Below, one piece after another: positions 1 through 64,000 of a DNA stretch of 64,000 bases (the stretch's first letter is position 1; the number at the start of each line of letters is the position of its first letter). A program made the position numbers and the translations under genes. The notes below the pieces were generated by a model, which was given only the letters and a program-made list of their open reading frames with translations, had not been told where the DNA came from and made no database searches. Source of the DNA: an uncultured virus (IMG/VR IMGVR_UViG_3300028586_000757) (taxonomy: Duplodnaviria; Heunggongvirae; Uroviricota; Caudoviricetes); IMG/VR virus record IMGVR_UViG_3300028586_000757; one strand, given 5' to 3'.

Positions 1-29
1 CTACTAAGCAACGGGGCGGGTGTCCCTGT

Positions 30-113
30 GCTGTCTCCCTTTGGCGCGCCTCTCGGCCACACCTCTTCTGAATACGCTGACATCAGGTTCTCCTTTCCGT
101 CGGCCATGGAGAC
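30..113 (+). ncRNA. Candidate structured leader RNA, copy 1
   Basis: GCTGTCTCC(30-38)...TCGGCCATGGAGAC(100-113); GTCTCC pairs with GGAGAC; same layout as copies at 25654 and 58907. Confidence 0.6.
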
Positions 114-138
114 TCGTCGACCAAACGAGGAGAGACTC

Positions 139-1566
139 ATGCGTATCAACTTCAAAACCGCGTCGGTACCGACCCGCGCGGCCAAGCGACTCAAAGCCGC
201 CTTATCCATCAAAGACTCGACTGCCAAGGAGTGGACGGCGCAGGTGTACGGGTATCGAAACTGGCATGACTTGGTGCAGGCCTTAGACACGGCCGGCGTA
301 TCGCCCTTGGATGAAGACTGTCCTCCAAGCGAAGTAGCTGCCCGCAGGCGGTATCAGGTGGCGCAGCTGCAGGCGTGTATGGCCAAAGACCGTGTTGCAC
401 CTCGGCTCAGTGCTGCTGCACTCGTAGACTGCTGGCAGCCTTCTGCCGGGTATCCGAATCAGAAGTTGCGTATTTTGCAGGCGGACGAACGCCCCGAGCG
501 CGCGGCGGCATTTTTGGGACTGGACCATCTCCTATTCTTGCGAGACCTTAGCCCAGGACTTTTGGCGGGCGTACCATCACGGTGCGCCGGCTGGCTGGAT
601 AAGGAAGCTTGCTCAATTGCGCGCGGACTGATGAGGAAAGGGAGCGAAGACGAAAAACGCTTTGCGCGGGCCGTACTCGAGGAGCTCCATGCCCAAGGTA
701 GCTCGGCAGGCACACTGCATCTGGCAATCAGTCTTCTTTTGGGCGCAGGGGGAGAGCAGGACGAAAAACGTGCTGACACGCTCTTTCTGGCTCTGTTGAC
801 TGGCGCTGACACGCCTGAGAATATTCGTGCGGCCGCAGCAGACGGACGCTCCGCTGTCCTGGGCCGAGGTGACGACTGGCCGGCCGACATCTCGAAAGCG
901 CTTGCAACTTGGGAGCAGAAAGCATTGGCGGGAAGTCCCGTTCACGCCTACCGACTGGGGCTCGCGTACGACCAGTTTAAGCCGGCTACACAGGAAGCGC
1001 GAGGTGACCTGGCCAAAGCGGTGAAGTTCTACCGGATGGCCGCGGAGAATGGCCACACGCCGGCAGCGGGGTGCTTGGGCTTCATCTTGTCGGGGAATCG
1101 AGACCTCTGCGAGTATCCGGGAGAGGGCGAGATTTGGCTGGAGCGCGCGGCCCAGGGTGGAGACCGGCTTGCCCTGGAAGTCGGAGCAAAGGTTGATGTT
1201 GCTGTGGCGCAGTTGGCCGCGATGCCGAAAGCTGCAGCGAAGGCACAAATCATGAATCTCGTGGAGCGGCAAATTCCGAAGGCTCAACGCGGAGAGCCTG
1301 AACTTGACCCAGTACTGGGGGAAGTGGTCCTTCTTCCGCCGGCATTGTGGGTCCAGCTGTCGACCGGATTTCTTTTTGAGCGCAAAGAAGATGTTTTCGA
1401 GCGTATCGAGGGCGCTTACCTCGCTCCAACCGTCATGGCAACGTATCCGCGAGGCGTTGACGAGGCGTTTGAGCGAATGGGCTGGGTCCAGCATCACGGC
1501 GAGTTGCTCGAATACTGCAACGCCCATGTCCGCGAAGAGCGAGACGACCGACAGGGTGTCCGGTAG
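139..1566 (+). CDS. Protein with N-terminal glyoxalase-superfamily-like helical domain and Sel1-like repeats
   Basis: RBS GAGGAG before ATG139; AKRLKAAL...AQVYGYRNWHDL; Sel1-like DLAKAVKFYRMAAENGH and WLERAAQGGD. Confidence 0.7.
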   Translation: MRINFKTASVPTRAAKRLKAALSIKDSTAKEWTAQVYGYRNWHDLVQALDTAGVSPLDEDCPPSEVAARRRYQVAQLQACMAKDRVAPRLSAAALVDCWQPSAGYPNQKLRILQADERPERAAAFLGLDHLLFLRDLSPGLLAGVPSRCAGWLDKEACSIARGLMRKGSEDEKRFARAVLEELHAQGSSAGTLHLAISLLLGAGGEQDEKRADTLFLALLTGADTPENIRAAAADGRSAVLGRGDDWPADISKALATWEQKALAGSPVHAYRLGLAYDQFKPATQEARGDLAKAVKFYRMAAENGHTPAAGCLGFILSGNRDLCEYPGEGEIWLERAAQGGDRLALEVGAKVDVAVAQLAAMPKAAAKAQIMNLVERQIPKAQRGEPELDPVLGEVVLLPPALWVQLSTGFLFERKEDVFERIEGAYLAPTVMATYPRGVDEAFERMGWVQHHGELLEYCNAHVREERDDRQGVR

Positions 1567-1579
1567 CCGCCTCTAAACG

Positions 1580-1606
1580 AAAAACGGAACCCCTTGGGGT
1601 TCCGTT
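1580..1606. terminator. Intrinsic terminator between convergent genes
   Basis: AACGGAACCCC-TT-GGGGTTCCGTT hairpin with A-tract. Confidence 0.8.
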
Positions 1607-1653
1607 GTAAATTAAGGCAGTGCTGAGGCGCTCAGCACCGGTATCAGTCTATG

Positions 1654-2364
1654 TCAGCAGCCGCAGCAGCCTTCCACATGCCAGTACGGCTCAGGCTTGC
1701 CGGCTTGCGACTTCGCGTACGCGGCGCGACTTTCCTGTTCTTTCTTGCGCGCCTCGGCGAGACGCTTTTCCAGGGATGCCTGGTTTTTCGTATCCGTCTC
1801 GGTCTTGAGCAGGTTCTTGCAGCAAACCGGACAGTCCGTCAGGCCGTAATACGATGTCATCATGTACCGGCCCCGCTGGAAGAACAGTCCGACGTCGACG
1901 TAGCCAGACGTGCTGCGGTTCAGGTCCTTGAGAGCCGGCTTGTGAATCTTGTGCACATTGATGCTCGAGTCACAGTGCGCACACTTCTTCGTTTTAGACT
2001 TTTGGCCCTGTGCTCGTTCCAGAATACGGTAGTCAAACTCGTTGACTTCCTTCTCGAGTTTGGTGGCCCGGTCAAGGAGGTCTTGTTGGGCTTTCGTGAC
2101 CGGCCAAACCTTGCTGAAGTCGCCGATGCGAAACGCCAGCACACTGCCGCGTTTTTCGAGATGCTTGTCGCAGTAAGCCTGCGCCTGTGCGTGCGTGAAT
2201 GTGCCGTTGACGATGTGAAGACCGTCATTGGAATTCCAGTTACCGCAGTACGCGTCTGTTCCGCCTTCGCGGGCCATCTCGTACAGCTCATCCTGGTACC
2301 ATTCCTTGAGTTTTTCCGGAGTCAGTTGACCGTCGGCGTGGCGGGAGATATTGACTGCACCCAT
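1654..2364 (-). CDS. Hypothetical protein with CxxC pairs (possible Zn-binding)
   Basis: CAHC, CPVC, C-terminal CCGC; RBS and upstream motif at 2403-2418. Confidence 0.7.
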   Translation of the reverse strand: MGAVNISRHADGQLTPEKLKEWYQDELYEMAREGGTDAYCGNWNSNDGLHIVNGTFTHAQAQAYCDKHLEKRGSVLAFRIGDFSKVWPVTKAQQDLLDRATKLEKEVNEFDYRILERAQGQKSKTKKCAHCDSSINVHKIHKPALKDLNRSTSGYVDVGLFFQRGRYMMTSYYGLTDCPVCCKNLLKTETDTKNQASLEKRLAEARKKEQESRAAYAKSQAGKPEPYWHVEGCCGC

Positions 2365-2500
2365 GTATGTCCTCTCTGTTGAAAATTAGCTCAAGCGCTT
2401 GTGTCCTACCCAGTGTAAAAACCGGCTGTTCACTGCGTTGAGGGGAAGAGAAGACGACGAGAGCGCCTCCAGGCGCTCTCGTAGGGTCTAGATGAGGCTA

Positions 2501-2887
2501 TCAGCCCGGGGCCATTCCAAACATCAGCATTGGAAGGAAGAAGATTGCTGCAGCCACAATGATGCCTCCCAGCAGCCACATGGCGTAGAACTCCTGCGCG
2601 ACCGTATCAGGTTCGCACGCGGCACGAACGTCAACCTGTTGGTCTGGGTTAGCTACGCCAGCCCTGTAGAGCTGGTCATGTTTTTGCCGTGCGGCTGCGC
2701 AGTTTTTTAGAATTTCGCTGTTGTGCTGAGCGCTAGCTTGTTGCTCTTTTGCTTGCTGCTGCTCTTGAGCCTTCGCCTTGTTCTTCGCGTATTCCGCGTC
2801 ACCGTGGTGCAGCACGTACGTGTCAAAGGGCTGAAACCCGGCAAGGCAGGCGATGACCGCAACGAGTGCAATTTCCTTGTATTTCAT
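2501..2887 (-). CDS. Hypothetical membrane protein
   Basis: N- and C-terminal hydrophobic segments. Confidence 0.65.
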   Translation of the reverse strand: MKYKEIALVAVIACLAGFQPFDTYVLHHGDAEYAKNKAKAQEQQQAKEQQASAQHNSEILKNCAAARQKHDQLYRAGVANPDQQVDVRAACEPDTVAQEFYAMWLLGGIIVAAAIFFLPMLMFGMAPG

Positions 2888-3077
2888 GATGACCTTCTAG
2901 AGGAGAATGGTCACCTGTAAGCACCTCGTTTAGCCCCTTTATGGTGATGCTGCTATGTTAGTGGGCAAAAAAAGCAGCGCACAATGTGCGCTGCAGAATG
3001 GGCATCAAAAGAAACCGAGGTCAGTTACCCCGATTTGAGTTCTAGACTGCGTGGACTGATATGTATCGGTCACCTGG

Positions 3078-3344
3078 TCAAGCGCCGGCCGGAATGGTCA
3101 GCGATTTCAGTTCATCGACCACTTCACGTGCACTTGCGACTACCTTGGTAGGGCCTGTTCCGTAACCAGGTTCTGGGCCGGTATGAAGGCCATAACCTTG
3201 GTTTTCCCTAACTTCAACGGACACGCCCTCGAGCGAGTCTGTGAAGTCTAACCAGCAAATAGGCAACTTCGTGCCATCACTGATAAAGTTTGCGGTAGGC
3301 ATCTCAGCCTTCAGCAGCTGGGTCAATTCGTCGTACAGGCTCAT
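3078..3344 (-). CDS. Hypothetical protein
   Basis: RBS AAGGAG; last gene of a minus-strand run. Confidence 0.6.
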   Translation of the reverse strand: MSLYDELTQLLKAEMPTANFISDGTKLPICWLDFTDSLEGVSVEVRENQGYGLHTGPEPGYGTGPTKVVASAREVVDELKSLTIPAGA

Positions 3345-3382
3345 GGTTCGCTCCTTCGCGCAAGAATACGGATATTCTACTG

Positions 3383-3670
3383 TTACTGGGCAGCCGCCGG
3401 GTCTTCTGGTCTGGCGAGTACTTCGCCGACAATGCGGTGGTGACTTGGCAGGCCGCCGCCCTCAACTGAAGCACGGCTCCATAGCTGTCCATTCTGGTCG
3501 ATGAGCATGCCCGCGGCAGAACGTTTCTCGAATCGACCGTGCCAAGTGCCGATATCTGGGTCGCATTCGGAGCAGAGCGCAGGCAGCTTGTCTAAGGTGG
3601 TACGGCTCCAGTAATTGCAGCAGGCGGTGTTTTCGACACAACCACACTGGGTGCAAGCGAATATTGGCAT
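3383..3670 (-). CDS. Cys-rich hypothetical protein
   Basis: CTQCGCVENTA, LCSEC; RBS AAGGAG. Confidence 0.7.
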   Translation of the reverse strand: MPIFACTQCGCVENTACCNYWSRTTLDKLPALCSECDPDIGTWHGRFEKRSAAGMLIDQNGQLWSRASVEGGGLPSHHRIVGEVLARPEDPAAAQ

Positions 3671-3672
3671 GC

Positions 3673-4086
3673 TCAAGCTCCTTGAAGGGTGCCAGCGGAA
3701 GCAGGAGCTCCCAGAAGGCTTTCGGCCCAGGCGCAGAAGCGTTCACGCGTGAGCTTGCACGCTTTCTTGCCGTAGATGCCTTGGTCGAAAGGGACAAACG
3801 TCTTGGTTACGATAGCATGCTTGCCGTACGTGGAAATACGCAGGTCGCCGCCCCAGCCTCCTTGCCACCAGAGCGGGGCCAAGCAGAAGAGTTCCATGTC
3901 CCAACGCTCGTCCGACTCTTTGTGTCGTAACGACCACTTGACCAGAAGCTTGCCCGAATTCGGCTCGTAGGTTTCACGGCCGAGAATCTCGAACCCATAT
4001 GCCTGCGCTATTTTGGCAGCTGCCTTATTCAGGCTAAGCCGTTGGGCTGGCGTGCCGGTAGGCTCAGTTGTGGTGCTTATGTTCAT
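3673..4086 (-). CDS. Hypothetical protein
   Basis: RBS GGAG; operon spacing. Confidence 0.6.
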   Translation of the reverse strand: MNISTTTEPTGTPAQRLSLNKAAAKIAQAYGFEILGRETYEPNSGKLLVKWSLRHKESDERWDMELFCLAPLWWQGGWGGDLRISTYGKHAIVTKTFVPFDQGIYGKKACKLTRERFCAWAESLLGAPASAGTLQGA

Positions 4087-4098
4087 CCTAGGCTCCTG

Positions 4099-4647
4099 TT
4101 ACTTCGATTGCTGTCTGAGCAGGTCCGCTGCGAAGGCGCTCAGTTCCTGGCGACTGAAGACAACACACTCCGTCATACGCGTGCCAGAAGTGCCCGGCGT
4201 TGGCAGCTCCAGCTCGTCAAGACGGCCATGGCGCAGCGCCTGGTCAAACAGCGCCCGGTCCTCTTGCGTGTATCCCGGAAGCGTCTGTCGCGCCAGAGCG
4301 ACGTAAGCCCGGGTGAGCAGCTGGTAAGCCGCCTGCAGCTCAGGTACCGTTGTCGCTTGCCTGAACAGGCTGTAACCCGGGCCGATGGCTTCTCGAATTT
4401 CGCTGTACAGCGCGTCGTTTGGGCATGTCTTGCGCATCTGCGTCAGCTGACCCGAGATGACATCAAGCAGGGCGTTGTAAGCCGCGTGCTGAGACGTCCC
4501 CGAGTGGGCTGCGCTCACGCGCTCGAGCACATACGCCCAGGTCGCGCGCACGGTACTGTTCATGAGCTGCATGAAGCCGGCAGCAGGCTCAGCGGCCTGG
4601 ATGGCTGCGCGAGCCACTTCTGCGTCGCGAATGTAGTCTTGTTGCAT
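4099..4647 (-). CDS. Hypothetical protein
   Basis: RBS GGAGG; upstream motif at 4669-4685. Confidence 0.65.
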   Translation of the reverse strand: MQQDYIRDAEVARAAIQAAEPAAGFMQLMNSTVRATWAYVLERVSAAHSGTSQHAAYNALLDVISGQLTQMRKTCPNDALYSEIREAIGPGYSLFRQATTVPELQAAYQLLTRAYVALARQTLPGYTQEDRALFDQALRHGRLDELELPTPGTSGTRMTECVVFSRQELSAFAADLLRQQSK

Positions 4648-4772
4648 TGGTCCTCCCTGTGAATTTGTGTCCTTGCCGCGTATAGGGAGCCCAAAGAAAA
4701 ACAGCGCACCGGAGTGCGCTGTCAGAATAGGTCAAAAGAAGAGTTTTTTCAAAGGACCTGTCCGTTTTGCCG

Positions 4773-5330
4773 TTAGGCCGGCTGGACTTGGCCGGTGGCC
4801 TTGAGCTTGCGGATGTTGGCGTGAATGTTGCCCACATCCGGGTCGCCGTCAGCGGTCAGCGGAAATTCGCTGGCGTAGGCGATTCGGGCGGCCTCGAGTT
4901 CGCTCACGCGCCGGCGTAGGGCATCGACTTCTTGCTGCAGCCGTGCGTTCTGCATTTGCAGGTCAGGTTCTTGCGAGCAGGCCAGCTTCAGAAGCGTTTC
5001 CTGAATCGACGTGAAGACCTTGTTGAAGTCACGCGACGACTCCGCCCGGCGCAGGAAATGAATGTGCGGGAACATGACCAGCTGGACGTCGTTCAGCAGT
5101 TCAGTTCCGGCGCCCGAGTTGCGCTGAATGGCCACTTGCACCGTGATGAAGCTCAGGAGGCTGTAGGTCGCCTGGGAGCTGAAGTTCTCAGCCAGCACCA
5201 CGTCTTCGAGGTGCGTTTTAAGTTGTTCGACGACGGTGGCATTGAATTTTTCGGCAAAGCCTGACACGAGAACTGACGCTGCGAGGGCTGCACGTGCGGT
5301 GGCCTGATTTCGGTTGCGGTCTGGTTTCAT
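4773..5330 (-). CDS. Hypothetical protein (start MKPDRN)
   Basis: RBS AAGGA before ATG5330; coiled-coil C-terminus. Confidence 0.6.
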   Translation of the reverse strand: MKPDRNRNQATARAALAASVLVSGFAEKFNATVVEQLKTHLEDVVLAENFSSQATYSLLSFITVQVAIQRNSGAGTELLNDVQLVMFPHIHFLRRAESSRDFNKVFTSIQETLLKLACSQEPDLQMQNARLQQEVDALRRRVSELEAARIAYASEFPLTADGDPDVGNIHANIRKLKATGQVQPA

Positions 5331-5364
5331 TGTTTTTCCTTGAAGTGCGTATTTGAGGGACGAC

Positions 5365-5748
5365 TTAGTCGACGTGTGGCAGGTCGGTTTTTGCCAAAGC
5401 GATGATGTCGTGCTGAAGCGCTTGGTAAGCAATTTGCACGTCCTCTGCCGTATTGAAGCGACGCATGAGGAGGACGTTCGGGTACAACGCTTCGTGGATT
5501 TCGACGTACATAGTGGCATCCGCGAACACGTTCCGATGTTGCGCCAGGATTGGAACGACCATTGCCAGCAGGTCGATGTAGGCCGCCTCCAATGCAGTGT
5601 GGCCGGCGACAACAACACGTTCCAGCCGAAACGCAAGCTCGTCGATTTGCTTTTCCGAGTGAAATTGCACAGCAAAGTTCTGCACTAAAGCGGTCGAGGC
5701 GAGTGCCGCGCGAACGGTCTGGAATGCGTGCTTACGAGTTTGCTGCAT
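5365..5748 (-). CDS. Hypothetical protein
   Basis: RBS; upstream motif at 5769-5785. Confidence 0.6.
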   Translation of the reverse strand: MQQTRKHAFQTVRAALASTALVQNFAVQFHSEKQIDELAFRLERVVVAGHTALEAAYIDLLAMVVPILAQHRNVFADATMYVEIHEALYPNVLLMRRFNTAEDVQIAYQALQHDIIALAKTDLPHVD

Positions 5749-5995
5749 GGAAGTTCCTTAAATAAGTTGGCCTACCAGGGTATAGCCAGACGAGTTGTTG
5801 CAGCAAGGTGGCATGTAATAGATTCCCGGTGGAAATTTTCTTTGAATTCTGCTAAAATGTATGCCCTATAAGGATTTGTATCATCTGAATGCTCTCGAAC
5901 GAAGCATTCGTGATATTTAAATAATCCCACTATTTCAAACGTCCGTGGCTAAGCCACGCGTAGTGGAACCACCTTCCTTCACTGGAGCACGGATA

Positions 5996-6175
5996 ATGAA
6001 GAAAATCAGCATGCTGATTTTGCTGGCGCTTGTCGCGCCTTCGCAAGCCAGCACAACCCTTTTGGGCTGGTCAGAGCCCCTAATGGTCCCCACTTACCTC
6101 ACCGAAGTACAAAAACAGGTGAGTGTTGAGTCCAATCGGCGGCACCGTGCCGGCTCTGTAAGCGAGGGAACATGA
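5996..6175 (+). CDS. Small putative secreted protein
   Basis: Signal-peptide-like MKKISMLILLALVAPSQA; ATGA overlap with next gene. Confidence 0.45.
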   Translation: MKKISMLILLALVAPSQASTTLLGWSEPLMVPTYLTEVQKQVSVESNRRHRAGSVSEGT

Positions 6176-7161
6176 AACTTCTTGTCGCAACCGGAAAACC
6201 CGTAGTCTCCCGCTGGATTGCCAAGACTGTGCAAGCGACCTGGCCTAACGCTGAGGTGACATTTGTTCACTTGGTTCCGTATGGCAATCTCAGGTTCAGC
6301 TACCCGCGGGGCTTGAAGCTTCAGGACTATCCCCGTATCGCGGAGCCGGCTTATAAGCTCAATGCCTGTGCAAATTGGGCGTGTCGGCCTTTGAGCGTGG
6401 CCAGCGACAGCGCCCTCACCGTGGTTAGCATGCGCCTGGAACTATTCGCAGAAGCGGACCTTATCGTTTTCGCCGGCGACCCCAGCCACGCGGAGGCTGG
6501 CGCATTCGAAGTGATTATGCGCGAAGTCTTCGGTGATGACCGCGCAATGGCTTGTCCCGCTGTGGAGTTGTATGGGTTTGACGAGAAAGGCCTCAACCGC
6601 TCATTTGCCAACCTGCGCCCGGTTGGTGAGCTATTCGCCCAAACGCTACAGTACGGCCGCATCAAGCGGTACTTTGACTTCAATTGGAACATGAACGCCC
6701 TTACGGTTATGGGCGACGCGATGCGCCGTGCGGGTGTCTCGGCGGATGCGCCTCCGTTGTCGAAGTATGCGCTGCAGCTTTTGTACGAACTGCGCCACGA
6801 GGCTCCTTGCGCCGATAACGTCATTCATCAGAAGATGAATGACTGGAAGGGTACGGGCCGCTACCAGTACGCGAAAGGGGAGTGGCGCCCGAGATTAGGC
6901 AGTGCGGCGTCTCGAAGCCAGATTATCGACAATCTGACGGAAGCGGGTCTGCTCGTACGCGTTGACAACGTCTCCGGTGTCAAGCTGACGGTTTCTCCGC
7001 GTGCCCATAAGCTCCTGGAGCTGCTGCACCGCGATTGCCAAGATATGGATATTCCGTTTCGCATTCACGCCTGGTGCGAAGAAGGGGAGGCGGCCAAGCC
7101 GGCCATCGACCGCTATATCAAGACCGTTTTCGGGAAGCAGCTGCGCTTCTCCGGTAAGTGA
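6172..7161 (+). CDS. Degenerate, truncated topoisomerase IA-like (TOPRIM) protein
   Basis: LLVATGKP, ADLIVFAGDPSHAE and LGSAASRSQIIDNL resemble TopoIA motifs (IAEKP, IIATDxDREG, LGTxATRxxII). Confidence 0.6.
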   Translation: MKLLVATGKPVVSRWIAKTVQATWPNAEVTFVHLVPYGNLRFSYPRGLKLQDYPRIAEPAYKLNACANWACRPLSVASDSALTVVSMRLELFAEADLIVFAGDPSHAEAGAFEVIMREVFGDDRAMACPAVELYGFDEKGLNRSFANLRPVGELFAQTLQYGRIKRYFDFNWNMNALTVMGDAMRRAGVSADAPPLSKYALQLLYELRHEAPCADNVIHQKMNDWKGTGRYQYAKGEWRPRLGSAASRSQIIDNLTEAGLLVRVDNVSGVKLTVSPRAHKLLELLHRDCQDMDIPFRIHAWCEEGEAAKPAIDRYIKTVFGKQLRFSGK

Positions 7162-7179
7162 CTCAAGACTGGAACAACC

Positions 7180-7569
7180 ATGACCAAAGTTGCCGTTACT
7201 GACGCCAATGCTGTGCCCTTCAAAGAACGTCTTCTCAACAATGGCGCTGTGGAACGCACCGTGAAGATTCGGGGAGGTCAATACCGTGGCCACGTGCTTC
7301 GATTTACGAAGCACAGCGACGACCGTTACACAGTGTACGGGCTATCCTGCTTGCCATACGTGTGTATCAGCATTGAACGCCGGCACTCCTGGCAAACGGA
7401 GGTGCCTCTGCATGACTCCTGGGCCCGGTTCACCCTGCGACCCGAACACGAGTGGATAGCCAGTGAGCGGGTTCATGACAGCTACTATGGAACGCTTGGG
7501 GTCGGGTCAACTCCCAAAGAAGCATTCCGAAACACGTTTAACCGATTCAGAGAAGGATGGCCGGCCTAA
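7180..7569 (+). CDS. Hypothetical protein
   Basis: ORF in operon spacing. Confidence 0.55.
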   Translation: MTKVAVTDANAVPFKERLLNNGAVERTVKIRGGQYRGHVLRFTKHSDDRYTVYGLSCLPYVCISIERRHSWQTEVPLHDSWARFTLRPEHEWIASERVHDSYYGTLGVGSTPKEAFRNTFNRFREGWPA

Positions 7570-7642
7570 CGCCAGCATCCGTATCCGAGTGCCGGCACCA
7601 CCTACCACATTACTCCGCTTAAATCGAAAGACTCGCAGGACC

Positions 7643-8251
7643 ATGAAGACCGCTTCTGAACATCGCCCAAGTGCGCTTCCGCATGAAGTGCATCAGCTTC
7701 TTGAATTATCTCCGACTGCCGAAAACCTTGCTCAAGTCGACGCTTGGCTAGAGAATCGTGCGACCGACGCCGATTTTTGGCGGATGCTGACGGCGGCCGA
7801 TACGGTGCAGCTGGAAGAGTGGGTGCTGGGTAACCGGCGAGTTCAGGCAAGCTGGGCACTCTCGGCCATTCTCTGCCTGGCAGTGACACTGTTTTTCTCC
7901 GCACATCCCCTGGAGACGTTTGACCGGGACCCGATTGCTGCGGTGTTCTTCACTCTCTTGCTCACGGGGCTCATCAGCCTGTTGGTTTTTTCGGCGCTGT
8001 TCGCGCCGTTCACTCAATGCTGGAATTTTGCTTTCAAGGTACGGGCTGCGTCGGCTCTTTCAAAGAAGCTGGGCTCGGTGTATGACGGAGAGCTGGACGG
8101 GTTCTACAAGCGGGTCAGCCACTTCCCAGCCGCCTGCCAATACATTTACGACATCAAGCGGCATCGACAGGTCCTGCGTCAGGACTTTATCGTCGCGGCC
8201 GCCTTAGTGCCTCCGGAGGTCTTGATGGCAGCTGACCACGCGACCCGCTAA
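7643..8251 (+). CDS. Hypothetical membrane protein
   Basis: RBS AGGA; two TM segments. Confidence 0.6.
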   Translation: MKTASEHRPSALPHEVHQLLELSPTAENLAQVDAWLENRATDADFWRMLTAADTVQLEEWVLGNRRVQASWALSAILCLAVTLFFSAHPLETFDRDPIAAVFFTLLLTGLISLLVFSALFAPFTQCWNFAFKVRAASALSKKLGSVYDGELDGFYKRVSHFPAACQYIYDIKRHRQVLRQDFIVAAALVPPEVLMAADHATR

Positions 8252-8285
8252 TTAGTGGTCAAACGCCGAACCTCGGCCACACGGG

Positions 8286-8759
8286 TCAATGCTGTGCGGG
8301 ATGGAGCAGTGCGACAACCGTTGTCGCATAGAAGTCAGCCAAGCGCTCTAGGTGGGTACGGGGGACGTGTCGAAGCTCGCCGCGCTCCATGCGTGAGACT
8401 GCCGCATGTGACTTCTCAAACCCTAGTGCGTGCTGGGCCACGTAGAGCTGCGTGACCTTTCGTGCTTGGCGGATGCGGACCAGATTGAGCGCAAGGAAAT
8501 GGCGCTGGTCTTCAGAGAGCAGCACCATTTCGTCGACGGCAACCGAGGTTGGCGGCGGGGCTTGTCTCGCCGTTGCCTCTCGCTCAGCGTTGGCGGCTTC
8601 CTGTCGCAAGTCAGCGAATGCTTTCTCTCGTGTCGTACCGCAACCCACAAACCTGGGTCGACCCTGCGCGGTCCGGACGGCGGAGGACGCGTAATAGTAG
8701 ACGTCGCTGAAAAACACTTCATGTACGTCAGCGGGCAAATTCGAGTTTTCGTAGTACAT
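8286..8759 (-). CDS. XRE-family HTH regulator
   Basis: LVRIRQARKVTQLYVA...AAVSRMERG...LERLADFY. Confidence 0.75.
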   Translation of the reverse strand: MYYENSNLPADVHEVFFSDVYYYASSAVRTAQGRPRFVGCGTTREKAFADLRQEAANAEREATARQAPPPTSVAVDEMVLLSEDQRHFLALNLVRIRQARKVTQLYVAQHALGFEKSHAAVSRMERGELRHVPRTHLERLADFYATTVVALLHPAQH

Positions 8760-8836
8760 GCGTCATTCTGGCCAGCGGGAATATTGCACGAATAGTACCA
8801 AACTTGCTGACGGCCTGCCCCTCCACGGAGAGGACT

Positions 8837-9033
8837 TGTTCAAAAATAGAGATGGTTTGAACACGTTGTCTCGATGTGTGCATCACGTGAACACGTCCTC
8901 TCGATATGTTCACGAAAAAGGCAACTTTGAACACGACAGGGGGACCTGTACAGGCGCTGAACATATCGGGTAATCGTGTTCATCCCGATGGGCTTTTTTG
9001 AACACGTTCTTACCGGTGCGTATGCGGTGCACA
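8837..9033. repeat. Array of TGAACA/TGTTCA sites with a 70-bp period
   Basis: TGTTCA at 8837, 8907, 8977; TGAACA at 8858, 8928, 8999 and at 8888, 8958 (9028 is TGCACA). Confidence 0.8.
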
Positions 9034-9078
9034 TAGCATCCCTTCCAGGGGCCTGGCCGAATCCTGTAAGTGCAGCGC

Positions 9079-9393
9079 TCAAGCCTCGCGCATCAGCCGC
9101 AACAGCTCTGCGTCCAGGGCATCGTATAACGCATTCGGGTCCGCTGCCTCGAAATTATCGCCATGGTAGGCGATGCGGTATTCGCGCTTGGGGCTGCGCC
9201 GGCCAGGCGTTTCTGACCATTCCAGCGTTACGTGGTGTTCTTCACACCAGGTGTTGATGGCGCGGACCAAGCGGCTTCGCGCGGCGTCCATGGCTCGAGT
9301 GGATTCGATACGGCAGCCGGCTTGCATGCGAACGACGAGCATGCGAACTGCGAGGTGAGACTGGGATGCTACGATGATAGGCTGGTCGACCAT
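9079..9393 (-). CDS. Hypothetical protein
   Basis: RBS GAGG. Confidence 0.55.
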   Translation of the reverse strand: MVDQPIIVASQSHLAVRMLVVRMQAGCRIESTRAMDAARSRLVRAINTWCEEHHVTLEWSETPGRRSPKREYRIAYHGDNFEAADPNALYDALDAELLRLMREA

Positions 9394-9632
9394 GTTGTCC
9401 TCTAGTGAAAGTCACAGTAGATTTCAACGGCCCAGCAGCTGTTTGAAAGGCGTATCCACGCCTCGACCGGTTTGACGGTCCAACCCATGTCCAGGGACTG
9501 ACGTGTCCCTGACCGTGTGACAAAAGTATACCGCGCAGCTCCGGCATTGTCACTCGCGCGTCGACACAATAAAAAACGCTCACCAGAAGGTGAGCGTTGG
9601 GTAATCAGCAGGGTCAGCCTGCATTGGCGGGT

Positions 9633-10061
9633 TTAGGCGTCGGGGAAAGTACCGAAGACCTGTGCAATTACTTCGTAGTCGGGTGGTGCACCCAGTTTTT
9701 CCATCTGCGGGAAATGCTCCGCGATGCGGTTACCTTGCTCGAAGCTAATTCGGCGCGCGTACGGATAACGGCGGCCGCCCACCATGACGTGGTGCTCGCC
9801 AATACTTGAGATGTTGCCAGTGGCCCAAGGGTCGCAAGGGTGGCAGTCACCCCAGCGGCTTGCGAAGACGTAGTCTCCCACTGCGAGATTGCTAGGCGCC
9901 TCAATGTTCCGGACCAGAGGTTGATTTTCCTCTTCGTACATGTCCAGTACATCGGTTTTGTTCGCCAACAGCCATTTCTTGATGACTTCGCAGCGCTGTT
10001 CGACATCGCCAGCGGCGCCTACTATGGTCGCAAGGTCTCTAGCCAGCTCATTCAGACTCAT
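9633..10061 (-). CDS. Hypothetical protein
   Basis: RBS GAGG; terminator at about 9570-9598. Confidence 0.65.
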   Translation of the reverse strand: MSLNELARDLATIVGAAGDVEQRCEVIKKWLLANKTDVLDMYEEENQPLVRNIEAPSNLAVGDYVFASRWGDCHPCDPWATGNISSIGEHHVMVGGRRYPYARRISFEQGNRIAEHFPQMEKLGAPPDYEVIAQVFGTFPDA

Positions 10062-10086
10062 TGTTGTCCTCGATGTAGGTTTGGTG

Positions 10087-10446
10087 TCAGTATTCCGACA
10101 GCGGCTTGGTCAGGTGGTACGTGACCCGGGCCTTGTCGAGAGCTTGAGAATTTCGGAAATGGCACAGGTGGCAGACTGGGAGTTTACCCGGGTGCGTGCA
10201 GTCGACGCGAACAGCCGGCGCAGGTTGCACCTCGTCTCGCGCGATGTAGCCGTCTTCCTCGAGCATGTAGTAGACCTGGTCCATCTCGGTCTCGTCAAAG
10301 CCGATACCCAGCATCCATACCAGCTTCTTGTACAGATTGTTGTTCGCTTGCCCTTCAGGGGTGAGTGGCAAAATTTCGAGCAGCATGCGCATTTTGCCTG
10401 GTTTTTGCCAGTGCTCTCGCAGCTTTTCCTTTTCGTAGTTGTTCAT
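10087..10446 (-). CDS. Hypothetical protein
   Basis: Upstream motif at 10463-10478. Confidence 0.6.
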   Translation of the reverse strand: MNNYEKEKLREHWQKPGKMRMLLEILPLTPEGQANNNLYKKLVWMLGIGFDETEMDQVYYMLEEDGYIARDEVQPAPAVRVDCTHPGKLPVCHLCHFRNSQALDKARVTYHLTKPLSEY

Positions 10447-10545
10447 CGCAGTTTTGGTAGTTGTCCTATTCGATGTAGCGAACGAGCTTAGCCGGCCGCC
10501 CAAATAAAACGCTCACCTGGAGGTGAGCGTTCGGTAAATCAGATG

Positions 10546-10896
10546 TTATTCCAGCGCGAACAGCCGGCGGCGTACAGCGTCAGCGTGTTGGCAGTCATGC
10601 GCAACACTGGCCATTGGGATTACCAGCGTCAGCATCAGGCCCACACTCCACACCGGTGCCACATGGGTGAACAACCCCAGGCCTTGCAGAAGCGCGCCGA
10701 GGATGATGCCCGCCACAGCGAGCACGGCGAAGTCATTACGCAGCGTTGGGACCAGCGGTGCGGCCTTCTCACCGGCGAACCCTGCCAGCAGAACAGTCGC
10801 GACACCCGTCGCACACCACCACCATGGGAAGGGCAGGGCGAACAACACGAGCATCAGGGCAGCACAGACGAAGGTAACGTTCCAGTAAGTTTTCAT
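10546..10896 (-). CDS. Multi-TM membrane protein
   Basis: Hydrophobic; RBS AAGGA; motif at 10924-10939. Confidence 0.6.
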   Translation of the reverse strand: MKTYWNVTFVCAALMLVLFALPFPWWWCATGVATVLLAGFAGEKAAPLVPTLRNDFAVLAVAGIILGALLQGLGLFTHVAPVWSVGLMLTLVIPMASVAHDCQHADAVRRRLFALE

Positions 10897-11094
10897 AACA
10901 ATTCCTTGTAGAGGTTTAATCAAGTCCTGCTAGGTGTAGTCACCGCAGCTACTTGGCAGTGTCATGAAAGAATGTCTACTTTCCGTCCAGGAGCGACTTT
11001 CCACGTTAAAACTTCCTTTGAGGGGCATACTCACGTCCCCGGCTTGGATTGGCTATAGGGAAGAGGTAAACTTTTTTCTAAAGGACAAATCAAA

Positions 11095-12195
11095 ATGGGC
11101 AATTTCAACTATCTCTGCGCAGCAAGTCAGCAAGTCATCCAGGAGAAGGACCGCTGCTACGTTCTGCCGATTATCCAGCAGACGAGCTACTCGGCTCGGA
11201 CCCTGAAGCTCAACGGCAAGACCATTAAGGTGCCAGGCGTATCACGGCACCACTGCTACCCAGACTGCCAGTGGACGTGGCTGGGCAACTTCCTGGAAGC
11301 GACCTACACGAACCGCGGCACGTTCGAGCTGCTCAACACTGTATCGAATCAGGTCCGCATGTTCTTCCTGGCTTTCACGCTGGTGGGCAAGGCGGCTATC
11401 GCACACGATGGCAGTGTACTCCCGTCGTTTGACATCAAATCGTTCATCGCAGACAAGCACCCCATGCTGTCCGAGGCGCTCAGCGCAGCAACGCCTACCT
11501 ACGAAAGTGATTGGCGCGTAATCGTGCCGGCCAACCTGGCAGAGCACTTTGAAAGCCTGGCCGCCGTGTTCGAGTACCTCTACGACGGGGTGGTCCATTC
11601 GATGGTGTACGTTGAGGCGTCCAAGGAGGACAAGACCGTAACGGCTGTGCAATTTGCCATCTACAACGGTGTGGTATTTGACAAGCTCGTTTCGATGGGC
11701 GAAGCCGAGAAGGGCGCCGCCCAGGCATTCTTCGAGAAGGCACTGCCGCAAATCGACCCCGTGCGTCCTGGCGGTCGCATTGCGGCTCTGCTGGAAGCGG
11801 TTGACGACAACGACTTCAACGAGAAGTTCGGCGAGAAGGCTGCCGAGTTCAAGGAAATGCTGAACCAGGAAATCGGTTTCGCTCTGGACCGCTTGGTTAG
11901 CAACTTGCAGCAAGCGCTGTATTACGCAGGCCACGGCCAACACGGCGAATTCGAGGAAGTGGTACACGGTCTGACTTTGAACAAGAGCACGATGCCTGTG
12001 GAGGACGCGCTTTTTGAAGCGGCTCGTGCCGTCATCGAAGCCCGTTATGCGCTCAACGCCATGGGCCGTGAACACCTGTTCATCTCCCCGATGCGCACGT
12101 GCGGTGACGAAGGCAACTGCTACGGCAAAGAGTACGCACAGTTCATCAGTGACGCTGCAGAACTGGTGGATGCGTCCAAGCCCATCCGATGGTAA
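11095..12195 (+). CDS. Hypothetical protein
   Basis: 366-aa ORF with RBS, motif at 11053-11068 and downstream terminator. Confidence 0.75.
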   Translation: MGNFNYLCAASQQVIQEKDRCYVLPIIQQTSYSARTLKLNGKTIKVPGVSRHHCYPDCQWTWLGNFLEATYTNRGTFELLNTVSNQVRMFFLAFTLVGKAAIAHDGSVLPSFDIKSFIADKHPMLSEALSAATPTYESDWRVIVPANLAEHFESLAAVFEYLYDGVVHSMVYVEASKEDKTVTAVQFAIYNGVVFDKLVSMGEAEKGAAQAFFEKALPQIDPVRPGGRIAALLEAVDDNDFNEKFGEKAAEFKEMLNQEIGFALDRLVSNLQQALYYAGHGQHGEFEEVVHGLTLNKSTMPVEDALFEAARAVIEARYALNAMGREHLFISPMRTCGDEGNCYGKEYAQFISDAAELVDASKPIRW

Positions 12196-12270
12196 CTCTG
12201 TAATTCCAAGCCAGCTTTCGAGCTGGCTTTTCTTCGTCTGCGGCAAGCTTACATTGCGTGTCTAAACAGC

Positions 12271-12930
12271 ATGGCTTCACTGGCCATGACCGCCGGATAC
12301 CTCTACATCGCTCAGGACCCCTCCACGCCTTCGCAGCTGAAAGTGGGCTTTACAACGCGCCCGCCGGCCGAACGCGAGCGAGAACTCCGCGGGTGCGCCG
12401 ATACGAATTTTGAAATTCTGCGAGCCTTCCCTACGCGGGCCGCCAGGGAGGCCGAGACGTTGGCACACGCCTGGCTAGATGACTTGAACTTGCGCGCCCG
12501 TGCAGGTTCGCGCCGTGAACAGTTCGTCGGCGACTTTTCTCAAATTTCTGAAGTATGCGAGCGCGCCGCAGCTGTGGCACAGCCTGCAGTGAACTTGCCT
12601 AAAAAGCTGGTTAGCGAAGACGTCACGCTCGAGCACACCGACCCTTTCTGGACCAATCTGTTGGCTATGCCGGTGCACGTGGCCGGCGAACGAATTACAC
12701 TGGCCATCTTGATGGGCCAAGCACTTACTGGCGCCATCGCCAAAGGAATGCTGGAGCGTCGGTACGGTATTGCCTGCACCGGCTTTTCAGAGGAAACTCC
12801 ACAATTTACGGTAGATTGGTCTAAAGCAGAATCTGTGCTAAAATGGCAACTTCAGAGCGGCTATGTAGCACCTTCTACCGCTGAGAGCAAAACCAAAATG
12901 AAGGCAACCTGGCTTGAAACTTGTACATGA
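12271..12930 (+). CDS. GIY-YIG-type (T5orf172-like) domain protein
   Basis: GYLYIAQD...LKVGFTTRPPAERERELR...AETLAH...REQF. Confidence 0.75.
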   Translation: MASLAMTAGYLYIAQDPSTPSQLKVGFTTRPPAERERELRGCADTNFEILRAFPTRAAREAETLAHAWLDDLNLRARAGSRREQFVGDFSQISEVCERAAAVAQPAVNLPKKLVSEDVTLEHTDPFWTNLLAMPVHVAGERITLAILMGQALTGAIAKGMLERRYGIACTGFSEETPQFTVDWSKAESVLKWQLQSGYVAPSTAESKTKMKATWLETCT

Positions 12931-13408
12931 CGCGAGCAAAGCGTCTACCGCTGAAATGGACAACCTTGTTGCTGCCACAGCGGTCGACAGCTCCTGTGAC
13001 CATCTTCTGGTTGACCTGTCGGAGTGCCTTCGCCTCGTAGGTGGCAGTGCTGCGAACGGGGACAGCAACGACCCTCTTGTGCTGCAAGGCGAAGCCGAAT
13101 TGAAGTTTCGTCGCTTGATTGCAATGTTTGGTTTCGACCGCTTACCGTTCACATACGGTGAAGCGCATGGCTTGCTGGACTACTGCCAGAGAATTGACTC
13201 GGCAGCAGGGTTTGGCATGATGGAGCCTCAGTGCCTGGAGAGCTGGCAACAAGCCGGTTTTCGACTTTTTGCACGAAAATTACCGCACCTTCTTCCGGCG
13301 CTTAAATTGTTCTGTCAGCGAGATATCGAAGGTTTGCGAGGGCTGCATCGCGCAGACGACACTTTGACAATGCTTGGCCGGCAGTACCGGGAGTACTCTT
13401 TCGAATAA
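12914..13408 (+). CDS. Hypothetical protein (start uncertain; ATG at 12956)
   Basis: ORF overlapping previous gene, followed by terminator. Confidence 0.55.
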   Translation: MKLVHDASKASTAEMDNLVAATAVDSSCDHLLVDLSECLRLVGGSAANGDSNDPLVLQGEAELKFRRLIAMFGFDRLPFTYGEAHGLLDYCQRIDSAAGFGMMEPQCLESWQQAGFRLFARKLPHLLPALKLFCQRDIEGLRGLHRADDTLTMLGRQYREYSFE

Positions 13409-13445
13409 AAAAAAACCGAGGCAAGAGCCTCGGTTTTGAACAGAT

Positions 13446-14375
13446 TTATTTCAGCTTTGCAGGAAACTTCGAGCTCATGACGTCCATGAACTGTGCCAGC
13501 GTCATGTTGACCGGCACAGAGACACCACGAATGTGCTTGCTCAGCGCCGCATAACGGGCGAACGCCGCGAGGCCACTGGAGAATTTGGCTTCGTTGATTG
13601 CACCGCCCGTCTTGCTCGAGCCTTTCAAGCTCTTCAGTTCTTCATGATACTGCATCATCACCAATTCTGCGGCCGTCGGGTCGACGAAATCGCAGGTATT
13701 GGCGTTGATGTTTCGGATGAACGTCGTCACCAGGCGTTTGTCACCGCAGTATTGCGCGATGGCGAAGAACGCACCGAGCACCCCGCCGATTTCGTGAGAA
13801 GCGTGCGACAGGTCCAGACCATTAACAGTCCGGATGCCGTCGATGACTTTCATCACCGCCTGCTTCGTCTTCGTCGAACCCTTCAAGCCAGCTGCCATTT
13901 GCACGGCGGTAGCTTTCGGGCCCTTCACGATTTGTGCCGATACGATGTTGTTCAACTCCTTGCATTCGCGCAGGCCACTGTCGAAGTAGCATTGCGAGCG
14001 CTTTGCAGCTGCCAAGCTGTTGAACTGGTCGTACAGGGCACTGACTTCAGCCATCGAATCGGCGTAGTACACGTCCAGGCGGATGGTGGCATTCGTGTCA
14101 AACGAAGCCAGACCCTTCGCCAGCGAGTCCACGCGATGGTAGCCATCGATGAAAATCAGACGCTTGAGAGCCTTCACCCAGACTGCACTGAAGATTTGGG
14201 AATTACCCTTCAGGACACCCTTGGTGTGGGTCTTGCGACGATTCGTCTTTCCATGGTGACGCTGGCCTTCGTACATGTACTCAGCCGCGGTGCCCAGGGT
14301 GATGAGCGATTCCAGGCTGAGGTCATTTGCAACGATTTGACCGGCGACTTTAGGCAGTTTGATGGATTTCAGCAT
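13446..14375 (-). CDS. ParB/Srx-like N-terminal domain protein
   Basis: LIFIDGYHRV motif; RBS GAGG. Confidence 0.55.
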   Translation of the reverse strand: MLKSIKLPKVAGQIVANDLSLESLITLGTAAEYMYEGQRHHGKTNRRKTHTKGVLKGNSQIFSAVWVKALKRLIFIDGYHRVDSLAKGLASFDTNATIRLDVYYADSMAEVSALYDQFNSLAAAKRSQCYFDSGLRECKELNNIVSAQIVKGPKATAVQMAAGLKGSTKTKQAVMKVIDGIRTVNGLDLSHASHEIGGVLGAFFAIAQYCGDKRLVTTFIRNINANTCDFVDPTAAELVMMQYHEELKSLKGSSKTGGAINEAKFSSGLAAFARYAALSKHIRGVSVPVNMTLAQFMDVMSSKFPAKLK

Positions 14376-14519
14376 TTTAATGTCCTCAAAAAATTTTAAA
14401 TAACAACTGAAACCTATAGCAACCGCTGCTCCATTTTTGTAAGCATCGTCCTACGTCGCATACCTGCCGCATTAAACAAAAACGCCCATCTGTGACGATG
14501 GGCGTCGATTGAAATCAGG

Positions 14520-14909
14520 TTACGCAAAGACTGCCGCGCCGGCGAAGCTCTGTGGTTTGCTCAGAAAGCGCACTGCAAAGCTCTCGCCGATGGACTTCTC
14601 GACCGTCAGCAGGAATGCGTCCAGGGCTGAGGCGACTTGTTCGGGACGATGCGATGCGTCGATGATGGCATGGCAGGTGCTTGCTACGTTTTGACCCATG
14701 CTCTCATAGCGGGCCGTCACCCAGTAACGCTGGAAGTCCGCCTCCAGCTCGACCCAGATGGAGGCGTCGTGTGGAGAGTAGTGTTTCTGTGCGACGTTCT
14801 TGAGAATGCGTTCTTGCGTCCAACTGCGCTCTTGCAGGTACTCGATGATGCTGCAAACCATCGGGTCCTTACCTTGCAATACGACCTCGCGCTGTTCCTT
14901 GGTTGTCAT
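14520..14909 (-). CDS. Hypothetical protein
   Basis: RBS AAGGAG; terminator downstream. Confidence 0.6.
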   Translation of the reverse strand: MTTKEQREVVLQGKDPMVCSIIEYLQERSWTQERILKNVAQKHYSPHDASIWVELEADFQRYWVTARYESMGQNVASTCHAIIDASHRPEQVASALDAFLLTVEKSIGESFAVRFLSKPQSFAGAAVFA

Positions 14910-15043
14910 AGTATCTCCTTGGGTGTCCTGGTGCCTTCGACGAAGGCGCATATCCTCCGTATAGTTTCCACACGCTCGCCCGCCTGGCTATGGAATTCGC
15001 CTGGCTATACAAAAGGGGGATGTTCCCCTTCTCGAGGACACTT

Positions 15044-15724
15044 ATGTACAACATCAAAAACTACAAAACGTTCAAAGGCCACGAAGGCGAGCCATGCGCA
15101 CAAGGTTCGATGCACGGCCCCACGGGTAAAGTCGCCGAATGGTCGGATGACTCCTGGGGCGGCCCGATGCGTATCGACTTCACGCAGAAGGAAGGCGAAA
15201 AGGCTTTCCTGGAGTGGGCCAAGACGCAAGTAAGCCTGTACAAGGACTACAACGGCGTGCCGCACGACCCGGCCAGCATGACCGACTGGGACATCATCGA
15301 AACGGTGGTGGCGTCCATGAGCTATGCGCACGCTGAGCAGCGCCAGCTGGAGAAGTTTGCCAAGAAAGGCATCGCCTACTATCTGCCGGACCCGAAGGCA
15401 CCTGACGGCAAAGCGCTCTATACCTGGAACGCCCCGTACACGGCCAAAAACGTCGCCACGCTGCGTGGTCAGTATCCAAACGCGGACATCATCAACGAAC
15501 GCCTGAACATGCCGCTGGTCGACGATGCCACTGCCGACCTTGCAGCGCGCAACAAGCGCTACAAGTCGCTGTGCCGCACTTCCACCATCTTCACGATTCG
15601 TAAAGATGATGGCACGACCTCCGACATGAAGCTGGGCGCGCAATACAACGCGGTTATCGCGGCAAGCCTGCGTGCCAAGCATGGCGCCAAGCTGGTCGAA
15701 ATCATCAACGAACGTTTCTTGTAA
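15044..15724 (+). CDS. Hypothetical protein
   Basis: RBS GAGG; strong codon bias. Confidence 0.7.
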   Translation: MYNIKNYKTFKGHEGEPCAQGSMHGPTGKVAEWSDDSWGGPMRIDFTQKEGEKAFLEWAKTQVSLYKDYNGVPHDPASMTDWDIIETVVASMSYAHAEQRQLEKFAKKGIAYYLPDPKAPDGKALYTWNAPYTAKNVATLRGQYPNADIINERLNMPLVDDATADLAARNKRYKSLCRTSTIFTIRKDDGTTSDMKLGAQYNAVIAASLRAKHGAKLVEIINERFL

Positions 15725-15729
15725 CAGGA

Positions 15730-16092
15730 GTGGTTCGGATGCCGACACCGACCCCGATGGTAGACGTGCTCCTGGCGTCGTTGCGAATGGAAGTCTGCAA
15801 CGAGTGCCTGGCCCTCGAATCGCTTTTTTCGCTGTGCCAGCCGGCAGCTCTCGAAGAGCGTATCCGTCAGGCTTGCACAAGGGCTCAAAACCAGGACCTT
15901 CCAAGCCATGACGTAACCGAGTATCTGGCCCTGCTATTCCACTATGCATGGGATGGCGCAGATGAGAAAGTGCAGCATGCGATTCACCGGCTCCTGCTGA
16001 ACCGGTCATCTGCGCTGGTCGCGATTTTCGATGACATCGTTTATCCAATGTTCGAGGACCCCGAAGCAGCGGTTGCCATCAACTTGCGCTAA
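15730..16092 (+). CDS. Hypothetical protein
   Basis: RBS AGGAG; operon spacing. Confidence 0.5.
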   Translation: MVRMPTPTPMVDVLLASLRMEVCNECLALESLFSLCQPAALEERIRQACTRAQNQDLPSHDVTEYLALLFHYAWDGADEKVQHAIHRLLLNRSSALVAIFDDIVYPMFEDPEAAVAINLR

Positions 16093-16196
16093 GCCGGCCT
16101 CATTCATTCTTAAGCCTCCGTTTCGACGGAGGCTTTTTCTTTGAGCGACTTGATGCGAGGAACTATACCGCTATGGAAGGTTAACAAAACCTCAAT

Positions 16197-16712
16197 ATGA
16201 CAAAAACTAAGGACACCATGACCCAAGACAACCAGACCACCGCAGCTGTCGAGAATGCACCCGCTCACAAAGCTGAACTGCTCGGCAACCCACCCACTAC
16301 CTTTGTGGGGCTGGAAAACGATGGTACGTTCAAGGAATGGATGCGCCAGCTTGGCGGCAATACCTCTACGTACCGGGCGCGTAAGGCGATTGCACGTGCA
16401 TTGATGGGGCTGGTGAAGGCCTGTGCCACTGAACAACGCAGTGCAAGCAAAAAGGCTTTGTGTGATGCCGTAGTCCGGGGAGCATGGGTCAGCACGAACC
16501 AGCTTCCTGCGCCCTATGAAGAAGTTCGTATCCTGGTCGACGGCATGGCCCGAATTGCTCGACTGGCCCACGATAAAACGCATTTTCAGCTGGCGACATT
16601 CTTGGCCAACACGAAGAATCAGTACCTTGTACCAGTCGAGAATGTGACGGGTTGGCAGCCTCTTGTCGCCGCGCCCGCAGCCGATGCGGCCATCCTGCAG
16701 ATTCCCGCATAG
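16197..16712 (+). CDS. Hypothetical protein
   Basis: ORF between terminators (alternative start at 16218). Confidence 0.6.
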   Translation: MTKTKDTMTQDNQTTAAVENAPAHKAELLGNPPTTFVGLENDGTFKEWMRQLGGNTSTYRARKAIARALMGLVKACATEQRSASKKALCDAVVRGAWVSTNQLPAPYEEVRILVDGMARIARLAHDKTHFQLATFLANTKNQYLVPVENVTGWQPLVAAPAADAAILQIPA

Positions 16713-16814
16713 TACAGCGCTCAAATCATTCTAAGCCCTCGTTCCTTACGAGGGCTTTTCTTTGGCTAAGGCACTTTTCCTATAGGGGGTACAGACCCTA
16801 CGATGAAAGAACCC

Positions 16815-17588
16815 ATGAGCGAACAGAAATCCGATGTTTCCCAGGCGGCTGGCGAGCGAGAAACTACCATCGCAGCCCTGCTTGAAGAGTACAAGGCATC
16901 AAAGAAAAACTACAAAGATGACCCGTTGGTTCAGGCCATGGCAGCGCAGTTGGCACAGATTGTGGGCATGTCGCCTGACGCGGTTGTGGAAATTGCCCAT
17001 TCGGCGCCGGACATGGCAAAAGCCGAACAAGCCCCGGCTGACGTAGTAGGACCCATCTCGGGCTACCTCCGCGTGTGCCGAAACGGGGGCATGTCCAAGA
17101 AAGCCAGCGATGCGGTTCTGAATGCGGTAACCCACGCCCAAGAGCTGGGCTACTTCGAGTTGCTGCGCGCGCCGGCGAGCCTGGACGGCTACGACCGTGA
17201 GCGCATCCTTCACGCCGGCCGCACCCTTCAATGGATGGCCGACTGGGGTACGAAAGAACCGCTGGATGAAGGTATGCTGCATGAAATCGGCGTCGCAGTT
17301 CGATACCTCATGCTGGTGCTGGGCATCTCTCGAGACGATTCTGGCGCACATGGCCTCGCGGCCGCGGAACTGCCGGCGGCTGCAAATGGTACGACAGCAC
17401 TCGGCGCCCTGGCCATGGGTTGGCGTAACGCTGCTGCAGCGTGGGATGTGTGTGCGAGCATTCATCGCACCCATGCGAAGAAGACCGACGCGCTATTCTC
17501 AACGCGTCAACAAGACTTTCTGCGACATGCAGCCGACGCCCGGGCGCGCGTTATGGCCCTGCCTGGCCCGCTATTCGCACCTCGCTGA
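16815..17588 (+). CDS. Hypothetical protein
   Basis: ORF between terminators. Confidence 0.6.
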   Translation: MSEQKSDVSQAAGERETTIAALLEEYKASKKNYKDDPLVQAMAAQLAQIVGMSPDAVVEIAHSAPDMAKAEQAPADVVGPISGYLRVCRNGGMSKKASDAVLNAVTHAQELGYFELLRAPASLDGYDRERILHAGRTLQWMADWGTKEPLDEGMLHEIGVAVRYLMLVLGISRDDSGAHGLAAAELPAAANGTTALGALAMGWRNAAAAWDVCASIHRTHAKKTDALFSTRQQDFLRHAADARARVMALPGPLFAPR

Positions 17589-17690
17589 ACTTTGCGAGGT
17601 TCATTCAACGCCTGCTTTCGAGCAGGCGTTTTTTTTAATAGAAAAACGGCAGAGGAAGGTCCTCTGCCGTCGAATTACTGCGCGATTTTG

Positions 17691-19121
17691 TTAATAGGAC
17701 GTGCTGTTGTCCATTTCCTGGGAGGGCGTATCGTCACGGCTAGCGCCCGAGTCTGCGAAGCCTGAGTCGGTGTCCCTTGAGCTGTCTTGCACTTCCGAGG
17801 TGCTCGAGCGGTCTTCGCTTCGTGCGTTGTCGCCAGCATCGAAGAACGACTGCGTCAAGCTGCTCGGTGTCTCGAACCTGGTGTCCTGAGCCGACTCTAC
17901 GACTGGCTCATTCTCACCATCCCAGACGAAGCGCTGTCCTGCTTCATTCGCATACTCGATGGTAGGCGTCGAGTCTCCGGTGACCGTGAAGGCATGACCG
18001 CCTTGCACGAGGAACTGGGCCTGGCCGTTGTTTTCGGTTACGGTGAAGGAACCGATATTGCGGCCATTTTCATCAAGCAGGTCCACGCGCTTGATGCCCG
18101 CGTATTCCGACACGCGTTGAGAAGCAGCCTCCGGGAAGCCCGGAACGCCTTGTTCCCAGTTACCCGATGCACCGCCACCATCGAACTGACCGCCGGCTCC
18201 GCTGACTTGGTCCCGGTGATGGTCCTGCTGGCTTTGCGACCAGAGGTACCAGGCCATGAACGAATTCGGCCGGTACATAGGCGCCACCTCGGGGAACATG
18301 CTCATGAACATGAAGTCGCCCAGGGTATCCTCATCGTCGCGGTACCTGGTGGTGCTGCTCGAGGGCCGAGCAGTGTTACCCGTCAGACGATTCACCCCTG
18401 CAGGAGGCCTTTGCGGTGCCGGCCGTTGTTGGCTGGCTGCGCGCTGACGCTCTTGCGTGATGCGTTGCTGTTCGCGGGCTTGGCGAGCTGCCTCAGCCTC
18501 ACGTCGAGCGCGCGCTTCGGCGGCAGCCTGAGCTTCTGCTGCGCGGGCTTGAGCGGCCCTTGCCTCGGATTCGGCTCGGCGCCGGGCTACTTCACGCTCT
18601 TCACTTGCCATGCGTCGAGCTTGCTCTTCGGCACGTCGCTGCGCTTCGCGTCGTTTTGCTTCTTCCGACGGTTCTGCGAAGGTTTCGAGGGGAGACCTGA
18701 ACAGGTGCCGATACGACGGAGGAATCGCTTCTTCCCGCAGCGGCTGAGTGCCCAGCAGCATGAAAGTCGACTGCACTTCCAGCGTCGTGACGAATTGTGC
18801 CAGGCCCGCGGTGATTTCCATGAAGTCGGGTACACCGACTGCGATGCAATTTTGCAGTGGTACCATGTTCGACGGGCCGGCGTAGATGTACACCTTCTCG
18901 GTCGAGCCTTGACGGCGGAACATCAGCACTTTCTTGCCAATGAGGCCTTGCACCTCGGGATGCGATTCGTGCACCTCGATGACTTTGTCGAACAGGTAGA
19001 CACCCGGGTCAATCGTCGTGTGGCGCGCCGCCTGGCGCACCGACTTGCCGTTACTGCGGCACAGCGTCAGCTTGGAGGTCTTGTTCTTCGACGAGAACTT
19101 CAGCAGCAGATTCGTAATCAT
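17691..19121 (-). CDS. Hypothetical protein with central coiled coil and acidic tail
   Basis: RBS GAGG; EAKRREAQRR region; GGQFDGGGASGNW. Confidence 0.7.
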   Translation of the reverse strand: MITNLLLKFSSKNKTSKLTLCRSNGKSVRQAARHTTIDPGVYLFDKVIEVHESHPEVQGLIGKKVLMFRRQGSTEKVYIYAGPSNMVPLQNCIAVGVPDFMEITAGLAQFVTTLEVQSTFMLLGTQPLREEAIPPSYRHLFRSPLETFAEPSEEAKRREAQRRAEEQARRMASEEREVARRRAESEARAAQARAAEAQAAAEARARREAEAARQAREQQRITQERQRAASQQRPAPQRPPAGVNRLTGNTARPSSSTTRYRDDEDTLGDFMFMSMFPEVAPMYRPNSFMAWYLWSQSQQDHHRDQVSGAGGQFDGGGASGNWEQGVPGFPEAASQRVSEYAGIKRVDLLDENGRNIGSFTVTENNGQAQFLVQGGHAFTVTGDSTPTIEYANEAGQRFVWDGENEPVVESAQDTRFETPSSLTQSFFDAGDNARSEDRSSTSEVQDSSRDTDSGFADSGASRDDTPSQEMDNSTSY

Positions 19122-21306
19122 TGATATTTTCCTCGAAAAGATTCATGTATCGCTTGCACATGGTGTCCATGCTGAATTGTTTCGCGTGCGAGAGGGCACG
19201 ACGTTTCAGTTCAGCACGGTCCAGGCGCAAAAGGGTGACAATTGCGCTCGCAAGCGACTCTGCCGTTACTTCTTCTGGCAGCAGCACGCCGGTATGGCCA
19301 TCGATGACGAGCTCCCGGGTACCGCCGCTGTCATTCGCCACAATCGGAACCCCGGCGGCCAACGCCTCCAGAACAGCATTAGGGCAGCCTTGGTGCATGC
19401 CCAAAACAACCGCACCGTCAAACTGACCGAGCGAGCTGACCAGGTCAGGCTTGGCTCCATGGAAGAATACGAATTCTTTCATGGGTTCGGCCTGGGCCAG
19501 CAACGCGTCCAGGACATCTAAGGCGCGCTCTTCTGCTTGGCCGTAGATGTGCAGTTCACACTCTACGTGCTGTCTCACTAGCGGCATGGCCGCCAGGATG
19601 ACATCGAGCTGCTTTGACTCGGCGATGCGGCCCTGGACGACCAGCTTTCGCGTATCCGACGCAGGCATTTCCAGGGCTTCCGGAACGCCATTGGGGATGA
19701 ACTTGAGCTTGTCTTTTACTTCGGCCGGAACCTCCGTCGACGTGAATTTCAGGACCAGCGCTTCAAGCGCCTCGTAGCACTGCTTGCCGGTGAAGGCCAG
19801 TTCCTTCTGGAACTGAGCAATCTCGTCCATTTCCAGGAAGGCATAATGCCCTGGCGAGACGTCGATGATACGGTGATGTGGCAAGAACTTTGTCAGCAGG
19901 AGCTTGAGCTTGGGGTCCATGTTCCAGAAGACCAAGGTCCGAACTGGATTGTTCGACACGTAGGTCAGGAGCGCTTCTGCAATATCCAAGACATTGCGCG
20001 AGGCACAGGGCCGGAACGCTTTTACGCCAGAGGCCTTCAACATGTCGCCAAAGAACGGGTTCGTGCTGATACCGGTTACGGCGACCTCAAAGTCAAGGCG
20101 GCCAGTCAGGGCCGTGGCCAGATTGACCAACGAGCGCTGCGCGCCGCCGGCGTTCAGGTTCGCAGTCAAGAACAGGACTTTTCCAGTGCTTGCCGCGGCC
20201 ACCGGCGCTACAGCAGCCAACGTCCACAGCCGGCTCGTTGAAAACAGCGGCTTGCCGTTGTCTGCTTCGAGCTCCGCGCGAACGGGGCAGTCCTGCAGCG
20301 CTTGCACGTAGGCTTGCACATCGTCGGCCGCGACCAGCGTCAGGGCAGGGTGGTCAATCTCTGATTGGCCGCCTACATCCGCCGCGATTACCGGCAGGCC
20401 GCTGAACAGCGCTTCCTGGCTGGCAATCGAAAAACCCTCGAAGTCGCTCGTGTTGAGGACGACGTCAAAGGCTGGCATGACCGTCTCGATGTCTACAAAA
20501 CCCGGTAAGAATACCGAGCCTTGCAGTCGAAGCCGCGCGCCTTCTTTGCACAGGTCGACGAACAGCTGCTTACCTGTGTCGCCTTGGTAGCCGCCGGCGA
20601 TGAGCAGTTTGGCATTGCGCTCGTACTGCAGCTCGGCCAAGACGGCCAAGGCCCGTTGGTAGTTCTTTTGCGACTTCAGGCTACCGACCATGCCGATGAA
20701 CAGTTCATCGTCGGCCACGCGATAGCGTGCCCTGACGGCTTGGCGCTGCTCCTGAGAGAACACACCTGGCGACACCTTGGGCCGATGACGGATTACCACG
20801 ACCGGTACTTCGCAACCATGCGCTTTTAGCTCGTCTCCGATTTTTTCGGAAACCGCAATCGCGAACGGGACATTGCGACGACCCCACAGGGCGGGGTCAT
20901 TGCGCCAACCGGCTTTCGCGTTGTGCACCGTTGGAATCACGGCTAGGCCGTGGGCCCACAGCACTTCGAGGTATTGGTCACGGACCAGGTGGACGCAAAT
21001 CCGGCCTGATTCGGCTTTCGCACTTACGGCTACCTGCTCCATGAAGGCGTCCATATTGCCTCTGCGGCGTAGCACCGGGATATTTTCCGGAACTGGCCAT
21101 TCGGCAGGCAAGTTAGTTTGAACTGCCAGGCGGACTGCGTAACCTTGGGCGACAGCACTGGTAAGCCAGTCGAGCACGATGCGCTCGGCACCCCCACGAG
21201 CAAGGCTCGCAAGCACTACCCAGAGGACTTCCTTTTTTGCTTCCACGAGAGGAAGCTGTCGGTCGCTGGCGCGCGCGACAAGTTTGTCGTACACGTGACT
21301 ACCCAT
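19051..21306 (-). CDS. Tandem two-domain glycosyltransferase (GT4/GT-B)
   Basis: LARGGAERIV and LNAGGAQRSL; EGFSIASQEA..GLPVIAADVGG and QGCPNAVLEALAAGVPIVANDSGG. Confidence 0.9.
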   Translation of the reverse strand: MGSHVYDKLVARASDRQLPLVEAKKEVLWVVLASLARGGAERIVLDWLTSAVAQGYAVRLAVQTNLPAEWPVPENIPVLRRRGNMDAFMEQVAVSAKAESGRICVHLVRDQYLEVLWAHGLAVIPTVHNAKAGWRNDPALWGRRNVPFAIAVSEKIGDELKAHGCEVPVVVIRHRPKVSPGVFSQEQRQAVRARYRVADDELFIGMVGSLKSQKNYQRALAVLAELQYERNAKLLIAGGYQGDTGKQLFVDLCKEGARLRLQGSVFLPGFVDIETVMPAFDVVLNTSDFEGFSIASQEALFSGLPVIAADVGGQSEIDHPALTLVAADDVQAYVQALQDCPVRAELEADNGKPLFSTSRLWTLAAVAPVAAASTGKVLFLTANLNAGGAQRSLVNLATALTGRLDFEVAVTGISTNPFFGDMLKASGVKAFRPCASRNVLDIAEALLTYVSNNPVRTLVFWNMDPKLKLLLTKFLPHHRIIDVSPGHYAFLEMDEIAQFQKELAFTGKQCYEALEALVLKFTSTEVPAEVKDKLKFIPNGVPEALEMPASDTRKLVVQGRIAESKQLDVILAAMPLVRQHVECELHIYGQAEERALDVLDALLAQAEPMKEFVFFHGAKPDLVSSLGQFDGAVVLGMHQGCPNAVLEALAAGVPIVANDSGGTRELVIDGHTGVLLPEEVTAESLASAIVTLLRLDRAELKRRALSHAKQFSMDTMCKRYMNLFEENINDYESAAEVLVEEQDLQADAVPQ

Positions 21307-21470
21307 GAGTTTTCCTATGATGATGCCTGTACGCTAGCTGCGTCAGGACTCTTATTTGAGATAATGATGATGTGCGACATAGTTCCCTATGTGCAATGGC
21401 CTGACAAGTCTAGCGAACCCTTCTCTGAGAAGAAAAACAACAGGTTCGCAGCGGGCTAAGTAGCGCACAC

Positions 21471-21737
21471 TTAGGTGAGCTTAAGCAGGGACGTCATCTG
21501 AGTAGGTGAGGTTGAGCGGGCTATGTGGCGAGTAACCGAGGCTCGCCGGGGGATTCCAAGGACTTTCGGGCTACCGGGAAGGTAACCTGGCCATAGAAAT
21601 GTGAAAAACGTGCGGCAAGGTGAGGTTTTACAGGCACAGGGCGACCTGTGTTGGTCGCGGCTACACAGCTTCGGTTCGCAAAGGTGAGACGCCACAGGGG
21701 CCTCCGGACAGGAGATATTGGGCTCTAGCTCACCTTT
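21471..21737 (+). ncRNA. Candidate structured ncRNA of about 265 nt
   Basis: Ends pair (AGGTGAGCT 21473-81 with AGCTCACCT 21727-35); several internal hairpins including a UUCG loop; no credible ORF. Confidence 0.5.
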
Positions 21738-21785
21738 GGGCGGCCGCTGAAAAAGAAAAACGCCTGGATGTCCAGGCGTTTGTAA

Positions 21786-22295
21786 TCAGGCAGGGTCTTT
21801 CTTCGGGCCGAGGAAGCCCTTGAGTACGGCGTAGAGCTCACAAGTCCAGAGGCCCGGTCCGGATTCTGACAGGCGCCGGATGACCGATTTGGCCAGCTGC
21901 TCCTTGTTCGAGAACGAGCAGTGCTCTTCTTCGTAGTGCCGGGTCAGCGCTTCCAGGTCCATTTCCTTCGTCAACGTGCCCAGGCACTCGAAGTCCGTTT
22001 CAAGCTTGGACTCTTCGACGACAATCCACTGGCCATACCTGTTCGGCAGGAATCCGTATTTTTTGAGAAACTCATCCGACCGACGGTCCTGACTCCAGTC
22101 GTCCCAGTCGAGGTCCGGGTGGTCGCCGTAGGGCTTGAGCAGTGCGCCCATCAGCGCCGGCTTACCAGGCTCAACCATGACAGCAATCGGGACGATGGTA
22201 TGCTCCAGCGTATAAGCCACACCCGTGCCTTTGTGGCGATACACGACGTCTTTTTTCGTAACTATCATTGCCTTCTCCTTCGCATTTTTGTTCAC
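21786..22295 (-). CDS. Hypothetical protein
   Basis: ORF with terminator at about 21757-21781. Confidence 0.6.
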   Translation of the reverse strand: MNKNAKEKAMIVTKKDVVYRHKGTGVAYTLEHTIVPIAVMVEPGKPALMGALLKPYGDHPDLDWDDWSQDRRSDEFLKKYGFLPNRYGQWIVVEESKLETDFECLGTLTKEMDLEALTRHYEEEHCSFSNKEQLAKSVIRRLSESGPGLWTCELYAVLKGFLGPKKDPA

Positions 22296-22380
22296 CTATC
22301 CGGTGTAGACATCGGTATCCGCAAGAGCGCCGGCGCAGCGGTTTCTATAACGGTTAGGTCAACTATTGAAAAATCCCATC

Positions 22381-22587
22381 ATGAATCAAGCTATCCAAGC
22401 CGCCATCCGTTCGCAGTTCAAGCCCGCGGTCGACCCTCATGCCGTCGTCATCACCGCGGAACAACTTCAAGGGATGAAAGACTCCCACAGCATCTCCCAG
22501 CTGTACGAAGCCTATGGCCGCAGCACTCGACCAACCGTCGGCGCCCAAGGAAAGCTGTTTTTGCTCGGAAGCGAGAAGCGCTGCTAA
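22381..22587 (+). CDS. Small hypothetical protein
   Basis: Motif at 22345-22360 upstream; terminator downstream. Confidence 0.55.
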   Translation: MNQAIQAAIRSQFKPAVDPHAVVITAEQLQGMKDSHSISQLYEAYGRSTRPTVGAQGKLFLLGSEKRC

Positions 22588-22738
22588 GCATCGCATCCAC
22601 TCCAACTTCAAGACGCCCCCCCCCCGGGCGTCTTTTCTTTGGGTGTGCCGTTAAGTGAGTTGCTGCGCAGGAGTGTGGTGAAGCCGTTTTTTTTGGCCTT
22701 CCTATAAAAGATAGGTCAACTTTATTAGGATTTTCACC

Positions 22739-23110
22739 ATGTCCACCATCAACTTCCTGAATCAAAACGCAGTTCGTAACCGTTATGGCGCAATGCTGGC
22801 AGCAATTCACGCTCGCCTGGCTGAAGTCGCCACCGGCCGTACCAGCGAAGAACTCGACTCGTTCAAGTTCGTCCGGGAGCGTGGCCGTGGTCTCCTCCCT
22901 GACGTCGCAACCTTCCGTTACGCGCAAGCTGAAGCCAAGCAGTTCCAGGCTCAGTTCGACAAAGCCGACTGGTCCCCCCTGTCGTCTGACGTGTACTGGC
23001 TGAAGTTGGGCGTCGAGGTGCTGTCCCTGACGCTGCAATGCACGACCGCTGCCACCAACACCCAGGTGCCGCAGGTGGTTCCTCGCAACGCCGTCGCCAT
23101 GGCTGCATGA
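22739..23110 (+). CDS. Hypothetical protein
   Basis: Motif at 22702-22717; RBS AGGA. Confidence 0.65.
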   Translation: MSTINFLNQNAVRNRYGAMLAAIHARLAEVATGRTSEELDSFKFVRERGRGLLPDVATFRYAQAEAKQFQAQFDKADWSPLSSDVYWLKLGVEVLSLTLQCTTAATNTQVPQVVPRNAVAMAA

Positions 23111-23273
23111 GGCAGTCCTGTATCAGTCATCACTGAGGGTTCCCGCCGTCAGTGAATCAGATAGCCCAGGCATCGCCCGGGTCTCCTGACTTCAAACGCC
23201 AGCTCATGCTGGCGTTTTGTTTTGCGGCGGATACAAAAAGACCGCCGGGCGGCGGTCTAGTAAGGGGTGATGG

Positions 23274-23744
23274 TTACAGCAGAGGGGAGGGTTCAGCGTT
23301 CGGGTCGAACGACAAAGGTGTTGCTTCGTTGATGGTTGAGTCCAAATTATCGAGCACCTGCTCGAGGTCGACTACGTCCTGGTTCGTCAGGTTGTCCTTG
23401 TCCAGAATCCGCTCAGCTTCTTTTTGCAAGCCGTAAGCCTGGTCGACCTGGACCGAGCTCTCCGCGGCATCCGACGTTTGGGGTGCATCAGTATCGTCGT
23501 CAGACGCGTCCAGCACTTGCGCGTACTCGGCTGAAACGTGCTGGTCAACGCGAGTAAGCAGGTCCTTCAAATCGTCAAGACGCTCCTCGTGTTCGGCCAC
23601 TTCTTCGGGGTCGGCCGGGGCGTCCGGGTTCCACTCGTCGGCGGCGCCGGCAGCTGGAGTTATTGAGGCCGCATTGGGTGCTGCATCAGCGGGTCCAGGT
23701 ACTGGCGCGGAGGGCGCTGCACCATAATTGAGTTCATTGTCCAT
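23274..23744 (-). CDS. Very acidic hypothetical protein
   Basis: RBS AAGGAG; D/E-rich. Confidence 0.6.
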   Translation of the reverse strand: MDNELNYGAAPSAPVPGPADAAPNAASITPAAGAADEWNPDAPADPEEVAEHEERLDDLKDLLTRVDQHVSAEYAQVLDASDDDTDAPQTSDAAESSVQVDQAYGLQKEAERILDKDNLTNQDVVDLEQVLDNLDSTINEATPLSFDPNAEPSPLL

Positions 23745-23905
23745 GGTTGGACTCCTTTCTGTCATAGCCGTTGGCCACAGAATTCCTATTCCGCACGTGC
23801 GGCCGGCCATTATGCCAGCACCGGCCAGAATTTTCAGTATCGACAACCGGGCGTGCTCGCCTGCGCTCTTGCTACACAAGACAGGACATTTACAAAGGAG
23901 AGCAC

Positions 23906-24547
23906 ATGAGCGGTACGAGCACCACCAGCACTACCCAAGGTTTCGGCCTGCGTCACAAAGTGACAGGCCAGCTGGCGCACATTTACGAAGAAGACACGGA
24001 CGGCGGCGGCTACTCGAACGAGAACCAGTACCGACTGCTCGAGTCGGACACGGGCTATCGTTGCAAGGTCTTCGAGGTCGACTCGGCAAATAAGGCTGCG
24101 CTCGTTCTGGTCATCAATACCGCCTGGTACAACTCGACTGAAGAAAAGCCGGGCTGGGGCGGACTGGACATGACCGAGTACGAAGTCGTGGAAATCGTTC
24201 GCACGTCGACCGTGTCGGTCGAACCATGCAATGTGCCGATTCCGGTCACGTTCACCGAAATCGTCGAGCAGCGTCGCACCATGCTGAAGTTGGCTGAACG
24301 CTACCTGGGCCATGCTATTACCGAGGACATCGGCAATCGCGACCTCAAGTTCACGGTGGCCCCACTGCCCGAAGGCGAAACGGTGGCCAGCATCAAGGAC
24401 AAATGCACGAATCGTCCGGTTCTCATCGGCGCCGGCAACGAATACCCCGAGCTCTGCCTGGGCGCCTTCGAGCTGCCGGACGAGTATGCGGCACTGTTCG
24501 AAAACGGCGACGGCGTCGGTATTATTTTGACGCATTTCTCGCGCTGA
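23906..24547 (+). CDS. Hypothetical protein
   Basis: Motif at 23872-23887; RBS AAGGAG. Confidence 0.7.
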   Translation: MSGTSTTSTTQGFGLRHKVTGQLAHIYEEDTDGGGYSNENQYRLLESDTGYRCKVFEVDSANKAALVLVINTAWYNSTEEKPGWGGLDMTEYEVVEIVRTSTVSVEPCNVPIPVTFTEIVEQRRTMLKLAERYLGHAITEDIGNRDLKFTVAPLPEGETVASIKDKCTNRPVLIGAGNEYPELCLGAFELPDEYAALFENGDGVGIILTHFSR

Positions 24548-24646
24548 CCGCATCTGCAATATTCCACAGCTCCCTTCCTGGGAGCTGTTTTCATTGATAT
24601 TGTGAACAGTGCGTGGTAAATTACCTAGAAGTCAAAAGGTAATAAC

Positions 24647-25126
24647 ATGGAAAAGACAGTTTTCGAGCACAGGCGGGACAATCTACTGCAGCTCATTGAA
24701 CGCTACGAGACTCAAGAAGCACTACAGCGCGTGACGGGCATCGCAGCATCAGTTCTTTCCAGAATGAAGAGTTGGAGCCCTACCGCGTCCAATCCGAACC
24801 ACAAGCGCATCGGCGAGAAACTAGCACGACAGTTTGAGCAGACCCTAAAGCTGCCTGCGTATTGGATGGATGCGCCGCACACTGGAGAAGAGTTCGCGGG
24901 GCTCAGAGTCGTTTCCTCGCGGCTTAGCTCTCTGGCCAGCTTGGCTGTGCCAGCGTCAGTCAATCAGGGAGTATCCGTCGATACCTCAATGCTTAGTCCT
25001 ATTCAGGTGGCAACGCATGACACCCTGATAAAGCTGATGGCGGCAGGTAAGCTCCCTGATACGGCATGCCTAAAGCTCCTGCAGGGATGGCAGGGTGCTC
25101 TGGAAGAATTAGACCGGACCACATAA
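24647..25126 (+). CDS. Phage-repressor-like HTH protein
   Basis: RRDNLLQLI...IGEKLARQFEQTLKLPAYWMD; no peptidase domain. Confidence 0.7.
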   Translation: MEKTVFEHRRDNLLQLIERYETQEALQRVTGIAASVLSRMKSWSPTASNPNHKRIGEKLARQFEQTLKLPAYWMDAPHTGEEFAGLRVVSSRLSSLASLAVPASVNQGVSVDTSMLSPIQVATHDTLIKLMAAGKLPDTACLKLLQGWQGALEELDRTT

Positions 25127-25180
25127 GGCTCCACGGGCTAAAGCCAACGCAGATACTTCAATATTACCTGGAGGTGTTTC

Positions 25181-25480
25181 ATGACTCTTAATTTTGGCGT
25201 AGTCCTTGTAGTGCTTGTAGGCTTGGTAGGGGTGGGTTATTGGCTGCGTCAGTCAGATGCCTGGAAAAGCATGGTTAAGCCCCGGCGTTCGTTCAAGGAA
25301 CGGGTGCAGCTGCCGCCGGAGCATGAAGACATTCTGCGGATGTCGTTAGGGCAGATTAGCCGCGAGATTGAGCGGCTTGAATACGTTCATCGAGCGAAGG
25401 AGACTCCTGTCGAGGAGGCTCAAGCAGCGTACTTGCGAGTCTTCTGGTTGCAGCGAGCCAGGAGCATGGCCATACACTAG
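25181..25480 (+). CDS. Membrane-anchored hypothetical protein
   Basis: RBS GGAGG; N-terminal TM. Confidence 0.6.
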   Translation: MTLNFGVVLVVLVGLVGVGYWLRQSDAWKSMVKPRRSFKERVQLPPEHEDILRMSLGQISREIERLEYVHRAKETPVEEAQAAYLRVFWLQRARSMAIH

Positions 25481-25653
25481 GGTATCGCGGCGCCTAGAAA
25501 GGCTTCCGGACGACCAAGCTTTACCGACTACGGCTCCTTTCAGGAGCCGTTTTTCTTTGTCATCCGGGATTGGCCAAACGTTCGGCGCTCCCGAAGGTGG
25601 GACCTTGGTATCTATAATTGGGTAGGAGCTTCTGGCTCTCGGGTTCAGCGCCC

Positions 25654-25747
25654 GCCGTCCTCGCTCCGCAAGGAGTCCGGTTAAACCCTGAATACACCCA
25701 AGCCCTTACTTTCCAATCCCTGAATTGGTTGTTTCGGCAATGAGGAC
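25654..25747 (+). ncRNA. Candidate structured leader RNA, copy 2
   Basis: GCCGTCCTC...TCGGCAATGAGGAC; GTCCTC/GAGGAC stem; GCTCC-GCAA-GGAGT hairpin; TATAAT at 25614. Confidence 0.65.
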
Positions 25748-25789
25748 ACCGTACACAAAAAAGGCCAATCCTGATGAAAGGAAGTCAAC

Positions 25790-26530
25790 ATGTCGGACAC
25801 TATCAAAGCCCAGTCGTTTGTGCTCGCACGCGCGCTGGAGAAACTCGGAATCCGCCTGTCGCACGGTAACGCCCTGGATGTCATTGCGCAACTGGAAGGG
25901 GCCGAGAGCTGGAATCATTTTCTGGCTAAGCAGCCTAAGACCGAGCCTCCGCAGGACTGCGCAGCAGTAGCACCGGAACGACGCGCATTGGCGGAACAAG
26001 CTGCGGCTGAAGTCGCAAGCACTGCCGGCTCGACGTACGCTCCGGGCGACCAGGTGTCTGTGCTGGTATCTGGGGGCCTGGACGCCCCGCTGCCAGTCCA
26101 TGTGCGGACCCTGCACAATCCGGAGGACCTGCTGCAGGCATCGTTACGTCTGCTCATGGCTGAGGAGGACTCACAGCCGAGGCTCTACCAGAAGGTCACG
26201 CTGGAACAAACTGCCAAAGGCTTCTCTGTCATTAAAGTAGAACCGCTCACGAGAGATGCGTTGACAAGCGCATCGGTGAACATCGAGTTGCGGCCTGCAC
26301 GCCCAGGGGAGCAGATGGTCATGTGTCCACTTAGCGGTCTGATGTATAAGCCGCGCAGTGGTCGGTTCAACGTCGCCATGCACTATGTCGGCGTGTTTCT
26401 GCCGGGAGAGGCCTCTCCCGTCATGAAGGCGCTCGTGCCCGCCCGTGTATGGGATGCTGCCCGCTCGCCTGGAGCAAAGTCCTTCCGGCTCTCGTTGGGC
26501 GAGATGGCTGCCGCCTATCACCAGCAGTAA
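25790..26530 (+). CDS. Glyoxalase-superfamily-like N-terminal domain protein
   Basis: LEKLGIRLSHGNALDVIAQLEGAESWNHF. Confidence 0.7.
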   Translation: MSDTIKAQSFVLARALEKLGIRLSHGNALDVIAQLEGAESWNHFLAKQPKTEPPQDCAAVAPERRALAEQAAAEVASTAGSTYAPGDQVSVLVSGGLDAPLPVHVRTLHNPEDLLQASLRLLMAEEDSQPRLYQKVTLEQTAKGFSVIKVEPLTRDALTSASVNIELRPARPGEQMVMCPLSGLMYKPRSGRFNVAMHYVGVFLPGEASPVMKALVPARVWDAARSPGAKSFRLSLGEMAAAYHQQ

Positions 26531-26605
26531 TCGCTACGCCGTACCTTGCACATCATTCAAAACACCCTGGTAACTGCCAGGGTGTTTTTCTTTGTCCAGC
26601 CTAAT

Positions 26606-29101
26606 TCACTGCGATGACAGCAGGCTTGGTTCGAGTTGGTCGCAACGTGCGCAGAGCCCCGAGGGTACTAAGCCGCGATGCCGACGACAGCGAGGGCAGC
26701 GAAGCAGCTCCGTCCGACGGCACGCCACTCGGTATTCAGCGCCTGCGGTGCGCTCCACCCGAGCGCAGTCGAAGAAATCTTCCAGCACATCGGTTGGCAC
26801 GTCCGCCGGCAGCGTCACTTGGAGTTCCAGCTGTGCTGGCCCCTTCAGGCTCTCGTCACGATTTGTCTCGACAAACTGATTCACCTCGCGACGCAGTTGG
26901 CGTAGGCCGGCCAGAACGCCTTGGTCCTGAAGCGCCGGCAGGACCACGTCGGCCAGCTGCAGCTCCAGCGAAGTCACTGCGCTATCTTCGCGTAGGTTCG
27001 GACGCATCAGCTGATACGCTTCCTCGGCCGTGTAGGGCAGGAGCGGCACGAACAGCCGTACCAGCACCGCCATCACGGTTGCGAGTACCGTTTGTGCTTC
27101 GCGCCGGCGAGGTGCATCCGGAGCATCGCAGTAAAGGCTATCCTTCACCGCGGTGAAGTATTCGCTGCTGGTAGCTTCGCAATACAACGCCAGGGCGCTG
27201 CTAACGCCGGCGAAGTCATATTGGTCAGCCGCAGCCTTGGCATCGTGAACCAGCTGGGACAGCTCGGCCAGTTGCCAGACGTGCAGGGTGTTCGTCACCG
27301 GAACTGCCTGGTCAAACTTGAAGTCCGCGGTGTTTTGCAGACAGAATCGTAGCGTGTTGCGAAGCTTGCGATAGCGCTCTGCCGTGCGCTCGAGCGACTG
27401 TGCCGACATGGTCAAGTCGCGAGTGTAATCTTGGGACAGCGCCCACAGGCGCAGCACGTCTGGGCTGTGCTTGGCCAGCATCTTGTCCATCGACTCGTAG
27501 TTGGCGCTGGACTTCGAGAACTTGCGCCCCTTCTCATCGAGGACAAAACCGTGCGTGAGCACAGTCGAGTAAGGCGCCGCACCGTGCAGGGCCATCGAAG
27601 TCAAGAGCGACGACTGGAACCATCCGCGATGTTGGTCAGAGCCTTCCAGCACCAGGTCGGCCGGTCGGCCAAAACGCTCCCGCATTACGAGCTCATGCGT
27701 CATACCACTATCGAACCACACGTCGAGCGTACGACGTCCCTTGTCGCGCTGCCATGCTTCAACGCCTTCCTGCGCGACCGCCTCGAGCAGCTCCGGCGCG
27801 GTACCCGGTTCAGCGAGCGGGGTGCCCCACAGGCGATTACGCGATAAGCACCAAGACGTGCGCGTGGCGAGCATGGAGGAGAGTCGTTCTCGTCCCGTGC
27901 TTGGAACGAAAGAGACATTTTCCAGTGCTTCAGCTGCTTTTGGCGCTAGCTCGGTCAGGTCCAGGAACCACTCTTCCGAGGCTTTAAAGAACAGCGGCGA
28001 CTTGTGGCGCCAGCAATGTGGATATTCGTGCTGCACGGTAGTGCGTGAGTACAGAAGGTCTTCCAGGGTTTCCAGCACCGCTTTGCCGGCGGCAGCCAGG
28101 CCGAGCCCCTGCAATGGACCCGCCAGGAAGCGCCCATGGTCATCAACGAAGTGGTCGGCGGACAAGCCATAGGCTTCGCCAACCCGGAAGTCGTCGGTGC
28201 CAAACGACGGGGCCAGATGCACCAGGCCGGTGCCGGAAGTGGTCACGTAATCGGCGGCCACCACTGGCACGAGTGCTTTGGTGTAGGGGCTCACCGCGCG
28301 GCGGCCGGCCAGGTCAACCGATACGAGTTCAGGCGCGTCATCTTCTCGACGAACCCGCACCAGGTGGCGCTCGCTGTCGGTAACGCGCACATAGTCGAAA
28401 GCCGCGTTGTAGGCAACGCCGCGGTTGGCGGGCAGGGTGTAAGGCGTCGTGGTCCAAACCTGCAGGAAGGTGCCGGGTTCGCCGTCTAGCTCGAAAAGCA
28501 CCTCGACGCTGTCTGACTGGCGCTCTTTGTATTCAACCTCCGCTTCAGCGAGCGATGAGGCGCAGGCCGGACACCAGTGCACGGGGCGTAGGCGCTTGAC
28601 CAGTTGCGGCAGGCGAGAAAAGGCTCGCGCCGCGCCAGCCTCGAAAGCCGGGGCCATCGTACGGTAGGCGTGGGCCCAGTCCGCTGACACGCCAAAGTCC
28701 TGGAACTGGCGAGTCTGCTTGTCGACCTGTCCGCCTGCGTAGGCGCGGCAGGCCGCAACAAACGCCTCCGGGTTGGTCTTCTCGTGGCCCAGTTTCTCGA
28801 CTTCCAGCTCGACTGGCAAGCCGTGGCAGTCGAAGCCAGGGACGAAGGGGGCGAAGTAGCCGTCCAGGCGCTTGAATTTCAGCAGAGCGTCTTTGAGGCT
28901 CTTGTTGACGAAGTGGCCCAGGTGCAGGTCGCCATTCGCGTAGGGTGGACCGTCGTGCAGCAAAAAGGTTGGCCGGCCGGCGGCATCGCGGTGAAGATAG
29001 TTCACCACAGAAGGAGTATTCCACAGCGCATGCGCGGCGGACTTATCCAGGTGGCGGGCGGCAGTCTCGAAAGACGATTTGAAGAGGTTCAGTTGGTACA
29101 T
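26606..29101 (-). CDS. ileS: Isoleucyl-tRNA synthetase, 831 aa
   Basis: LHDGPPYANGDLHLGH, PGFDCHGLP, WTTTPYTLPAN, EGSDQHRGWFQSSLL, KFSKS, C-terminal CPRC..CARC; RBS GGAG before ATG29101. Confidence 0.95.
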   Translation of the reverse strand: MYQLNLFKSSFETAARHLDKSAAHALWNTPSVVNYLHRDAAGRPTFLLHDGPPYANGDLHLGHFVNKSLKDALLKFKRLDGYFAPFVPGFDCHGLPVELEVEKLGHEKTNPEAFVAACRAYAGGQVDKQTRQFQDFGVSADWAHAYRTMAPAFEAGAARAFSRLPQLVKRLRPVHWCPACASSLAEAEVEYKERQSDSVEVLFELDGEPGTFLQVWTTTPYTLPANRGVAYNAAFDYVRVTDSERHLVRVRREDDAPELVSVDLAGRRAVSPYTKALVPVVAADYVTTSGTGLVHLAPSFGTDDFRVGEAYGLSADHFVDDHGRFLAGPLQGLGLAAAGKAVLETLEDLLYSRTTVQHEYPHCWRHKSPLFFKASEEWFLDLTELAPKAAEALENVSFVPSTGRERLSSMLATRTSWCLSRNRLWGTPLAEPGTAPELLEAVAQEGVEAWQRDKGRRTLDVWFDSGMTHELVMRERFGRPADLVLEGSDQHRGWFQSSLLTSMALHGAAPYSTVLTHGFVLDEKGRKFSKSSANYESMDKMLAKHSPDVLRLWALSQDYTRDLTMSAQSLERTAERYRKLRNTLRFCLQNTADFKFDQAVPVTNTLHVWQLAELSQLVHDAKAAADQYDFAGVSSALALYCEATSSEYFTAVKDSLYCDAPDAPRRREAQTVLATVMAVLVRLFVPLLPYTAEEAYQLMRPNLREDSAVTSLELQLADVVLPALQDQGVLAGLRQLRREVNQFVETNRDESLKGPAQLELQVTLPADVPTDVLEDFFDCARVERTAGAEYRVACRRTELLRCPRCRRHRGLVPSGLCARCDQLEPSLLSSQ

Positions 29102-29116
29102 GAGTTTCGGCTCCAG

Positions 29117-29197
29117 AAAAAGAGAAGGCAACTTGTCCGGTTGCCTTTGAGCCGGTACAGATAGCAAAAAGGCAACCGGGTCAGGGTTGCCTTTGAG
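29117..29197 (-). terminator. Tandem attenuator terminators upstream of ileS
   Basis: Two hairpins, both starting CTCAAAGGCAACC and closing with GTTGCCTT plus a U-tract. Confidence 0.8.
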
Positions 29198-29216
29198 ATG
29201 CGAGGGATTCGCGGTG

Positions 29217-29300
29217 TTATGCTGACATGCGTAGCCATCCCTGCTGCTCAAGAGCAACCTGGGTGCTAATAATTATGGCGGCGGTCAGTTGGTAATACAT
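29217..29300 (-). CDS. ileS leader peptide MYYQLTAAIIISTQVALEQQGWLRMSA
   Basis: Tandem Ile codons ATA ATT ATT followed by an antiterminator-forming segment. Confidence 0.8.
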   Translation of the reverse strand: MYYQLTAAIIISTQVALEQQGWLRMSA

Positions 29301-29351
29301 GTCAGTTCAGATTGTCGTTTTGCAGCTTAATGTGTTGTGGATTCGGGCAGG

Positions 29352-29407
29352 TTTGTCGCGGTAGCGCTTAAACTTCAAAGGTTTTGTCGCGCTGGCGCTT
29401 AAACTTC
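29352..29407. repeat. Two copies of a 25-bp direct repeat, period 31
   Basis: TTTGTCGCG-nnn-GCGCTTAAACTTC twice. Confidence 0.8.
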
Positions 29408-29447
29408 GCAAGGAGTCAACCTCAGACACCTAACCTATTTAGTGTAC

Positions 29448-29476
29448 ATTTTAGGTTTTATCCTACTTTTTGTCAA
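29448..29476 (-). promoter_or_regulatory. Sigma70 promoter for the ileS leader
   Basis: TTGACA-17 bp-TAAAAT. Confidence 0.75.
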
Positions 29477-29555
29477 TAAGTATCGACGGCGCTGTTCAAT
29501 CCAAGGAATAGACTTGGGCGCTACACGCGAGTGACCAATCACAATCGGAGAACCC

Positions 29556-29771
29556 GTGTCCCAATCCACCTGTCCGGGCTTGATGCCCGCTGAAGTGAGC
29601 TACTTGCTCGAAGCGCAGATTTTGGGTGTTGACCCGAACCGACTGACAGCAATTCGCTTTGGTCACAAGGACGCGTCGTATCTCCGGCCGCCGGCGCCGC
29701 TTAGCCGGCTTCACAACCCCTTCGGCCCGGACTTCTGCCTGTCCGAGCTTCAAATTGGAGGCCGCGGCTAA
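29556..29771 (+). CDS. Small hypothetical protein
   Basis: RBS GGAG; GTG start. Confidence 0.45.
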   Translation: MSQSTCPGLMPAEVSYLLEAQILGVDPNRLTAIRFGHKDASYLRPPAPLSRLHNPFGPDFCLSELQIGGRG

Positions 29772-29831
29772 GCTCGAGACAGCGACTTAACAAAACACGC
29801 CGCGAATGCGGCGTGTCGAATGAAGCTGATG

Positions 29832-30020
29832 TCAGTAGAGTTGCTCGTCGTCGTTGTTCGGAGTTCCGTCCGGCACGATGATGGCGTTGTTCAGCCGCGG
29901 CGCGAGTAGCGCATCCAGGCGGTCTTCCAGTTCTTGCGTCGACAGTTGACCAAAGTGGTGGTCAAACAGCAGAGCTTTTGCTTTGGATTCGGTGACATGC
30001 AGGGTCGAGTAGATGCTCAT
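29832..30020 (-). CDS. Small hypothetical protein
   Basis: Motif at 30041-30056; RBS AAGGA. Confidence 0.6.
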   Translation of the reverse strand: MSIYSTLHVTESKAKALLFDHHFGQLSTQELEDRLDALLAPRLNNAIIVPDGTPNNDDEQLY

Positions 30021-30087
30021 TTGAGTTTCCTTTGGAAGTTGTCCTTCCAAGTGTAGCCAATGACCGCGCCACCTTGCTCTGCTGCGT

Positions 30088-30510
30088 CTAGTTAAGCCGG
30101 CGTATCGTCACCGCGTCAAAGGATGCGTAAGGGTGTTTGTCGTTTCTGCATGCGATGGCAATCAGCTTATCTGCCTGAGCCGGCACCGTCACTATCTTGC
30201 GGCACATCCCTGTCGGAACCGTAAGACGGGTCCCTTTACCGTCAGTGAGTTCATCAAACTGGCCCTGCCACCACTCGAACTTGATGATGAGCGACGCATT
30301 CTCCTCTCGCAAACTGACAAAACCCTTGGGTTCCGCATCCTTGCTGTTTGATTTGAGCGAGTACAGTCTGATTTCGTTCTCAGCTGAGCTTACTGCTAGT
30401 TTGACGGGCGCCTCATTGTAGAACGTGACTTCGTAGTCATGACCAGCGGCGAAGGCCGTTGATGTCGCCAAAATAGCCAGGGCCGCGGCCACTCGTTTGA
30501 TAGTTTTCAT
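30088..30510 (-). CDS. Secreted hypothetical protein
   Basis: Signal peptide ending ...TAFA. Confidence 0.65.
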   Translation of the reverse strand: MKTIKRVAAALAILATSTAFAAGHDYEVTFYNEAPVKLAVSSAENEIRLYSLKSNSKDAEPKGFVSLREENASLIIKFEWWQGQFDELTDGKGTRLTVPTGMCRKIVTVPAQADKLIAIACRNDKHPYASFDAVTIRRLN

Positions 30511-30520
30511 TTGTCCTCAA

Positions 30521-30751
30521 TTAGAGCGAGATGTGCATGACGGGCTCTCTCCACTCGTTACGGCGCCACCATTGCCACCAGCGCGGGTTGGTCCAGCCGG
30601 CGGAGAGGGCTTCTTTCCAGCAAAGCTGCCGAGCATCTTCCTCGGACCAGGCGCCAACACTAACGTACAGCAGAGCGCTGCGTGGATACAGCCGAAATTC
30701 CATGATTCCGGTGTACCGTTCTTTGCCGTCGAGGGGCGCTCCGATGCCCAT
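30521..30751 (-). CDS. Small hypothetical protein
   Basis: RBS; Trp-rich C-terminus. Confidence 0.45.
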   Translation of the reverse strand: MGIGAPLDGKERYTGIMEFRLYPRSALLYVSVGAWSEEDARQLCWKEALSAGWTNPRWWQWWRRNEWREPVMHISL

Positions 30752-30881
30752 TGTTATCTTCCTGGTTGACTTAGGCGCTCAGCCCTTAAGCGGAAGTATA
30801 GTGCGCATATTTAGCCCCAAAAAGGATAAGAAGTATCGCTAAACGGGAAATCTTCAACCGACTTTTAAGTAGAGGTTTCTC

Positions 30882-31172
30882 ATGAACAGCGCAGCAACCG
30901 GCCAGGTCAAGGACAAAGTGACTATCCGCACTCTGGAAAAATTCGAGCGAGTCATGTTCGATTGCGATGGCAAACAGGCGGAGTGCTCGGTACAAACGGC
31001 TATTGCCGAGCTCAAGCGCACCAAGCGCACGCTGGCCGACATTCTGCTGGTGGACTTCGACCAGGTATATCGTGCAGACCATCCACGTAGCCGTCAATGC
31101 CAGGTCGTGGTCGACGCGTTGCTTTCGGCAGGCTTGCCAGACCCGGTAATGGCCACTACTGCTCGCGCCTAA
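30882..31172 (+). CDS. Hypothetical protein
   Basis: RBS GAGG. Confidence 0.55.
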   Translation: MNSAATGQVKDKVTIRTLEKFERVMFDCDGKQAECSVQTAIAELKRTKRTLADILLVDFDQVYRADHPRSRQCQVVVDALLSAGLPDPVMATTARA

Positions 31173-31199
31173 TCTTCGGCACTGCGAGCCGCGAGACCG

Positions 31200-32027
31200 T
31201 CACTCGTAGGCGGTCAGCGCAATTAACGGGGTGTCCGGCGCCAGCCCCTCAAACAGGCCGGCAAAAGTGCGCGCCCAGGTCTGAAACTCTTCGACTTCGC
31301 CTGGTGCATTGGCCCGGCCGTCGTACTGACGCTCGTAAATGACGCCGTCCTTGAGCACCGCGAACGAGACATTGGCTCGCGCCGCAGCAGCTGAAGCGTA
31401 CTCAGCTTCGGTTAGCGTATAGAGGGGCTCCAGGTCGTAGCCATGCAGCGGCGAGTCGGCCTTGAAGAAGTGCTTCCAGTCTTCACTGCTAACTGGCAGA
31501 CGAATGTCTCCCAACTGCGAATAGAAGTAGCGGTGGCGCTCTACCGCACGGTCGTACACGAGTTTTGCCTGCAGTTCCTGGTCCCAGTATTGGAACGTGG
31601 TGATATCCGCGGTGTTGGGGTCGGGAATAGGGTCAAAGTGGCTGTTGCGCTTGGCCAGCGTGCCGATACCGCCCTTGCACATCTGGAAAAAACCGTTGTT
31701 TCGACCACCAATCACGTAGTACGAATATTTGCCATTTGGGTTTTCGTATTGGCCATAGATGCCGTCTTCGTTTTTCTCAGCATACGAGTACTGGCCGGCG
31801 ACGTAGGCGTCGAAGTCGTTGTTGTAGCGTTCTTTGACGGGTACCAGTTTGTCGTCCGGGCTGTCGAGCGGTCGCACCATGCCCAACTCCCAGCCTTCCT
31901 GAATTTCTTCGTCCATCGAATGAAACACCGCCAGCCGCTTGTCTTTCGGATTCTTCAAGAACGGGTCGAGCGCTTCGTCTAGGCGTTCAAGAGGCGTTCC
32001 AACGACGAGCAGCGACATGTGAGTCAT
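31200..32027 (-). CDS. Phage/plasmid-type hypothetical protein
   Basis: RBS AAGGA; NPNGKYSYYVIGGR motif. Confidence 0.7.
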   Translation of the reverse strand: MTHMSLLVVGTPLERLDEALDPFLKNPKDKRLAVFHSMDEEIQEGWELGMVRPLDSPDDKLVPVKERYNNDFDAYVAGQYSYAEKNEDGIYGQYENPNGKYSYYVIGGRNNGFFQMCKGGIGTLAKRNSHFDPIPDPNTADITTFQYWDQELQAKLVYDRAVERHRYFYSQLGDIRLPVSSEDWKHFFKADSPLHGYDLEPLYTLTEAEYASAAAARANVSFAVLKDGVIYERQYDGRANAPGEVEEFQTWARTFAGLFEGLAPDTPLIALTAYE

Positions 32028-32218
32028 GGGATTTCCTTGCTGGGTATTTTGTTTTGTGCGGCTAATCAGCCTAAAAGTGATGCACATTATACCACGCCAG
32101 GCTGCTACTCGCCACCCTAAAAAGTCAGCCAAAAGAAAACGTCCGCAGGATGCGGACGTTGAGAAATGAGAGATAGCGATGTATGGTACCTTCATCGATG
32201 AGGGTACCAAATTGCTAA

Positions 32219-32809
32219 CTATGCGGTAGCCATGCGATGGCGCTGCGTCAAGCTACGCGGGTCGGTTGAGTCCACACCCTCATAGTAGTCTTTCAACACG
32301 CGGGCAGCGTGTTCGACGTCTGGCAGTCCTGAACGAGACGCTCTGTCGAGCCAAGCGTACAGCGAACTGCTTTCTGGTTCCTTGGAGGAGGGAGTAGGCT
32401 TTTCTGCCGGCACCTCGCCACGGCGAATCTTCGCGACCGTGCGCCACGCCGGCGGGGTGTAGGAGAAGGTGTCGTAACGGTCTTCATCTTCTCGGCTTGT
32501 ATCGTCGAAGTTGAGTTCGTTAGGCGCTGCCAGGTAGAGCTCGAAAGGCAGCTGCTTTTGCAGCGTCGCCATGGCGAGCTGGTAGTTGTCTTCATCGGCC
32601 CAGGCGATGTAGCAGGCGATAAGGTAGTGTTGTTCGCCCAGGTTCATGCCAGAGATGGCGCTCGCAAACTCAGTTGGCGTGGGGACGTCCCCTCGTTTGA
32701 TAGATGCTTCGATGTCGACGCCGCGGTGATGGGTCGAAGTCACTGCGGGGGAGAGCACGCTTGGAATCAAAGCGTGTGCAGAGGCATACAGCTCAACGAT
32801 ATGGTTCAT
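32219..32809 (-). CDS. Hypothetical protein
   Basis: RBS; motif at 32827-32844. Confidence 0.6.
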   Translation of the reverse strand: MNHIVELYASAHALIPSVLSPAVTSTHHRGVDIEASIKRGDVPTPTEFASAISGMNLGEQHYLIACYIAWADEDNYQLAMATLQKQLPFELYLAAPNELNFDDTSREDEDRYDTFSYTPPAWRTVAKIRRGEVPAEKPTPSSKEPESSSLYAWLDRASRSGLPDVEHAARVLKDYYEGVDSTDPRSLTQRHRMATA

Positions 32810-32883
32810 GGGTTCCTTTAAATGATGTCCTGACCTTGGTATAGCGAGTGTTTCGATTATACGACCCGCTTAGACCATCTCCC

Positions 32884-32941
32884 AAAATGCAATTAACGCG
32901 TGAATACGAGCGTAGTGGGGTGTTAAAATGCAATTAACGCG
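32884..32941. repeat. 17-bp direct repeat AAAATGCAATTAACGCG, two copies
   Basis: At 32884 and 32925, between divergent genes. Confidence 0.8.
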
Positions 32942-33057
32942 AGATAAGAAAAATGTTGCCGACGGGAAACCCGTCGCCAATAAAAACGCTGCAGCGGATT
33001 TCCGACGATAGGCTAAGCCGTCGTTCTACATCATTCATCCTCATTTTCAACACTTCT

Positions 33058-33486
33058 ATGCACACTTCAAGCTATCACAGCGCAAAATTCCACCATGACG
33101 GCGATGTCGAGGGCTGCATGTATCTGGTGGATTTCCATGGAGTGGAAATCGTCACGACAATCGAGAGTCTATTTGCGGCCCTTGAGCACCAGCCAGAGGG
33201 CGAATTCATTGCCATTACCGGCCCAGACGCCGAGAAGCATGACCGGTTCGAGGTTACGGCGCCAACCTACAAAGAAATTTCTCCAGGCTCCTGGTCCTGC
33301 CGGACTGTGCAAATTGCGCGTTCGGACCTGGAGGCTTTCCTGGTGTACGCAAGGACACGAGCCTTGGAAAACGCAGTAAGCGCGCTGGACCTGGCGGAAG
33401 AGCCCTATGCGGTCGTTATAGAGCGGCTCGATAGGGCTATCTCTGCAGTAGCCGCGCTGTCGTCGAAGCAGGGCAGTCCTGCTTGA
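33058..33486 (+). CDS. Hypothetical protein
   Basis: ORF ending at a terminator. Confidence 0.5.
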   Translation: MHTSSYHSAKFHHDGDVEGCMYLVDFHGVEIVTTIESLFAALEHQPEGEFIAITGPDAEKHDRFEVTAPTYKEISPGSWSCRTVQIARSDLEAFLVYARTRALENAVSALDLAEEPYAVVIERLDRAISAVAALSSKQGSPA

Positions 33487-33521
33487 AAAGAAAAAGCCGA
33501 GTCGGATGACTCGGCCAGAAT

Positions 33522-33725
33522 TTAGCGGCAGACGAATTCGACGGCTTCTGCGGACGTCGCAGGCTCGACATCACCGCCTTGCACGTTAGTGACCTCGAAC
33601 GCGTGTCCGACGCTCGCTTGACCGACGGTGAGGGTGTTTTCCCAGCCCCAGGTCTGTGGCGAACCGGCCATTTCGGAGTCGTCATAGACGATGCGCAGCG
33701 TTACTTCCTGAACCATGATTGCCAT
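33522..33725 (-). CDS. Small hypothetical protein
   Basis: RBS GAGG; motif at 33750-33765. Confidence 0.6.
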   Translation of the reverse strand: MAIMVQEVTLRIVYDDSEMAGSPQTWGWENTLTVGQASVGHAFEVTNVQGGDVEPATSAEAVEFVCR

Positions 33726-33880
33726 ACTGTTACCTCATTCGTTGTTGATGTCCTACGAACTATAGCGATGCTTACGCGGTTGCGATATCGCCGTTGCCCT
33801 GGCAGGCCATCGCATGGAAGACAACGAGTAAGGGTTTTCGGATGTGGTTACACTAAGCAGGACATTTTAAAGGAGTAACC

Positions 33881-34354
33881 ATGTTTCGATTTCGTCCAGA
33901 AGTGATGTTTGCCGTGCTGGCTCTGCTGGTGCTGTCCGCCGAAGTCGGTGTCATGTGGCCGTACTGGGTAGGCGCGTTTCAATCCGCCGTCCGCCTGGAG
34001 CTCACGCACGTAGCGCTTGCGATGGCAGGTACCGCAGTGCTGGTGGGCGTGGTTAGCGGCATTCGCCGCTCCTTACCGAACTACGCGGGCGCACCGCCGG
34101 TTGCAGACCTTGTACGCATCCTGGTGCCTTTTGCAGTGGTCACGCTGCTCGCCGCAGCCAATATCATGGCACTGTCGACGATGCTTGGACAGGTACTCGA
34201 TTCACAAACTGGTCGTATTTTTGCGCTTCAGGCCGCCAGGGCAATGAGCCTTGGTGTCATCGGGTTTGCGCTCTACCATGCAGCGCTCATCATCGTGGAG
34301 TTTCGCCGCGATGTAGCCTGGGACCGGCGCATGCACCCACACCAGTACCAGTAA
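33881..34354 (+). CDS. Four-TM membrane protein
   Basis: RBS AAGGAG; motif at 33848-33863. Confidence 0.65.
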   Translation: MFRFRPEVMFAVLALLVLSAEVGVMWPYWVGAFQSAVRLELTHVALAMAGTAVLVGVVSGIRRSLPNYAGAPPVADLVRILVPFAVVTLLAAANIMALSTMLGQVLDSQTGRIFALQAARAMSLGVIGFALYHAALIIVEFRRDVAWDRRMHPHQYQ

Positions 34355-34459
34355 AACAGCTTTCCTGATTAACCGCCTAGGCCTACGGTCAAGGCGGTTT
34401 TTTCTTACTGCGGCCGGCCACCGCTTGCTACACCAGATAGGACAAATCTGGAGCAAGAC

Positions 34460-35146
34460 ATGTGGACAAAAATTCACCCTGAAAAGGTGCTGGTCAATCT
34501 CGGCCGAAAAGGCAGCCGCACAATCTCTGCCACGGTTATCAACGGCAAAGTGGACCTAGCGCCTATGACGCTGCAGGAGAATGACCTATGGTCAGAACAT
34601 GTAGGGGGTGCCGGATTCATCGAAATGGGCGCCATCGCCAACTTCGGCGCTAACACCGGGCTCGTCACGCCGGCGGTGCAGGCTGCCATTGACAGCTGGC
34701 TGGTGGCGCAAGGCATCCATGCGGCACGAGAGCATGAGGCACTGCCTCTGGCATGCACAGGCGCAGGCTTTCACCATGACGTTGATTACAAGAACGAGCT
34801 GTTCTGCGTAGTCTGGCTGAGTGACAACATGCCTTGGGACGTCTACTTCCCATACATTGACATGCGAATTCCCCTGGAATACGGCACCATCTTCGTGTTC
34901 GACTCGCTGCAACCGCACGGCGTCGTTCCCCGTGGCGCCTCCGTGTTTGACGCCAGCTCGTTCGAGTACGGCACCGGCGTTTTCGCATCCCAAGACCTCA
35001 TCATTGACTGCAAATCCTGTGCGCTCATGGGAATCAAGAAGTATTCCTGCAAAGGCAAACGCGGCATGCACATCCTCGACGCGGAAAACGTCCAGGATAG
35101 CCTCTCACCTGAAACGGCGGAGTGGCACATACGTCGGGTTGAGTAA
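34460..35146 (+). CDS. Putative 2OG-Fe(II) oxygenase-fold protein
   Basis: FHHD (HxD) and distal FDSLQPHGV. Confidence 0.55.
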   Translation: MWTKIHPEKVLVNLGRKGSRTISATVINGKVDLAPMTLQENDLWSEHVGGAGFIEMGAIANFGANTGLVTPAVQAAIDSWLVAQGIHAAREHEALPLACTGAGFHHDVDYKNELFCVVWLSDNMPWDVYFPYIDMRIPLEYGTIFVFDSLQPHGVVPRGASVFDASSFEYGTGVFASQDLIIDCKSCALMGIKKYSCKGKRGMHILDAENVQDSLSPETAEWHIRRVE

Positions 35147-35314
35147 ACTAGGCTTCTTTCAAAAACACATTCTACGGACTGCTTCTGCAGTCCGTTTCAT
35201 TTTACATTGTGAAATTATAGGCAATTATAGACAATTATGGCTGGCGCATAATTAGTCGGGAATAATAAAAACGGAACCCGAAGGTTCCGTTGAAATCATG
35301 CAGGTGCGGTCTGC

Positions 35315-35692
35315 TTAGTCCGCGGGCAGGTCATCAGCGGTAATGCGCAGTTCGCGCGATTTACCAACTACCCGGTAGAAGGTCGACAGGTTGGTATGCT
35401 TTTCAGCCCAGTCAGCCAAGAGAGCCTTCAACGCTTGCTCGGCACCCTCTTTTTGCGTGATGCCGTCTTCTGCGCATTCGCCGACCAGGTCGTACAGCCG
35501 TTCTTCCATCTGTTCAATGACAAGTGGCGCCGAAACCAGCTCGGTGACGGCGATTCGCCTGAAGTCGGCTTCGTAGTAGACGGTGCCCACTTCAAGTGCA
35601 CCATCGTCTTCCAGCGCAGCCAAGAGCTCGCTAAAATCCGTATAACGGAAGTCTTCGTTGTTCGTGCTGTAGAGTTTTTCCAGGTTTTCCAT
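35315..35692 (-). CDS. Acidic phage-type hypothetical protein
   Basis: Motif at 35710-35725; terminator downstream. Confidence 0.65.
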   Translation of the reverse strand: MENLEKLYSTNNEDFRYTDFSELLAALEDDGALEVGTVYYEADFRRIAVTELVSAPLVIEQMEERLYDLVGECAEDGITQKEGAEQALKALLADWAEKHTNLSTFYRVVGKSRELRITADDLPAD

Positions 35693-35785
35693 AGTTCGTC
35701 TCGTGGTTGGTCCTGTCCAGTGTAGGCAGCGCCAAGCTAGAAAAGAAAACCGAGCCGGGGAGGCTCGGTTTGAAGTAGGGACGAC

Positions 35786-36211
35786 TTAAGCAGCCATCTC
35801 CATGTCCCAGCCATCGTTCTCGAAGGCACGGGCCCAGCCGGCATTTTCCTCGTCTTCCTGGCGGTTGCGAGGCTCGCGTTCGAAAATCGAACCGCCGCGG
35901 TCCATCTCGCACAAGAAGTGTTCGGTGTTGTAGTGGCTGTATTTGCTTTGAGCCATGGCGACGTTCATCGCCAGCAGCCAGCAGTAGCCCTCGTCAAAGC
36001 AGCACGACGACAGCATGTCGCCCCAGGTGAGGACGATTTTGCGCCAGCCGTGGCGATATGCTTTCTCCGCGGCCAGTTGTTTTACCTCTTCCGAAATGGA
36101 GCCCCAGAAGCCTGGGATTGGCATCTGGTAGATTCGGATGGCGCGACCTTTGTGGCGCACCAGGTAGGTTTCGATGGCAGCACTGGTGAACGGCATACGC
36201 TTGAATTTCAT
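35786..36211 (-). CDS. Hypothetical protein
   Basis: Motif at 36231-36246; RBS. Confidence 0.65.
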   Translation of the reverse strand: MKFKRMPFTSAAIETYLVRHKGRAIRIYQMPIPGFWGSISEEVKQLAAEKAYRHGWRKIVLTWGDMLSSCCFDEGYCWLLAMNVAMAQSKYSHYNTEHFLCEMDRGGSIFEREPRNRQEDEENAGWARAFENDGWDMEMAA

Positions 36212-36342
36212 GACAGATTCCTAATTAGTTGACCTGACAGGTATAGTCACCAGGCAGCATCAAGTATCTACCAGCAGGATAAGCGGTCGGCAGCGCCAGA
36301 CCGCTTCGCTATACAGAAGAGGTCAATTTTGAAGGAATTACA

Positions 36343-36960
36343 ATGCGGGAAATCATTTTTAAAGATTCCGGCCCACGCCTCGTTTTCTCGAGCACCGGCA
36401 ACTTGAAGCTGGTTCGTACGGGTCACGATGGGTATGCGGAGCATAATAACGCTACGGAGCTAGTCGGCCGTAAAATTTGCGCCACGCTTAAAGGTGGTAA
36501 CGCTATCTCGGACATGTATCGCATCGCGGAGCCTGAGCTAGTCGGCTTCGTGACGCTGCCGGCAGACACGGGAGCGGTCGAAGCGGTGCTTGGTGTGCAT
36601 CAGCCAGGTGGGCACATGTTTACGTTGAGCGAAGCATATCCAATGGACAGCTCCCTGGTGCTTTCCTCGTTACGAAGCTTCCACGGTGACGTCGCGGCCA
36701 GCGTAGCCTGGGGTAACTTCGCTATCGGCGTTCGCGGCGCGCACGCGGTTCAAGCACTGACGCACCTGTATGCAGCGATTCAAGCCGGGGACGTTGTCGT
36801 GGTACCGTGTGTCAGGTCGCAACGCGACGTTCACGGAGTCGTGCTGGCAAACCTGAAGGAGTTCACCGACGAGGAACGAGCCCTGCTCGATACCGAGCCG
36901 GACCTTTTTCTGAAACAGAGTTTTTCAGCTGCCAAGATTGCAGGCAAGAGCATTGGCTAA
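36343..36960 (+). CDS. Hypothetical protein
   Basis: Motif at 36309-36324; RBS AAGGA. Confidence 0.65.
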   Translation: MREIIFKDSGPRLVFSSTGNLKLVRTGHDGYAEHNNATELVGRKICATLKGGNAISDMYRIAEPELVGFVTLPADTGAVEAVLGVHQPGGHMFTLSEAYPMDSSLVLSSLRSFHGDVAASVAWGNFAIGVRGAHAVQALTHLYAAIQAGDVVVVPCVRSQRDVHGVVLANLKEFTDEERALLDTEPDLFLKQSFSAAKIAGKSIG

Positions 36961-37102
36961 GCGATTGCAATACATTCTCAACCCAGGACACGTCCTGGGT
37001 TTCTTTCGTCAATCGAACTGCAAGAGGTACTTTCGAAAGAATCCGCTCAACCAGCTTCGCAGCCAATTGAGCGGACAGGTAGAGCGGGATATGGTCGCGG
37101 AC

Positions 37103-38422
37103 TTAGCGAATAACGACCTTACCTGGAGTACCGGTGCCGCCAGAGCGAGCACCACCACGCGCCGCAGTGCCGCCCAAATCGGCGTCTGCACTGTTTGCAG
37201 GCGTGGCACCAGCAGCAGCACTGGTGATAGATGCCGAGCTCAAGCCCGTTGCCGTTGACCCGCCGCCCGCACCACCTTCACCGTTGGAGTCGGAGAAGGG
37301 GTAGTTTGAGGAGGCTGCGCCGCCCGTGCAGCCGCCTCCACCACCGCCATTACCACCGCCATCTTGGCTTCCACGGTACGGTGCAGCTGCTCCTGTAGTG
37401 GAGCTGGCAAGTTTGGTCGTCAGGTAGTTGCCATCATTTCCGACGTTCGTTGCGGACAGACCATCTCCGCCGCCGCCGCCGCCACCACCCGCACATGCGA
37501 GAGTCGTGCTGCCAAGCTTAATCTCGGTGCGTCCACCGCCGCCTCCGCCACCACCCGAAGTACCGATACCACCGGCATTCGCGCCGGCGCCGCCCCCATT
37601 GGCCCCACCAGCACCACCGCCGGAAGCCTGCACTGCTGACGTGCCGCCAATGCCGGCTCCGCCAACAGTGATGGTAATAGCTTGGGATGCCGCTGATGCG
37701 TAGGAGCCGCTAACAAAAGAACCGCCGCCACCGGTGCCCGAGTAGTCCGTGCTTCCGTCGTAGCCGCCACCACCTCCGCCGGCTCCCCACGCTTTCATGC
37801 TGAGCGTGAGCGGTACCGAGGGGGTAATGGTCCATGTTCCAGCGGTGGACAGTACCAGCGGACCGTCAACAGCCAGGTTCCACGTCGACTTGCCGGCAAC
37901 GGCCGGGCTAATCGTGAATGTGCGATTGGCCGCAGTGCCCGTAATCGTCAGGCTGTTGGACGCATTGCTGCCCTCAGGCACCACGCCCGCTGCTGAGTAA
38001 TTCCCGACGGCCGCAGGGGTATAGGTGAACTTCACCTGGCAGGAGGTGCCTTTTACGACTGCGTTGCAGGCGGAAAGGTCCGCGGTAACCCCTGCAGTAA
38101 GGTTCAAGACAGATGCCCAACTTGCAGTGGTATCCCCGTCGTTGAACAGCGCCACCGTCTGAGCGGTCGAGGATGCGACTGCGACCGTGCCGAAGCTAGC
38201 CGTCGTAGAGGCCCAGCGGGCGAGGGCAGGAGAAAGCGTTGGAGCAGGAGTTGCCGGCGTAGCGCCCGACGGATTAACCGGTGCGCTTGCCGACGTGAGC
38301 TTCACACCCGGGGCCGGCACGTGGAGTTGATAAGTAGTTGCCGAGGCGAACGCGCTGGCCAGGCAACTTGCGAGCAGAACCGACAGCTTTGCCCGGCTCA
38401 ACCGTGCTGATTTATGACGCAT
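37103..38422 (-). CDS. Secreted protein with an Ig-like domain and Gly-rich C-terminus
   Basis: Signal peptide; FGTVAV..LFNDGD..CQVKFTYTP; WGAGGGGG repeats. Confidence 0.75.
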   Translation of the reverse strand: MRHKSARLSRAKLSVLLASCLASAFASATTYQLHVPAPGVKLTSASAPVNPSGATPATPAPTLSPALARWASTTASFGTVAVASSTAQTVALFNDGDTTASWASVLNLTAGVTADLSACNAVVKGTSCQVKFTYTPAAVGNYSAAGVVPEGSNASNSLTITGTAANRTFTISPAVAGKSTWNLAVDGPLVLSTAGTWTITPSVPLTLSMKAWGAGGGGGGYDGSTDYSGTGGGGSFVSGSYASAASQAITITVGGAGIGGTSAVQASGGGAGGANGGGAGANAGGIGTSGGGGGGGGRTEIKLGSTTLACAGGGGGGGGDGLSATNVGNDGNYLTTKLASSTTGAAAPYRGSQDGGGNGGGGGGCTGGAASSNYPFSDSNGEGGAGGGSTATGLSSASITSAAAGATPANSADADLGGTAARGGARSGGTGTPGKVVIR

Positions 38423-38659
38423 TGAAATCCTTTTTGATTCGTTTTGTAGCGGCGACGCCGCGGTAGAGGGGGCCCGCGGGAAAGGGAGTACCAGGGCTGT
38501 GATTCATGTAGAGAACGCATTCTATTGGTGTGTATGTGAATTTCGTTTTAATTAACGCGCACGAGGGCTTCGTCACATTCGCTAATGTCGGGCATTGGCT
38601 AAGTAGCGGTGCTGTACAGCAGTTAGATTGCAGCCACCCCAACAGAAAAGGAACACTTG

Positions 38660-38917
38660 ATGAACCACGTTCGAACCGGTTTAGTAGCTTTGTTGCTAAT
38701 CGCCGCAGTTCCAGCCTCGGCAGATGATGCTGCAAAGCGGAGCACGTTCGATGTTCAATTCCAAGTTGTCGACACTTGCAAAATTGAGCAGACCGAAGCT
38801 CGCGTTGAGACTCAGTGCACGGGGGCCACGCCCCTCGTCATGCGGAGCGACCAAGGCAAGGGGGTGCAAGTCTCGTCCAGCGCCAGTTTTCAGGAGCAGG
38901 TTCTCGTCTACTTTTAG
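38660..38917 (+). CDS. Small secreted protein, pilin/spore-coat-U-like
   Basis: Signal peptide; FDVQFQVVDTC; terminal aromatic residue. Confidence 0.5.
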   Translation: MNHVRTGLVALLLIAAVPASADDAAKRSTFDVQFQVVDTCKIEQTEARVETQCTGATPLVMRSDQGKGVQVSSSASFQEQVLVYF

Positions 38918-38991
38918 TAGGGCCGTTCCGGTGCGCTGCAACAAACGATAACGTATCTGATGAGGTCCGTCGCTCTTAGAAAGCCTCCTCG

Positions 38992-39010
38992 CTATACCGC
39001 ATAGGTCAAC
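38992..39010 (+). promoter_or_regulatory. Representative CTAYAC-N5-AGGWCA(AC) upstream motif (more than 20 copies in the window)
   Basis: CTATAC CGCAT AGGTCAAC; full site list in findings. Confidence 0.8.
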
Positions 39011-39030
39011 TAATTATCGAGGAGTCACCT

Positions 39031-39624
39031 ATGAATGCAGCACTGAAACCCTACACCGTCATCGGCGTCACCACCAGCAAGGATTGCTCGCGTGTGCACC
39101 TGCATGTCATGGCGCATACGCCGGAAGAGGCTGTCTGCGAAGCCGTCAACGAGCTGAATCACCTCGGTTCCCTGCGCGGAAAAGGCATCGCCGAAACGCT
39201 CAAGGCCGTCATCTACCACACGGAAATCCAACTGCTGGGAGCCGGCGTGTTTGAAGGCCATCTGGACAGCTCCTCGGCCATCCAGGGTGCCCTACTGAGC
39301 GGCCATGAGCGGCCGCACGCGCTGGTCCCAAGCTGCATGGCGATGCTCAAGCCGTTCACCATCGTGACGGTCGACCCGGCTTCCTGTCAGGTAGAATTCC
39401 ACCACCAGCAACACGCCAACGCGAAACTGGCCGAGTGCAATCCCTCGCTCGACTTTTTCCTGATTGGCGGTGTCGTCAAAGGGCATGCTATTCCCGTGCT
39501 CGTCTACCAGACTACGCCTCGTGCCTGGCCGACGTCGCGTGACCAGCGCGTGATGGCGCTGGCCAACCGTTACTCGCTCGACCACCTGCAGCACCTCGGC
39601 TACCACCAGGCTGCTTGCATGTAA
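39031..39624 (+). CDS. Hypothetical protein with internal duplication
   Basis: LKPYTVI and LKPFTIV repeats; motif at 38992-39007. Confidence 0.65.
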   Translation: MNAALKPYTVIGVTTSKDCSRVHLHVMAHTPEEAVCEAVNELNHLGSLRGKGIAETLKAVIYHTEIQLLGAGVFEGHLDSSSAIQGALLSGHERPHALVPSCMAMLKPFTIVTVDPASCQVEFHHQQHANAKLAECNPSLDFFLIGGVVKGHAIPVLVYQTTPRAWPTSRDQRVMALANRYSLDHLQHLGYHQAACM

Positions 39625-39821
39625 GGCTTCACCTTCAGCCCCGGATTCGTTCCGGGGCATTTATTTGGCCACAAGGATTGGCCGGTGCGCGCGAGTGCAT
39701 TGAAGTTCCAGGTGTGACCCTACATTAAAGCGGCTCAGTCCTTGGACAAGAAAGCGTCCAACGAGGGTTTTCGTGTTGGTCTTGCTATACAACGCAGGAC
39801 CAACCTTATAAGGAAATCATC

Positions 39822-40304
39822 ATGCGCAACTACAAATCCATTCGCTTTCTCGCTGCTATCGCCGCTGTGCTGCTCGTTGGCTGTTCCAACTCCACCGATG
39901 CCAAAGACCCGGCTATGTCCCCTGAGACGCAAGCGGGGTACGCGAACAGTCGTATTTTCGTTGCAAAAGAGGGTGAGCCGTTTGAAGTGGAAGGCTGCCG
40001 GGTGCAGCTGCACGCAGTTCGTGTGAATCGTCCAGGGACAATGTCTAATGATATGGTCACCCTGGCCACGGCTAAGTGCCCTACCGCCAACGTCACCGCG
40101 ACACATGAAAACTGCGGTAAGAACTGTGAACAAGATACGATTCGTGTCAAGGCCACTGCGGCCGCTCGAGCACAACGAGAAGACGCGGCCCGACAAGTGG
40201 CCAAGCAAAAGGCCGAGCTCAAGGCCAAGATGAGCCAGCTCGACGATGAGAAGGCCCAGGCCGCTGCACAGCTTGAACAGCTGGAACAATCGCTCCCAGA
40301 CTGA
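39822..40304 (+). CDS. Lipoprotein
   Basis: Lipobox LVGC; paralog of next gene. Confidence 0.75.
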   Translation: MRNYKSIRFLAAIAAVLLVGCSNSTDAKDPAMSPETQAGYANSRIFVAKEGEPFEVEGCRVQLHAVRVNRPGTMSNDMVTLATAKCPTANVTATHENCGKNCEQDTIRVKATAAARAQREDAARQVAKQKAELKAKMSQLDDEKAQAAAQLEQLEQSLPD

Positions 40305-40421
40305 ATCTATTTCGACGCGTCCTTTCGAGGGCGCGTTTTTATGCTCGAAGATGCCCTTGCTGTGATTGTTGGCAAGGCGTGGGCTATACCTGATAGGTTA
40401 ATCACATCAAAGGACATCATC

Positions 40422-40889
40422 ATGCGCAAATTTACTTCCGCCTTTCTGCTTGCCTGCGTTGCACTGCTGAGCGCCTGCGGAAACTCCCGTAGCGTTCCAC
40501 GGGACCCGACTCCAGATGCGGACCAGCGGCTGTACTACGCCAACTCCAAACTGGCGCCGATGACGTACGGGAAGCCACTCAGCCTGGACGGTTGCCAAGT
40601 GCAACTGTACCGAGTTATCGCGACCCACCCTGGCGTCATCGGCAAAGACTTCCTGACGGTGGCCACGGCAACGTGTCCTACCGCGGTGGTGAAGTCGACA
40701 CAGCAAAGCTGTGGCAAGAACTGTGTGCAGGAATCCGTATCGGTGCAGAAACCAGTGCTGGAACCTTCGGGCATCCAGGCGCTCAAGCACCGCAAGGCCG
40801 AACTCAAAGAAGAAATGCGTAAGCTGCAGGCGTCCCAAGCTCGCGCGGCTGCGCAACTGGAAGAGCTGGAGCAGACGCTCCCTAACTAA
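40422..40889 (+). CDS. Lipoprotein (paralog of previous gene)
   Basis: Lipobox LSAC; shared YANS, GCxVQL, CPTA, CGKNC, AAAQLE. Confidence 0.75.
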   Translation: MRKFTSAFLLACVALLSACGNSRSVPRDPTPDADQRLYYANSKLAPMTYGKPLSLDGCQVQLYRVIATHPGVIGKDFLTVATATCPTAVVKSTQQSCGKNCVQESVSVQKPVLEPSGIQALKHRKAELKEEMRKLQASQARAAAQLEELEQTLPN

Positions 40890-41172
40890 ATCCCTTCAAA
40901 GCGTCCTTCCGAGGACGCTTTTTCTTTGGGAAAAAGAAAAAGCCGCCCGTGGGCGGCTTTGTCATGCTATGTCGGAACGGCGCCCGCAGTATCCTTGTTC
41001 ACAAGGAATCCCGAGTCGGAAACACCAACACCACGTTCAGGTAGCTGTTGCTTGTGGCGCTACCCCAGCTACGTGAGCCTCGCCTTCGTGCCACTCCAGC
41101 GGACCCTTCGTCTTCTGCAACATGCACCGTATAGCCGGTGTGCTTAAACGGTTCGTTCCGGCGCCACCCCGG

Positions 41173-41556
41173 TTACTGCGAGCAGGATTTGCCCTGGATG
41201 CCGTGGAAGCCCTGGGCTTTGGCGTCGGCCTCGGCCATGTACTCGCCCTTCTTGGTCTTGCCGTAGTGCTGCGAGCCTTCGCAGTGATAGACCTTGCTCG
41301 AGGTATTCACCCACACCTTGCCCGCACCACCCCCTGGGGCAGGGGCAGTCTGCGCAGTTGCAGCTTTGTCTGCAGTAGCTGGCTTCGCCGGCGCGGTCGC
41401 CGGTGCTACTGCAGCTGCGGGCGCGGCGGCCGGAGTAGCCGCTTGCGTATATGCGGGGGTGTAGGCCGGCGCAACAGGGTTCGGCACGGTGGTTTGTGCG
41501 AATACCGGAGAGGCCATCACGATTGCGATTGCAGCAGTCAGCAGAGCTTTTTTCAT
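41173..41556 (-). CDS. Secreted Ala/Pro-rich protein with a small C-terminal domain
   Basis: Signal peptide; [22 protein letters not shown]. Confidence 0.75.
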
Positions 41557-41742
41557 GTTTTCGGATTCCAGGGAAACTGCACGAAGATACGTGCTTGGGG
41601 CTTTAACGCATTGTTAATGCGCGAAGTTGACATCAGTGTGTAACAAAAGACCACCGATACATCGGTCCAGAGGCAAGAAGGACATTATAGCACTAAATCG
41701 TGGTATAATGTAATCCCCTACATTTTAGACTTTCGGCGCCGT

Positions 41743-42039
41743 ATGATGACGCCGCATGAGGCCATGCAAACCGATAACGAAAAACTGCAGGCATATGCCG
41801 TGGAAATGGGCTTGGCATCGAGCCAGCCGTTCCTGATTGACCAGCTCATCGACTCCCACCGCACTCTGCGGGAGTTCCGTCAGCTGTCCGAGGCAGACCG
41901 GCGTGCCCAAATTACGGCCGCACGGGAGTTTGCAACCAAGCAGGCTATCGAAGAAGTTAAAGGCCTTGGCTGGTTCAGTGTTGAGCGGCTGCGCGGTATG
42001 ACCTTGGCCGAAATCGCTGAACTGATTCACCAAGATTAA
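41743..42039 (+). CDS. Hypothetical protein
   Basis: ORF only. Confidence 0.5.
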   Translation: MMTPHEAMQTDNEKLQAYAVEMGLASSQPFLIDQLIDSHRTLREFRQLSEADRRAQITAAREFATKQAIEEVKGLGWFSVERLRGMTLAEIAELIHQD

Positions 42040-42050
42040 AAGCCCCCGCG

Positions 42051-42434
42051 ATGATGCTAGATTTTTCTCCAAAATTTCACCGCCTAGTCGTGAGTTCCAC
42101 GGCATCCTTGCCGATGTGGGAGCTATCAGCCCCTAATGGTTCCCGGGAAGCATTAAAGGAGCAGGTCCGCCTGGTGGCGGCGGGCTGCATGGTTGCTTGG
42201 CCCGTCGGCGCGACAAACTTCTCCGCGTCAGAAGCGCGGCCGAAGCGGAGCTGGTTCGACGCGGTGGTGGACGATGGGTACGGAATTTTGGCCACCACTA
42301 TTGCATCGTGGCTCATTGACCCATGGCTGGGGGCAGTGTGCGCATTTGTGTGGGTGGTCCTGCAAGGTCGCTACGACCAGTGGAAGCGTCGTCGAACGCA
42401 GCTCGCAGGCCGAAAAGCAGCCAGCCAGCTTTAG
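42051..42434 (+). CDS. Hypothetical membrane protein
   Basis: C-terminal TM segments. Confidence 0.45.
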   Translation: MMLDFSPKFHRLVVSSTASLPMWELSAPNGSREALKEQVRLVAAGCMVAWPVGATNFSASEARPKRSWFDAVVDDGYGILATTIASWLIDPWLGAVCAFVWVVLQGRYDQWKRRRTQLAGRKAASQL

Positions 42435-42544
42435 GCGCAAACATCACACGACAGATAAGGCTCACGCCAGTTTCAAATGAAAACGCCCGCAGGTATGCGG
42501 GCGTCAGGTTAATGGTGGTTCTGTGGGTCTGGGTATGTCTGAGT

Positions 42545-42907
42545 TCACGCGGACATTTCCTCCATGTGGTTGGCTGTCAGCGGACGGCGTTCGTACGTGC
42601 TTTGCCAAGTGCGCTCGTTCTCGTTGTCGAGCGTAACGCTTACCAGGCCAAGCGACACGACCACCTGAACACTCTTCCAGCCGGCATCTTTGCAGGCAGT
42701 CAGGAGTCGTGCTGCTTGGTCGCGGTCAAGCCGGATATCGCAACGAATCAGGTAGAAGCCTCCTACAGCGCGGTGTGCACGGCAACGCGTGCGACGTTCT
42801 GGGTCAGCCAGGATACTGTTGATGTGGACCAGCGCGGCGTCGACAGGGTCGAGTGCGCGGGTGATAGCGTTGACTTCCGAGGGGCTCATCAGCTTTTGGG
42901 TCGTCAT
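42545..42907 (-). CDS. Hypothetical protein (paralog of 43769..44131)
   Basis: PVDAALVHINSILADPERR..VGGFY. Confidence 0.7.
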   Translation of the reverse strand: MTTQKLMSPSEVNAITRALDPVDAALVHINSILADPERRTRCRAHRAVGGFYLIRCDIRLDRDQAARLLTACKDAGWKSVQVVVSLGLVSVTLDNENERTWQSTYERRPLTANHMEEMSA

Positions 42908-43088
42908 GGTTGTCCTCCTACATGGATATTCCTCTTGTGTTGGCCGCAGCTGCGGCAGGATGTAACAGCCGTATATAGCGACTCTTCATACTTTTTCGGA
43001 TGACCCGACAGCACATTTACAGGTTTGGTTAGAATTGGTAATCGGCAGCAGTTTGCTAAAATTTGAGTATTCTAAAAGGTATCTTTCA

Positions 43089-43313
43089 ATGTGGCAGCCA
43101 ATCGAAAAAGCGCCTAAGACCGGTGAAGAGCTGGTCGTGACGGATTTCAAAGGAGCGCCCGAGTTCGCCCGATGGGAGTCCAGCAACCTGTACGTTGAAG
43201 GCGGGTACTGGCGCAATCGCGACAACCGTCGGCGTGAGATGCCTACGCATTTCCTACAGCTACCGCCAGCTCTGCCGTCGGTACCGAGCAAGGTCACACG
43301 AAGCCGCAAATAA
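43089..43313 (+). CDS. DUF551-like phage protein
   Basis: WQPIEKAPKTG...PTHFLQLP. Confidence 0.65.
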   Translation: MWQPIEKAPKTGEELVVTDFKGAPEFARWESSNLYVEGGYWRNRDNRRREMPTHFLQLPPALPSVPSKVTRSRK

Positions 43314-43357
43314 TACGCCCACCGAGGTGGGCGTATGTGGAATGAGGTGCTGTTTTC

Positions 43358-43681
43358 TCAGCAGGCAGCGCCCCTTTGACGAGGCAGGCCATGGATTCTG
43401 CCGCGGACCAGACAGGTTTGCCGTTTGATTCGGGCAGGCGGCCTCGAGATAATGAGTTCTGCGGTGATGTTCGGGTCTAACTGCAGCTCGTAATGCGTGA
43501 GCGTGCCCATGTCCTCGGTCTCATGCGACGCCTTATCCAAGAGCAGACCTTCCGGCTCAATCTTGGCGGGCAGCCCGAAAATGTCGAAACTAACGTCATG
43601 GCTGACGACGACATAATTAGCAGTAGCAAGATTGCCGAACATCTTCTCTAACCAGTAGTTCACCATCGCAGAGTAGGTCAT
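43358..43681 (-). CDS. Hypothetical protein
   Basis: RBS GAGG. Confidence 0.45.
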   Translation of the reverse strand: MTYSAMVNYWLEKMFGNLATANYVVVSHDVSFDIFGLPAKIEPEGLLLDKASHETEDMGTLTHYELQLDPNITAELIISRPPARIKRQTCLVRGRIHGLPRQRGAAC

Positions 43682-43768
43682 GCTGCCCTCAAAATTGCTG
43701 GTCTGTCGGGGTCGTCGAGTACTTCACTGCGATGATACTTGAGGCCGCTTAGCGCACGCTGCGCAAGC

Positions 43769-44131
43769 TCAGAGGGTAATCGCGACGAGCTTGGCCAGGG
43801 GCTTGCCATCGTAGTAGCTGTCCCAGGATGAGGTGCGGCGCGTGTTCAGGCAGACCGATGTACGGTCTTGCCAAACTACAACCTGACCGGTCTCCCATTT
43901 GGCGGCGCGGCAGCGCTCTTGCAGCTCATACGCCTCCTCTGGGGTCAGACGCATGTTCATTGAGATGTGATAGAAGCCGCCGACCGATGCCTCGGCCGTC
44001 GCTGCTTTACGGCGAACGGGGTCGTCCAGCACGCTGTTGATGTGCAGGATTGCAGCCTCGACAGGCTTGAGCACCTTGTCACGGCGACGAACTTGCATGG
44101 GGGTCAGCACTCGCTGGGTGTTTCGGCTCAT
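43769..44131 (-). CDS. Hypothetical protein (paralog of 42545..42907)
   Basis: PVEAAILHINSVLDDPVRR..VGGFY; RBS GAGG. Confidence 0.7.
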   Translation of the reverse strand: MSRNTQRVLTPMQVRRRDKVLKPVEAAILHINSVLDDPVRRKAATAEASVGGFYHISMNMRLTPEEAYELQERCRAAKWETGQVVVWQDRTSVCLNTRRTSSWDSYYDGKPLAKLVAITL

Positions 44132-44249
44132 AGAATTGTCCTCGGATAGATGAGAAGCTGCGATATGCAGGGTCTGGAACTTATAGCCATAAGCACTTTC
44201 GCGGATGTTTCGGTAACAAAAAAGCCCGTGTTCAAGACGGGCCTTTTTG

Positions 44250-47200
44250 TTAATGCAGATTGGTGGGCGGTGTAAAATTGCCCGAGTATAAGGCTTCACC
44301 GCGTACGATGCGCACATCGTCCAGTTGACCTGTATACCCCCAGTCCCACGTTCCTCCTTCCATCGTTCCAATGCCTATTTGCTGCGGTGCCGTCAGGCCG
44401 GCATCAAGCGGAACGTTGGTTGTCTTGGACGCGACCTGCACACCATTGATGTACATTTTGAAAGTGGTACCTGCGCGCGTTACTGCCATATGCGTCCACG
44501 TGTTGAGTGGGATGTTCGCAGGCGACATCAGCATTGGTGAGTCAGCGTTATAGTTGTACACAAAGAAGCAGGCCTTATTGCCACAAGCACTGTGCGCAGT
44601 GGTGATGGTCCACTTGCCGCTACCCCATCGCGAAGTGGCGTAGTTCGAAAGGACCACGGATGCCGAACTAGCAGTAGGCCGCACCCAGGCTTCCATCGTG
44701 AAATCGGTAGTACCGAATGCATATGTGGTCGTCGACGGCGTCACCAGGTAGGACCCCTTGGAAGGAAGGAGTGTGGAGCCGGCGCCATCAATGCGGTTGG
44801 CACTCGTGACAGAAGGGGACCCCACCGCTGAAACCGTGCCGCCTGACGAGTCAGTAGTCACAGTTGACTCCCCTAACAGCATTAGGGTCGTGATGGCTTT
44901 GCCATTACCAGGTAGCGTCAAGGTGCTTGGGCTATTGACTGCACTCGACACTACGCTCAACGTACCAGGTACTGCGCCGGCTACTAACGGTGCGAAGCGG
45001 ATAGTCATTGAGCAGGTGGCATTAACAGCGAGCGAGCCGGGTGCGGCGGCCGAGCCACACGTATTGGCAGTAAGGCTCATGCCCGTTCCGGTAACTGCCG
45101 CGATAACGCCATTCGCGGGAGTATTGCCGACGTTGGCGAACATGAACGAGCGTGAGACCGCTTCGCCAGCTGCTACATCACCGAAGTTGCTGTCGGTATC
45201 TGCAGTGAGCTTACCTTGAGCTTGAATCCCGACTCCATTGACCGCAAGGGCTTGTGCTCCATTGGTGGCGCTCGACCGGACAATCAATTCGCCAACAGAT
45301 GCTCCACTAACTTGCGGTGCGAATTGAACCGTCATTGCGCAGCTGGCACCTGCAACCAGCGACACCGGCGCTGCTGCTGTCCCGCATGAACTGGCTAGGA
45401 GACTAAGGTCCGTTCCAGAGATACCTGCGTTGACGTTTACGGCAGCTTTCGTACCGGTGTTGCTGAACGTGAACTTACGCTGTGCTGTAGAGCCTACTTT
45501 TACGTCGCCGAAGTCTGCCGAGGAGTCTGCAGTCAACTGCGCGAGCGCGCCCATACCTTTGCCGGTCAGGTCGAAATAGAACTTACCGTGGGTGCTTAGT
45601 AAGGCTATGCCACCCGTACGGGGGCCCACCGCGGAAGGGGCAAACGTTAGCGAGATAGTGCAGGACGCGCCAGGAGCCAGAACCGGACCGCAGTTATTAG
45701 TCTCGGTAAAGTCAGTCAGACCCGTCACCCGGGAGATGCCCTGGATAGTGAGAGGGCCGTTGCCCTTGTTGCTGAACACAAGATTTCGGATTGCGCTGGT
45801 CGCACCCATGTCGGTGTTCAAAAAATTGATGCTGTAGTGCGTGTACCCGTCCGAGGTAGGCGCGCCAGGTGTCACGTCGTCTGAGGGGTCGATAGCGGGT
45901 GCTGGCTCGGTGCCAATTCCGGACAAGCTTACCCGATAGGTGCCCATGGGGCTCGTGACCGACCAAATGCCGCTACGTTCGCCGGCCGCCGATGGCAGGA
46001 ACTGGATGGTTACTGCACAGCTAGCACCGGATGCGAGGGTCGTGCCGCAGTCAGTTGATTGTGTGAAATCGGTACCGGCCTGGCTGATGCCCATGGCCGA
46101 GAGCGCAGCGACATCAGAGGACTGATTGGTCAGCGTGAAGCGGGCGGGTGACGCCAGTTGACCTACGTTGGTCGCAGGGAAAGGTACAGAGACCGTCGAT
46201 AGTTTTAGTTGTGGGGTCTCCGCACGGCCACCCAGCCCAACGTTGTATGTGCCGAAGGACGTAACCAGGGAAAGAGCGCCTGCACGTTGACCGGGCAGTG
46301 TCGGGGCGAACTGGACGTTGACCGTGCAACTCGTGCCAGGGCCTAGGTCAGTGCCGCAGTTGTTCGACTGCCCAAATTCTGAAGCGGACTGACTGACGCC
46401 TAGGCCCGTGACGGCTGCGGGGTATTCCGTAACATTACGGACAATCAGGCTGAGCGGATTAGACAGCTGGCCAACGTAAGTCTCAGGGAAGTTCAGATTC
46501 CACGAAGACAGGTCTAGCTGCGGGTTGACGCCAGAGCCGGACAGGCCGACGTGGGCAACAGACGAACCATTAGATGTCACCACGATGTCGCCGGCATGGG
46601 CTGCGGTGGTGTTAGCACTAACCCCGATGGGCGCGTATCGAACACTAAGAGTGCACGACGCACCTCCAAGGAGCGAAGGTCCACAGCTGTTAGATTGGCT
46701 AAATTGGTCTCGGCCGGCGTTGACGCCGATGCTATTTATCGAAACGGGGGATTGCCCGTTATTGGTCAGCGTAACGGACTGGACCGGGGAAGATGTTCCA
46801 ACGCGCGTAGCCGGGAAACTCAGGCTCGAAGGGGACGTCGACAATTTAACTGCTGTACCGACGACATTTACGGTTGCGGCGCCTCCGTTAGCAGAGCGCA
46901 CTTGGAAGCTGGTGCTGACGGCACCGTCATTGGTTGGAGCGTACTGCAACCTCAACGTACAGCCCTTAGCAGGTGCCAGCGTCTCTACGCAATCGCCATA
47001 GCCGACAGCCAGTCGGCTGTCCGTGTTCACTACCGACAGGCCCGTCAACGGCATATTACCGCTATTGGCCAAACTTACCGATTGAACTGCGCTAGTGCCC
47101 GGAAGGACAACTGCGCCTAGCTGTAGCGTGGAGGGGCCTACGGCCAGCACTGCCGACTGACTGGTGCCAGTTAAGGGCAACAGGGCTTGCATGCTGTTCG

Positions 47201-48584
47201 TGAGCGTCGTGGCAACCCAGCCGGAACGCGGTCCAGGGGTAGTCGCGTTGAATGTTACAGTCACGGTGCAGGACGCACCAGGAGCGAGTGAGGTTCCACA
47301 ATCGCTGGTCTGGTTGAAGCTGTCAGACCCGTGGCCCACCTGGAGCCCTTTTATTGAGGCGGCAGTGGCGCCGGAGTTGGTCAGAGTCGTCTGTAGCGAA
47401 GCCGGATGCCGCGTTGGAATATCGCCAAAAGCTAATGCCGCAGGAGTGTATGACAACTGCGCTACCGGCTCCGTCGTAGGGCTACCGGCGGTGGAGCCTG
47501 TGAGGGCTAAGTCCGCTCGAACGCCATCTTGCGCCTGTGCTACCACGGTGTAGCCCGCTTGATAGCGGGGAGCTCCTGCCTTAAATGTTACTGAAACGTT
47601 GCAGCTCCCGCCAACTGCCAGCGTGGTCGGGCAATCGCTCACAATAGCAAAATCCGGATTCGGCTTCGACAGGGTGAACACAGCAGGTGCCGTGCCTGTA
47701 TTGGTCAGCTTAGCCGTCTTGGTGGCGCTAGTGCCGGGTTCCAGGGGTCCGTAAGACAAGATAGCCGTGTCAAACGATAGTGCCGGACGCTTGGCGGGGT
47801 CGCTTTGCACGTATGCGTAGAGTGTTAGCGGTGCCACGACGCCAGGTGCGCCAGACGTGATGTTCAACACCTTGGAGTGGTCTTTGGGGACATACGAAGA
47901 GAAGGTTGCTGCAATGTCGCAGTGCGCCCCCGCCGGCAGCACGGCTGGGCAATCGTTGGCCACCTCAAATCCATTACCGGACGTAAGTCCTCCCAAAACG
48001 GCGTCAGCATCGCCAACATTGCTCAAGGTGGTGCTGCCTGCACCACCTTGCCCTGGCCTGAGTGCGGTACCCAGGACAATCAAGCGGTCACTAAGCCGAA
48101 GCGCAGGGGCGGGACCAGAAGCCGCACGCGCGAATGTAGTCAGTTGCAAAAACCGTGGAACCTCAAGGTCAGGTGCTGATAGCACCATCTGGTATTGCGT
48201 TCCCGGGATTGCTGCTTCGGTGGGTGTTACTGACACACTGCACGGCACTCCTACCGGTAGCGGCGACGGGCAGCTATGGGTAACCGAGAAATAGGTATTG
48301 GAATCAAGGCCCGTGACCGCGACTGGCTTTTTGCCATTATTCGTGAGCACACTTACCTGCGGCTCACGCAGCCCATTCGTTACGTCGAATAGCTGCGAAC
48401 TAGGTGAAATTCTCAGAACGGAGGCAGAGGGGTCGTCTCCGACATCAATGGCTCCGTCTCCATCTCCTAGTGGAGCGGTACGAATCTGGAGTCCCAGCGG
48501 AATGCGGTACTCCTGTGTGGCTGCCAAGACAGGATGCAGTGTAGTGAGCGCTACCATTAGGTAGCTAACGATTTTTCGGGACAT
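44250..48584 (-). CDS. Large secreted adhesin-like protein with about 11 Ig-like (choice-of-anchor D/ASH-type) repeats and a C-terminal LamG domain
   Basis: Repeated L.F.....G..S....LTN.G...F.Q...CG..LA.GASC...V.F.P; DFTMEAWVRP..WTHMAVTR..GQLDDVRI. Confidence 0.85.
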   Translation of the reverse strand: MSRKIVSYLMVALTTLHPVLAATQEYRIPLGLQIRTAPLGDGDGAIDVGDDPSASVLRISPSSQLFDVTNGLREPQVSVLTNNGKKPVAVTGLDSNTYFSVTHSCPSPLPVGVPCSVSVTPTEAAIPGTQYQMVLSAPDLEVPRFLQLTTFARAASGPAPALRLSDRLIVLGTALRPGQGGAGSTTLSNVGDADAVLGGLTSGNGFEVANDCPAVLPAGAHCDIAATFSSYVPKDHSKVLNITSGAPGVVAPLTLYAYVQSDPAKRPALSFDTAILSYGPLEPGTSATKTAKLTNTGTAPAVFTLSKPNPDFAIVSDCPTTLAVGGSCNVSVTFKAGAPRYQAGYTVVAQAQDGVRADLALTGSTAGSPTTEPVAQLSYTPAALAFGDIPTRHPASLQTTLTNSGATAASIKGLQVGHGSDSFNQTSDCGTSLAPGASCTVTVTFNATTPGPRSGWVATTLTNSMQALLPLTGTSQSAVLAVGPSTLQLGAVVLPGTSAVQSVSLANSGNMPLTGLSVVNTDSRLAVGYGDCVETLAPAKGCTLRLQYAPTNDGAVSTSFQVRSANGGAATVNVVGTAVKLSTSPSSLSFPATRVGTSSPVQSVTLTNNGQSPVSINSIGVNAGRDQFSQSNSCGPSLLGGASCTLSVRYAPIGVSANTTAAHAGDIVVTSNGSSVAHVGLSGSGVNPQLDLSSWNLNFPETYVGQLSNPLSLIVRNVTEYPAAVTGLGVSQSASEFGQSNNCGTDLGPGTSCTVNVQFAPTLPGQRAGALSLVTSFGTYNVGLGGRAETPQLKLSTVSVPFPATNVGQLASPARFTLTNQSSDVAALSAMGISQAGTDFTQSTDCGTTLASGASCAVTIQFLPSAAGERSGIWSVTSPMGTYRVSLSGIGTEPAPAIDPSDDVTPGAPTSDGYTHYSINFLNTDMGATSAIRNLVFSNKGNGPLTIQGISRVTGLTDFTETNNCGPVLAPGASCTISLTFAPSAVGPRTGGIALLSTHGKFYFDLTGKGMGALAQLTADSSADFGDVKVGSTAQRKFTFSNTGTKAAVNVNAGISGTDLSLLASSCGTAAAPVSLVAGASCAMTVQFAPQVSGASVGELIVRSSATNGAQALAVNGVGIQAQGKLTADTDSNFGDVAAGEAVSRSFMFANVGNTPANGVIAAVTGTGMSLTANTCGSAAAPGSLAVNATCSMTIRFAPLVAGAVPGTLSVVSSAVNSPSTLTLPGNGKAITTLMLLGESTVTTDSSGGTVSAVGSPSVTSANRIDGAGSTLLPSKGSYLVTPSTTTYAFGTTDFTMEAWVRPTASSASVVLSNYATSRWGSGKWTITTAHSACGNKACFFVYNYNADSPMLMSPANIPLNTWTHMAVTRAGTTFKMYINGVQVASKTTNVPLDAGLTAPQQIGIGTMEGGTWDWGYTGQLDDVRIVRGEALYSGNFTPPTNLH

Positions 48585-48783
48585 TTCGGTAACGGTAATT
48601 TAGCCGGTTGGACACGATTACGTATAGGTCTACCTGTTAAACAAATACGGAGGCGGCTCAGATTACTGCGACGTTTTTAGATGACCAAATGCGCCTAGCT
48701 GTCGCAGTCAATGCGCTAAACAGGCGCCACTACACCTGACATCAATACGTACCAGTGCGAACCTGGCCAAGCCCAAGACCCTT

Positions 48784-49653
48784 ATGACACCTACGCTTAT
48801 TTCCGTTCTTAAATCGATGCAACCTGGCGGCGACTACGCCGTGTTAGGGGCACTTGCCCTTGTGGCCTTGGTCGTGTGCTATTGGTACGGCGTTAAAGGT
48901 CTGGGGAAAGTCATCAAGGCAGTAGACCAGCGAAACCTGTCCGGAATATACGTTCTTCCCCTGTTGGCTGTTTTCGTCTACACGACCTGGACGTTGGTGA
49001 CCGCAATGCCTACGCAGCAAGACCCAAACCTCATCAGCGGAGTTCTGCTCGTCCTTGCGTTCTTCCAGGCGTTTGCCATTCTGCATCTGGCCGAGGTGTA
49101 TTCGCCTGTCGTGGCCCCCATTTGGGCTGTGCTGCGGCTGGGCTTTCGTTCGTCAGTAATGGTTAGCTTCTGGTCAACGGCGTACCTCGGCATGCTTGCC
49201 TTCCTAGTGCCGAGCACGGTTGGTGCGATGGCTGTCATCCTGCACGCCGGCGTATTCTTTTCGATAACGGTATATCACGCTGCAAGTGCATGGCTTAACG
49301 GCGTGAATGGCGGCCGCCGGATGGCCGTGTTTGCAGGCCACCTCTTGCTTGCCTTGGCGTGCGCGGCGCTGGCCCACGTATATTCGTACTCATCTAACGG
49401 GCTAGACGTCATGGCCGAAGTGTACTGCACGGGTATGACTGCGCTCAGCGCGAGTCTCCTCTACCTTGACCGCTTTGAGGAGCGAGTACCCCTTCTCCCG
49501 GGTGTGAACACTCCGTTCGGCCCGGCTACCTGTGTCGTCGCCGGCGTGGTATTGGCAGGGCTGGGATTCACGCCTTCTGCGTGGATTCTGATTCCCGTCG
49601 GGCTGCTGGGGTTGGTCATTGAATACAATCATCGCCCGTCACGTTCGGCGTAA
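48784..49653 (+). CDS. Multi-TM membrane protein
   Basis: About 8-9 hydrophobic segments. Confidence 0.65.
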   Translation: MTPTLISVLKSMQPGGDYAVLGALALVALVVCYWYGVKGLGKVIKAVDQRNLSGIYVLPLLAVFVYTTWTLVTAMPTQQDPNLISGVLLVLAFFQAFAILHLAEVYSPVVAPIWAVLRLGFRSSVMVSFWSTAYLGMLAFLVPSTVGAMAVILHAGVFFSITVYHAASAWLNGVNGGRRMAVFAGHLLLALACAALAHVYSYSSNGLDVMAEVYCTGMTALSASLLYLDRFEERVPLLPGVNTPFGPATCVVAGVVLAGLGFTPSAWILIPVGLLGLVIEYNHRPSRSA

Positions 49654-49702
49654 TCCGAGCGAAGTCAGGTAACCTATTTACTCGCGAGTTCTCAGGCGCC
49701 AC

Positions 49703-50116
49703 ATGCACATCATTTCGATTTATCCGCAGTACGTCAATGCCATTCTCAAGGGCCAGAAGCTAGTGGAGTGTCGTAAGTCGGCGCTGGGCTTGGCGCAGGG
49801 TGACCTGCTGCAGCTCTACGCGACTGCGCCTGTGAAGGCCATCCTTGGCCAAGCCCGGGTGCTGGACGTTCACCGCGGCGCTCCGGAGGAGCTTTGGGAA
49901 CAGTTTGAGCATCGCACTTGCGTTAAGAAAGACGACTACTTCGCGTACTACGCAGGTAAAAAGGAAGCGGTGCTGCTCGCGCTTACAGAAGTTCGGCGTC
50001 ACGACGCCCCTGTGCTGCTTGACCATCTGCGCGGAGTCGAACCCCGGTTCTCTCCACCGCAGACCGCGCGCCGGCTGTCGGCCGCGCTGCAGGCGCTTTG
50101 CGCCGCTACTCACTAA
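49703..50116 (+). CDS. ASCH domain protein
   Basis: ISIYPQYVNAILKGQKLVECRK..LYATAPVKAILG. Confidence 0.85.
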   Translation: MHIISIYPQYVNAILKGQKLVECRKSALGLAQGDLLQLYATAPVKAILGQARVLDVHRGAPEELWEQFEHRTCVKKDDYFAYYAGKKEAVLLALTEVRRHDAPVLLDHLRGVEPRFSPPQTARRLSAALQALCAATH

Positions 50117-50135
50117 CCGCTTCTCAACGTTCACT

Positions 50136-50588
50136 ATGACGACAACGAGCTACGTCCCCTCCGACGCAATCCGCACTCTCGTCCTGGCACGGCTGCGCCA
50201 GCTGTATCCGCATGAGGAGATGACGCCAGAGAACCTGGCGTTCGTGGACCATCAGATTGAGGGCAGTGTCCGGGGCTTCATCTCGACACTAGGGTTGGGA
50301 CTAGACGCAGACCTGGGCGAGACCTACGCCATGACCGAGGGTGGGGTCTTCAAAGACGAGGTGGTCAAGTGCTACCTGTTCCGGCTACCTGTCTTGCCTC
50401 AGGACGAGGAACAGATGGCCCTTGAGATAGCCAAGGACCTGTATCGGTATGCAGGTCAACCCATCATGGAGATGGCCAGCGCGCGGCTCGAAGTGCGTGA
50501 CGGGGAGCTGGTAGTGGTCGGCCTCGAGTCGAAAAAGAAGCGCGAGCCGTCGACGCGAACACGCGCAGTAGTGTTTGTTCCGGACTGA
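50136..50588 (+). CDS. Hypothetical protein
   Basis: Operon spacing. Confidence 0.55.
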   Translation: MTTTSYVPSDAIRTLVLARLRQLYPHEEMTPENLAFVDHQIEGSVRGFISTLGLGLDADLGETYAMTEGGVFKDEVVKCYLFRLPVLPQDEEQMALEIAKDLYRYAGQPIMEMASARLEVRDGELVVVGLESKKKREPSTRTRAVVFVPD

Positions 50589-50632
50589 CCTCTCGCTATA
50601 CGTGTGAGCTACTTCACACCTCAAGGACACAA

Positions 50633-51079
50633 ATGGACAACACGGATTTTACCCGCCTGGCCGAAGCGGCCGCTCGCGAAGGCATGCGTGACTTCGACTG
50701 GGCGGTGTGCACCCACATCATCTCGCGCCAGCTGAATTGTTCGCGCTACAAGGCACCAGACCTTGACCAGTTCATGCCTACGGCCTTTTACCTGGCATTT
50801 GAAACTGGTGGAGCCAGCGGCGGAGACTGCTGGGGCGGCAGCGCGCGCAGCTATTCGACACCCATCGAAGGTGGGGACGAGTTCGAGGCGCTGGACCAGT
50901 TCCTAGAAGAACACTTCCCGAAAATCCCGTTCCTCGCGTATCGAAAGCTGATGCGCCAGATGGAGAAATTCGAGTACCGCGACAGCGACCCCTATGGCAA
51001 CAGCACGAACTACCAGGTGCGTGCACTGCCGTTTGACGTACTGTGGAACGTCCTGGCTGACGCCGGCCAGCTGGAATAG
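50633..51079 (+). CDS. Phage-type hypothetical protein
   Basis: RBS AAGGA; TGGASGGDCWG, YGN motifs. Confidence 0.7.
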   Translation: MDNTDFTRLAEAAAREGMRDFDWAVCTHIISRQLNCSRYKAPDLDQFMPTAFYLAFETGGASGGDCWGGSARSYSTPIEGGDEFEALDQFLEEHFPKIPFLAYRKLMRQMEKFEYRDSDPYGNSTNYQVRALPFDVLWNVLADAGQLE

Positions 51080-51118
51080 CCAGTGCCTGGCACCGACAAC
51101 AAAAGGAGTAATATTTCA

Positions 51119-51385
51119 ATGGCAGACAGCCCCTCAGTTCTGGGCGTACCCCAGCGTATTCCCGGGGCACGAGAAGATGCCCTGGCCAAGCTCACTCGCA
51201 TTGGCGTTGGCGAAATCAAATCGCGTGAAGCATTGATTCGTCGCGTCGAAGACATCGCGCTTGACGTTGGCGACACCGTGGAGGCGCGCCGCCTGGCAGG
51301 CGACCCAGACTGGTGGCGCAGCCAGGACTTGCTGGACGACGTGCTCGACATCCTGGACTTTGTCCGCAAGGGCGAATCGATATGA
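51119..51385 (+). CDS. Hypothetical protein
   Basis: RBS AAGGAG; ATGA overlap with next gene. Confidence 0.6.
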   Translation: MADSPSVLGVPQRIPGAREDALAKLTRIGVGEIKSREALIRRVEDIALDVGDTVEARRLAGDPDWWRSQDLLDDVLDILDFVRKGESI

Positions 51386-51783
51386 AGGTCGTGCTTGTCA
51401 TAGGGCTTCCAGCATCCGGAAAGACGCACTGGGCGAAGCGACAGGTAGCACAATTGCTGGCGCTGGGCGTCACGGCCCGGCTGCTGGACGACCCTCGTAC
51501 GCAGGAACAACTTTCGGAGGGCCTTGCTCGACCCGCGCATGTGCTGTTCATTACAGACCCGTACCTGTGTCAGTCCGTCGCGCGCAACGCTGCGTGCCAG
51601 ATTCTCACCGCGGCCGGCCACCAGGTCGAGTATGTGTTTTTTGAGCGCGACCCGGAGCAGTGCCAAGCTAACGCCCGGCTGCGACCTGGCAAGCCAGTGG
51701 CGAAGTTCATCGCACAACTTGCGGAGAGCTACCAGATACCGGTCAACGCGGCGGTGCTTCCCGTGTACCGGCCTAGCCCCTGA
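51382..51783 (+). CDS. Small P-loop kinase-like protein
   Basis: Walker A GLPASGKT; CQANARLR lid motif. Confidence 0.75.
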   Translation: MKVVLVIGLPASGKTHWAKRQVAQLLALGVTARLLDDPRTQEQLSEGLARPAHVLFITDPYLCQSVARNAACQILTAAGHQVEYVFFERDPEQCQANARLRPGKPVAKFIAQLAESYQIPVNAAVLPVYRPSP

Positions 51784-51860
51784 AGCTGGGCTATGTTGAT
51801 GTCATTCACGACGCCTGTTCCTCGGAGCAGGCGTTTTTCTTTGCTGGCGTAGGTGCCTGG

Positions 51861-52265
51861 TTAGGCCCGGTACACCGTGTTACCGCAGCCTTCGCACTTC
51901 AGCACCTCGTACCCGGAACGTCCATAGTAGTGGCGTTCGAATCGACCATTGCCGCAGTGGACGCAATGGTTCGGCTGACCAATCGTGGACTGAATCTGGC
52001 GATACTCTTTTTCGCTGAGCTCCGTCACAGGGTCGGACCCCACCACCAGACTCGCGAAGGTCACCAAGGGAAGAAAGTAAGTCCAGGGCGCCGGTCCGAA
52101 GTAGTGAACGCAGATAGGCACGGCAATGAGGCACAGTGCGCCTACGACCAGCATGATTCGGTGCCAAAGCTTCGCGCTTGCTTTGTTGCGCTCCAAAATC
52201 CCTTGATAGATGGCTTTCCCTTCCGGAGTCTGAAGAGGTGCTGAAGTTCTTTTTTGTGTGGTCAT
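51861..52265 (-). CDS. Membrane protein with C-terminal Zn ribbon
   Basis: Two TM segments; CVHC..CEGC. Confidence 0.65.
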   Translation of the reverse strand: MTTQKRTSAPLQTPEGKAIYQGILERNKASAKLWHRIMLVVGALCLIAVPICVHYFGPAPWTYFLPLVTFASLVVGSDPVTELSEKEYRQIQSTIGQPNHCVHCGNGRFERHYYGRSGYEVLKCEGCGNTVYRA

Positions 52266-52600
52266 GAAAATCTCTTCTATGGTGGCAGGCGTTGTGCGAA
52301 ATAGTTCATTTATGTAGTGCCGTGCTTTAGCCGTTGCGACCGGTGCGCGGGTATCCACCATGAAAAACGTCCGCCAGGGGCGGACGCTAGAATTGGAACG
52401 TCAACAGGCGCACCTCACTCGATGCAAGGCCCACTTGTTCAATGCAGCACACCAGGCCGGGGACGCCTGGACGGCGCCGCGAATGGTGACTGGGTGCAAT
52501 TGCCAGGTATTCGGTAGCCTCATCCGTTGGTTTGCTATTTTGCGGTCTTCCAAACCGAGCAGCTGAGGCTCTCCACCGTCCTTATGCACGCAGACCCAAC

Positions 52601-52930
52601 CTACCACCTCATCCAACGGGTCCGACTCGCCTGTAGCAGCTGCGGGGGTCGGATAGCCGTCTCGGCATAGCCCACCAGCTTGCGTCGGGGACCAGGGGCT
52701 GCCGGCAGCTTCATCAGGCTGTTGTCCACCTGAGTGAGCGCGCCGTCGAGCCTGTCAGCAGGCATATCGCGAACCACATCTGCGAGGGGTAGTGCCTTTG
52801 CGTCGTCGACACTGCGCTTACCGCCGTCGCGGCCGTACATCAATTTGAATTTGTCTTGCCAATCGGAGGGCAACTTGCTGAGCCCTTCGAGTATTTTCGC
52901 ACGTGCGAAGTCCTGTAGTTGTTGGTTCAT
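52601..52930 (-). CDS. Hypothetical protein
   Basis: RBS AAGGA before ATG52930. Confidence 0.55.
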   Translation of the reverse strand: MNQQLQDFARAKILEGLSKLPSDWQDKFKLMYGRDGGKRSVDDAKALPLADVVRDMPADRLDGALTQVDNSLMKLPAAPGPRRKLVGYAETAIRPPQLLQASRTRWMRW

Positions 52931-53101
52931 GGATTGTCCTTGGCTAAGTACGCTCCGGAGGCCCGGGCTTTGATGACTTAGCCTAGTGTAGAAAGTAGCG
53001 CAAGCTAGAGTAGGCGGTTCTGCCTCACCAAAAGAAAACGTCCGCAAGGTGCGGACGTTGTAATGAGAGGACCGTTCAGCGACAGCCGGCACCCGCTCTT
53101 G

Positions 53102-53578
53102 TCAGCCGCTGATAACGCCGAACTCGACCAGGGCGTTCTGGCACGATGGCATGGAATGTTGGGCCAGTGCCTGGTCCCAAGCTTTGCGTTGTTGCTTGGT
53201 CAGCTTCGCAAACTCCACGCGATACGCGAGGTGGCCGCCGCCGAAATACACACAGGCTTCTGCACCCGTCATGGCGACGACGGTGTACGCCCAGGACATT
53301 GCCGCGCCACCCAGGCCGCCATAGCCCAGGGCCGTGCTACCCCACAACTGCGGGAACAGAACGACATCCACCTCAGAAGCGTCCGGCCGGCGCGTCTTGG
53401 ACTTTGTCGGCAAGGTGCGATTTCGCTGGTGTTCTTGGTACTGTTCTTCCGAGACGGATTTTTGGAGTTCTCGAGCAGCGGTCCAGTCGGTGACTTCAAA
53501 AGTGACATCTGCCAGGTCGCGCAGCGTCGCGGCGCTCAAGGCTTCGTGTAGGGTTAGGATGGGATTCTGTTTATGCAT
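53102..53578 (-). CDS. Phage-type hypothetical protein
   Basis: FPQLWGSTALGYGG..VYFGG. Confidence 0.65.
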   Translation of the reverse strand: MHKQNPILTLHEALSAATLRDLADVTFEVTDWTAARELQKSVSEEQYQEHQRNRTLPTKSKTRRPDASEVDVVLFPQLWGSTALGYGGLGGAAMSWAYTVVAMTGAEACVYFGGGHLAYRVEFAKLTKQQRKAWDQALAQHSMPSCQNALVEFGVISG

Positions 53579-53700
53579 ACTGGTTCCAAGTTGGAGGGTT
53601 GAACTGGTGTGTCAGCAAGTGGCCTACGTTTGCACACCTACGAGCAGGTGGCGAGACCTCTCGTCTAGCGAACAAGTGCGGCTGACATACCGACGAGGTA

Positions 53701-54291
53701 TTACGGGCCTTCTGGGTCTTCGTGAAATACGTAGGATTTGCCGTTCCAGTAGAGCAGGGCGTCCACGGCCTCCGTAGTCAGAGATACCCCGACCCCTCGC
53801 ATCTTGCGAGAAGGCGCCTGCAGTTCCCGTACTTCTTTTGAACAGGGGCTTACCACCTGCAAGTCGTCTCCGACATCTAAATGGTTCAGCACCAGGACGG
53901 GAGACATGCCATCTAGAAGCAGTTTGTCGTACGCCGGCCACTCGGAAGCGGCGCTGGCGGACGTGGAATGCAGCGCTACGAACTGGCGGCGGCCTTTGCC
54001 CGCGGTTTCAGTGCCAAACGTGGCCAGCGTCTTAACCCCGGCAGTGGCCGGCGGCTTGTCTACCAAGACTTTGACCACCATTAGCACGTCCGGCTTGCCG
54101 TCGCCATTGAAGTCACCGACCCGGCAGTGGCTTGCTCGCATATCCGGTGCAAATACGCCTGTGAACGTTTTTGCCACGTGTGCCGCTGCGTCTTTGCACA
54201 GGTGTTGGCCTGCCGTAGCGGGTTGCGCTCCATGCGCGGATGCACCAAGGGCGCACAGTATCAGGGATAGAAGAGGGTTACGAAATCGCAT
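53701..54291 (-). CDS. Secreted protein with an FG-GAP-like motif
   Basis: Signal peptide; GDFNGDGKPD. Confidence 0.65.
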   Translation of the reverse strand: MRFRNPLLSLILCALGASAHGAQPATAGQHLCKDAAAHVAKTFTGVFAPDMRASHCRVGDFNGDGKPDVLMVVKVLVDKPPATAGVKTLATFGTETAGKGRRQFVALHSTSASAASEWPAYDKLLLDGMSPVLVLNHLDVGDDLQVVSPCSKEVRELQAPSRKMRGVGVSLTTEAVDALLYWNGKSYVFHEDPEGP

Positions 54292-54374
54292 TTTTCATGT
54301 AGGTCTGGGGTTTATCGACAGGCTGCACATCGCTTTTCTACACATCTCAGGACAACTTTTTTCGTGAGGATTCT

Positions 54375-55034
54375 ATGATTGATACCAATTCTATTGCTGT
54401 TGCCATTGGCCAGCTTCGACCCGTAATCAACAAGACGGGCAACGCCGGCCGGGCGGTTCGTCGTGCTCTTGAAGGACGCTTCTACACCCATGTCGACGGT
54501 AACGCTGTCGGCCACGTAACAGTGCGTTCCGACCTGGGCGGGCTGCCATTTGCCTTTCTGGCGATGGAAGCACGTCGCGAGACACAGTTTGCAACTGAAC
54601 ACGTCGCACAGAGGGGCCAACCCGGCTTAAAGTTCGCGGTCGCTGAGGTCGATGCGCGCGAACTGCGCGTTGTCGTCGAGATGACGGTTGACGCGATGCC
54701 AGAAGCGATGGTCGACCGACAGGCCCTCGTGGCTGTCGTAGTCGACGAACTCGAGTCGATGGCTCAGTCGCTCGAGCGCATTCCACAATCGGTCGAGAAG
54801 ATGTTTTTCCAGCTATTTAGCGAAGGAAATACTCTCGCGGCAGTTCGTAGCCAGCGCTACCTGGCGCAGTTCAACCGTCTAGTCGACGGCGATTTTTCTG
54901 AAATTGCCGACACCCCGTGCGTACTGCTCGATATGGCCAAAGACCTGAACCCTGCGGTTATCGCTGCAGAAGAAGAACTCGACGCCAAGTTTGCGGCGGA
55001 AGAAGCATACATGGTCAAGCATGGCATGAGCTAA
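54375..55034 (+). CDS. Hypothetical protein
   Basis: Motif at 54338-54353; RBS GAGG. Confidence 0.65.
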   Translation: MIDTNSIAVAIGQLRPVINKTGNAGRAVRRALEGRFYTHVDGNAVGHVTVRSDLGGLPFAFLAMEARRETQFATEHVAQRGQPGLKFAVAEVDARELRVVVEMTVDAMPEAMVDRQALVAVVVDELESMAQSLERIPQSVEKMFFQLFSEGNTLAAVRSQRYLAQFNRLVDGDFSEIADTPCVLLDMAKDLNPAVIAAEEELDAKFAAEEAYMVKHGMS

Positions 55035-55153
55035 CTAGCTAATTTAAGCCCGCCACCTGGCGGGCTTTTCTACGTTTAAGGTAGGTATGCTTAGTGCAGT
55101 GCTCAAAAATAAGTAACGCGGCTACACAGCGGTATTCCACGCCGGGCTTACCC

Positions 55154-55351
55154 ATGACTACTTCAGAAAAATCGTTCGAGGAACTAAGACAAGACCTTCT
55201 CAAGGCCCTGGCTACTAAGCGACGACTGTCAGCGGAAGGTGACTTTGAAAAGCTGTGTTACCAGCTTAACCTGGCTAGGCGCCGCTTTGACGCACACGTG
55301 CCAACGCGCAGGAATACCTCGGCATCCTGGCCTCGGCTCGATGACCGTTAG
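55154..55351 (+). CDS. Small hypothetical protein
   Basis: ORF only. Confidence 0.35.
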   Translation: MTTSEKSFEELRQDLLKALATKRRLSAEGDFEKLCYQLNLARRRFDAHVPTRRNTSASWPRLDDR

Positions 55352-55409
55352 CCACAACCCTAGCATTACTTGCTATACGAGTCAGGCTAACTCATCTTAA
55401 GGACTCAGT

Positions 55410-55703
55410 ATGCAACCGCAATTTATGGAAAACATCGACGCCAACCTCGACAGCCTGGCAAATGACGCGACGCTGCGTCTAGAATTTTCGGTTGGAGGCA
55501 AGGTAGTCCTCGACGTGGTATGTCTGGAAACCCTGCCGGACAAGCATTTTGAGGTGCGCATGCTCAACGGTTCCCAACAAGAGCTGTCAGTTTTTGGTAA
55601 GACGACGGTACGAACTGAAGTGAAAGACCTAGTGGCGATGGTTGTTGGCCATATGGTCAGTGGCCGGTACCGCAAAGCCGACGTTAAGCTTTCGCCGGCG
55701 TAA
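55410..55703 (+). CDS. Hypothetical protein
   Basis: Motif at 55373-55388; RBS AAGGA. Confidence 0.6.
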   Translation: MQPQFMENIDANLDSLANDATLRLEFSVGGKVVLDVVCLETLPDKHFEVRMLNGSQQELSVFGKTTVRTEVKDLVAMVVGHMVSGRYRKADVKLSPA

Positions 55704-56083
55704 GCCATCTCCACAGTACTCGCATTCCAAGCCCGCCTTCTGGCGGGTTTTTGTTTGCGCAGCGCGCAGTCGTTTGGTGGGACTAGGCCCTAAATCTCGC
55801 ACATTGCCAGCCTACCTCAGAGTTGCTTCTGTAACGACGAATTCAGAACTTCTGGCCCAGTTGGTACTGGAACGAAAGAGGGCAACGGCGCGAGCTAGCT
55901 TAGCTTCGGTTAAAATGCGGACTGGAGCCGGGCACCAGGGCTCGTGCATTGGTCACTGCAGTCGATTCGCTGCTCAGCTCAAGATGGCACTCTCGCCCTA
56001 AAAGTAGTTCTATCCTAGTAAGAATCGTGGAACGCGCCATCGCGCCGCGTTGTTGTAGAAATCACATCTGTAAGAGGTCCTGT

Positions 56084-57067
56084 ATGTCACTTCGCGCTCC
56101 TGGCGATGCTCGCCCTTATGAAGTTCTTCAAGAGGCGCTAATGGACCTTGTCTCTTGTCTCAAAGCCTTCGTTCCTAGCCGAGTGTGGATGGTAACTCGC
56201 GTGCATGGTGACGACTGGAACGTTCTTTTGGTCGACGATTCGGAAAACGAAGTAAAAGCGGGCATGGTGTTCCATTGGCCCGATTCTTACTGTTCGCGTA
56301 TGGTCCAAGGCGTCGCCCCTCGTTTTGCGCCTGACGCCCAGGCTATCCCTGAGTATGCCAAGGCGGAAATTAACCGCTTGATGCGCATTGGGTCATACAT
56401 CGGCCAGCCACTTCTCAGCGCAGACGGAGGGCTCCTTGGCACGCTCTGCGCAGTAGATTCCGCCCCGCGCGATGCCTTTACGCCGGACCAAATCTTATTG
56501 GTGGAGACCATCTCACGCACGATGAGTACGCTGATAGGGGGAAAGCTGATGCTGGAGCAGCTCCGCCAGGCGGAAGCCAGGCAGCGCTACCTTGCTGAAC
56601 TGGACGCGCTCACGGGACTGTTGAACCGGCACGGCTGGGAGCTTGCATTGGCTGAAGAGGAGACCGCACTCAAGAACCTTGGAGGAAACGCGATGGTCAT
56701 GATGATTGACCTCGACGGATTGAAACAGGCAAATGACACGATGGGCCATGCGTTCGGCGACCAATACATCCAAAACGCGGCTCAAACGTTACGTCGGCAG
56801 CTTCGCGAGGCAGACATCATCGCGCGCCTCGGTGGCGACGAGTTCGGCGTTATCGTATGTGACACGACCAAGGACGATGCTGAGCTACTTCACCAACGGG
56901 TTCGGGCAGCATTTGAGGAGGCTGGCGTGCCCGCCTCAACGGGCTTCGCGATGCGGCTTTCGTTCCGCACGCTCACTGAGACGCTCGAAGCGGCAGATGC
57001 GCGGATGTACGAAGACAAGATAGCTCGTAAGCGTGCCGCAGAGGACAACGACCTTAGCTCGGCGTAA
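56084..57067 (+). CDS. GAF-GGDEF diguanylate cyclase
   Basis: GSYIGQPL..GTLCAVD; DALTGLLNR, DLDGLKQAND..GH..GD, ARLGGDEF. Confidence 0.92.
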   Translation: MSLRAPGDARPYEVLQEALMDLVSCLKAFVPSRVWMVTRVHGDDWNVLLVDDSENEVKAGMVFHWPDSYCSRMVQGVAPRFAPDAQAIPEYAKAEINRLMRIGSYIGQPLLSADGGLLGTLCAVDSAPRDAFTPDQILLVETISRTMSTLIGGKLMLEQLRQAEARQRYLAELDALTGLLNRHGWELALAEEETALKNLGGNAMVMMIDLDGLKQANDTMGHAFGDQYIQNAAQTLRRQLREADIIARLGGDEFGVIVCDTTKDDAELLHQRVRAAFEEAGVPASTGFAMRLSFRTLTETLEAADARMYEDKIARKRAAEDNDLSSA

Positions 57068-57139
57068 CCCATTTCGGGCTGAACCTCGTCCCTAGAAAAG
57101 AAAAACCCTGCTCAAAAGAGCAGGGTGAATTGTGGCAAG

Positions 57140-57529
57140 TTACTGCCGAGTGTAGTCCATGGGGCCCGGCGGGAGGATGCCGGCGTACTGTTCATAGAGC
57201 GCTTTTGCAAGCTCAGGAAGTTCGGCTTCCGTAGCGTGTTCGTGGAAATCACGAGCCCGATACACCCACTCCTCGTGTTTTTCAAGGTCAAAGGGTGGAA
57301 CCGTAAACGGCAGGTCCAGCTTCTTGCGCATTCGACGGTCTACGTCGTCCGGTGCTTCGTGCTGAGTCAGCAGTGCGGACCGAATCGCTTCAAGATTTTT
57401 GATGACTTGGTCGAGTCTGGAAGGTACTTTTCGGCTCGGCACCAGCGTGTTGTCCTCAAGGACGGCAAAAGCCATACGTGTTGCATCGCCCACAGAGTCG
57501 GTTGGCAGTTCACTGATGGCTTGCTTCAC
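57140..57529 (-). CDS. Hypothetical protein
   Basis: ORF with terminator. Confidence 0.5.
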   Translation of the reverse strand: MKQAISELPTDSVGDATRMAFAVLEDNTLVPSRKVPSRLDQVIKNLEAIRSALLTQHEAPDDVDRRMRKKLDLPFTVPPFDLEKHEEWVYRARDFHEHATEAELPELAKALYEQYAGILPPGPMDYTRQ

Positions 57530-57574
57530 CAGGTCCCAGGTAGCCTGAGTGGTTATAAAAATCCTTTGGAGGGG

Positions 57575-57934
57575 TCAGCGCGTGCTTCCGGCGAAGTTGA
57601 CCAATGCTTGAAGGTCGGCCGTAAACAGACTGGCTTCGCGGTCACTGCCGGCGTTCATGACAGAGATTTCACCCGGGTGCAGACCGCGAGCAGCTGCACG
57701 CTGTTTCAGAAATGCGCCGACTCGTTGAGCCGCGTCCTGCAGCTCGCCCACGTCGCGTGGCGTTAGCTCTCGGATTTCGACCGGAACGATAATGCATCCA
57801 GCTTCTTTCTGTCTCGCGTACTCCAGCACGTTCTGCTGGCAATACGACTCGCAGGCTTCGCGAGAGTTTTCGCTTGTGAACGGAAGCAGAGTGCCTTCCG
57901 TGTTCTTCAGCATGTAGACGATTTTTGACTGCAT
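57575..57934 (-). CDS. Hypothetical protein
   Basis: RBS AGGA. Confidence 0.55.
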   Translation of the reverse strand: MQSKIVYMLKNTEGTLLPFTSENSREACESYCQQNVLEYARQKEAGCIIVPVEIRELTPRDVGELQDAAQRVGAFLKQRAAARGLHPGEISVMNAGSDREASLFTADLQALVNFAGSTR

Positions 57935-58033
57935 GGCTTTGGTTCCTAAAAGAGGCGGCCAGAAACTCTGGCCGCCAAAATTTACTTTGTTATTGCCTCT
58001 GAATTTACTTTGGTATTTCCAGAGGCAACCACG

Positions 58034-58750
58034 TTACTCTGATACTGGCAGCTGGTCGAGCAGGTGCTCGCGCTCGCGCTCAGTCAGCTGAATGCCCAGC
58101 ATTCCTTCGGCTCGATAGAACGCTCCTTCGCGCGCGCTGTCGTCGACGCCGCGCTCGGCGTAGTACGCCAGGTAGGCTTCGATGAGCTTGGCGCGCACCG
58201 GAAGGGTTTCATCGTACTCTGGGTCGCCGCAGTCTTTCGGCACCAGGACAACCGGGCCAGTGTACATCTCGCCGTCATCCGGCAGCCACATGATGTTGCG
58301 GTCCTGTACCTGGGTTTCCATGGTGTCGTCGAACGTGGTTGACCCTCTGTGCTGCACATTCATGCCCGAGCCTCCGATGCCTTTGTCGCGCGGGTCGACC
58401 GCACGGCTGGCGGAAACCACGTACGCTTTGGCTTCGATAAGCTCGAAAGTCCCCTCCAAGCTCGTGAAGTCGCCCTTGAGCGGAATGCCTTCTTCACCTG
58501 GTGCGATGAAGTCGAATTCCCCATTGTTGGTCAGCGGGTACTTCGGCAACAGGGGAGCCGGCTCTGCTTTCTCGGACGTCAGCGTTGCTTCCCAGGCGTT
58601 CCAGGATGCGAAGCCCTGAGCCTTGGCCAGGACGTTGAGGCAGTCGGTGTGCGAGAGGGATGCCGTTCCTTTGTCGAGAGCTTGCAGTTCACGACGCAGG
58701 GCGGATACGAGGGTCTTGGCTTTCTCTTTCGAGACGATATTGAGGTTCAT
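58034..58750 (-). CDS. Glyoxalase-superfamily-like N-terminal domain protein
   Basis: ALRREL..LSHTDCLNVLAKAQGFASWNAW; RBS AGGA. Confidence 0.7.
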   Translation of the reverse strand: MNLNIVSKEKAKTLVSALRRELQALDKGTASLSHTDCLNVLAKAQGFASWNAWEATLTSEKAEPAPLLPKYPLTNNGEFDFIAPGEEGIPLKGDFTSLEGTFELIEAKAYVVSASRAVDPRDKGIGGSGMNVQHRGSTTFDDTMETQVQDRNIMWLPDDGEMYTGPVVLVPKDCGDPEYDETLPVRAKLIEAYLAYYAERGVDDSAREGAFYRAEGMLGIQLTEREREHLLDQLPVSE

Positions 58751-58809
58751 GGTGTAATTCCTGATAGGCCTTGCCGGCCGGTGACGCCGTGACGCAATTG
58801 TCACGTGCT

Positions 58810-58907
58810 GTTCGCATTGCCAAGCAAGGCCCGGATTTACGGGATTTTGTCTGCATGGTAGGTCCTATGAAGCAATTAGCCTTACCTCGGAATGAGGCGC
58901 GAACGGC
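58810..58907 (-). ncRNA. Candidate structured leader RNA, copy 3
   Basis: Minus strand GCCGTTCGC...TTGGCAATGCGAAC; GTTCGC/GCGAAC stem; GCCTC/GAGGT hairpin. Confidence 0.65.
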
Positions 58908-59109
58908 GGGTAGCTCTTCCCAGGGACTAGAGGATAGTCTCGATTTCCCTTCCCCGTATAGCTAGAGCCCTTTTGTGCGACGAAAGATGCACTTTATGGA
59001 ATGCGTTGGAAACGTGAGGGAAAAAGAACCTAAAACTCGACCATGAAATACACCGAAAACGGAGAAACGGGGGTACGCCATACTGGCAGTGCCTGGTGAG
59101 GTTAGCAGC

Positions 59110-59131
59110 GCCAAGCAAGGCCCGGATTTAC
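59110..59131. repeat. 22-bp repeat A, identical to 58819-58840
   Basis: GCCAAGCAAGGCCCGGATTTAC. Confidence 0.95.
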
Positions 59132-59241
59132 AGTTCTTTCCAGGGGTGTTCTAAAAAGCAATAAGTATCCGGATTATTGTGTGTAATCTAAAATATCGTG
59201 CTAGACTTGAAACGTTTGTAAACTAATTCTGCTTAGTAGTA

Positions 59242-60984
59242 TTGACCTCCGCAACGTCCACTGTTGAGTTGCCTCGTGCTTACGCCTGGCGCATAGCACC
59301 AGAGCTGAACGCAAGCAAACGCTCGCGGCTCGATGCTTTGCATCGGGAATGGCAGCGAACCCTTGCTACCGCTTTCACCTGGTTCTGGCAACCGTTCCTG
59401 CGAGGCGGGCTCTTGCCGCACAATCCGCCCCGGTCGGGGCCGATGTCCACGTTTCCTCATACCCGCCTTGTCACGTCACAAAAAGACCTGATGGCGGTCG
59501 CCCTACAAGGGCAAGCCAAGAGTTGGGCAAAGAACCTTCAACGTCGCATCGCTCGAACCATTATGCACAGTGCTACGCTCGCGCTTAATGAGCCTCTTCG
59601 TCGTGAACTGCTGTGGGTAAATTCCATGCACGCTTGGCTACTGCCGTACCGGCAGCAATGCGACTTGCTTGCCACTGCGCCTGCAAAGAAAGACAAGCTT
59701 CCTGCCCTATCAGCCTACGCTTCTCGCACCATGCGCAAGCTGGTACGGCGCTATATCGAGCTACACCGACTCCCAGACCCGATGCAGCTACCGCTGCAGG
59801 TCAACCAGCTCTCGGCAGTGCTGGCCGACGCCAGTAATACTATGTCACTTTGGGCGAATCGGTGGCTGCGTGTGTCGACACTCGAGCGTGGCCAGAAGAT
59901 GAGTATTCCAGTCATGAATAACCCTTACGCTCGGCGTAAGGGTGGTCGCTTCGCGACCACCTTTTCGCTGTTCAAGCGTGGGGAAGAATGGTTTGTCGTG
60001 TCAACTCGGTACGTTCAACCCCAACATTGGGCCGAGCACCGTACCGGTGTGCTCGCTATCGACCTGGGCTTGAAGAATCTGATGGCGACGTCGGAAGGCG
60101 ACCTGTATGGTGTTGGGTTTCTCGACAAGCTCAAGCGGTATGACACGCAATTGCTCAAGCTTCAGCGAGGGCTGCAGGCCGCGGGTGTTCGCCGACTTTC
60201 TGAAGCGAAGCGATATCGAGCATTGGTGCGCCGGCTGCAGGGCTTTCTCAAAACGACTATTCAGACGGCGCTCAACCGCGTGCTGGACGTGCGCCGACCG
60301 AAGACGGTCGTCATTGAAGACTTGCTGTTTGCCGGGCAGCCAGGCGAGTTGTCACGGCGGATGAACCGGCTGCTGCGCCGGTTCGGGCAGCGGTATTTTA
60401 CACAGACTCTTGAAGAGCGTCAGGCTGAGCGGGGATTTACGCTGGAGCGTGTGGACCCTGCGTACACCAGCCAAGCCTGCTCGTCGTGCGAGTTCGTTCA
60501 CCGAAATAACCGCCAGGGCAATAGTTTCAAATGTGTGTCATGCGGGCGTCACGCCCATGCCGATGTCAATGCTGCGAAAAACCAGCGAGAACGTTTCTCG
60601 AAGGCCGCAGCTGGAAAAGACACTGGAGCATACGTGACGGTCGCAACGCGATGGGCGCGGGCCCTGGACAATTGGTGCGGCAGGCTCGCCCGCACGATTG
60701 GACAGACAACCCCCGACTCACCGCGGCAGTACCGCGCCGTTGGTGGCGCGAGAGCGGGCTTGGCCGCGCTGCTGGAAAGCAAAAGCTCCGCCATACGGCT
60801 GAGCTTGGAAACGAAAGAGCAGCTGAACCACTGCCTTTCAGCCAGTAATGCGTTAAGTCTTCTTGCAGGACTATCTGAGGTGCATTTCGCAAACCGTGGT
60901 TTGCGAAATTCCACAGGACAAGCCAGACAGCCAAAGCAATTAGCCATACCTCGGAATGAGGCGCGAACGGCGGGTAGCTTCTGA
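59242..60984 (+). CDS. tnpB: TnpB/Cas12f-like RNA-guided nuclease with a long C-terminal extension (start uncertain)
   Basis: RuvC-I LAIDLG, RuvC-II VVIEDL, PAYTSQACSSC..FKCVSCG Zn finger, RuvC-III HADVNAA. Confidence 0.88.
   Translation: MTSATSTVELPRAYAWRIAPELNASKRSRLDALHREWQRTLATAFTWFWQPFLRGGLLPHNPPRSGPMSTFPHTRLVTSQKDLMAVALQGQAKSWAKNLQRRIARTIMHSATLALNEPLRRELLWVNSMHAWLLPYRQQCDLLATAPAKKDKLPALSAYASRTMRKLVRRYIELHRLPDPMQLPLQVNQLSAVLADASNTMSLWANRWLRVSTLERGQKMSIPVMNNPYARRKGGRFATTFSLFKRGEEWFVVSTRYVQPQHWAEHRTGVLAIDLGLKNLMATSEGDLYGVGFLDKLKRYDTQLLKLQRGLQAAGVRRLSEAKRYRALVRRLQGFLKTTIQTALNRVLDVRRPKTVVIEDLLFAGQPGELSRRMNRLLRRFGQRYFTQTLEERQAERGFTLERVDPAYTSQACSSCEFVHRNNRQGNSFKCVSCGRHAHADVNAAKNQRERFSKAAAGKDTGAYVTVATRWARALDNWCGRLARTIGQTTPDSPRQYRAVGGARAGLAALLESKSSAIRLSLETKEQLNHCLSASNALSLLAGLSEVHFANRGLRNSTGQARQPKQLAIPRNEARTAGSF
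60884..60909. other. Perfect hairpin, candidate element right end or omega-RNA stem
   Basis: ATTTCGCAAACC-GT-GGTTTGCGAAAT. Confidence 0.55.
60934..60979. repeat. 46-bp repeat B, 45/46 identical to 58870-58915
   Basis: AAGCAATTAGCC(T/A)TACCTCGGAATGAGGCGCGAACGGCGGGTAGCT. Confidence 0.95.
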
Positions 60985-61076
60985 CCCCTGCTCAACATAG
61001 CAAGGCGCCAATCGTAGACAAGAAAAAACCGCCAGTCCCGTGGACATGGCGGTTTGAATTGGTTCAGGCTGGTAGG

Positions 61077-61826
61077 TCAGAGACGCTTCGAGGGCACATC
61101 GAAGCCCAGCCCCTGCAGTGTGCTCTTGTCGATGTTTGTGTCCAGTACGCCGTAGGGCCAGTGCTCCAGGAAGCCTTCGTCGTCCATGCCGTGCACGGAC
61201 AGGCCTTCGTTATCGCCATGCAAGCAGATGAGCAGCTCGCGGTGCAGATTGAGGGCCACGAGGGCGTTGACCAGCGTCATGACCAGGCCCTGGCTGAACG
61301 TGACGACCGCGAGGACGGTGCTTGTTCCGTGCTGACGAACTGCGTGGAACTGACGCAGCACCTCGATGGCGGCCGCAGCTTCCGTGCGAAGCACTTCAGG
61401 AGCGATAAGCAGATGCGACGCGCGTTCATACAACGTTTCGTGAACGCCGGCGAGTTCCGCGATGTCGCGAACTCGTTCACGCAGTGCACGGCGGGTCGCA
61501 ACTTCGTCACCAGGTGTGCAGAACCGTTCAAGACCCGGTCCCACGTGGAGTACGATGCGCGGCAACCGCTGAAAGGGCGCGCCTGAATCGAAGTGTGTGA
61601 CAGTGGCGAGCGCGGCATCGAAACGGCGGTCGATTTCTGGGTACTCGTCCTGGGTGAAGTGTGCCATCAGCTCCACAAACCTCGCCTGGCGCTCTGCGTT
61701 CGGTGAAGCAGCAGGGCTCAGATGCTGGCGGCTGAGTGCCACGTGGCGGGGCACGGAGATGTCGTCACGGGTGTCTGCCACGGCCAGCTCGATGAGTTCG
61801 TTTAGCAGTGTTTCCTTATTCGGCAT
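61077..61826 (-). CDS. Hypothetical protein (paralog of 61999..62556)
   Basis: PRIVLHVGPGL..APEVLRTEA..WPYGVLD. Confidence 0.7.
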   Translation of the reverse strand: MPNKETLLNELIELAVADTRDDISVPRHVALSRQHLSPAASPNAERQARFVELMAHFTQDEYPEIDRRFDAALATVTHFDSGAPFQRLPRIVLHVGPGLERFCTPGDEVATRRALRERVRDIAELAGVHETLYERASHLLIAPEVLRTEAAAAIEVLRQFHAVRQHGTSTVLAVVTFSQGLVMTLVNALVALNLHRELLICLHGDNEGLSVHGMDDEGFLEHWPYGVLDTNIDKSTLQGLGFDVPSKRL

Positions 61827-61998
61827 GGTGTCCTTGTTGGCGCCGTAGCGCTTGTTGTTGAATGGGAGTCTATGCCCGGTATAGTTATTAAACAACGGAG
61901 CATGGCCCGAAGGCGTGGACCGTTGCTGTAGCTGCTGCAACAAAAAGCCGCCGGGTCACGAGGACGAGGCGGCTTAAATCAGTTCAGGAAAGCGAAGC

Positions 61999-62556
61999 TC
62001 AGTACTTATGTGGTACGTCGAAACCCAGCTCCAGCAGAGTATCTTCGTCGACGGTTGCGTCAAGAAGACCGTACGACCAGTCTTCGAGGCAATAGTCTTC
62101 GTCCAGACGATGGGCGGTGGGCTCCTTTTCATCGCCATAGTGAGCGACGACGACCAGTTCCTGGTACAGCGTTGTATCGACAATGGCACCAATCAACGCG
62201 TTGATGAGTCCGTGGCTGAAGGTAACAACTACCAGAGCGGCTTCTTCCTTGCTGCGCACTTTAGCAAACTCGCGCATGACGTCAATGCATGCTTGGGCTT
62301 CAGTGCGTAGGGTTTCCGGTGCAACGAGAAGTTTGGAGCCTGGCGTGGTCGCGAGGTGGTCCAAGCCAGTTTTGACCATGCTGTCGCGCACCAAGTCGCT
62401 TAACATGCTGGTGGTTTCACGGCGATACTGGCCTGGCTCGTGTGTAGCGTCGGCTTGGCCGTAGCACTTACTCAAACCTGGGCCAACATGCAGCACCAGG
62501 CGAGGGGCAGGGCGTTCGGCTTTGGTACTATTGTCGGTTGCGATGATGTCAGTCAT
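61999..62556 (-). CDS. Hypothetical protein (paralog of 61077..61826)
   Basis: PRLVLHVGPGL..APETLRTEA..WSYGLLD. Confidence 0.7.
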   Translation of the reverse strand: MTDIIATDNSTKAERPAPRLVLHVGPGLSKCYGQADATHEPGQYRRETTSMLSDLVRDSMVKTGLDHLATTPGSKLLVAPETLRTEAQACIDVMREFAKVRSKEEAALVVVTFSHGLINALIGAIVDTTLYQELVVVAHYGDEKEPTAHRLDEDYCLEDWSYGLLDATVDEDTLLELGFDVPHKY

Positions 62557-62685
62557 GATGTCCTTTGAGGGCGCTGAAGTGAAATTGGGTCTATTGCTGT
62601 CTAGCTATCAAGCTTAGTGACCCGGGCCTATGTCGGTTTGTAGGGTTCGCTACACGTAACAGGACAATTTCAAGGAAAATAAGAC

Positions 62686-63300
62686 ATGCAAACCACTGCT
62701 ACCGGAAAACGCGTTTCCAAAGGCGCCCCAGTCGTCGTTGACGACACTGGCATGATGTACTACTTCGGTGGCGGCAGTAACGTCGACAAGAACGGGGAAT
62801 ACCTGGACATTCCAGGGTTTCACCTGGGCCCGCGCACCAAGGAAAGCAATCCATACTCGTATGACCCGCTGCTGCAGTGGCGCAAATACGATAAGACGCC
62901 AGCTACCGCGTCGGCGGTCTACTCAGACCGTATGGCCCAGTGGGACTACAGCAAGTACCGTTCGCTCATTGAAAAGCATTTCACGGGCATCGGCCACGAC
63001 CGAGGCGGCGACTACTTCCACAGCCGCAGCCCCAAGCGTATTGAAGCCTTCCTGCGCGACTACAACGACAACCAGGACCTGGAGCTCGTGCGCATCGAAG
63101 AGCACTGTAACTGGTCCAGCGGCTATCCGGTGTGGGCGTTCTTCTACGTCGACCCTAACTACGTGCCGCCAGCGCCACGTATGGAGCTGCCCAAAGCTCT
63201 GCCGCAGCTGGCTCGACTGGCCAAGGCTACTGGCGTGAACCGTCAGCGCGCGCAGTCCATGCGTGCGAAGGCACGAATGCGTAAGGCCATCCAGGCATAA
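62686..63300 (+). CDS. Phage-type hypothetical protein
   Basis: Motif at 62650-62665; RBS AAGGA; NPYSYDP, SSGYPVW. Confidence 0.7.
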   Translation: MQTTATGKRVSKGAPVVVDDTGMMYYFGGGSNVDKNGEYLDIPGFHLGPRTKESNPYSYDPLLQWRKYDKTPATASAVYSDRMAQWDYSKYRSLIEKHFTGIGHDRGGDYFHSRSPKRIEAFLRDYNDNQDLELVRIEEHCNWSSGYPVWAFFYVDPNYVPPAPRMELPKALPQLARLAKATGVNRQRAQSMRAKARMRKAIQA

Positions 63301-63427
63301 CTCTGCTGTCAATTCTGAACGGGCACCTTCTGGTGTCCGTTTCCTTTTAGTACTGAGTCAGTGACAGTCCTTTAAAAGAAAACAGCGCGAGCTCCTTGCG
63401 GGGCACGCGCTGCATGAATGATGGGTT

Positions 63428-64000
63428 TTACGCCTGGGCTTTAATCAGCCACAGCTGTTTGACGTCCTTGAGCTCGAGCACGTCGCGACCGGTAATGACC
63501 TCAAGACTATCATTTCGCACCCGTGCCAAGCAGGGAACGATGTTCAGACCTTGCCGGACCAAGTACTGCGGACGGTCCTCGTTTGCAGCTTGGGCGCGGC
63601 TATCTTCATCTTGAACAAAGCCGACGATGTGCGTCTTGGGGACTTCGACCACGACCAAGCGAGTGCCTAGCCATTTGGCACGGCAGTAGCTGTAAATGTC
63701 TTCAGCGTCCTGGTCGGAGATGCGTTCATCACGTAGGATGGCCAACGCTTGGCGCTTCTCCGCTGCCAGGATGTGCTGGAAGAGGGCGCCGGCAGCAATG
63801 CTACTCATGCCGTCTTGAAGGTCCTGCAACAGTTCTTCACCGCGCTCCACGGACACGGACGACTTGCTCGAGGGCTTGCGGCCAACAGATGCCTTGGCGT
63901 GTGCTGCGAGCGCAGCACGATACTGCCCCTCAAAGTCTTCGCCGTCTTTCTCGGCTGCTTTCGCCGCCGCTTCCATCTCTTGCGTTAGTTCGCGCGGAAC
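63428..64000 (-). CDS. Hypothetical protein, probably 5'-truncated by the window edge
   Basis: Frame is open to position 64000. Confidence 0.55.
   Translation of the reverse strand, partial: VPRELTQEMEAAAKAAEKDGEDFEGQYRAALAAHAKASVGRKPSSKSSVSVERGEELLQDLQDGMSSIAAGALFQHILAAEKRQALAILRDERISDQDAEDIYSYCRAKWLGTRLVVVEVPKTHIVGFVQDEDSRAQAANEDRPQYLVRQGLNIVPCLARVRNDSLEVITGRDVLELKDVKQLWLIKAQA

What the first reader, a model, noticed from the sequence alone, without database searches (positions are those of the whole stretch)
25654..26530. A covarying structured leader RNA always paired with one N-terminal protein domain carrying variable cargo: candidate new RNA-protein system
Seen: three dispersed genes (139..1566+, 25790..26530+, 58034..58750-) share only an N-terminal motif of about 45 aa, K..A..L...L.....S...A....A...G...W (AQVYGYRNW, AQLEGAESW, AKAQGFASW). 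Their C-termini are unrelated (Sel1 repeats or unknown). Each gene is preceded by an element of about 85-100 nt with the same layout: GCY, a 6-nt arm, a short hairpin, CTGAATAC or CTAATTGC, a variable segment, TYGGCMAT, then the complementary arm. The arms differ but always pair: GTCTCC/GGAGAC (33-38/108-113), GTCCTC/GAGGAC (25657-62/25742-47) and GTTCGC/GCGAAC (58904-899/58815-810). I found this element before no other gene. Knowledge: the motif resembles the small helical domain annotated as 'glyoxalase superfamily protein' (Glyoxalase_8-like), whose function I do not know to be established. Inference: the domain binds its cognate RNA. That could be autoregulation, an RNA antitoxin, or an RNP whose variable RNA segment directs diverse effector domains.
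Basis: partly seen in the sequence, partly recalled or inferred. Interest (0 to 1): 0.9.

Follow-up and report, generated by a model that had tools for sequence, protein, structure and literature searches.

The report
Leader RNA tied to protein domain
A folded stretch of RNA of about 90-110 bases, matching no family in the Rfam RNA catalogue, sits at the start of the messenger RNA of nearly every gene examined whose protein begins with one small three-helix domain, and it most likely controls how much of that protein is made.

Summary
The window holds three intact copies and a fourth split by a TnpB insertion element. Each intact copy lies in front of a gene that starts with the first ~55 residues of Pfam PF20066 (Glyoxalase_8).

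The same element precedes such genes in four other settings:
- An 801-kb Variovorax plasmid, where all 9 model hits at E<1e-3 precede such genes.
- Two samples of alphaproteobacterial genomes, with hits upstream of 16 of 17 and 25 of 28 PF20066 loci.
- Other plasmids.
- A phage-like contig.

The one PF20066 gene that lacks the N-terminal part also lacks the element.

The closing helix P1 pairs in every sequence examined, with about 20 different arm pairs and some U.G wobbles. A second hairpin (P2) covaries too. The variable interior is complementary to each gene's own downstream leader up to the ribosome-binding site (cognate -23.1 against non-cognate -14.1 kcal/mol; 0 of 5000 permutations).

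Sigma-70-type promoters lie 15-35 nt upstream, so the element is the 5' end of the mRNA. Nothing in Rfam 15 matches it.

Best reading: a new cis-acting leader that controls translation. What it senses is unknown. The protein's own N-terminal domain is the leading candidate but is untested.

The parts
25613..25618 (+). TATAAT, a -10-like box 35 nt upstream of copy 2. Equivalent CTATAnn boxes precede the other beta-type copies.
   Evidence: Read. The consensus promoter scan of this region found none, so this is inference.
25654..25750 (+). Leader element copy 2 (the focal copy). P1 is 25657-25662 with 25742-25747. P2 is 25664-25667 with 25672-25675. The junction CCGGTTAAA is at 25677-25685. The P3 hairpin is 25713-25717 with 25724-25728. 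The 3' junction TCGGCAAT is at 25734-25741.
   Evidence: R1 scores it 64.6 bits and R2 70.1 bits.
25751..25789 (+). Downstream leader of copy 2. GGCCAAT (25763-25769) repeats the 5' half of P3 and could pair with the interior. The ribosome-binding site AAAGGAAG is at 25777-25784.
   Evidence: Read. For this copy, cognate pairing is no better than non-cognate or shuffled pairing, so the evidence here is weak.
25790..26530 (+). Gene for P0002 (246 aa). It has the N-terminal three-helix PF20066 module (residues 3-47), a linker, and an alpha/beta C-terminal domain of unknown fold.
30..116 (+). Leader element copy 1 (A-type, without P2). P1 is 33-38 with 108-113. Its promoter is cut off by the start of the window.
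   Evidence: R1 scores it 59.5 bits.
139..1566 (+). Gene for P0001 (475 aa), with the N-terminal module followed by a Sel1-like repeat region.
58807..58907 (-). Leader element copy 3. P1 is 58904-58899 with 58815-58810. The interior GGCCTTGC lies at 58831-58824.
   Evidence: R2 scores it 92.9 bits.
58751..58806 (-). Downstream leader of copy 3. It holds the hairpin CGTGAC/GTCACG. GCAAGGCC (58774-58767) is complementary to the interior GGCCTTGC. The ribosome-binding site AGGAA is at 58762-58758.
   Evidence: Read. The Variovorax orthologue has the compensated pair GGGGCCTCGCT/AGCGAGGCCCC.
58034..58750 (-). Gene for P0003 (238 aa), with the N-terminal module and an unknown C-terminus.
60934..60979 (-). 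5' half of a fourth element copy, 98% identical to copy 3 over 46 nt.
   Evidence: Repeat D2. R2 scores it 28.2 bits.
59075..59131 (-). Diverged 3' half of the fourth copy, 74% identical to copy 3. Its 3' arm no longer pairs perfectly.
   Evidence: Repeat D1, with the sequence read.
59132..60933 (+). IS200/IS605-type insertion carrying a TnpB (Cas12f1-like TNB and OrfB_IS605 domains). It splits the fourth copy and sits directly after TTAC.

Best explanation
The element is the 5' leader of the mRNA of genes whose product begins with the ~55-residue three-helix N-terminal module of PF20066. It acts in cis on translation.

Anatomy:
- Transcription starts at a sigma-70-type promoter 15-35 nt upstream.
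- A 6-bp long-range helix (P1) closes a region of 80-110 nt.
- A hairpin (P2) follows the 5' arm. The A-type copies lack it.
- The unpaired motifs GGYRAA and YGGCAAY flank the core.
- The 3' half of the interior, including a pyrimidine-rich stretch, is complementary to the RNA downstream of P1 up to the ribosome-binding site. A long hairpin can therefore form that hides that site and carries the P1 3' arm in its apical loop.

Proposed mechanism. The leader switches between two states. In one, the interior is held in local hairpins and the ribosome-binding site is open. In the other, the interior pairs with the downstream leader and the site is hidden. A bound factor at the conserved P1/P2 junction sets the balance.

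Shown here: the helices, their covariation, and the link to the domain.

Inferred: the promoter and the start of the transcript (read from sequence, with no RNA data); the effect on translation (about 0.7); that the factor is the gene's own N-terminal domain, giving feedback control (about 0.35); that the factor is instead a small molecule (about 0.2).
For: Structure:
- P1 pairs in 108/108 cells, 96/96 and 150/150.
- About 20 different arm pairs are seen, some with U.G wobbles. Wobbles fit RNA, not duplex DNA.
- P2 covaries and mostly closes with a G.U pair.
- The element always has the orientation of the gene.

Position: TTGACA-N17-CTATMT promoters lie just upstream in the alphaproteobacterial copies. 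CTATAnn boxes lie upstream in the beta-type copies.

Pairing with the downstream leader:
- Cognate interior x downstream duplexes average -23.1 kcal/mol, against -14.1 for non-cognate pairs.
- 0 of 5000 permutations reach the observed mean, and 26 of 35 cognate pairs rank in the top few both ways.
- The probability that the ribosome-binding window pairs with the interior is 0.48 natively, against 0.15 with a shuffled interior. It exceeds 0.5 in 21 of 35 copies.

Association with the domain:
- Variovorax plasmid: all 9 R2 hits at E<1e-3 lie upstream of such genes, and all 6 genes found by the domain profile have the element.
- Alphaproteobacterial class sample: 16 of 17 PF20066 loci. The seventeenth matches only profile positions 58-133, so it lacks the N-terminal module.
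- Second sample: 25 of 28 loci, with no hit at E<=0.1 anywhere else in those 95 kb.
- The element is also present in a phage-like contig.
Against: - No expression data or transcript ends were available.
- Folding energies of the three window copies alone are not unusual (z -0.2 to -0.9).
- Copy 2, the focal copy, shows no better-than-chance pairing between its interior and its own downstream leader.
- The overall paired probability of the ribosome-binding window is only slightly above the control (0.65 against 0.58).
- RNAalifold on the extended canonical leaders predicts P1 only.
- Whether P1 and the long hairpin coexist or exclude each other is not settled.
- Some arms (V4-V7) were located by asking for complementarity. 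The alignments made by the covariance model lean towards the model's structure.
- Nothing shows that the domain binds RNA. Its fold is a small three-helix bundle modelled at pLDDT 60-72, and no solved relative was found.
- Promoter, leader and N-terminal codons form one contiguous DNA block, so they would be inherited together even without any physical interaction.
- L005 and L023 show that the gene can exist without the full element.
Confidence: 0.7

Rival explanations
1. A riboswitch for a small molecule or ion. The P1/P2 junction with the GGYRAA and YGGCAAY motifs would be the binding pocket, and the interior/downstream pairing would be the expression platform. The N-terminal domain would travel with the element because it acts on or senses the same compound.
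For: The element has a covarying multi-helix core with strongly conserved unpaired junction bases and a platform that hides the ribosome-binding site. The promoters are close to consensus, so control would be expected after transcription.
Against: The element follows one protein module, not a pathway. The C-termini range over VOC/glyoxalase, Sel1, Clp_N, ClpX zinc finger, Lon-N, LuxR and unknown domains. No transporter or biosynthetic gene was seen as a partner. The A-type copies lack P2 altogether.
Confidence: 0.2
2. The leader would be released as a discrete RNA that stays bound to the domain, either as an RNP whose variable segment guides the variable C-terminal cargo to targets, or as an RNA antitoxin.
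For: The RNA and the domain are strictly linked. The interior is variable. The alphaproteobacterial A-type genes lie in defence islands between Hachiman and Mokosh genes.
Against: The variable interior is complementary to the same transcript's downstream leader, which accounts for its variability without any outside target. Only 22-59 nt separate P1 from the start codon in 35 of 36 copies. An intrinsic-terminator-like hairpin with a U run after P1 was seen in one copy, Variovorax V1, but not in its window orthologue c3. No PADLOC family matches the proteins.
Confidence: 0.06
3. A DNA-level element, such as an operator with distant inverted repeats bound by the HTH-like domain, a recombination site, or a target site for mobile elements.
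For: The arms are inverted repeats. P1 in the first 18 sequences has no G.U pair. One copy was hit by a TnpB element. The domain has an HTH-like helix-turn-helix spacing; this is my reading of the model and the alignments and was not tested.
Against: U.G wobbles in P1 and G.U closing pairs in P2 would be mismatches in duplex DNA and A.C on the other strand. Several nested and long-range helices covary. The orientation relative to the gene is fixed. The arms are only 6 bp long and lie 80-110 bp apart.
Confidence: 0.03
4. No function of its own. The similarity upstream of the genes would be left over from duplication of a promoter, leader and N-terminus block.
For: The block is contiguous, and paralogues cluster on one replicon.
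Against: Sequence has diverged almost completely while pairing is kept in every copy examined. The element occurs in alpha- and betaproteobacteria, on plasmids and in a phage-like contig. Non-cognate controls fail.
Confidence: 0.02

Closest known systems
Autogenous translational operators with pseudoknots (E. coli rpsO/S15 leader, alpha-operon/S4 leader, phage T4 gene 32 leader). Recalled from knowledge, not from a call.
   Same: A structured 5' leader lies directly before the regulated gene. Long-range or loop pairing involves the ribosome-binding region. The proposed ligand is the gene's own product.
   Different: Those proteins are known RNA or single-strand binders whose leader mimics their main target. 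Here the protein module has no known activity. It heads many unrelated C-terminal domains, and its binding to the RNA is untested.
Translational riboswitches with a platform that hides the ribosome-binding site, such as the SAM-II and preQ1 classes. Recalled.
   Same: A covarying core with conserved junction bases, alternative pairing that reaches the ribosome-binding site, and a position at the very 5' end of the mRNA.
   Different: No Rfam family matches. The gene association is with a protein module, not a metabolic function. No ligand is known.
'Orphan' cis-regulatory RNA motifs named after a downstream domain of unknown function, of which Rfam holds many. Recalled.
   Same: Found by covariation together with a fixed downstream gene family, with the mechanism unknown.
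   Different: This one is absent from Rfam 15. It is tied to the N-terminal ~55 residues only, as the natural control L060 shows.
Cluster #630,527 of the bioRxiv preprint 10.64898/2026.10.21.760802. I saw only passages found with 'find'.
   Same: The preprint describes a motif immediately upstream of genes encoding 'glyoxalase' and other enzymes and reads it as a shared 5' leader.
   Different: The other partner genes it names (flavin-dependent monooxygenase, NmrA-like) are not the ones seen here. I saw no sequence or structure, since figures are not held. Identity with the present element is unknown.

Membership tests
Any Rfam 15 family | A match to a family covariance model at or near its gathering score | tested here: not met
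   No gathering-level match in the window or in 8 related loci at the element; the only match there was ar14, elsewhere in L012. E-value scans of copy 2, L012 and 16 canonical loci gave only unrelated weak hits.
Riboswitch | A conserved structured core with covariation and conserved unpaired bases | tested here: met
   P1 and P2 covary. The GGYRAA and YGGCAAY motifs are conserved.
Riboswitch | An expression platform with alternative pairing that reaches the ribosome-binding site or a terminator | tested here: inconclusive
   Cognate interior/downstream pairing is strongly supported overall, and pairing to the ribosome-binding window is enriched. It is not seen in every copy (not in c2), and no experiment was done.
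Riboswitch | Direct binding of a small-molecule ligand | not testable with these tools
   Needs in-line probing or a similar experiment.
Riboswitch | Downstream genes share a metabolic or transport theme | tested here: not met
   The genes share only the N-terminal module, and the C-termini are diverse.
Autogenous protein-binding leader | The regulated gene's product binds the leader | not testable with these tools
   No tool for RNA-protein binding was available. There is no solved relative and no informative fold match.
Autogenous protein-binding leader | The leader co-occurs with the gene for the binding module across lineages | tested here: met
   9 of 9 hits and 6 of 6 genes; 16 of 17 loci; 25 of 28 loci. 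The locus that lacks the module also lacks the element (L060).
Pfam PF20066 (Glyoxalase_8), N-terminal part | A match to the profile over its first ~60 positions at the curated cut-off of 23.7 bits | tested here: inconclusive
   P0002 scores 24.4 bits (over the cut-off), P0003 scores 23.3 bits (just under), and P0001 has no Pfam hit. All three are joined by a profile of their own that also recovers many PF20066 proteins. None of the three has the C-terminal part of the profile.
IS200/IS605-type TnpB element (the insertion in copy 4) | A TnpB with OrfB_IS605 and TNB domains, a subterminal hairpin, and insertion 3' of a short target motif | tested here: met
   A perfect hairpin lies near the right end and the left flank ends in TTAC. 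That TTAC is a typical target motif is recalled, not tested.

The most novel reading that the evidence does not exclude
The promoter, leader RNA and N-terminal three-helix module form one portable self-regulating cassette. The module would be a previously unrecognised RNA-binding domain that recognises the conserved P1/P2 junction of its own mRNA. The cassette would have been fused again and again to unrelated cargo domains (VOC, Sel1, Clp/Lon recognition domains, LuxR, unknown folds) on megaplasmids, in defence islands and in phages, so that very different proteins share one feedback circuit.
Probability: 0.3. Interest if true: 0.8.

Novelty: new member of a known kind. Interest (0 to 1): 0.72.

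Why it matters
PF20066 genes occur in 15 of 151 sampled alphaproteobacterial genomes and in 44 of 201 genomes of one order. Almost every one examined carries this leader, yet the leader matches nothing in Rfam 15 and five literature searches found no clear description. It is therefore a common RNA family without a Rfam entry, and it comes with a clear, testable architecture.

Its tie to a protein module rather than to a pathway is unusual. It offers a way into a domain whose function is unknown. If the module binds the RNA, that would define a new RNA-binding fold and a reusable feedback cassette. If it does not, the leader is a strong candidate for a new riboswitch class.

It also corrects annotation. 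Several database proteins (P0005, P0008, P0076, P0090) are called through the leader and so carry false N-terminal extensions.

Tried and rejected
- Whole genome of the window: none is held.
- Viral contigs: the protein scan confirmed nothing. A degenerate DNA pattern gave 3 chance matches inside coding DNA, with arms that do not pair.
Narrower alignments were used instead.
- Family C in genome contigs: nothing found.
- Family A in metagenome contigs gave only 6 loci, and the window's own contig was not among them.
- P0002 against plasmids: no match.
- Random sampling of genomes with the A-type model R1 was inefficient: hits in 2 of 151 and 1 of 151 genomes.
- PF20066 in the class around the Vitreoscilla genome: 0 of 201 genomes.
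- Sequencing runs: one DNA holder, a leaf-litter metagenome, and no RNA holder listed.
- AlphaFold model of P0002: Foldseek found no PDB match with E<=0.001. No PDB sequence relative of the module was found.
- PADLOC and NCBIfam give no family for the three proteins.
- Ideas considered and dropped: a sigma-54 promoter, an integron attC site, a retron, a hammerhead or other ribozyme, a CsrA site, and a single-strand promoter of a conjugative leading region. The conserved bases, the mixed strands or the Rfam result did not fit any of them.
- A helix 'X' that directly flanks the P1 3' arm (for example GATGG...CCATC) looks convincing by eye in 15 of 16 canonical copies. In a fixed register it reaches only 67% paired, against about 40% background. 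It is left as a lead.
- Earlier notes of this scan held nothing on this element.

Full report
**What is in the window**

Each sits 22-56 nt upstream of the start codon, measured from 3 nt past the P1 3' arm, and each start codon has a plausible ribosome-binding site.

The three proteins (P0001, P0002, P0003) share only their first ~55 residues. Pfam places P0002 (24.4 bits) and P0003 (23.3 bits; cut-off 23.7) on positions 2-59 of the 143-position profile PF20066, Glyoxalase_8. P0001 has only a weak Sel1 signal.

A fourth copy exists but is broken. Its 5' half (60979-60934, minus strand) is 98% identical to copy 3. Its 3' half (59131-59075) is 74% identical. Between the halves lies an IS200/IS605-type element with a TnpB gene, inserted directly after TTAC.

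Two covariance models find nothing else in the window. R1 finds only the three copies at E<0.01. R2, run with filters off, finds c3, c2 and the c4 half, and the next best hit has E=0.45.

**Where the window comes from**

No genome is held for the window. P0002's own record lies on a 623,534-bp contig. The only sequencing run that holds the DNA is a leaf-litter metagenome.

With my crude ORF choice, 73 of 85 ORFs have no Pfam family at E<=0.001. The window's class I aminoacyl-tRNA synthetase is most similar (58.8% identity) to genes on ~800-kb 'plasmid 2' records of Variovorax strains. Those records also carry a family-C homologue annotated 'glyoxalase superfamily protein'. I therefore used Variovorax sp. 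SRS16 plasmid 2 (801,406 bp) as a stand-in for the replicon.

**The protein module**

A profile of the three N-termini finds 99 cluster representatives at E<=0.001 among 1.84 billion proteins. Most have the module at residue 1. Their lengths run from 55 to 1689 residues. Their C-termini carry Sel1 repeats, Clp_N, a ClpX zinc finger, GerE/LuxR, or nothing known.

The ESM Atlas adds VOC/glyoxalase, DUF3471 and Lon-N partners, and stand-alone proteins of ~50-60 residues in phages.

An AlphaFold model of P0002 gives three helices (3-18, 25-35, 41-47; pLDDT 60-72), a disordered linker and an alpha/beta domain. No PDB fold matches at E<=0.001. No solved sequence relative of the module was found.

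**The element elsewhere**

- *Family A relatives.* Relatives fetched from metagenomes and GTDB genomes carry the element with new arm pairs, GTCCAC/GTGGAC and GTCCCC/GGGGAC. The sources include a Vitreoscilla MAG, Shinella, Sinorhizobium fredii USDA 205, Sandaracinobacteroides and two further MAGs.
- *Other plasmids.* Salipiger and Mameliella plasmids add more copies, including GCCCAC/GTGGGC.
- *Variovorax plasmid.* R2 gives 12 hits at E<=1, of which 9 have E<1e-3. All 9 lie directly upstream of ORFs with the module; 8 are clear and one is divergent. The module profile finds 6 genes, and all 6 have the element.
- *First genome sample.* In 151 alphaproteobacterial genomes, PF20066 occurs at 17 places in 15 genomes. 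R2 finds the element directly upstream of 16 of them, at 17-45 bits. The seventeenth place (L060) matches only profile positions 58-133. It lacks the N-terminal module and also lacks the element, which makes it a natural control.
- *Second genome sample.* In the order around G004, 44 of 201 genomes have PF20066. Of the 30 loci fetched I scanned 28. 25 have a hit at E<=0.1, always directly upstream, and no other hit at that level occurs in the 95 kb. By eye, two of the three misses (L070, L080) and the unscanned L097 show the element. L084 has an imperfect P1 in that register.
- *Phage-like contig.* A phage-like contig from a gut sample has the element with the arms CCCTCC/GGAGGG.
- *Exceptions.* L005, whose gene follows a LuxR gene directly, has no element. 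L023 (Paraburkholderia) has only a 7-bp hairpin with a bulge and a short loop. L026 is a pseudogene.

**Structure**

P1 pairs in 108 of 108 cells of an 18-sequence alignment. 5 of its 6 pairs carry compensatory changes, and no shuffle reaches the observed covariation score. It also pairs in 96 of 96 and in 150 of 150 cells of the two genome samples, with U.G wobbles.

About 20 distinct arm pairs were seen.

P2 covaries in sequence and in length and usually closes with a G.U pair. The A-type copies (c1 and the alphaproteobacterial family A) lack P2. The conserved unpaired motifs are GGYRAA after P2 and YGGCAAY four bases before the 3' arm.

Two caveats apply. Four Variovorax arm pairs were first found by a script that required complementarity. 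The alignments made by the model lean towards its structure.

The wobbles, the G.U closing pairs and the fixed orientation relative to the gene all argue for RNA rather than duplex DNA.

**Position in the transcript**

The canonical alphaproteobacterial copies have near-consensus TTGACA-N17-CTATMT promoters that end about 15-20 nt before P1. The beta-type copies have CTATAnn boxes 17-50 nt before P1. For copy 2 this box is TATAAT at 25613-25618, downstream of a terminator-like hairpin at 25530-25550.

The element is therefore at the 5' end of the mRNA. This is inferred from the sequence, because no RNA data were available.

**The variable interior pairs with its own downstream leader**

While reading the leaders I noticed that the interior just 5' of the YGGCAAY motif is complementary to a stretch downstream of P1, next to the ribosome-binding site. 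The two sides change together:

| Copy | Interior | Downstream |
|---|---|---|
| c3 | GGCCTTGC | GCAAGGCC |
| Variovorax orthologue of c3 | GGGGCCTCGCT | AGCGAGGCCCC |
| Several canonical copies | GGCGAA | TTCGCC |
| Salipiger | GGTGCCG | CGGCACC |

These pairs are read.

I then measured duplex energies, leaving out P1 and its immediate flanks. Each interior with its own downstream leader averages -23.1 kcal/mol. Interiors with the downstream leaders of other copies average -14.1 kcal/mol. 0 of 5000 permutations reach the native mean, and 26 of 35 copies rank in the top few in both directions.

The probability that the ribosome-binding window pairs with the interior is 0.48, against 0.15 when the interior is shuffled. 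It exceeds 0.5 in 21 of 35 copies. In 15 of 35 copies at most 5% of shuffles reach the native value.

Three results weaken this. Copy 2, the focal copy, shows no significant signal in any of these tests. The total pairedness of the ribosome-binding window is barely raised (0.65 against 0.58). RNAalifold on the extended leaders returns P1 only.

**How it most likely works**

The leader can fold in two ways. In one, P1, P2 and local interior hairpins form and the ribosome-binding site is open. In the other, the interior pairs with the downstream leader and hides the site, and the P1 3' arm sits in the apical loop of that long hairpin. P1 could then persist as a loop-to-5'-end pseudoknot. That point is geometric reasoning of mine, not a tool result.

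A factor bound at the conserved junction would set the balance. The only thing these genes have in common is the N-terminal module, so the module itself is the most economical candidate for that factor (about 0.35). A small molecule is next (about 0.2).

The guide-RNA and antitoxin readings are disfavoured. The variable segment has a partner in cis, and the leader runs straight into the coding region.

**Comparison with what is known**

Nothing in Rfam 15 matches the element.

Five full-text searches were run: 'Glyoxalase_8'; 'PF20066'; 'glyoxalase superfamily protein' with 'RNA motif'; 'glyoxalase' with 'structured noncoding RNA', 'Alphaproteobacteria' and 'motif'; and 'riboswitch candidate' with 'glyoxalase'. 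None found a description.

[quoted passage not shown] I saw only the passages returned by 'find'. I could not see its figures or supplements, so it may or may not be this element.

By kind, the element is a cis-regulatory leader, which is a known kind, and a new family within it. It works most like the pseudoknotted autogenous operators of ribosomal-protein and phage T4 genes, or like a translational riboswitch. These comparisons rest on my recalled knowledge.

**Verdict**

- The element is a new member of a known kind.
- Interest is 0.72.

Noticed in passing
window 59132-60984 (+), with flanks 59075-59131 and 60934-60979: An IS200/IS605-type TnpB element (ORF 59242-60984, with TNB and OrfB_IS605 domains) is inserted after TTAC into a fourth copy of the leader, antisense to it. 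The right-end flank that would supply the guide of its omega RNA is the leader's own 5' half.
   Followed up: partly
whole window; 26606-29257 (-): The contig (623,534 bp, from a leaf-litter metagenome) is poor in known families: 73 of 85 crude ORFs have no Pfam hit. Its class I aminoacyl-tRNA synthetase is 58.8% identical to genes on ~800-kb Variovorax 'plasmid 2' records, so the window probably belongs to a related giant plasmid or chromid.
   Followed up: partly
L012 7365-17344 and L006 10496-16811: In Sinorhizobium fredii USDA 205 and one metagenome contig, the leader-bearing family-A gene lies in a defence island. In L012, Hachiman genes (HamA plus a DEAD helicase) lie upstream and Mokosh MkoA/MkoB begins about 110 nt downstream. 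L006 has ORFs of the same sizes downstream, which I did not scan. In Sandaracinobacteroides the neighbours are SMC-like, nSTAND3 and FRG-domain genes.
   Followed up: partly
L007 1-190 and 1770-1957: The two ends of this 1957-bp metagenome contig repeat each other (leader plus gene start). It is either a circular or tandem assembly of a ~1.8-kb unit or an assembly artefact.
   Followed up: no
proteins P0005, P0008, P0076, P0090: These database proteins carry N-terminal extensions that are translations of the leader RNA. P0005's extension matches the translated copy 1. They are gene-calling errors caused by an open frame through the leader.
   Followed up: partly
window 44250-48584 (-), 19051-21306 (-), 12271-12930 (+), 55949-57067 (+): Other notable genes in the window: a 1444-aa protein made of HYDIN/ASH-type Ig-like repeats with a laminin-G end; a 751-aa double GT4 glycosyltransferase, including the 'GT4-conflict' family; a T5orf172 protein; and a GAF-GGDEF cyclase.
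   Followed up: no
L022 5930-5965 compared with window 58809-58781 (-): In family C a second covarying hairpin follows P1, with a conserved AATTGC loop: CGTGAC/GTCACG in the window and TGCAGC/GCTGCA in Variovorax. Only the Variovorax copy is followed by a T run, so it could act as an attenuator there.
   Followed up: no
canonical loci, 5' flank of P1 and the 3' junction: The bases just before the 5' arm (usually TGCC) and the 3' junction (GGCA) change together in two copies, L062 and L063 (TGCT with AGCA). This hints at one more tertiary or alternative pairing.
   Followed up: no

Follow-up and report, generated by a model that had tools for sequence, protein, structure and literature searches.

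TnpB inside DDE-type transposons with inverted repeats is already known. In the available text of PMC10691335, TnpB branches linked to DDE transposases are described as having inverted terminal repeats, and solo TnpBs as being moved in trans. The available part of a 2026 review (PMC13565253) names ISL2, IS630 and IS1031 for DDE-linked TnpBs, and in one supplement to PMC10691335 ISL3 is listed only as a profile name. ISL3 elements with 8-nt direct repeats are reported in PMC11448079. Full-text searches of the literature, which covered the running text of PMC10691335, yielded no description of ISL3-ended TnpB elements.

Here we describe a tnpB locus in a stretch of 64,000 nucleotides from an uncultured virus, referred to below as the window. 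Positions 59163-60932 probably represent a 1,770-bp non-autonomous insertion element with ISL3-type ends, whose sole gene encodes a large RNA-guided nuclease of the TnpB family. A preliminary description of the locus had placed tnpB inside a copy of a leader RNA with two conserved blocks, A and B. Its view of the tnpB element as an insertion into a second, tandem A/B leader unit was borne out; the mechanism that it proposed (family, target, TAM and guide) was not.

Ends of the element and the leader copies around it

The element is bounded by terminal inverted repeats of about 25 bp (59163-59187 and 60908-60932, both given on the plus strand) and by a perfect 8-bp target-site duplication, AAAGCAAT. 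The left copy of the duplication (59155-59162) is identical at 8/8 positions to the right copy (60933-60940). The left repeat has a degenerate tip, AAG versus GGC or GGG in relatives, and the right repeat carries five substitutions relative to L001 and L008; just 16 of 28 positions agree between the two repeats of the window. In relatives L001, L002 and L008, the DNA shared with the window starts no earlier than 59155-59261 and stops at 60934. Perfect 8-bp flanking duplications were present in seven of ten independent complete elements of the family (the window, L001, L008, L002, L006, L009 and L207); the random identity of 8-mers at the same loci is 2e-5. A clean duplication was absent in the other three (L004, 1/8; L005, 4/8; L003, 2/8 unless shifted). 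In nine of the ten elements, 16-24 of 28 positions of the left end pair with the right end as inverted repeats; L003, which has an indel, reaches 11 of 28. The left flanks have only an A at position -1 in common, and in all seven elements with a duplication both position -1 and position 1 are A. The same two element junctions were recovered with 0 differences in short contigs of the independent run X2. An empty-site allele was not found, no contig of X1-X4 joining 59162 to 60941. The one joint reported, of 58843 to 60934 with 27 other letters between, is a paralogous leader copy and no product of excision. The consensus repeat had no match elsewhere in the window (≤3 mismatches).

The order of blocks A, 29 bp, B, A', tnpB and B' was confirmed. 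A (58819-58840) is the same as A' (59110-59131) at 22/22 positions, and B (58870-58915) matches B' (60934-60979) at 45/46. The first seven bases of B' (60934-60940) are part of the target-site duplication. Each of the two patterns occurs twice in the window (≤3 mismatches; 0 expected, 100 shuffles). Also as first described, the identity of A and A' stops at TTTAC, and the 3' arm of the split copy has diverged. A covariance model was built from the two intact leader copies, c1 and c2. In the window it matched only at 58800-58921 (minus strand), 25641-25757 (plus strand) and, for the B' half, 60875-60987 (minus strand). The intact copy c1 (58800-58921, minus strand) has B as its 5' half, followed by a middle segment (58841-58869) and A. 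The diverged copy c2 (25641-25757, plus strand) lies upstream of a paralogous gene (25790-26530, plus strand). Helices P0, P1 and P2 are common to c1 and c2, with four compensatory pairs read from the alignment. The split copy c3, also on the minus strand, consists of a 3' part at 59096-59154, in which the diverged arm (59096-59109), A' and its own middle segment (59132-59154) are found, and of the 5' half, B', at 60933-60987 (35.6 bits, E 1e-6). The middle segment lies outside the element because homology to the relatives and the inverted repeat begin only at 59155-59166. The locus had been counted as a fourth leader copy; the covariance model yields two intact copies and one split copy, and no further copy was found in the window by blastn, nhmmer or the covariance model. 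Contigs of run X1, which is probably the source sample, contain at least two further leader-like copies, absent from the window, that precede starts of paralogs. Rfam covariance models gave no match at gathering score in the whole window, and neither 58600-61100 nor 25500-25900 had one with E up to 1. Searches of the window for targets of the leader middle segments returned chance-level short matches only. Block B had no exact match in viral contigs, and nothing among plasmids and phages matched 58700-61100 by megablast.

The gene served by c1 (58034-58750, minus strand) encodes a 238-aa protein whose small family has members in metagenomes only. It has 20 homologs, with the same start codon in 8/8 of those fetched. 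The N-terminus shows a weak match to Pfam PF20066 and is shared with the protein of the paralog at 25790-26530. On the other side of the element, a terminator-like hairpin with a T-run (61020-61053, minus strand), read directly from the sequence, closes the upstream gene (61077-61943, minus strand); with it, a new transcription unit begins at c3. This hairpin was omitted by the terminator scan because its loop exceeds 8 bases. Matches of the promoter and terminator scan in 58600-61200 were no commoner than in shuffles, and the tRNA scan found no genes. No RNA run was listed as containing the stretch.

We propose that an ISL3-family DDE transposase, supplied in trans, would have pasted the element into an A/T-rich octamer, AAAGCAAT, where block B begins in c3, the upstream tandem copy of a structured leader of ~125 nt. 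The insertion would have left c3 in two pieces, the 5' half (B') and a 3' portion made up of the middle segment and A'. The unoccupied c3 site would read ...TTCTAA, followed by one AAAGCAAT and then by TAGCCATACC...

The nuclease and its putative guide

The tnpB open reading frame (59242-60984, plus strand) encodes 580 aa with a RuvC triad and a zinc finger. The identification of the gene between A' and B' as tnpB holds, since the protein matches Pfam PF07282 (E 7e-18; 64.9 versus a threshold of 26.3) and the NCBIfam model NF040570, guided_TnpB (102.6 bits versus a cut-off of 100). The RuvC residues D274, E359 and D441 are invariant in 14 sequences, as are the zinc-finger cysteines C413, C416, C431 and C434 (CxxC...CxxC). 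The catalytic D/E/D residues and motifs align to solved Cas12f/TnpB chains. The closest protein relatives are P0002 (89%) and P0003 (85%), and no relatives were found in viral contigs. In homologs the protein terminates in '..NSTR*', at a point equivalent to 60918. The frame of the window reads 21 codons further into B' because the stop codon inside the right repeat was lost; for this read-through tail a pLDDT below 50 was obtained. With a left tip that is not GGC, five substitutions in the right repeat and a lost stop codon, the window copy looks immobilised. Judged from its sequence, the nuclease frame (559 codons) is intact despite the degenerate element ends.

A conserved, omega-RNA-like secondary structure with strong covariation (60733-60909, plus strand) occupies the last ~200 nt, over the 3' end of the frame. 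It comprises helices at 60733-60750, at 60752-60764 with 60852-60864 and at 60784-60805, as well as a terminal hairpin at 60884-60909 that was read from the sequence and the alignment of the ends. The 27 predicted pairs were reached by 0/500 shuffles. In the alignment 90% of cells are paired, compared to 32-48% with slid partners, and 19 pairs are changed on both sides, compared to 3-7 in slid controls. The same region is coding and predicted to be helical in the protein (pLDDT 62-80), and part of its conservation is therefore at the protein level. We infer that the structured region is a putative omega RNA scaffold that ends at the right repeat. The guide would consequently be the adjacent flank, AAAGCAATTAGCCATACCTC..., that is block B', and would start with the right copy of the target-site duplication. 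Such a flank-derived guide fits the unoccupied c3 site without mismatch and agrees with the sister copy c1 at 18/20 positions, the differences being at guide positions 1 and 14. The claim that the intact sister copy would escape cutting by virtue of a different segment does not agree with this near-identity.

A wider scenario for these nucleases is tentative and has a small chance of being correct. Large TnpB nucleases (~550 aa) with at least 43% identity to that of the window may form a distinct clade, which would have left IS200/IS605 or IS607 hosts for ISL3-type cut-or-copy DDE ends and would travel as a transposase-less rider. Its omega-RNA scaffold would end in the right inverted repeat and each new guide would start with the 8-bp target duplication, so that only a minimal TAM would apply, as the A at positions -1 and 1 in the seven elements with a duplication would suggest. 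In the window the guide would equal the conserved 5' block of the multi-copy leader, and the element could cut uninterrupted leader copies in competing genomes, or its own sister copy.

It is less probable, and on balance unlikely, that the window holds an immobilised and exapted TnpB with a fixed B' guide aimed at the conserved 5' block of the leaders, which would regulate sister leaders or cut rival genomes with an uninterrupted c3 rather than serve transposition. Degenerate tips on both repeats and a lost stop codon stand beside a frame and catalytic residues that remain intact. The fit of the guide to c1, the multi-copy nature of the leader family and the presence of the same insertion in a second sample also point in this direction. 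However, a nuclease with an intact RuvC site would damage its carrier if directed at that carrier's own leaders, and the decay of the termini is equally expected of any old, dead insertion. Moreover, TldR proteins are nuclease-dead TnpB regulators in which the catalytic residues were lost, whereas the TnpB of the window retains them.

Kinship with ISL3 elements and other readings of the ends

A degenerate pattern of the terminal repeat has at least 126 matches in the genome collection, with a chance expectation of ~26 by our arithmetic. At L088, L109 and L150 the match directly adjoins an ISL3 transposase gene (Pfam PF01610, E 1e-64 to 1e-65; NCBIfam NF033550, 292-296 bits versus a cut-off of 180). 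The element at L088 has the 8-bp duplication ATAAAAAT, and L102, a gene-poor element of 1 kb, has the 8-bp duplication ATCAAAAC. Further support for a kinship with ISL3 is provided by a Massilia genome with family member L208, which also contains a complete ISL3 element (L287) with similar repeats and the duplication GTTTAACT. In the Achromobacter genome with L207 the ISL3 match is only partial (42 bits). When 30 open reading frames beside pattern matches were chosen and compared to Pfam, 26 were neither an ISL3 transposase nor TnpB; many of the pattern matches are therefore due to chance or are solo ends. ISL3-type tips were no commoner than by chance next to TnpB relatives of greater distance (3 matches in 148 loci versus 3.07 expected). 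A tblastn search with the L088 transposase as query revealed no ISL3 transposase in the window or in any TnpB-bearing locus. The element is therefore at most a non-autonomous derivative. No locus combined an ISL3 transposase with this TnpB, whose mobilisation in trans is proposed here.

The ISL3 assignment is drawn from repeats of ~25 bp and the length of the duplication, in an element with no transposase inside, and the ends might thus come from some other DDE transposon family, as yet unnamed, whose ends are only similar to those of ISL3. We regard this as quite improbable: the same motif borders three ISL3 transposases confirmed by Pfam and NCBIfam, and a complete ISL3 element resides in a genome that also carries a family member.

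Still less credence can be given to the interpretation in the preliminary description, an IS200/IS605-type tnpB element 3' of a TTTAC target or TAM, with 60905-60933 as its guide and the sister copy spared by its differing segment. In favour of this tempting reading, A/A' identity does halt at TTTAC, and tnpB genes are commonest in IS200/IS605 elements (PMC10691335, available text). The junctions do not fit it. TTTAC is separated from the duplicated AAAGCAAT by 23 nt of the leader, positions 59132-59154, and therefore does not count as evidence of a TAM. This segment is common to no relative, homology starting at 59155-59166, and it is the variable segment of the leader. The stretch that had been taken for the variable segment, 60905-60933, is the right inverted repeat, and 60905-60932 is conserved in relatives in unrelated contexts. 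The 8/8 duplication and the inverted repeats are features absent from IS200/IS605 elements (PMC13565253, available part). In addition, the protein failed the models NF038281 (IS200_TnpB; 42.7 versus a cut-off of 425) and NF038280 (IS607_TnpB; 40.4 versus a cut-off of 350). Hardly credible at all is the alternative offered in the same description, with A and B as the element ends and the short A-29 bp-B unit as an internal-deletion derivative: although A and B stand in the same order and orientation in the short and long units, neither is carried by any of ten related elements in other contexts (0/10), which identifies them as flanking DNA, a diverged A/B unit with compensatory helix changes precedes the paralogous gene at 25790, and the additional copies of run X1 likewise precede paralog starts.

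Comparison with described systems

The locus indicates that tnpB insertions do not all obey IS200/IS605 rules, and that in this case ends, target, TAM and guide had all been mis-assigned. It also belongs to a coherent, now documented group of elements that carry a solo TnpB between ISL3-type ends and have clean 8-bp duplications, whose hosts are Burkholderiales genomes (Achromobacter, Massilia) and large metagenomic replicons. If the nucleases are active, a guide that begins with the target duplication poses the question how the choice of a TAM is reconciled with the target choice of a DDE transposase. For DDE-linked TnpBs this is raised as an open issue in the available part of PMC13565253, and the ISL3-ended TnpB family would be natural material for testing it.

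Among described systems, the DDE-1 to DDE-6 TnpB branches and the solo TnpBs (Altae-Tran et al. 2023, PMC10691335) are alike in having TnpB between inverted terminal repeats. As far as the available text goes, the 3' end of tnpB lies less than 250 bp from the transposon end in DDE-associated TnpBs; in the window, the site of the stop codon is inside the repeat itself. Solo copies of DDE-associated TnpBs presumably moved in trans (PMC10691335), as is proposed here. The main text of that paper names only IS630 for the DDE branches, whereas the window element is ISL3-type; the window clade may nevertheless be among the six branches.

ISL3 insertion sequences and MITEs share with the element the GGC or GGG starts of the repeats, the 8-bp duplication and A/T-rich targets (L088, L102, L287; PMC11448079, available text). 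The insertion sequences encode an ISL3 transposase, which the window element lacks, and the MITEs contain non-coding filler, whereas the window element contains a TnpB of 560 aa and a structured, RNA-like region. The IS1341 group of IS200/IS605 is alike in that tnpB is the sole gene and an omega-RNA-like structured region extends over the 3' end of the frame to the right end. According to the available part of PMC13565253, IS200/IS605 elements have no inverted repeats and no target duplication and insert beside a short motif. The window element, in contrast, has both repeats and duplication, and in its family no conserved motif beyond an A adjoins the left end.

Boundaries and insertion site of the tnpB element

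Two blocks of an intact leader copy (c1), A (58819-58840) and B (58870-58915), recur at higher coordinates as A' (59110-59131, 22/22 identical by sequence reading) and B' (60934-60979, 45/46 identical by sequence reading and blastn). Searches of the 64 kb with up to three mismatches gave two sites for each motif and no more, while none was expected from 100 shuffles, and the repeats had thus been described correctly. The gene between A' and B' was rightly named tnpB as well. Its ORF (59242-60984, 580 aa) encodes a TnpB-family protein matching Pfam PF07282 (E 7e-18) and NCBIfam guided_TnpB (102.6 bits, cut-off 100). Across 14 aligned sequences the RuvC residues D274, E359 and D441 never vary, nor do four cysteines of the zinc finger, and all of these line up with the corresponding motifs in solved Cas12f/TnpB chains. 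Protein searches placed the gene product in a close family of roughly 510-566 aa (40-89% identity), known from metagenomes and a few genomes only, within a large superfamily (6,351 relatives at E ≤0.001 in an exhaustive representative search).

A metagenome scan yielded at least 80 loci with, among the matches listed, ten close relatives (L001-L010). When window 58780-61080 was compared with the ten loci by blastn, homology started at 59155 (L008), 59166 (L001) or 59261 (L002) and stopped at 60934; neither A, B nor the intervening DNA had a match in any of them. Because the relatives share neither block, the alternative of A and B as the ends of the element was rejected, and by these alignments both are flanking DNA. 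Family members all begin with GGC or GGG followed by TAT(C/T)CGGATT and end with the reverse complement, which defines an element with terminal inverted repeats (TIRs) of ~25 bp. In the window it spans 59163-60932 (1,770 bp), with tnpB as the only gene. Directly outside the TIRs lie eight identical bases, the target duplication AAAGCAAT (59155-59162 and 60933-60940).

A perfect 8-bp duplication was present in 7 of 10 independent complete elements: the window, L001, L002, L006, L008, L009 (= L010, L132 and L208; Massilia yuzhufengensis) and L207 (Achromobacter anxifer). Random 8-mer identity in those loci is 2e-5. Agreement was 1/8 in L004, 4/8 in L005 and 2/8 in L003, the last showing a 9/9 repeat if its left end is set three bases shorter; L007 was left out of the count since a contig end cuts the element. 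L001, L002 and L008 are diverged copies on one 1.46-Mb metagenome contig, their TnpBs 72-79% identical in amino acids to that of the window. Each has its own perfect duplication, so the family has moved repeatedly within that genome.

The proposed insertion of a tnpB element into a leader copy is therefore supported, as a duplication-flanked element splits copy c3. The mechanism proposed in the preliminary description, an IS200/IS605-type insertion after a TTTAC TAM, did not hold. TIRs and an 8-bp duplication stand against it, and the protein scored below the cut-offs of the IS200_TnpB (42.7, cut-off 425) and IS607_TnpB (40.4, cut-off 350) models. TTTAC (59127-59131) sits 23 nt from the duplicated target, and 59132-59154 is the middle segment of c3 itself.

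Leader copies and replicon

Copy c1 (58800-58921, minus strand) and a second, diverged one, c2 (25641-25757, plus strand), each lie ahead of a gene, and the two genes are paralogs with a common N-terminus (BLASTP E 1e-5); this gene family has 20 homologs, all metagenomic and without known function. Folding and alignment revealed helices P0, P1 and P2 in both copies. Compensatory changes affect two positions in P1 (GTTCGC/GCGAAC in c1, GTCCTC/GAGGAC in c2) and two in P2 (CCTC/GAGG and CTCC/GGAG, respectively), and c1 by itself gives a better fold than shuffled sequences (z = -2.8). Since the sequences are few, the leader can only be called a plausible RNA, not an established one. A covariance model of c1 and c2 matched only c1, c2 and the B' half in the window, which thus holds two intact copies and one split copy, not the four counted before. 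When the insertion was removed in silico, a c3 unit reappeared whose middle segment measures 23 nt. The unit has the orientation of c1, lies ~170 nt upstream of it and follows directly on the terminator-like hairpin of the preceding gene. In its 3' arm P1 has a mismatch and the conserved GGCAATG is changed to GGCGCTG.

The middle segment of c1 contains AGGAC, 7 nt and an ATG at 58856, which opens a 55-codon upstream ORF (58689-58856, minus strand). This ORF reads across block A (..RKSGPCLAMRT..) and P1's 3' strand, and it overlaps the start codon of the main gene in a different frame. By eye, two other leader copies on contigs of X1, the sequencing run that is the probable source, keep AGGAC, ATG and four codons in frame with block A; c3 has no such feature. 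This suggests that the segment serves a leader peptide or translational control and is not a free variable segment.

X1 covers the whole window. It contains at least two further leader-like copies absent from the window, and its depth over 58786-58916 is 65 compared to ~18 nearby. In X2, a run from another study, short contigs that show 0 differences span the two junctions (59130-59280 and 60821-61005), so the insertion is present outside the source sample. None of the contigs of runs X1-X4 connects the two flanks across the element.

The parent contig of the window and its TnpB measures 623,534 bp. Pfam gave no match for most window ORFs. A very large phage-like genome is suggested by PHROG matches, among them those of a class I aminoacyl-tRNA synthetase (26606-29257) to phrog_12710 (E 1e-136) and of a GAF-GGDEF protein (55949-57067) to phrog_14602 (E 3e-61). 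An Ig-repeat protein of 1,444 aa (44250-48584) resembles virion structural proteins at its C-terminus, and ORF 12271-12930 (plus strand) has a GIY-YIG-like T5orf172/MUG113 domain.

The 3' region, putative guide and condition of the copy

An alignment of the 3'-terminal 233 nt of ten elements, with the right tip as its endpoint, gave a consensus structure of 27 pairs. Standard pairs filled 90% of cells, compared to 32-48% with partners slid by 1-3 columns; pairs changed on both sides numbered 19, compared to 3-7. None of 500 shuffles matched any of five structure measures. In the alignment an additional hairpin, differing in sequence, lies just inside the right repeat in all members (60884-60909 in the window). 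The region is also coding, as 13/13 homologs are open to an in-repeat stop ('..NSTR*'). AlphaFold2 placed helices at residues 467-555 (pLDDT 62-80) in a model of moderate quality (mean pLDDT 68.5, pTM 0.38). No Rfam match to the region was found. With structure and placement as expected for a TnpB omega-RNA scaffold, it is a candidate for one.

Studied TnpBs take their guide from 3' of the right end. Here, such a guide would begin at 60933 with the duplication and continue into B'. The guide assumed earlier (60905-60933) is excluded, as 60905-60932 is the conserved right TIR and not leader sequence. The putative right-flank guide matches the unoccupied c3 site exactly and, by sequence reading, the sister copy (58869-58888) at 18/20, the two differences being at positions 1 and 14. 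Hence the idea that the sister escapes by a different segment fails, and its cutting would depend on the TAM. On the left, the flanks of the seven elements with a duplication have in common only A at -1 (7/7) and A at duplication position 1 (7/7); at -1, three TnpB-free ISL3-type elements read a, t and g. The two shared bases could reflect a transposase preference or a minimal TAM, and with n = 7 they are a lead, not a TAM.

In relatives the left tip is GGC or GGG; in the window it is AAG. If AAG is counted as target, the flanking repeat (59155-59165 and 60933-60943) reaches 10/11 (AAAGCAAT-A/T-AG) and the left end would then be missing the three bases of its tip; the additional match could also be due to chance. 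The right repeat has five substitutions compared to L001/L008. The two repeats agree at 16/28 positions, compared to 18-24 in 8/9 other members; L003, with its indel, reaches 11/28. The stop codon inside the repeat is altered, and the frame continues for 21 codons into B', a tail with pLDDT <50; the remainder of the frame is intact. Because tips and stop are degenerate and the rest of the frame is not, this copy has probably lost mobilisation and its protein may still be made.

ISL3-type ends and relation to known TnpB elements

A degenerate pattern built from the family TIRs was found at no fewer than 126 places in species-representative genomes, against a chance expectation of ~26 by our own arithmetic. 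We ran 30 long ORFs, chosen inside the 130 pattern matches listed, against Pfam. Three directly adjoining the repeat (L088, L109, L150) were ISL3 transposases (PF01610, E ~1e-64 to 1e-65; NCBIfam NF033550, 292-296 bits, cut-off 180), one was a TnpB of the window element's family (L132, Massilia), and 26 were unrelated genes or had no Pfam match. In tblastn over all loci, ISL3 transposase homologs occurred in 12 pattern loci among the matches listed, and in neither the window nor any TnpB locus.

The L088 element measures 1,930 bp and has the duplication ATAAAAAT. The Massilia yuzhufengensis genome, which also carries a TnpB element, holds a complete 2,473-bp ISL3 element with similar repeats and the duplication GTTTAACT (L287:1227-3699). 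As this element exceeds by ~900 bp what its transposase ORF requires, a passenger or other additional sequence may be present. A ~1-kb Paenibacillus validus element (L102:3001-4017) has the same ISL3-type ends and the 8-bp duplication ATCAAAAC; apart from one ORF of 152 aa it has none of ≥120 aa, which gives it the look of a non-autonomous ISL3 derivative. The Achromobacter genome gave only a partial ISL3 match (42 bits). Among 148 loci of more distant TnpBs (24-49% identity) the tip occurred 3 times (3.07 expected); by these counts it is specific to the close clade. Judged by sequence, the element ends are of ISL3 type.

IS200/IS605 and IS607 elements, as summarized in the relevant part of a 2026 review (PMC13565253), have neither repeats nor duplications, whereas the window element has both. 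ISL3 elements are described, in the part of PMC11448079 concerned with them, with GGC-initial repeats and 8-nt direct repeats, and the window element family likewise has GGC/GGG tips and 8 bp. No ISL3-ended TnpB element was found in a full-text literature search, which took in main-text passages of the 2023 paper by Altae-Tran et al. (PMC10691335); the ISL3 link is possibly new. The main text of that paper on DDE-TnpB branches names IS630 only, and the passage of the review on DDE-linked TnpBs gives ISL2, IS630 and IS1031. Sections of the 2023 paper describe six DDE-associated branches, all with inverted terminal repeats and a tnpB 3' end within 250 bp of the transposon end, and solo TnpBs with ends in common with transposase-bearing elements. 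The window element is of this kind: a solo TnpB with ISL3-type ends and clean, clearly marked boundaries, in a replicon with signs of a very large phage-like genome.
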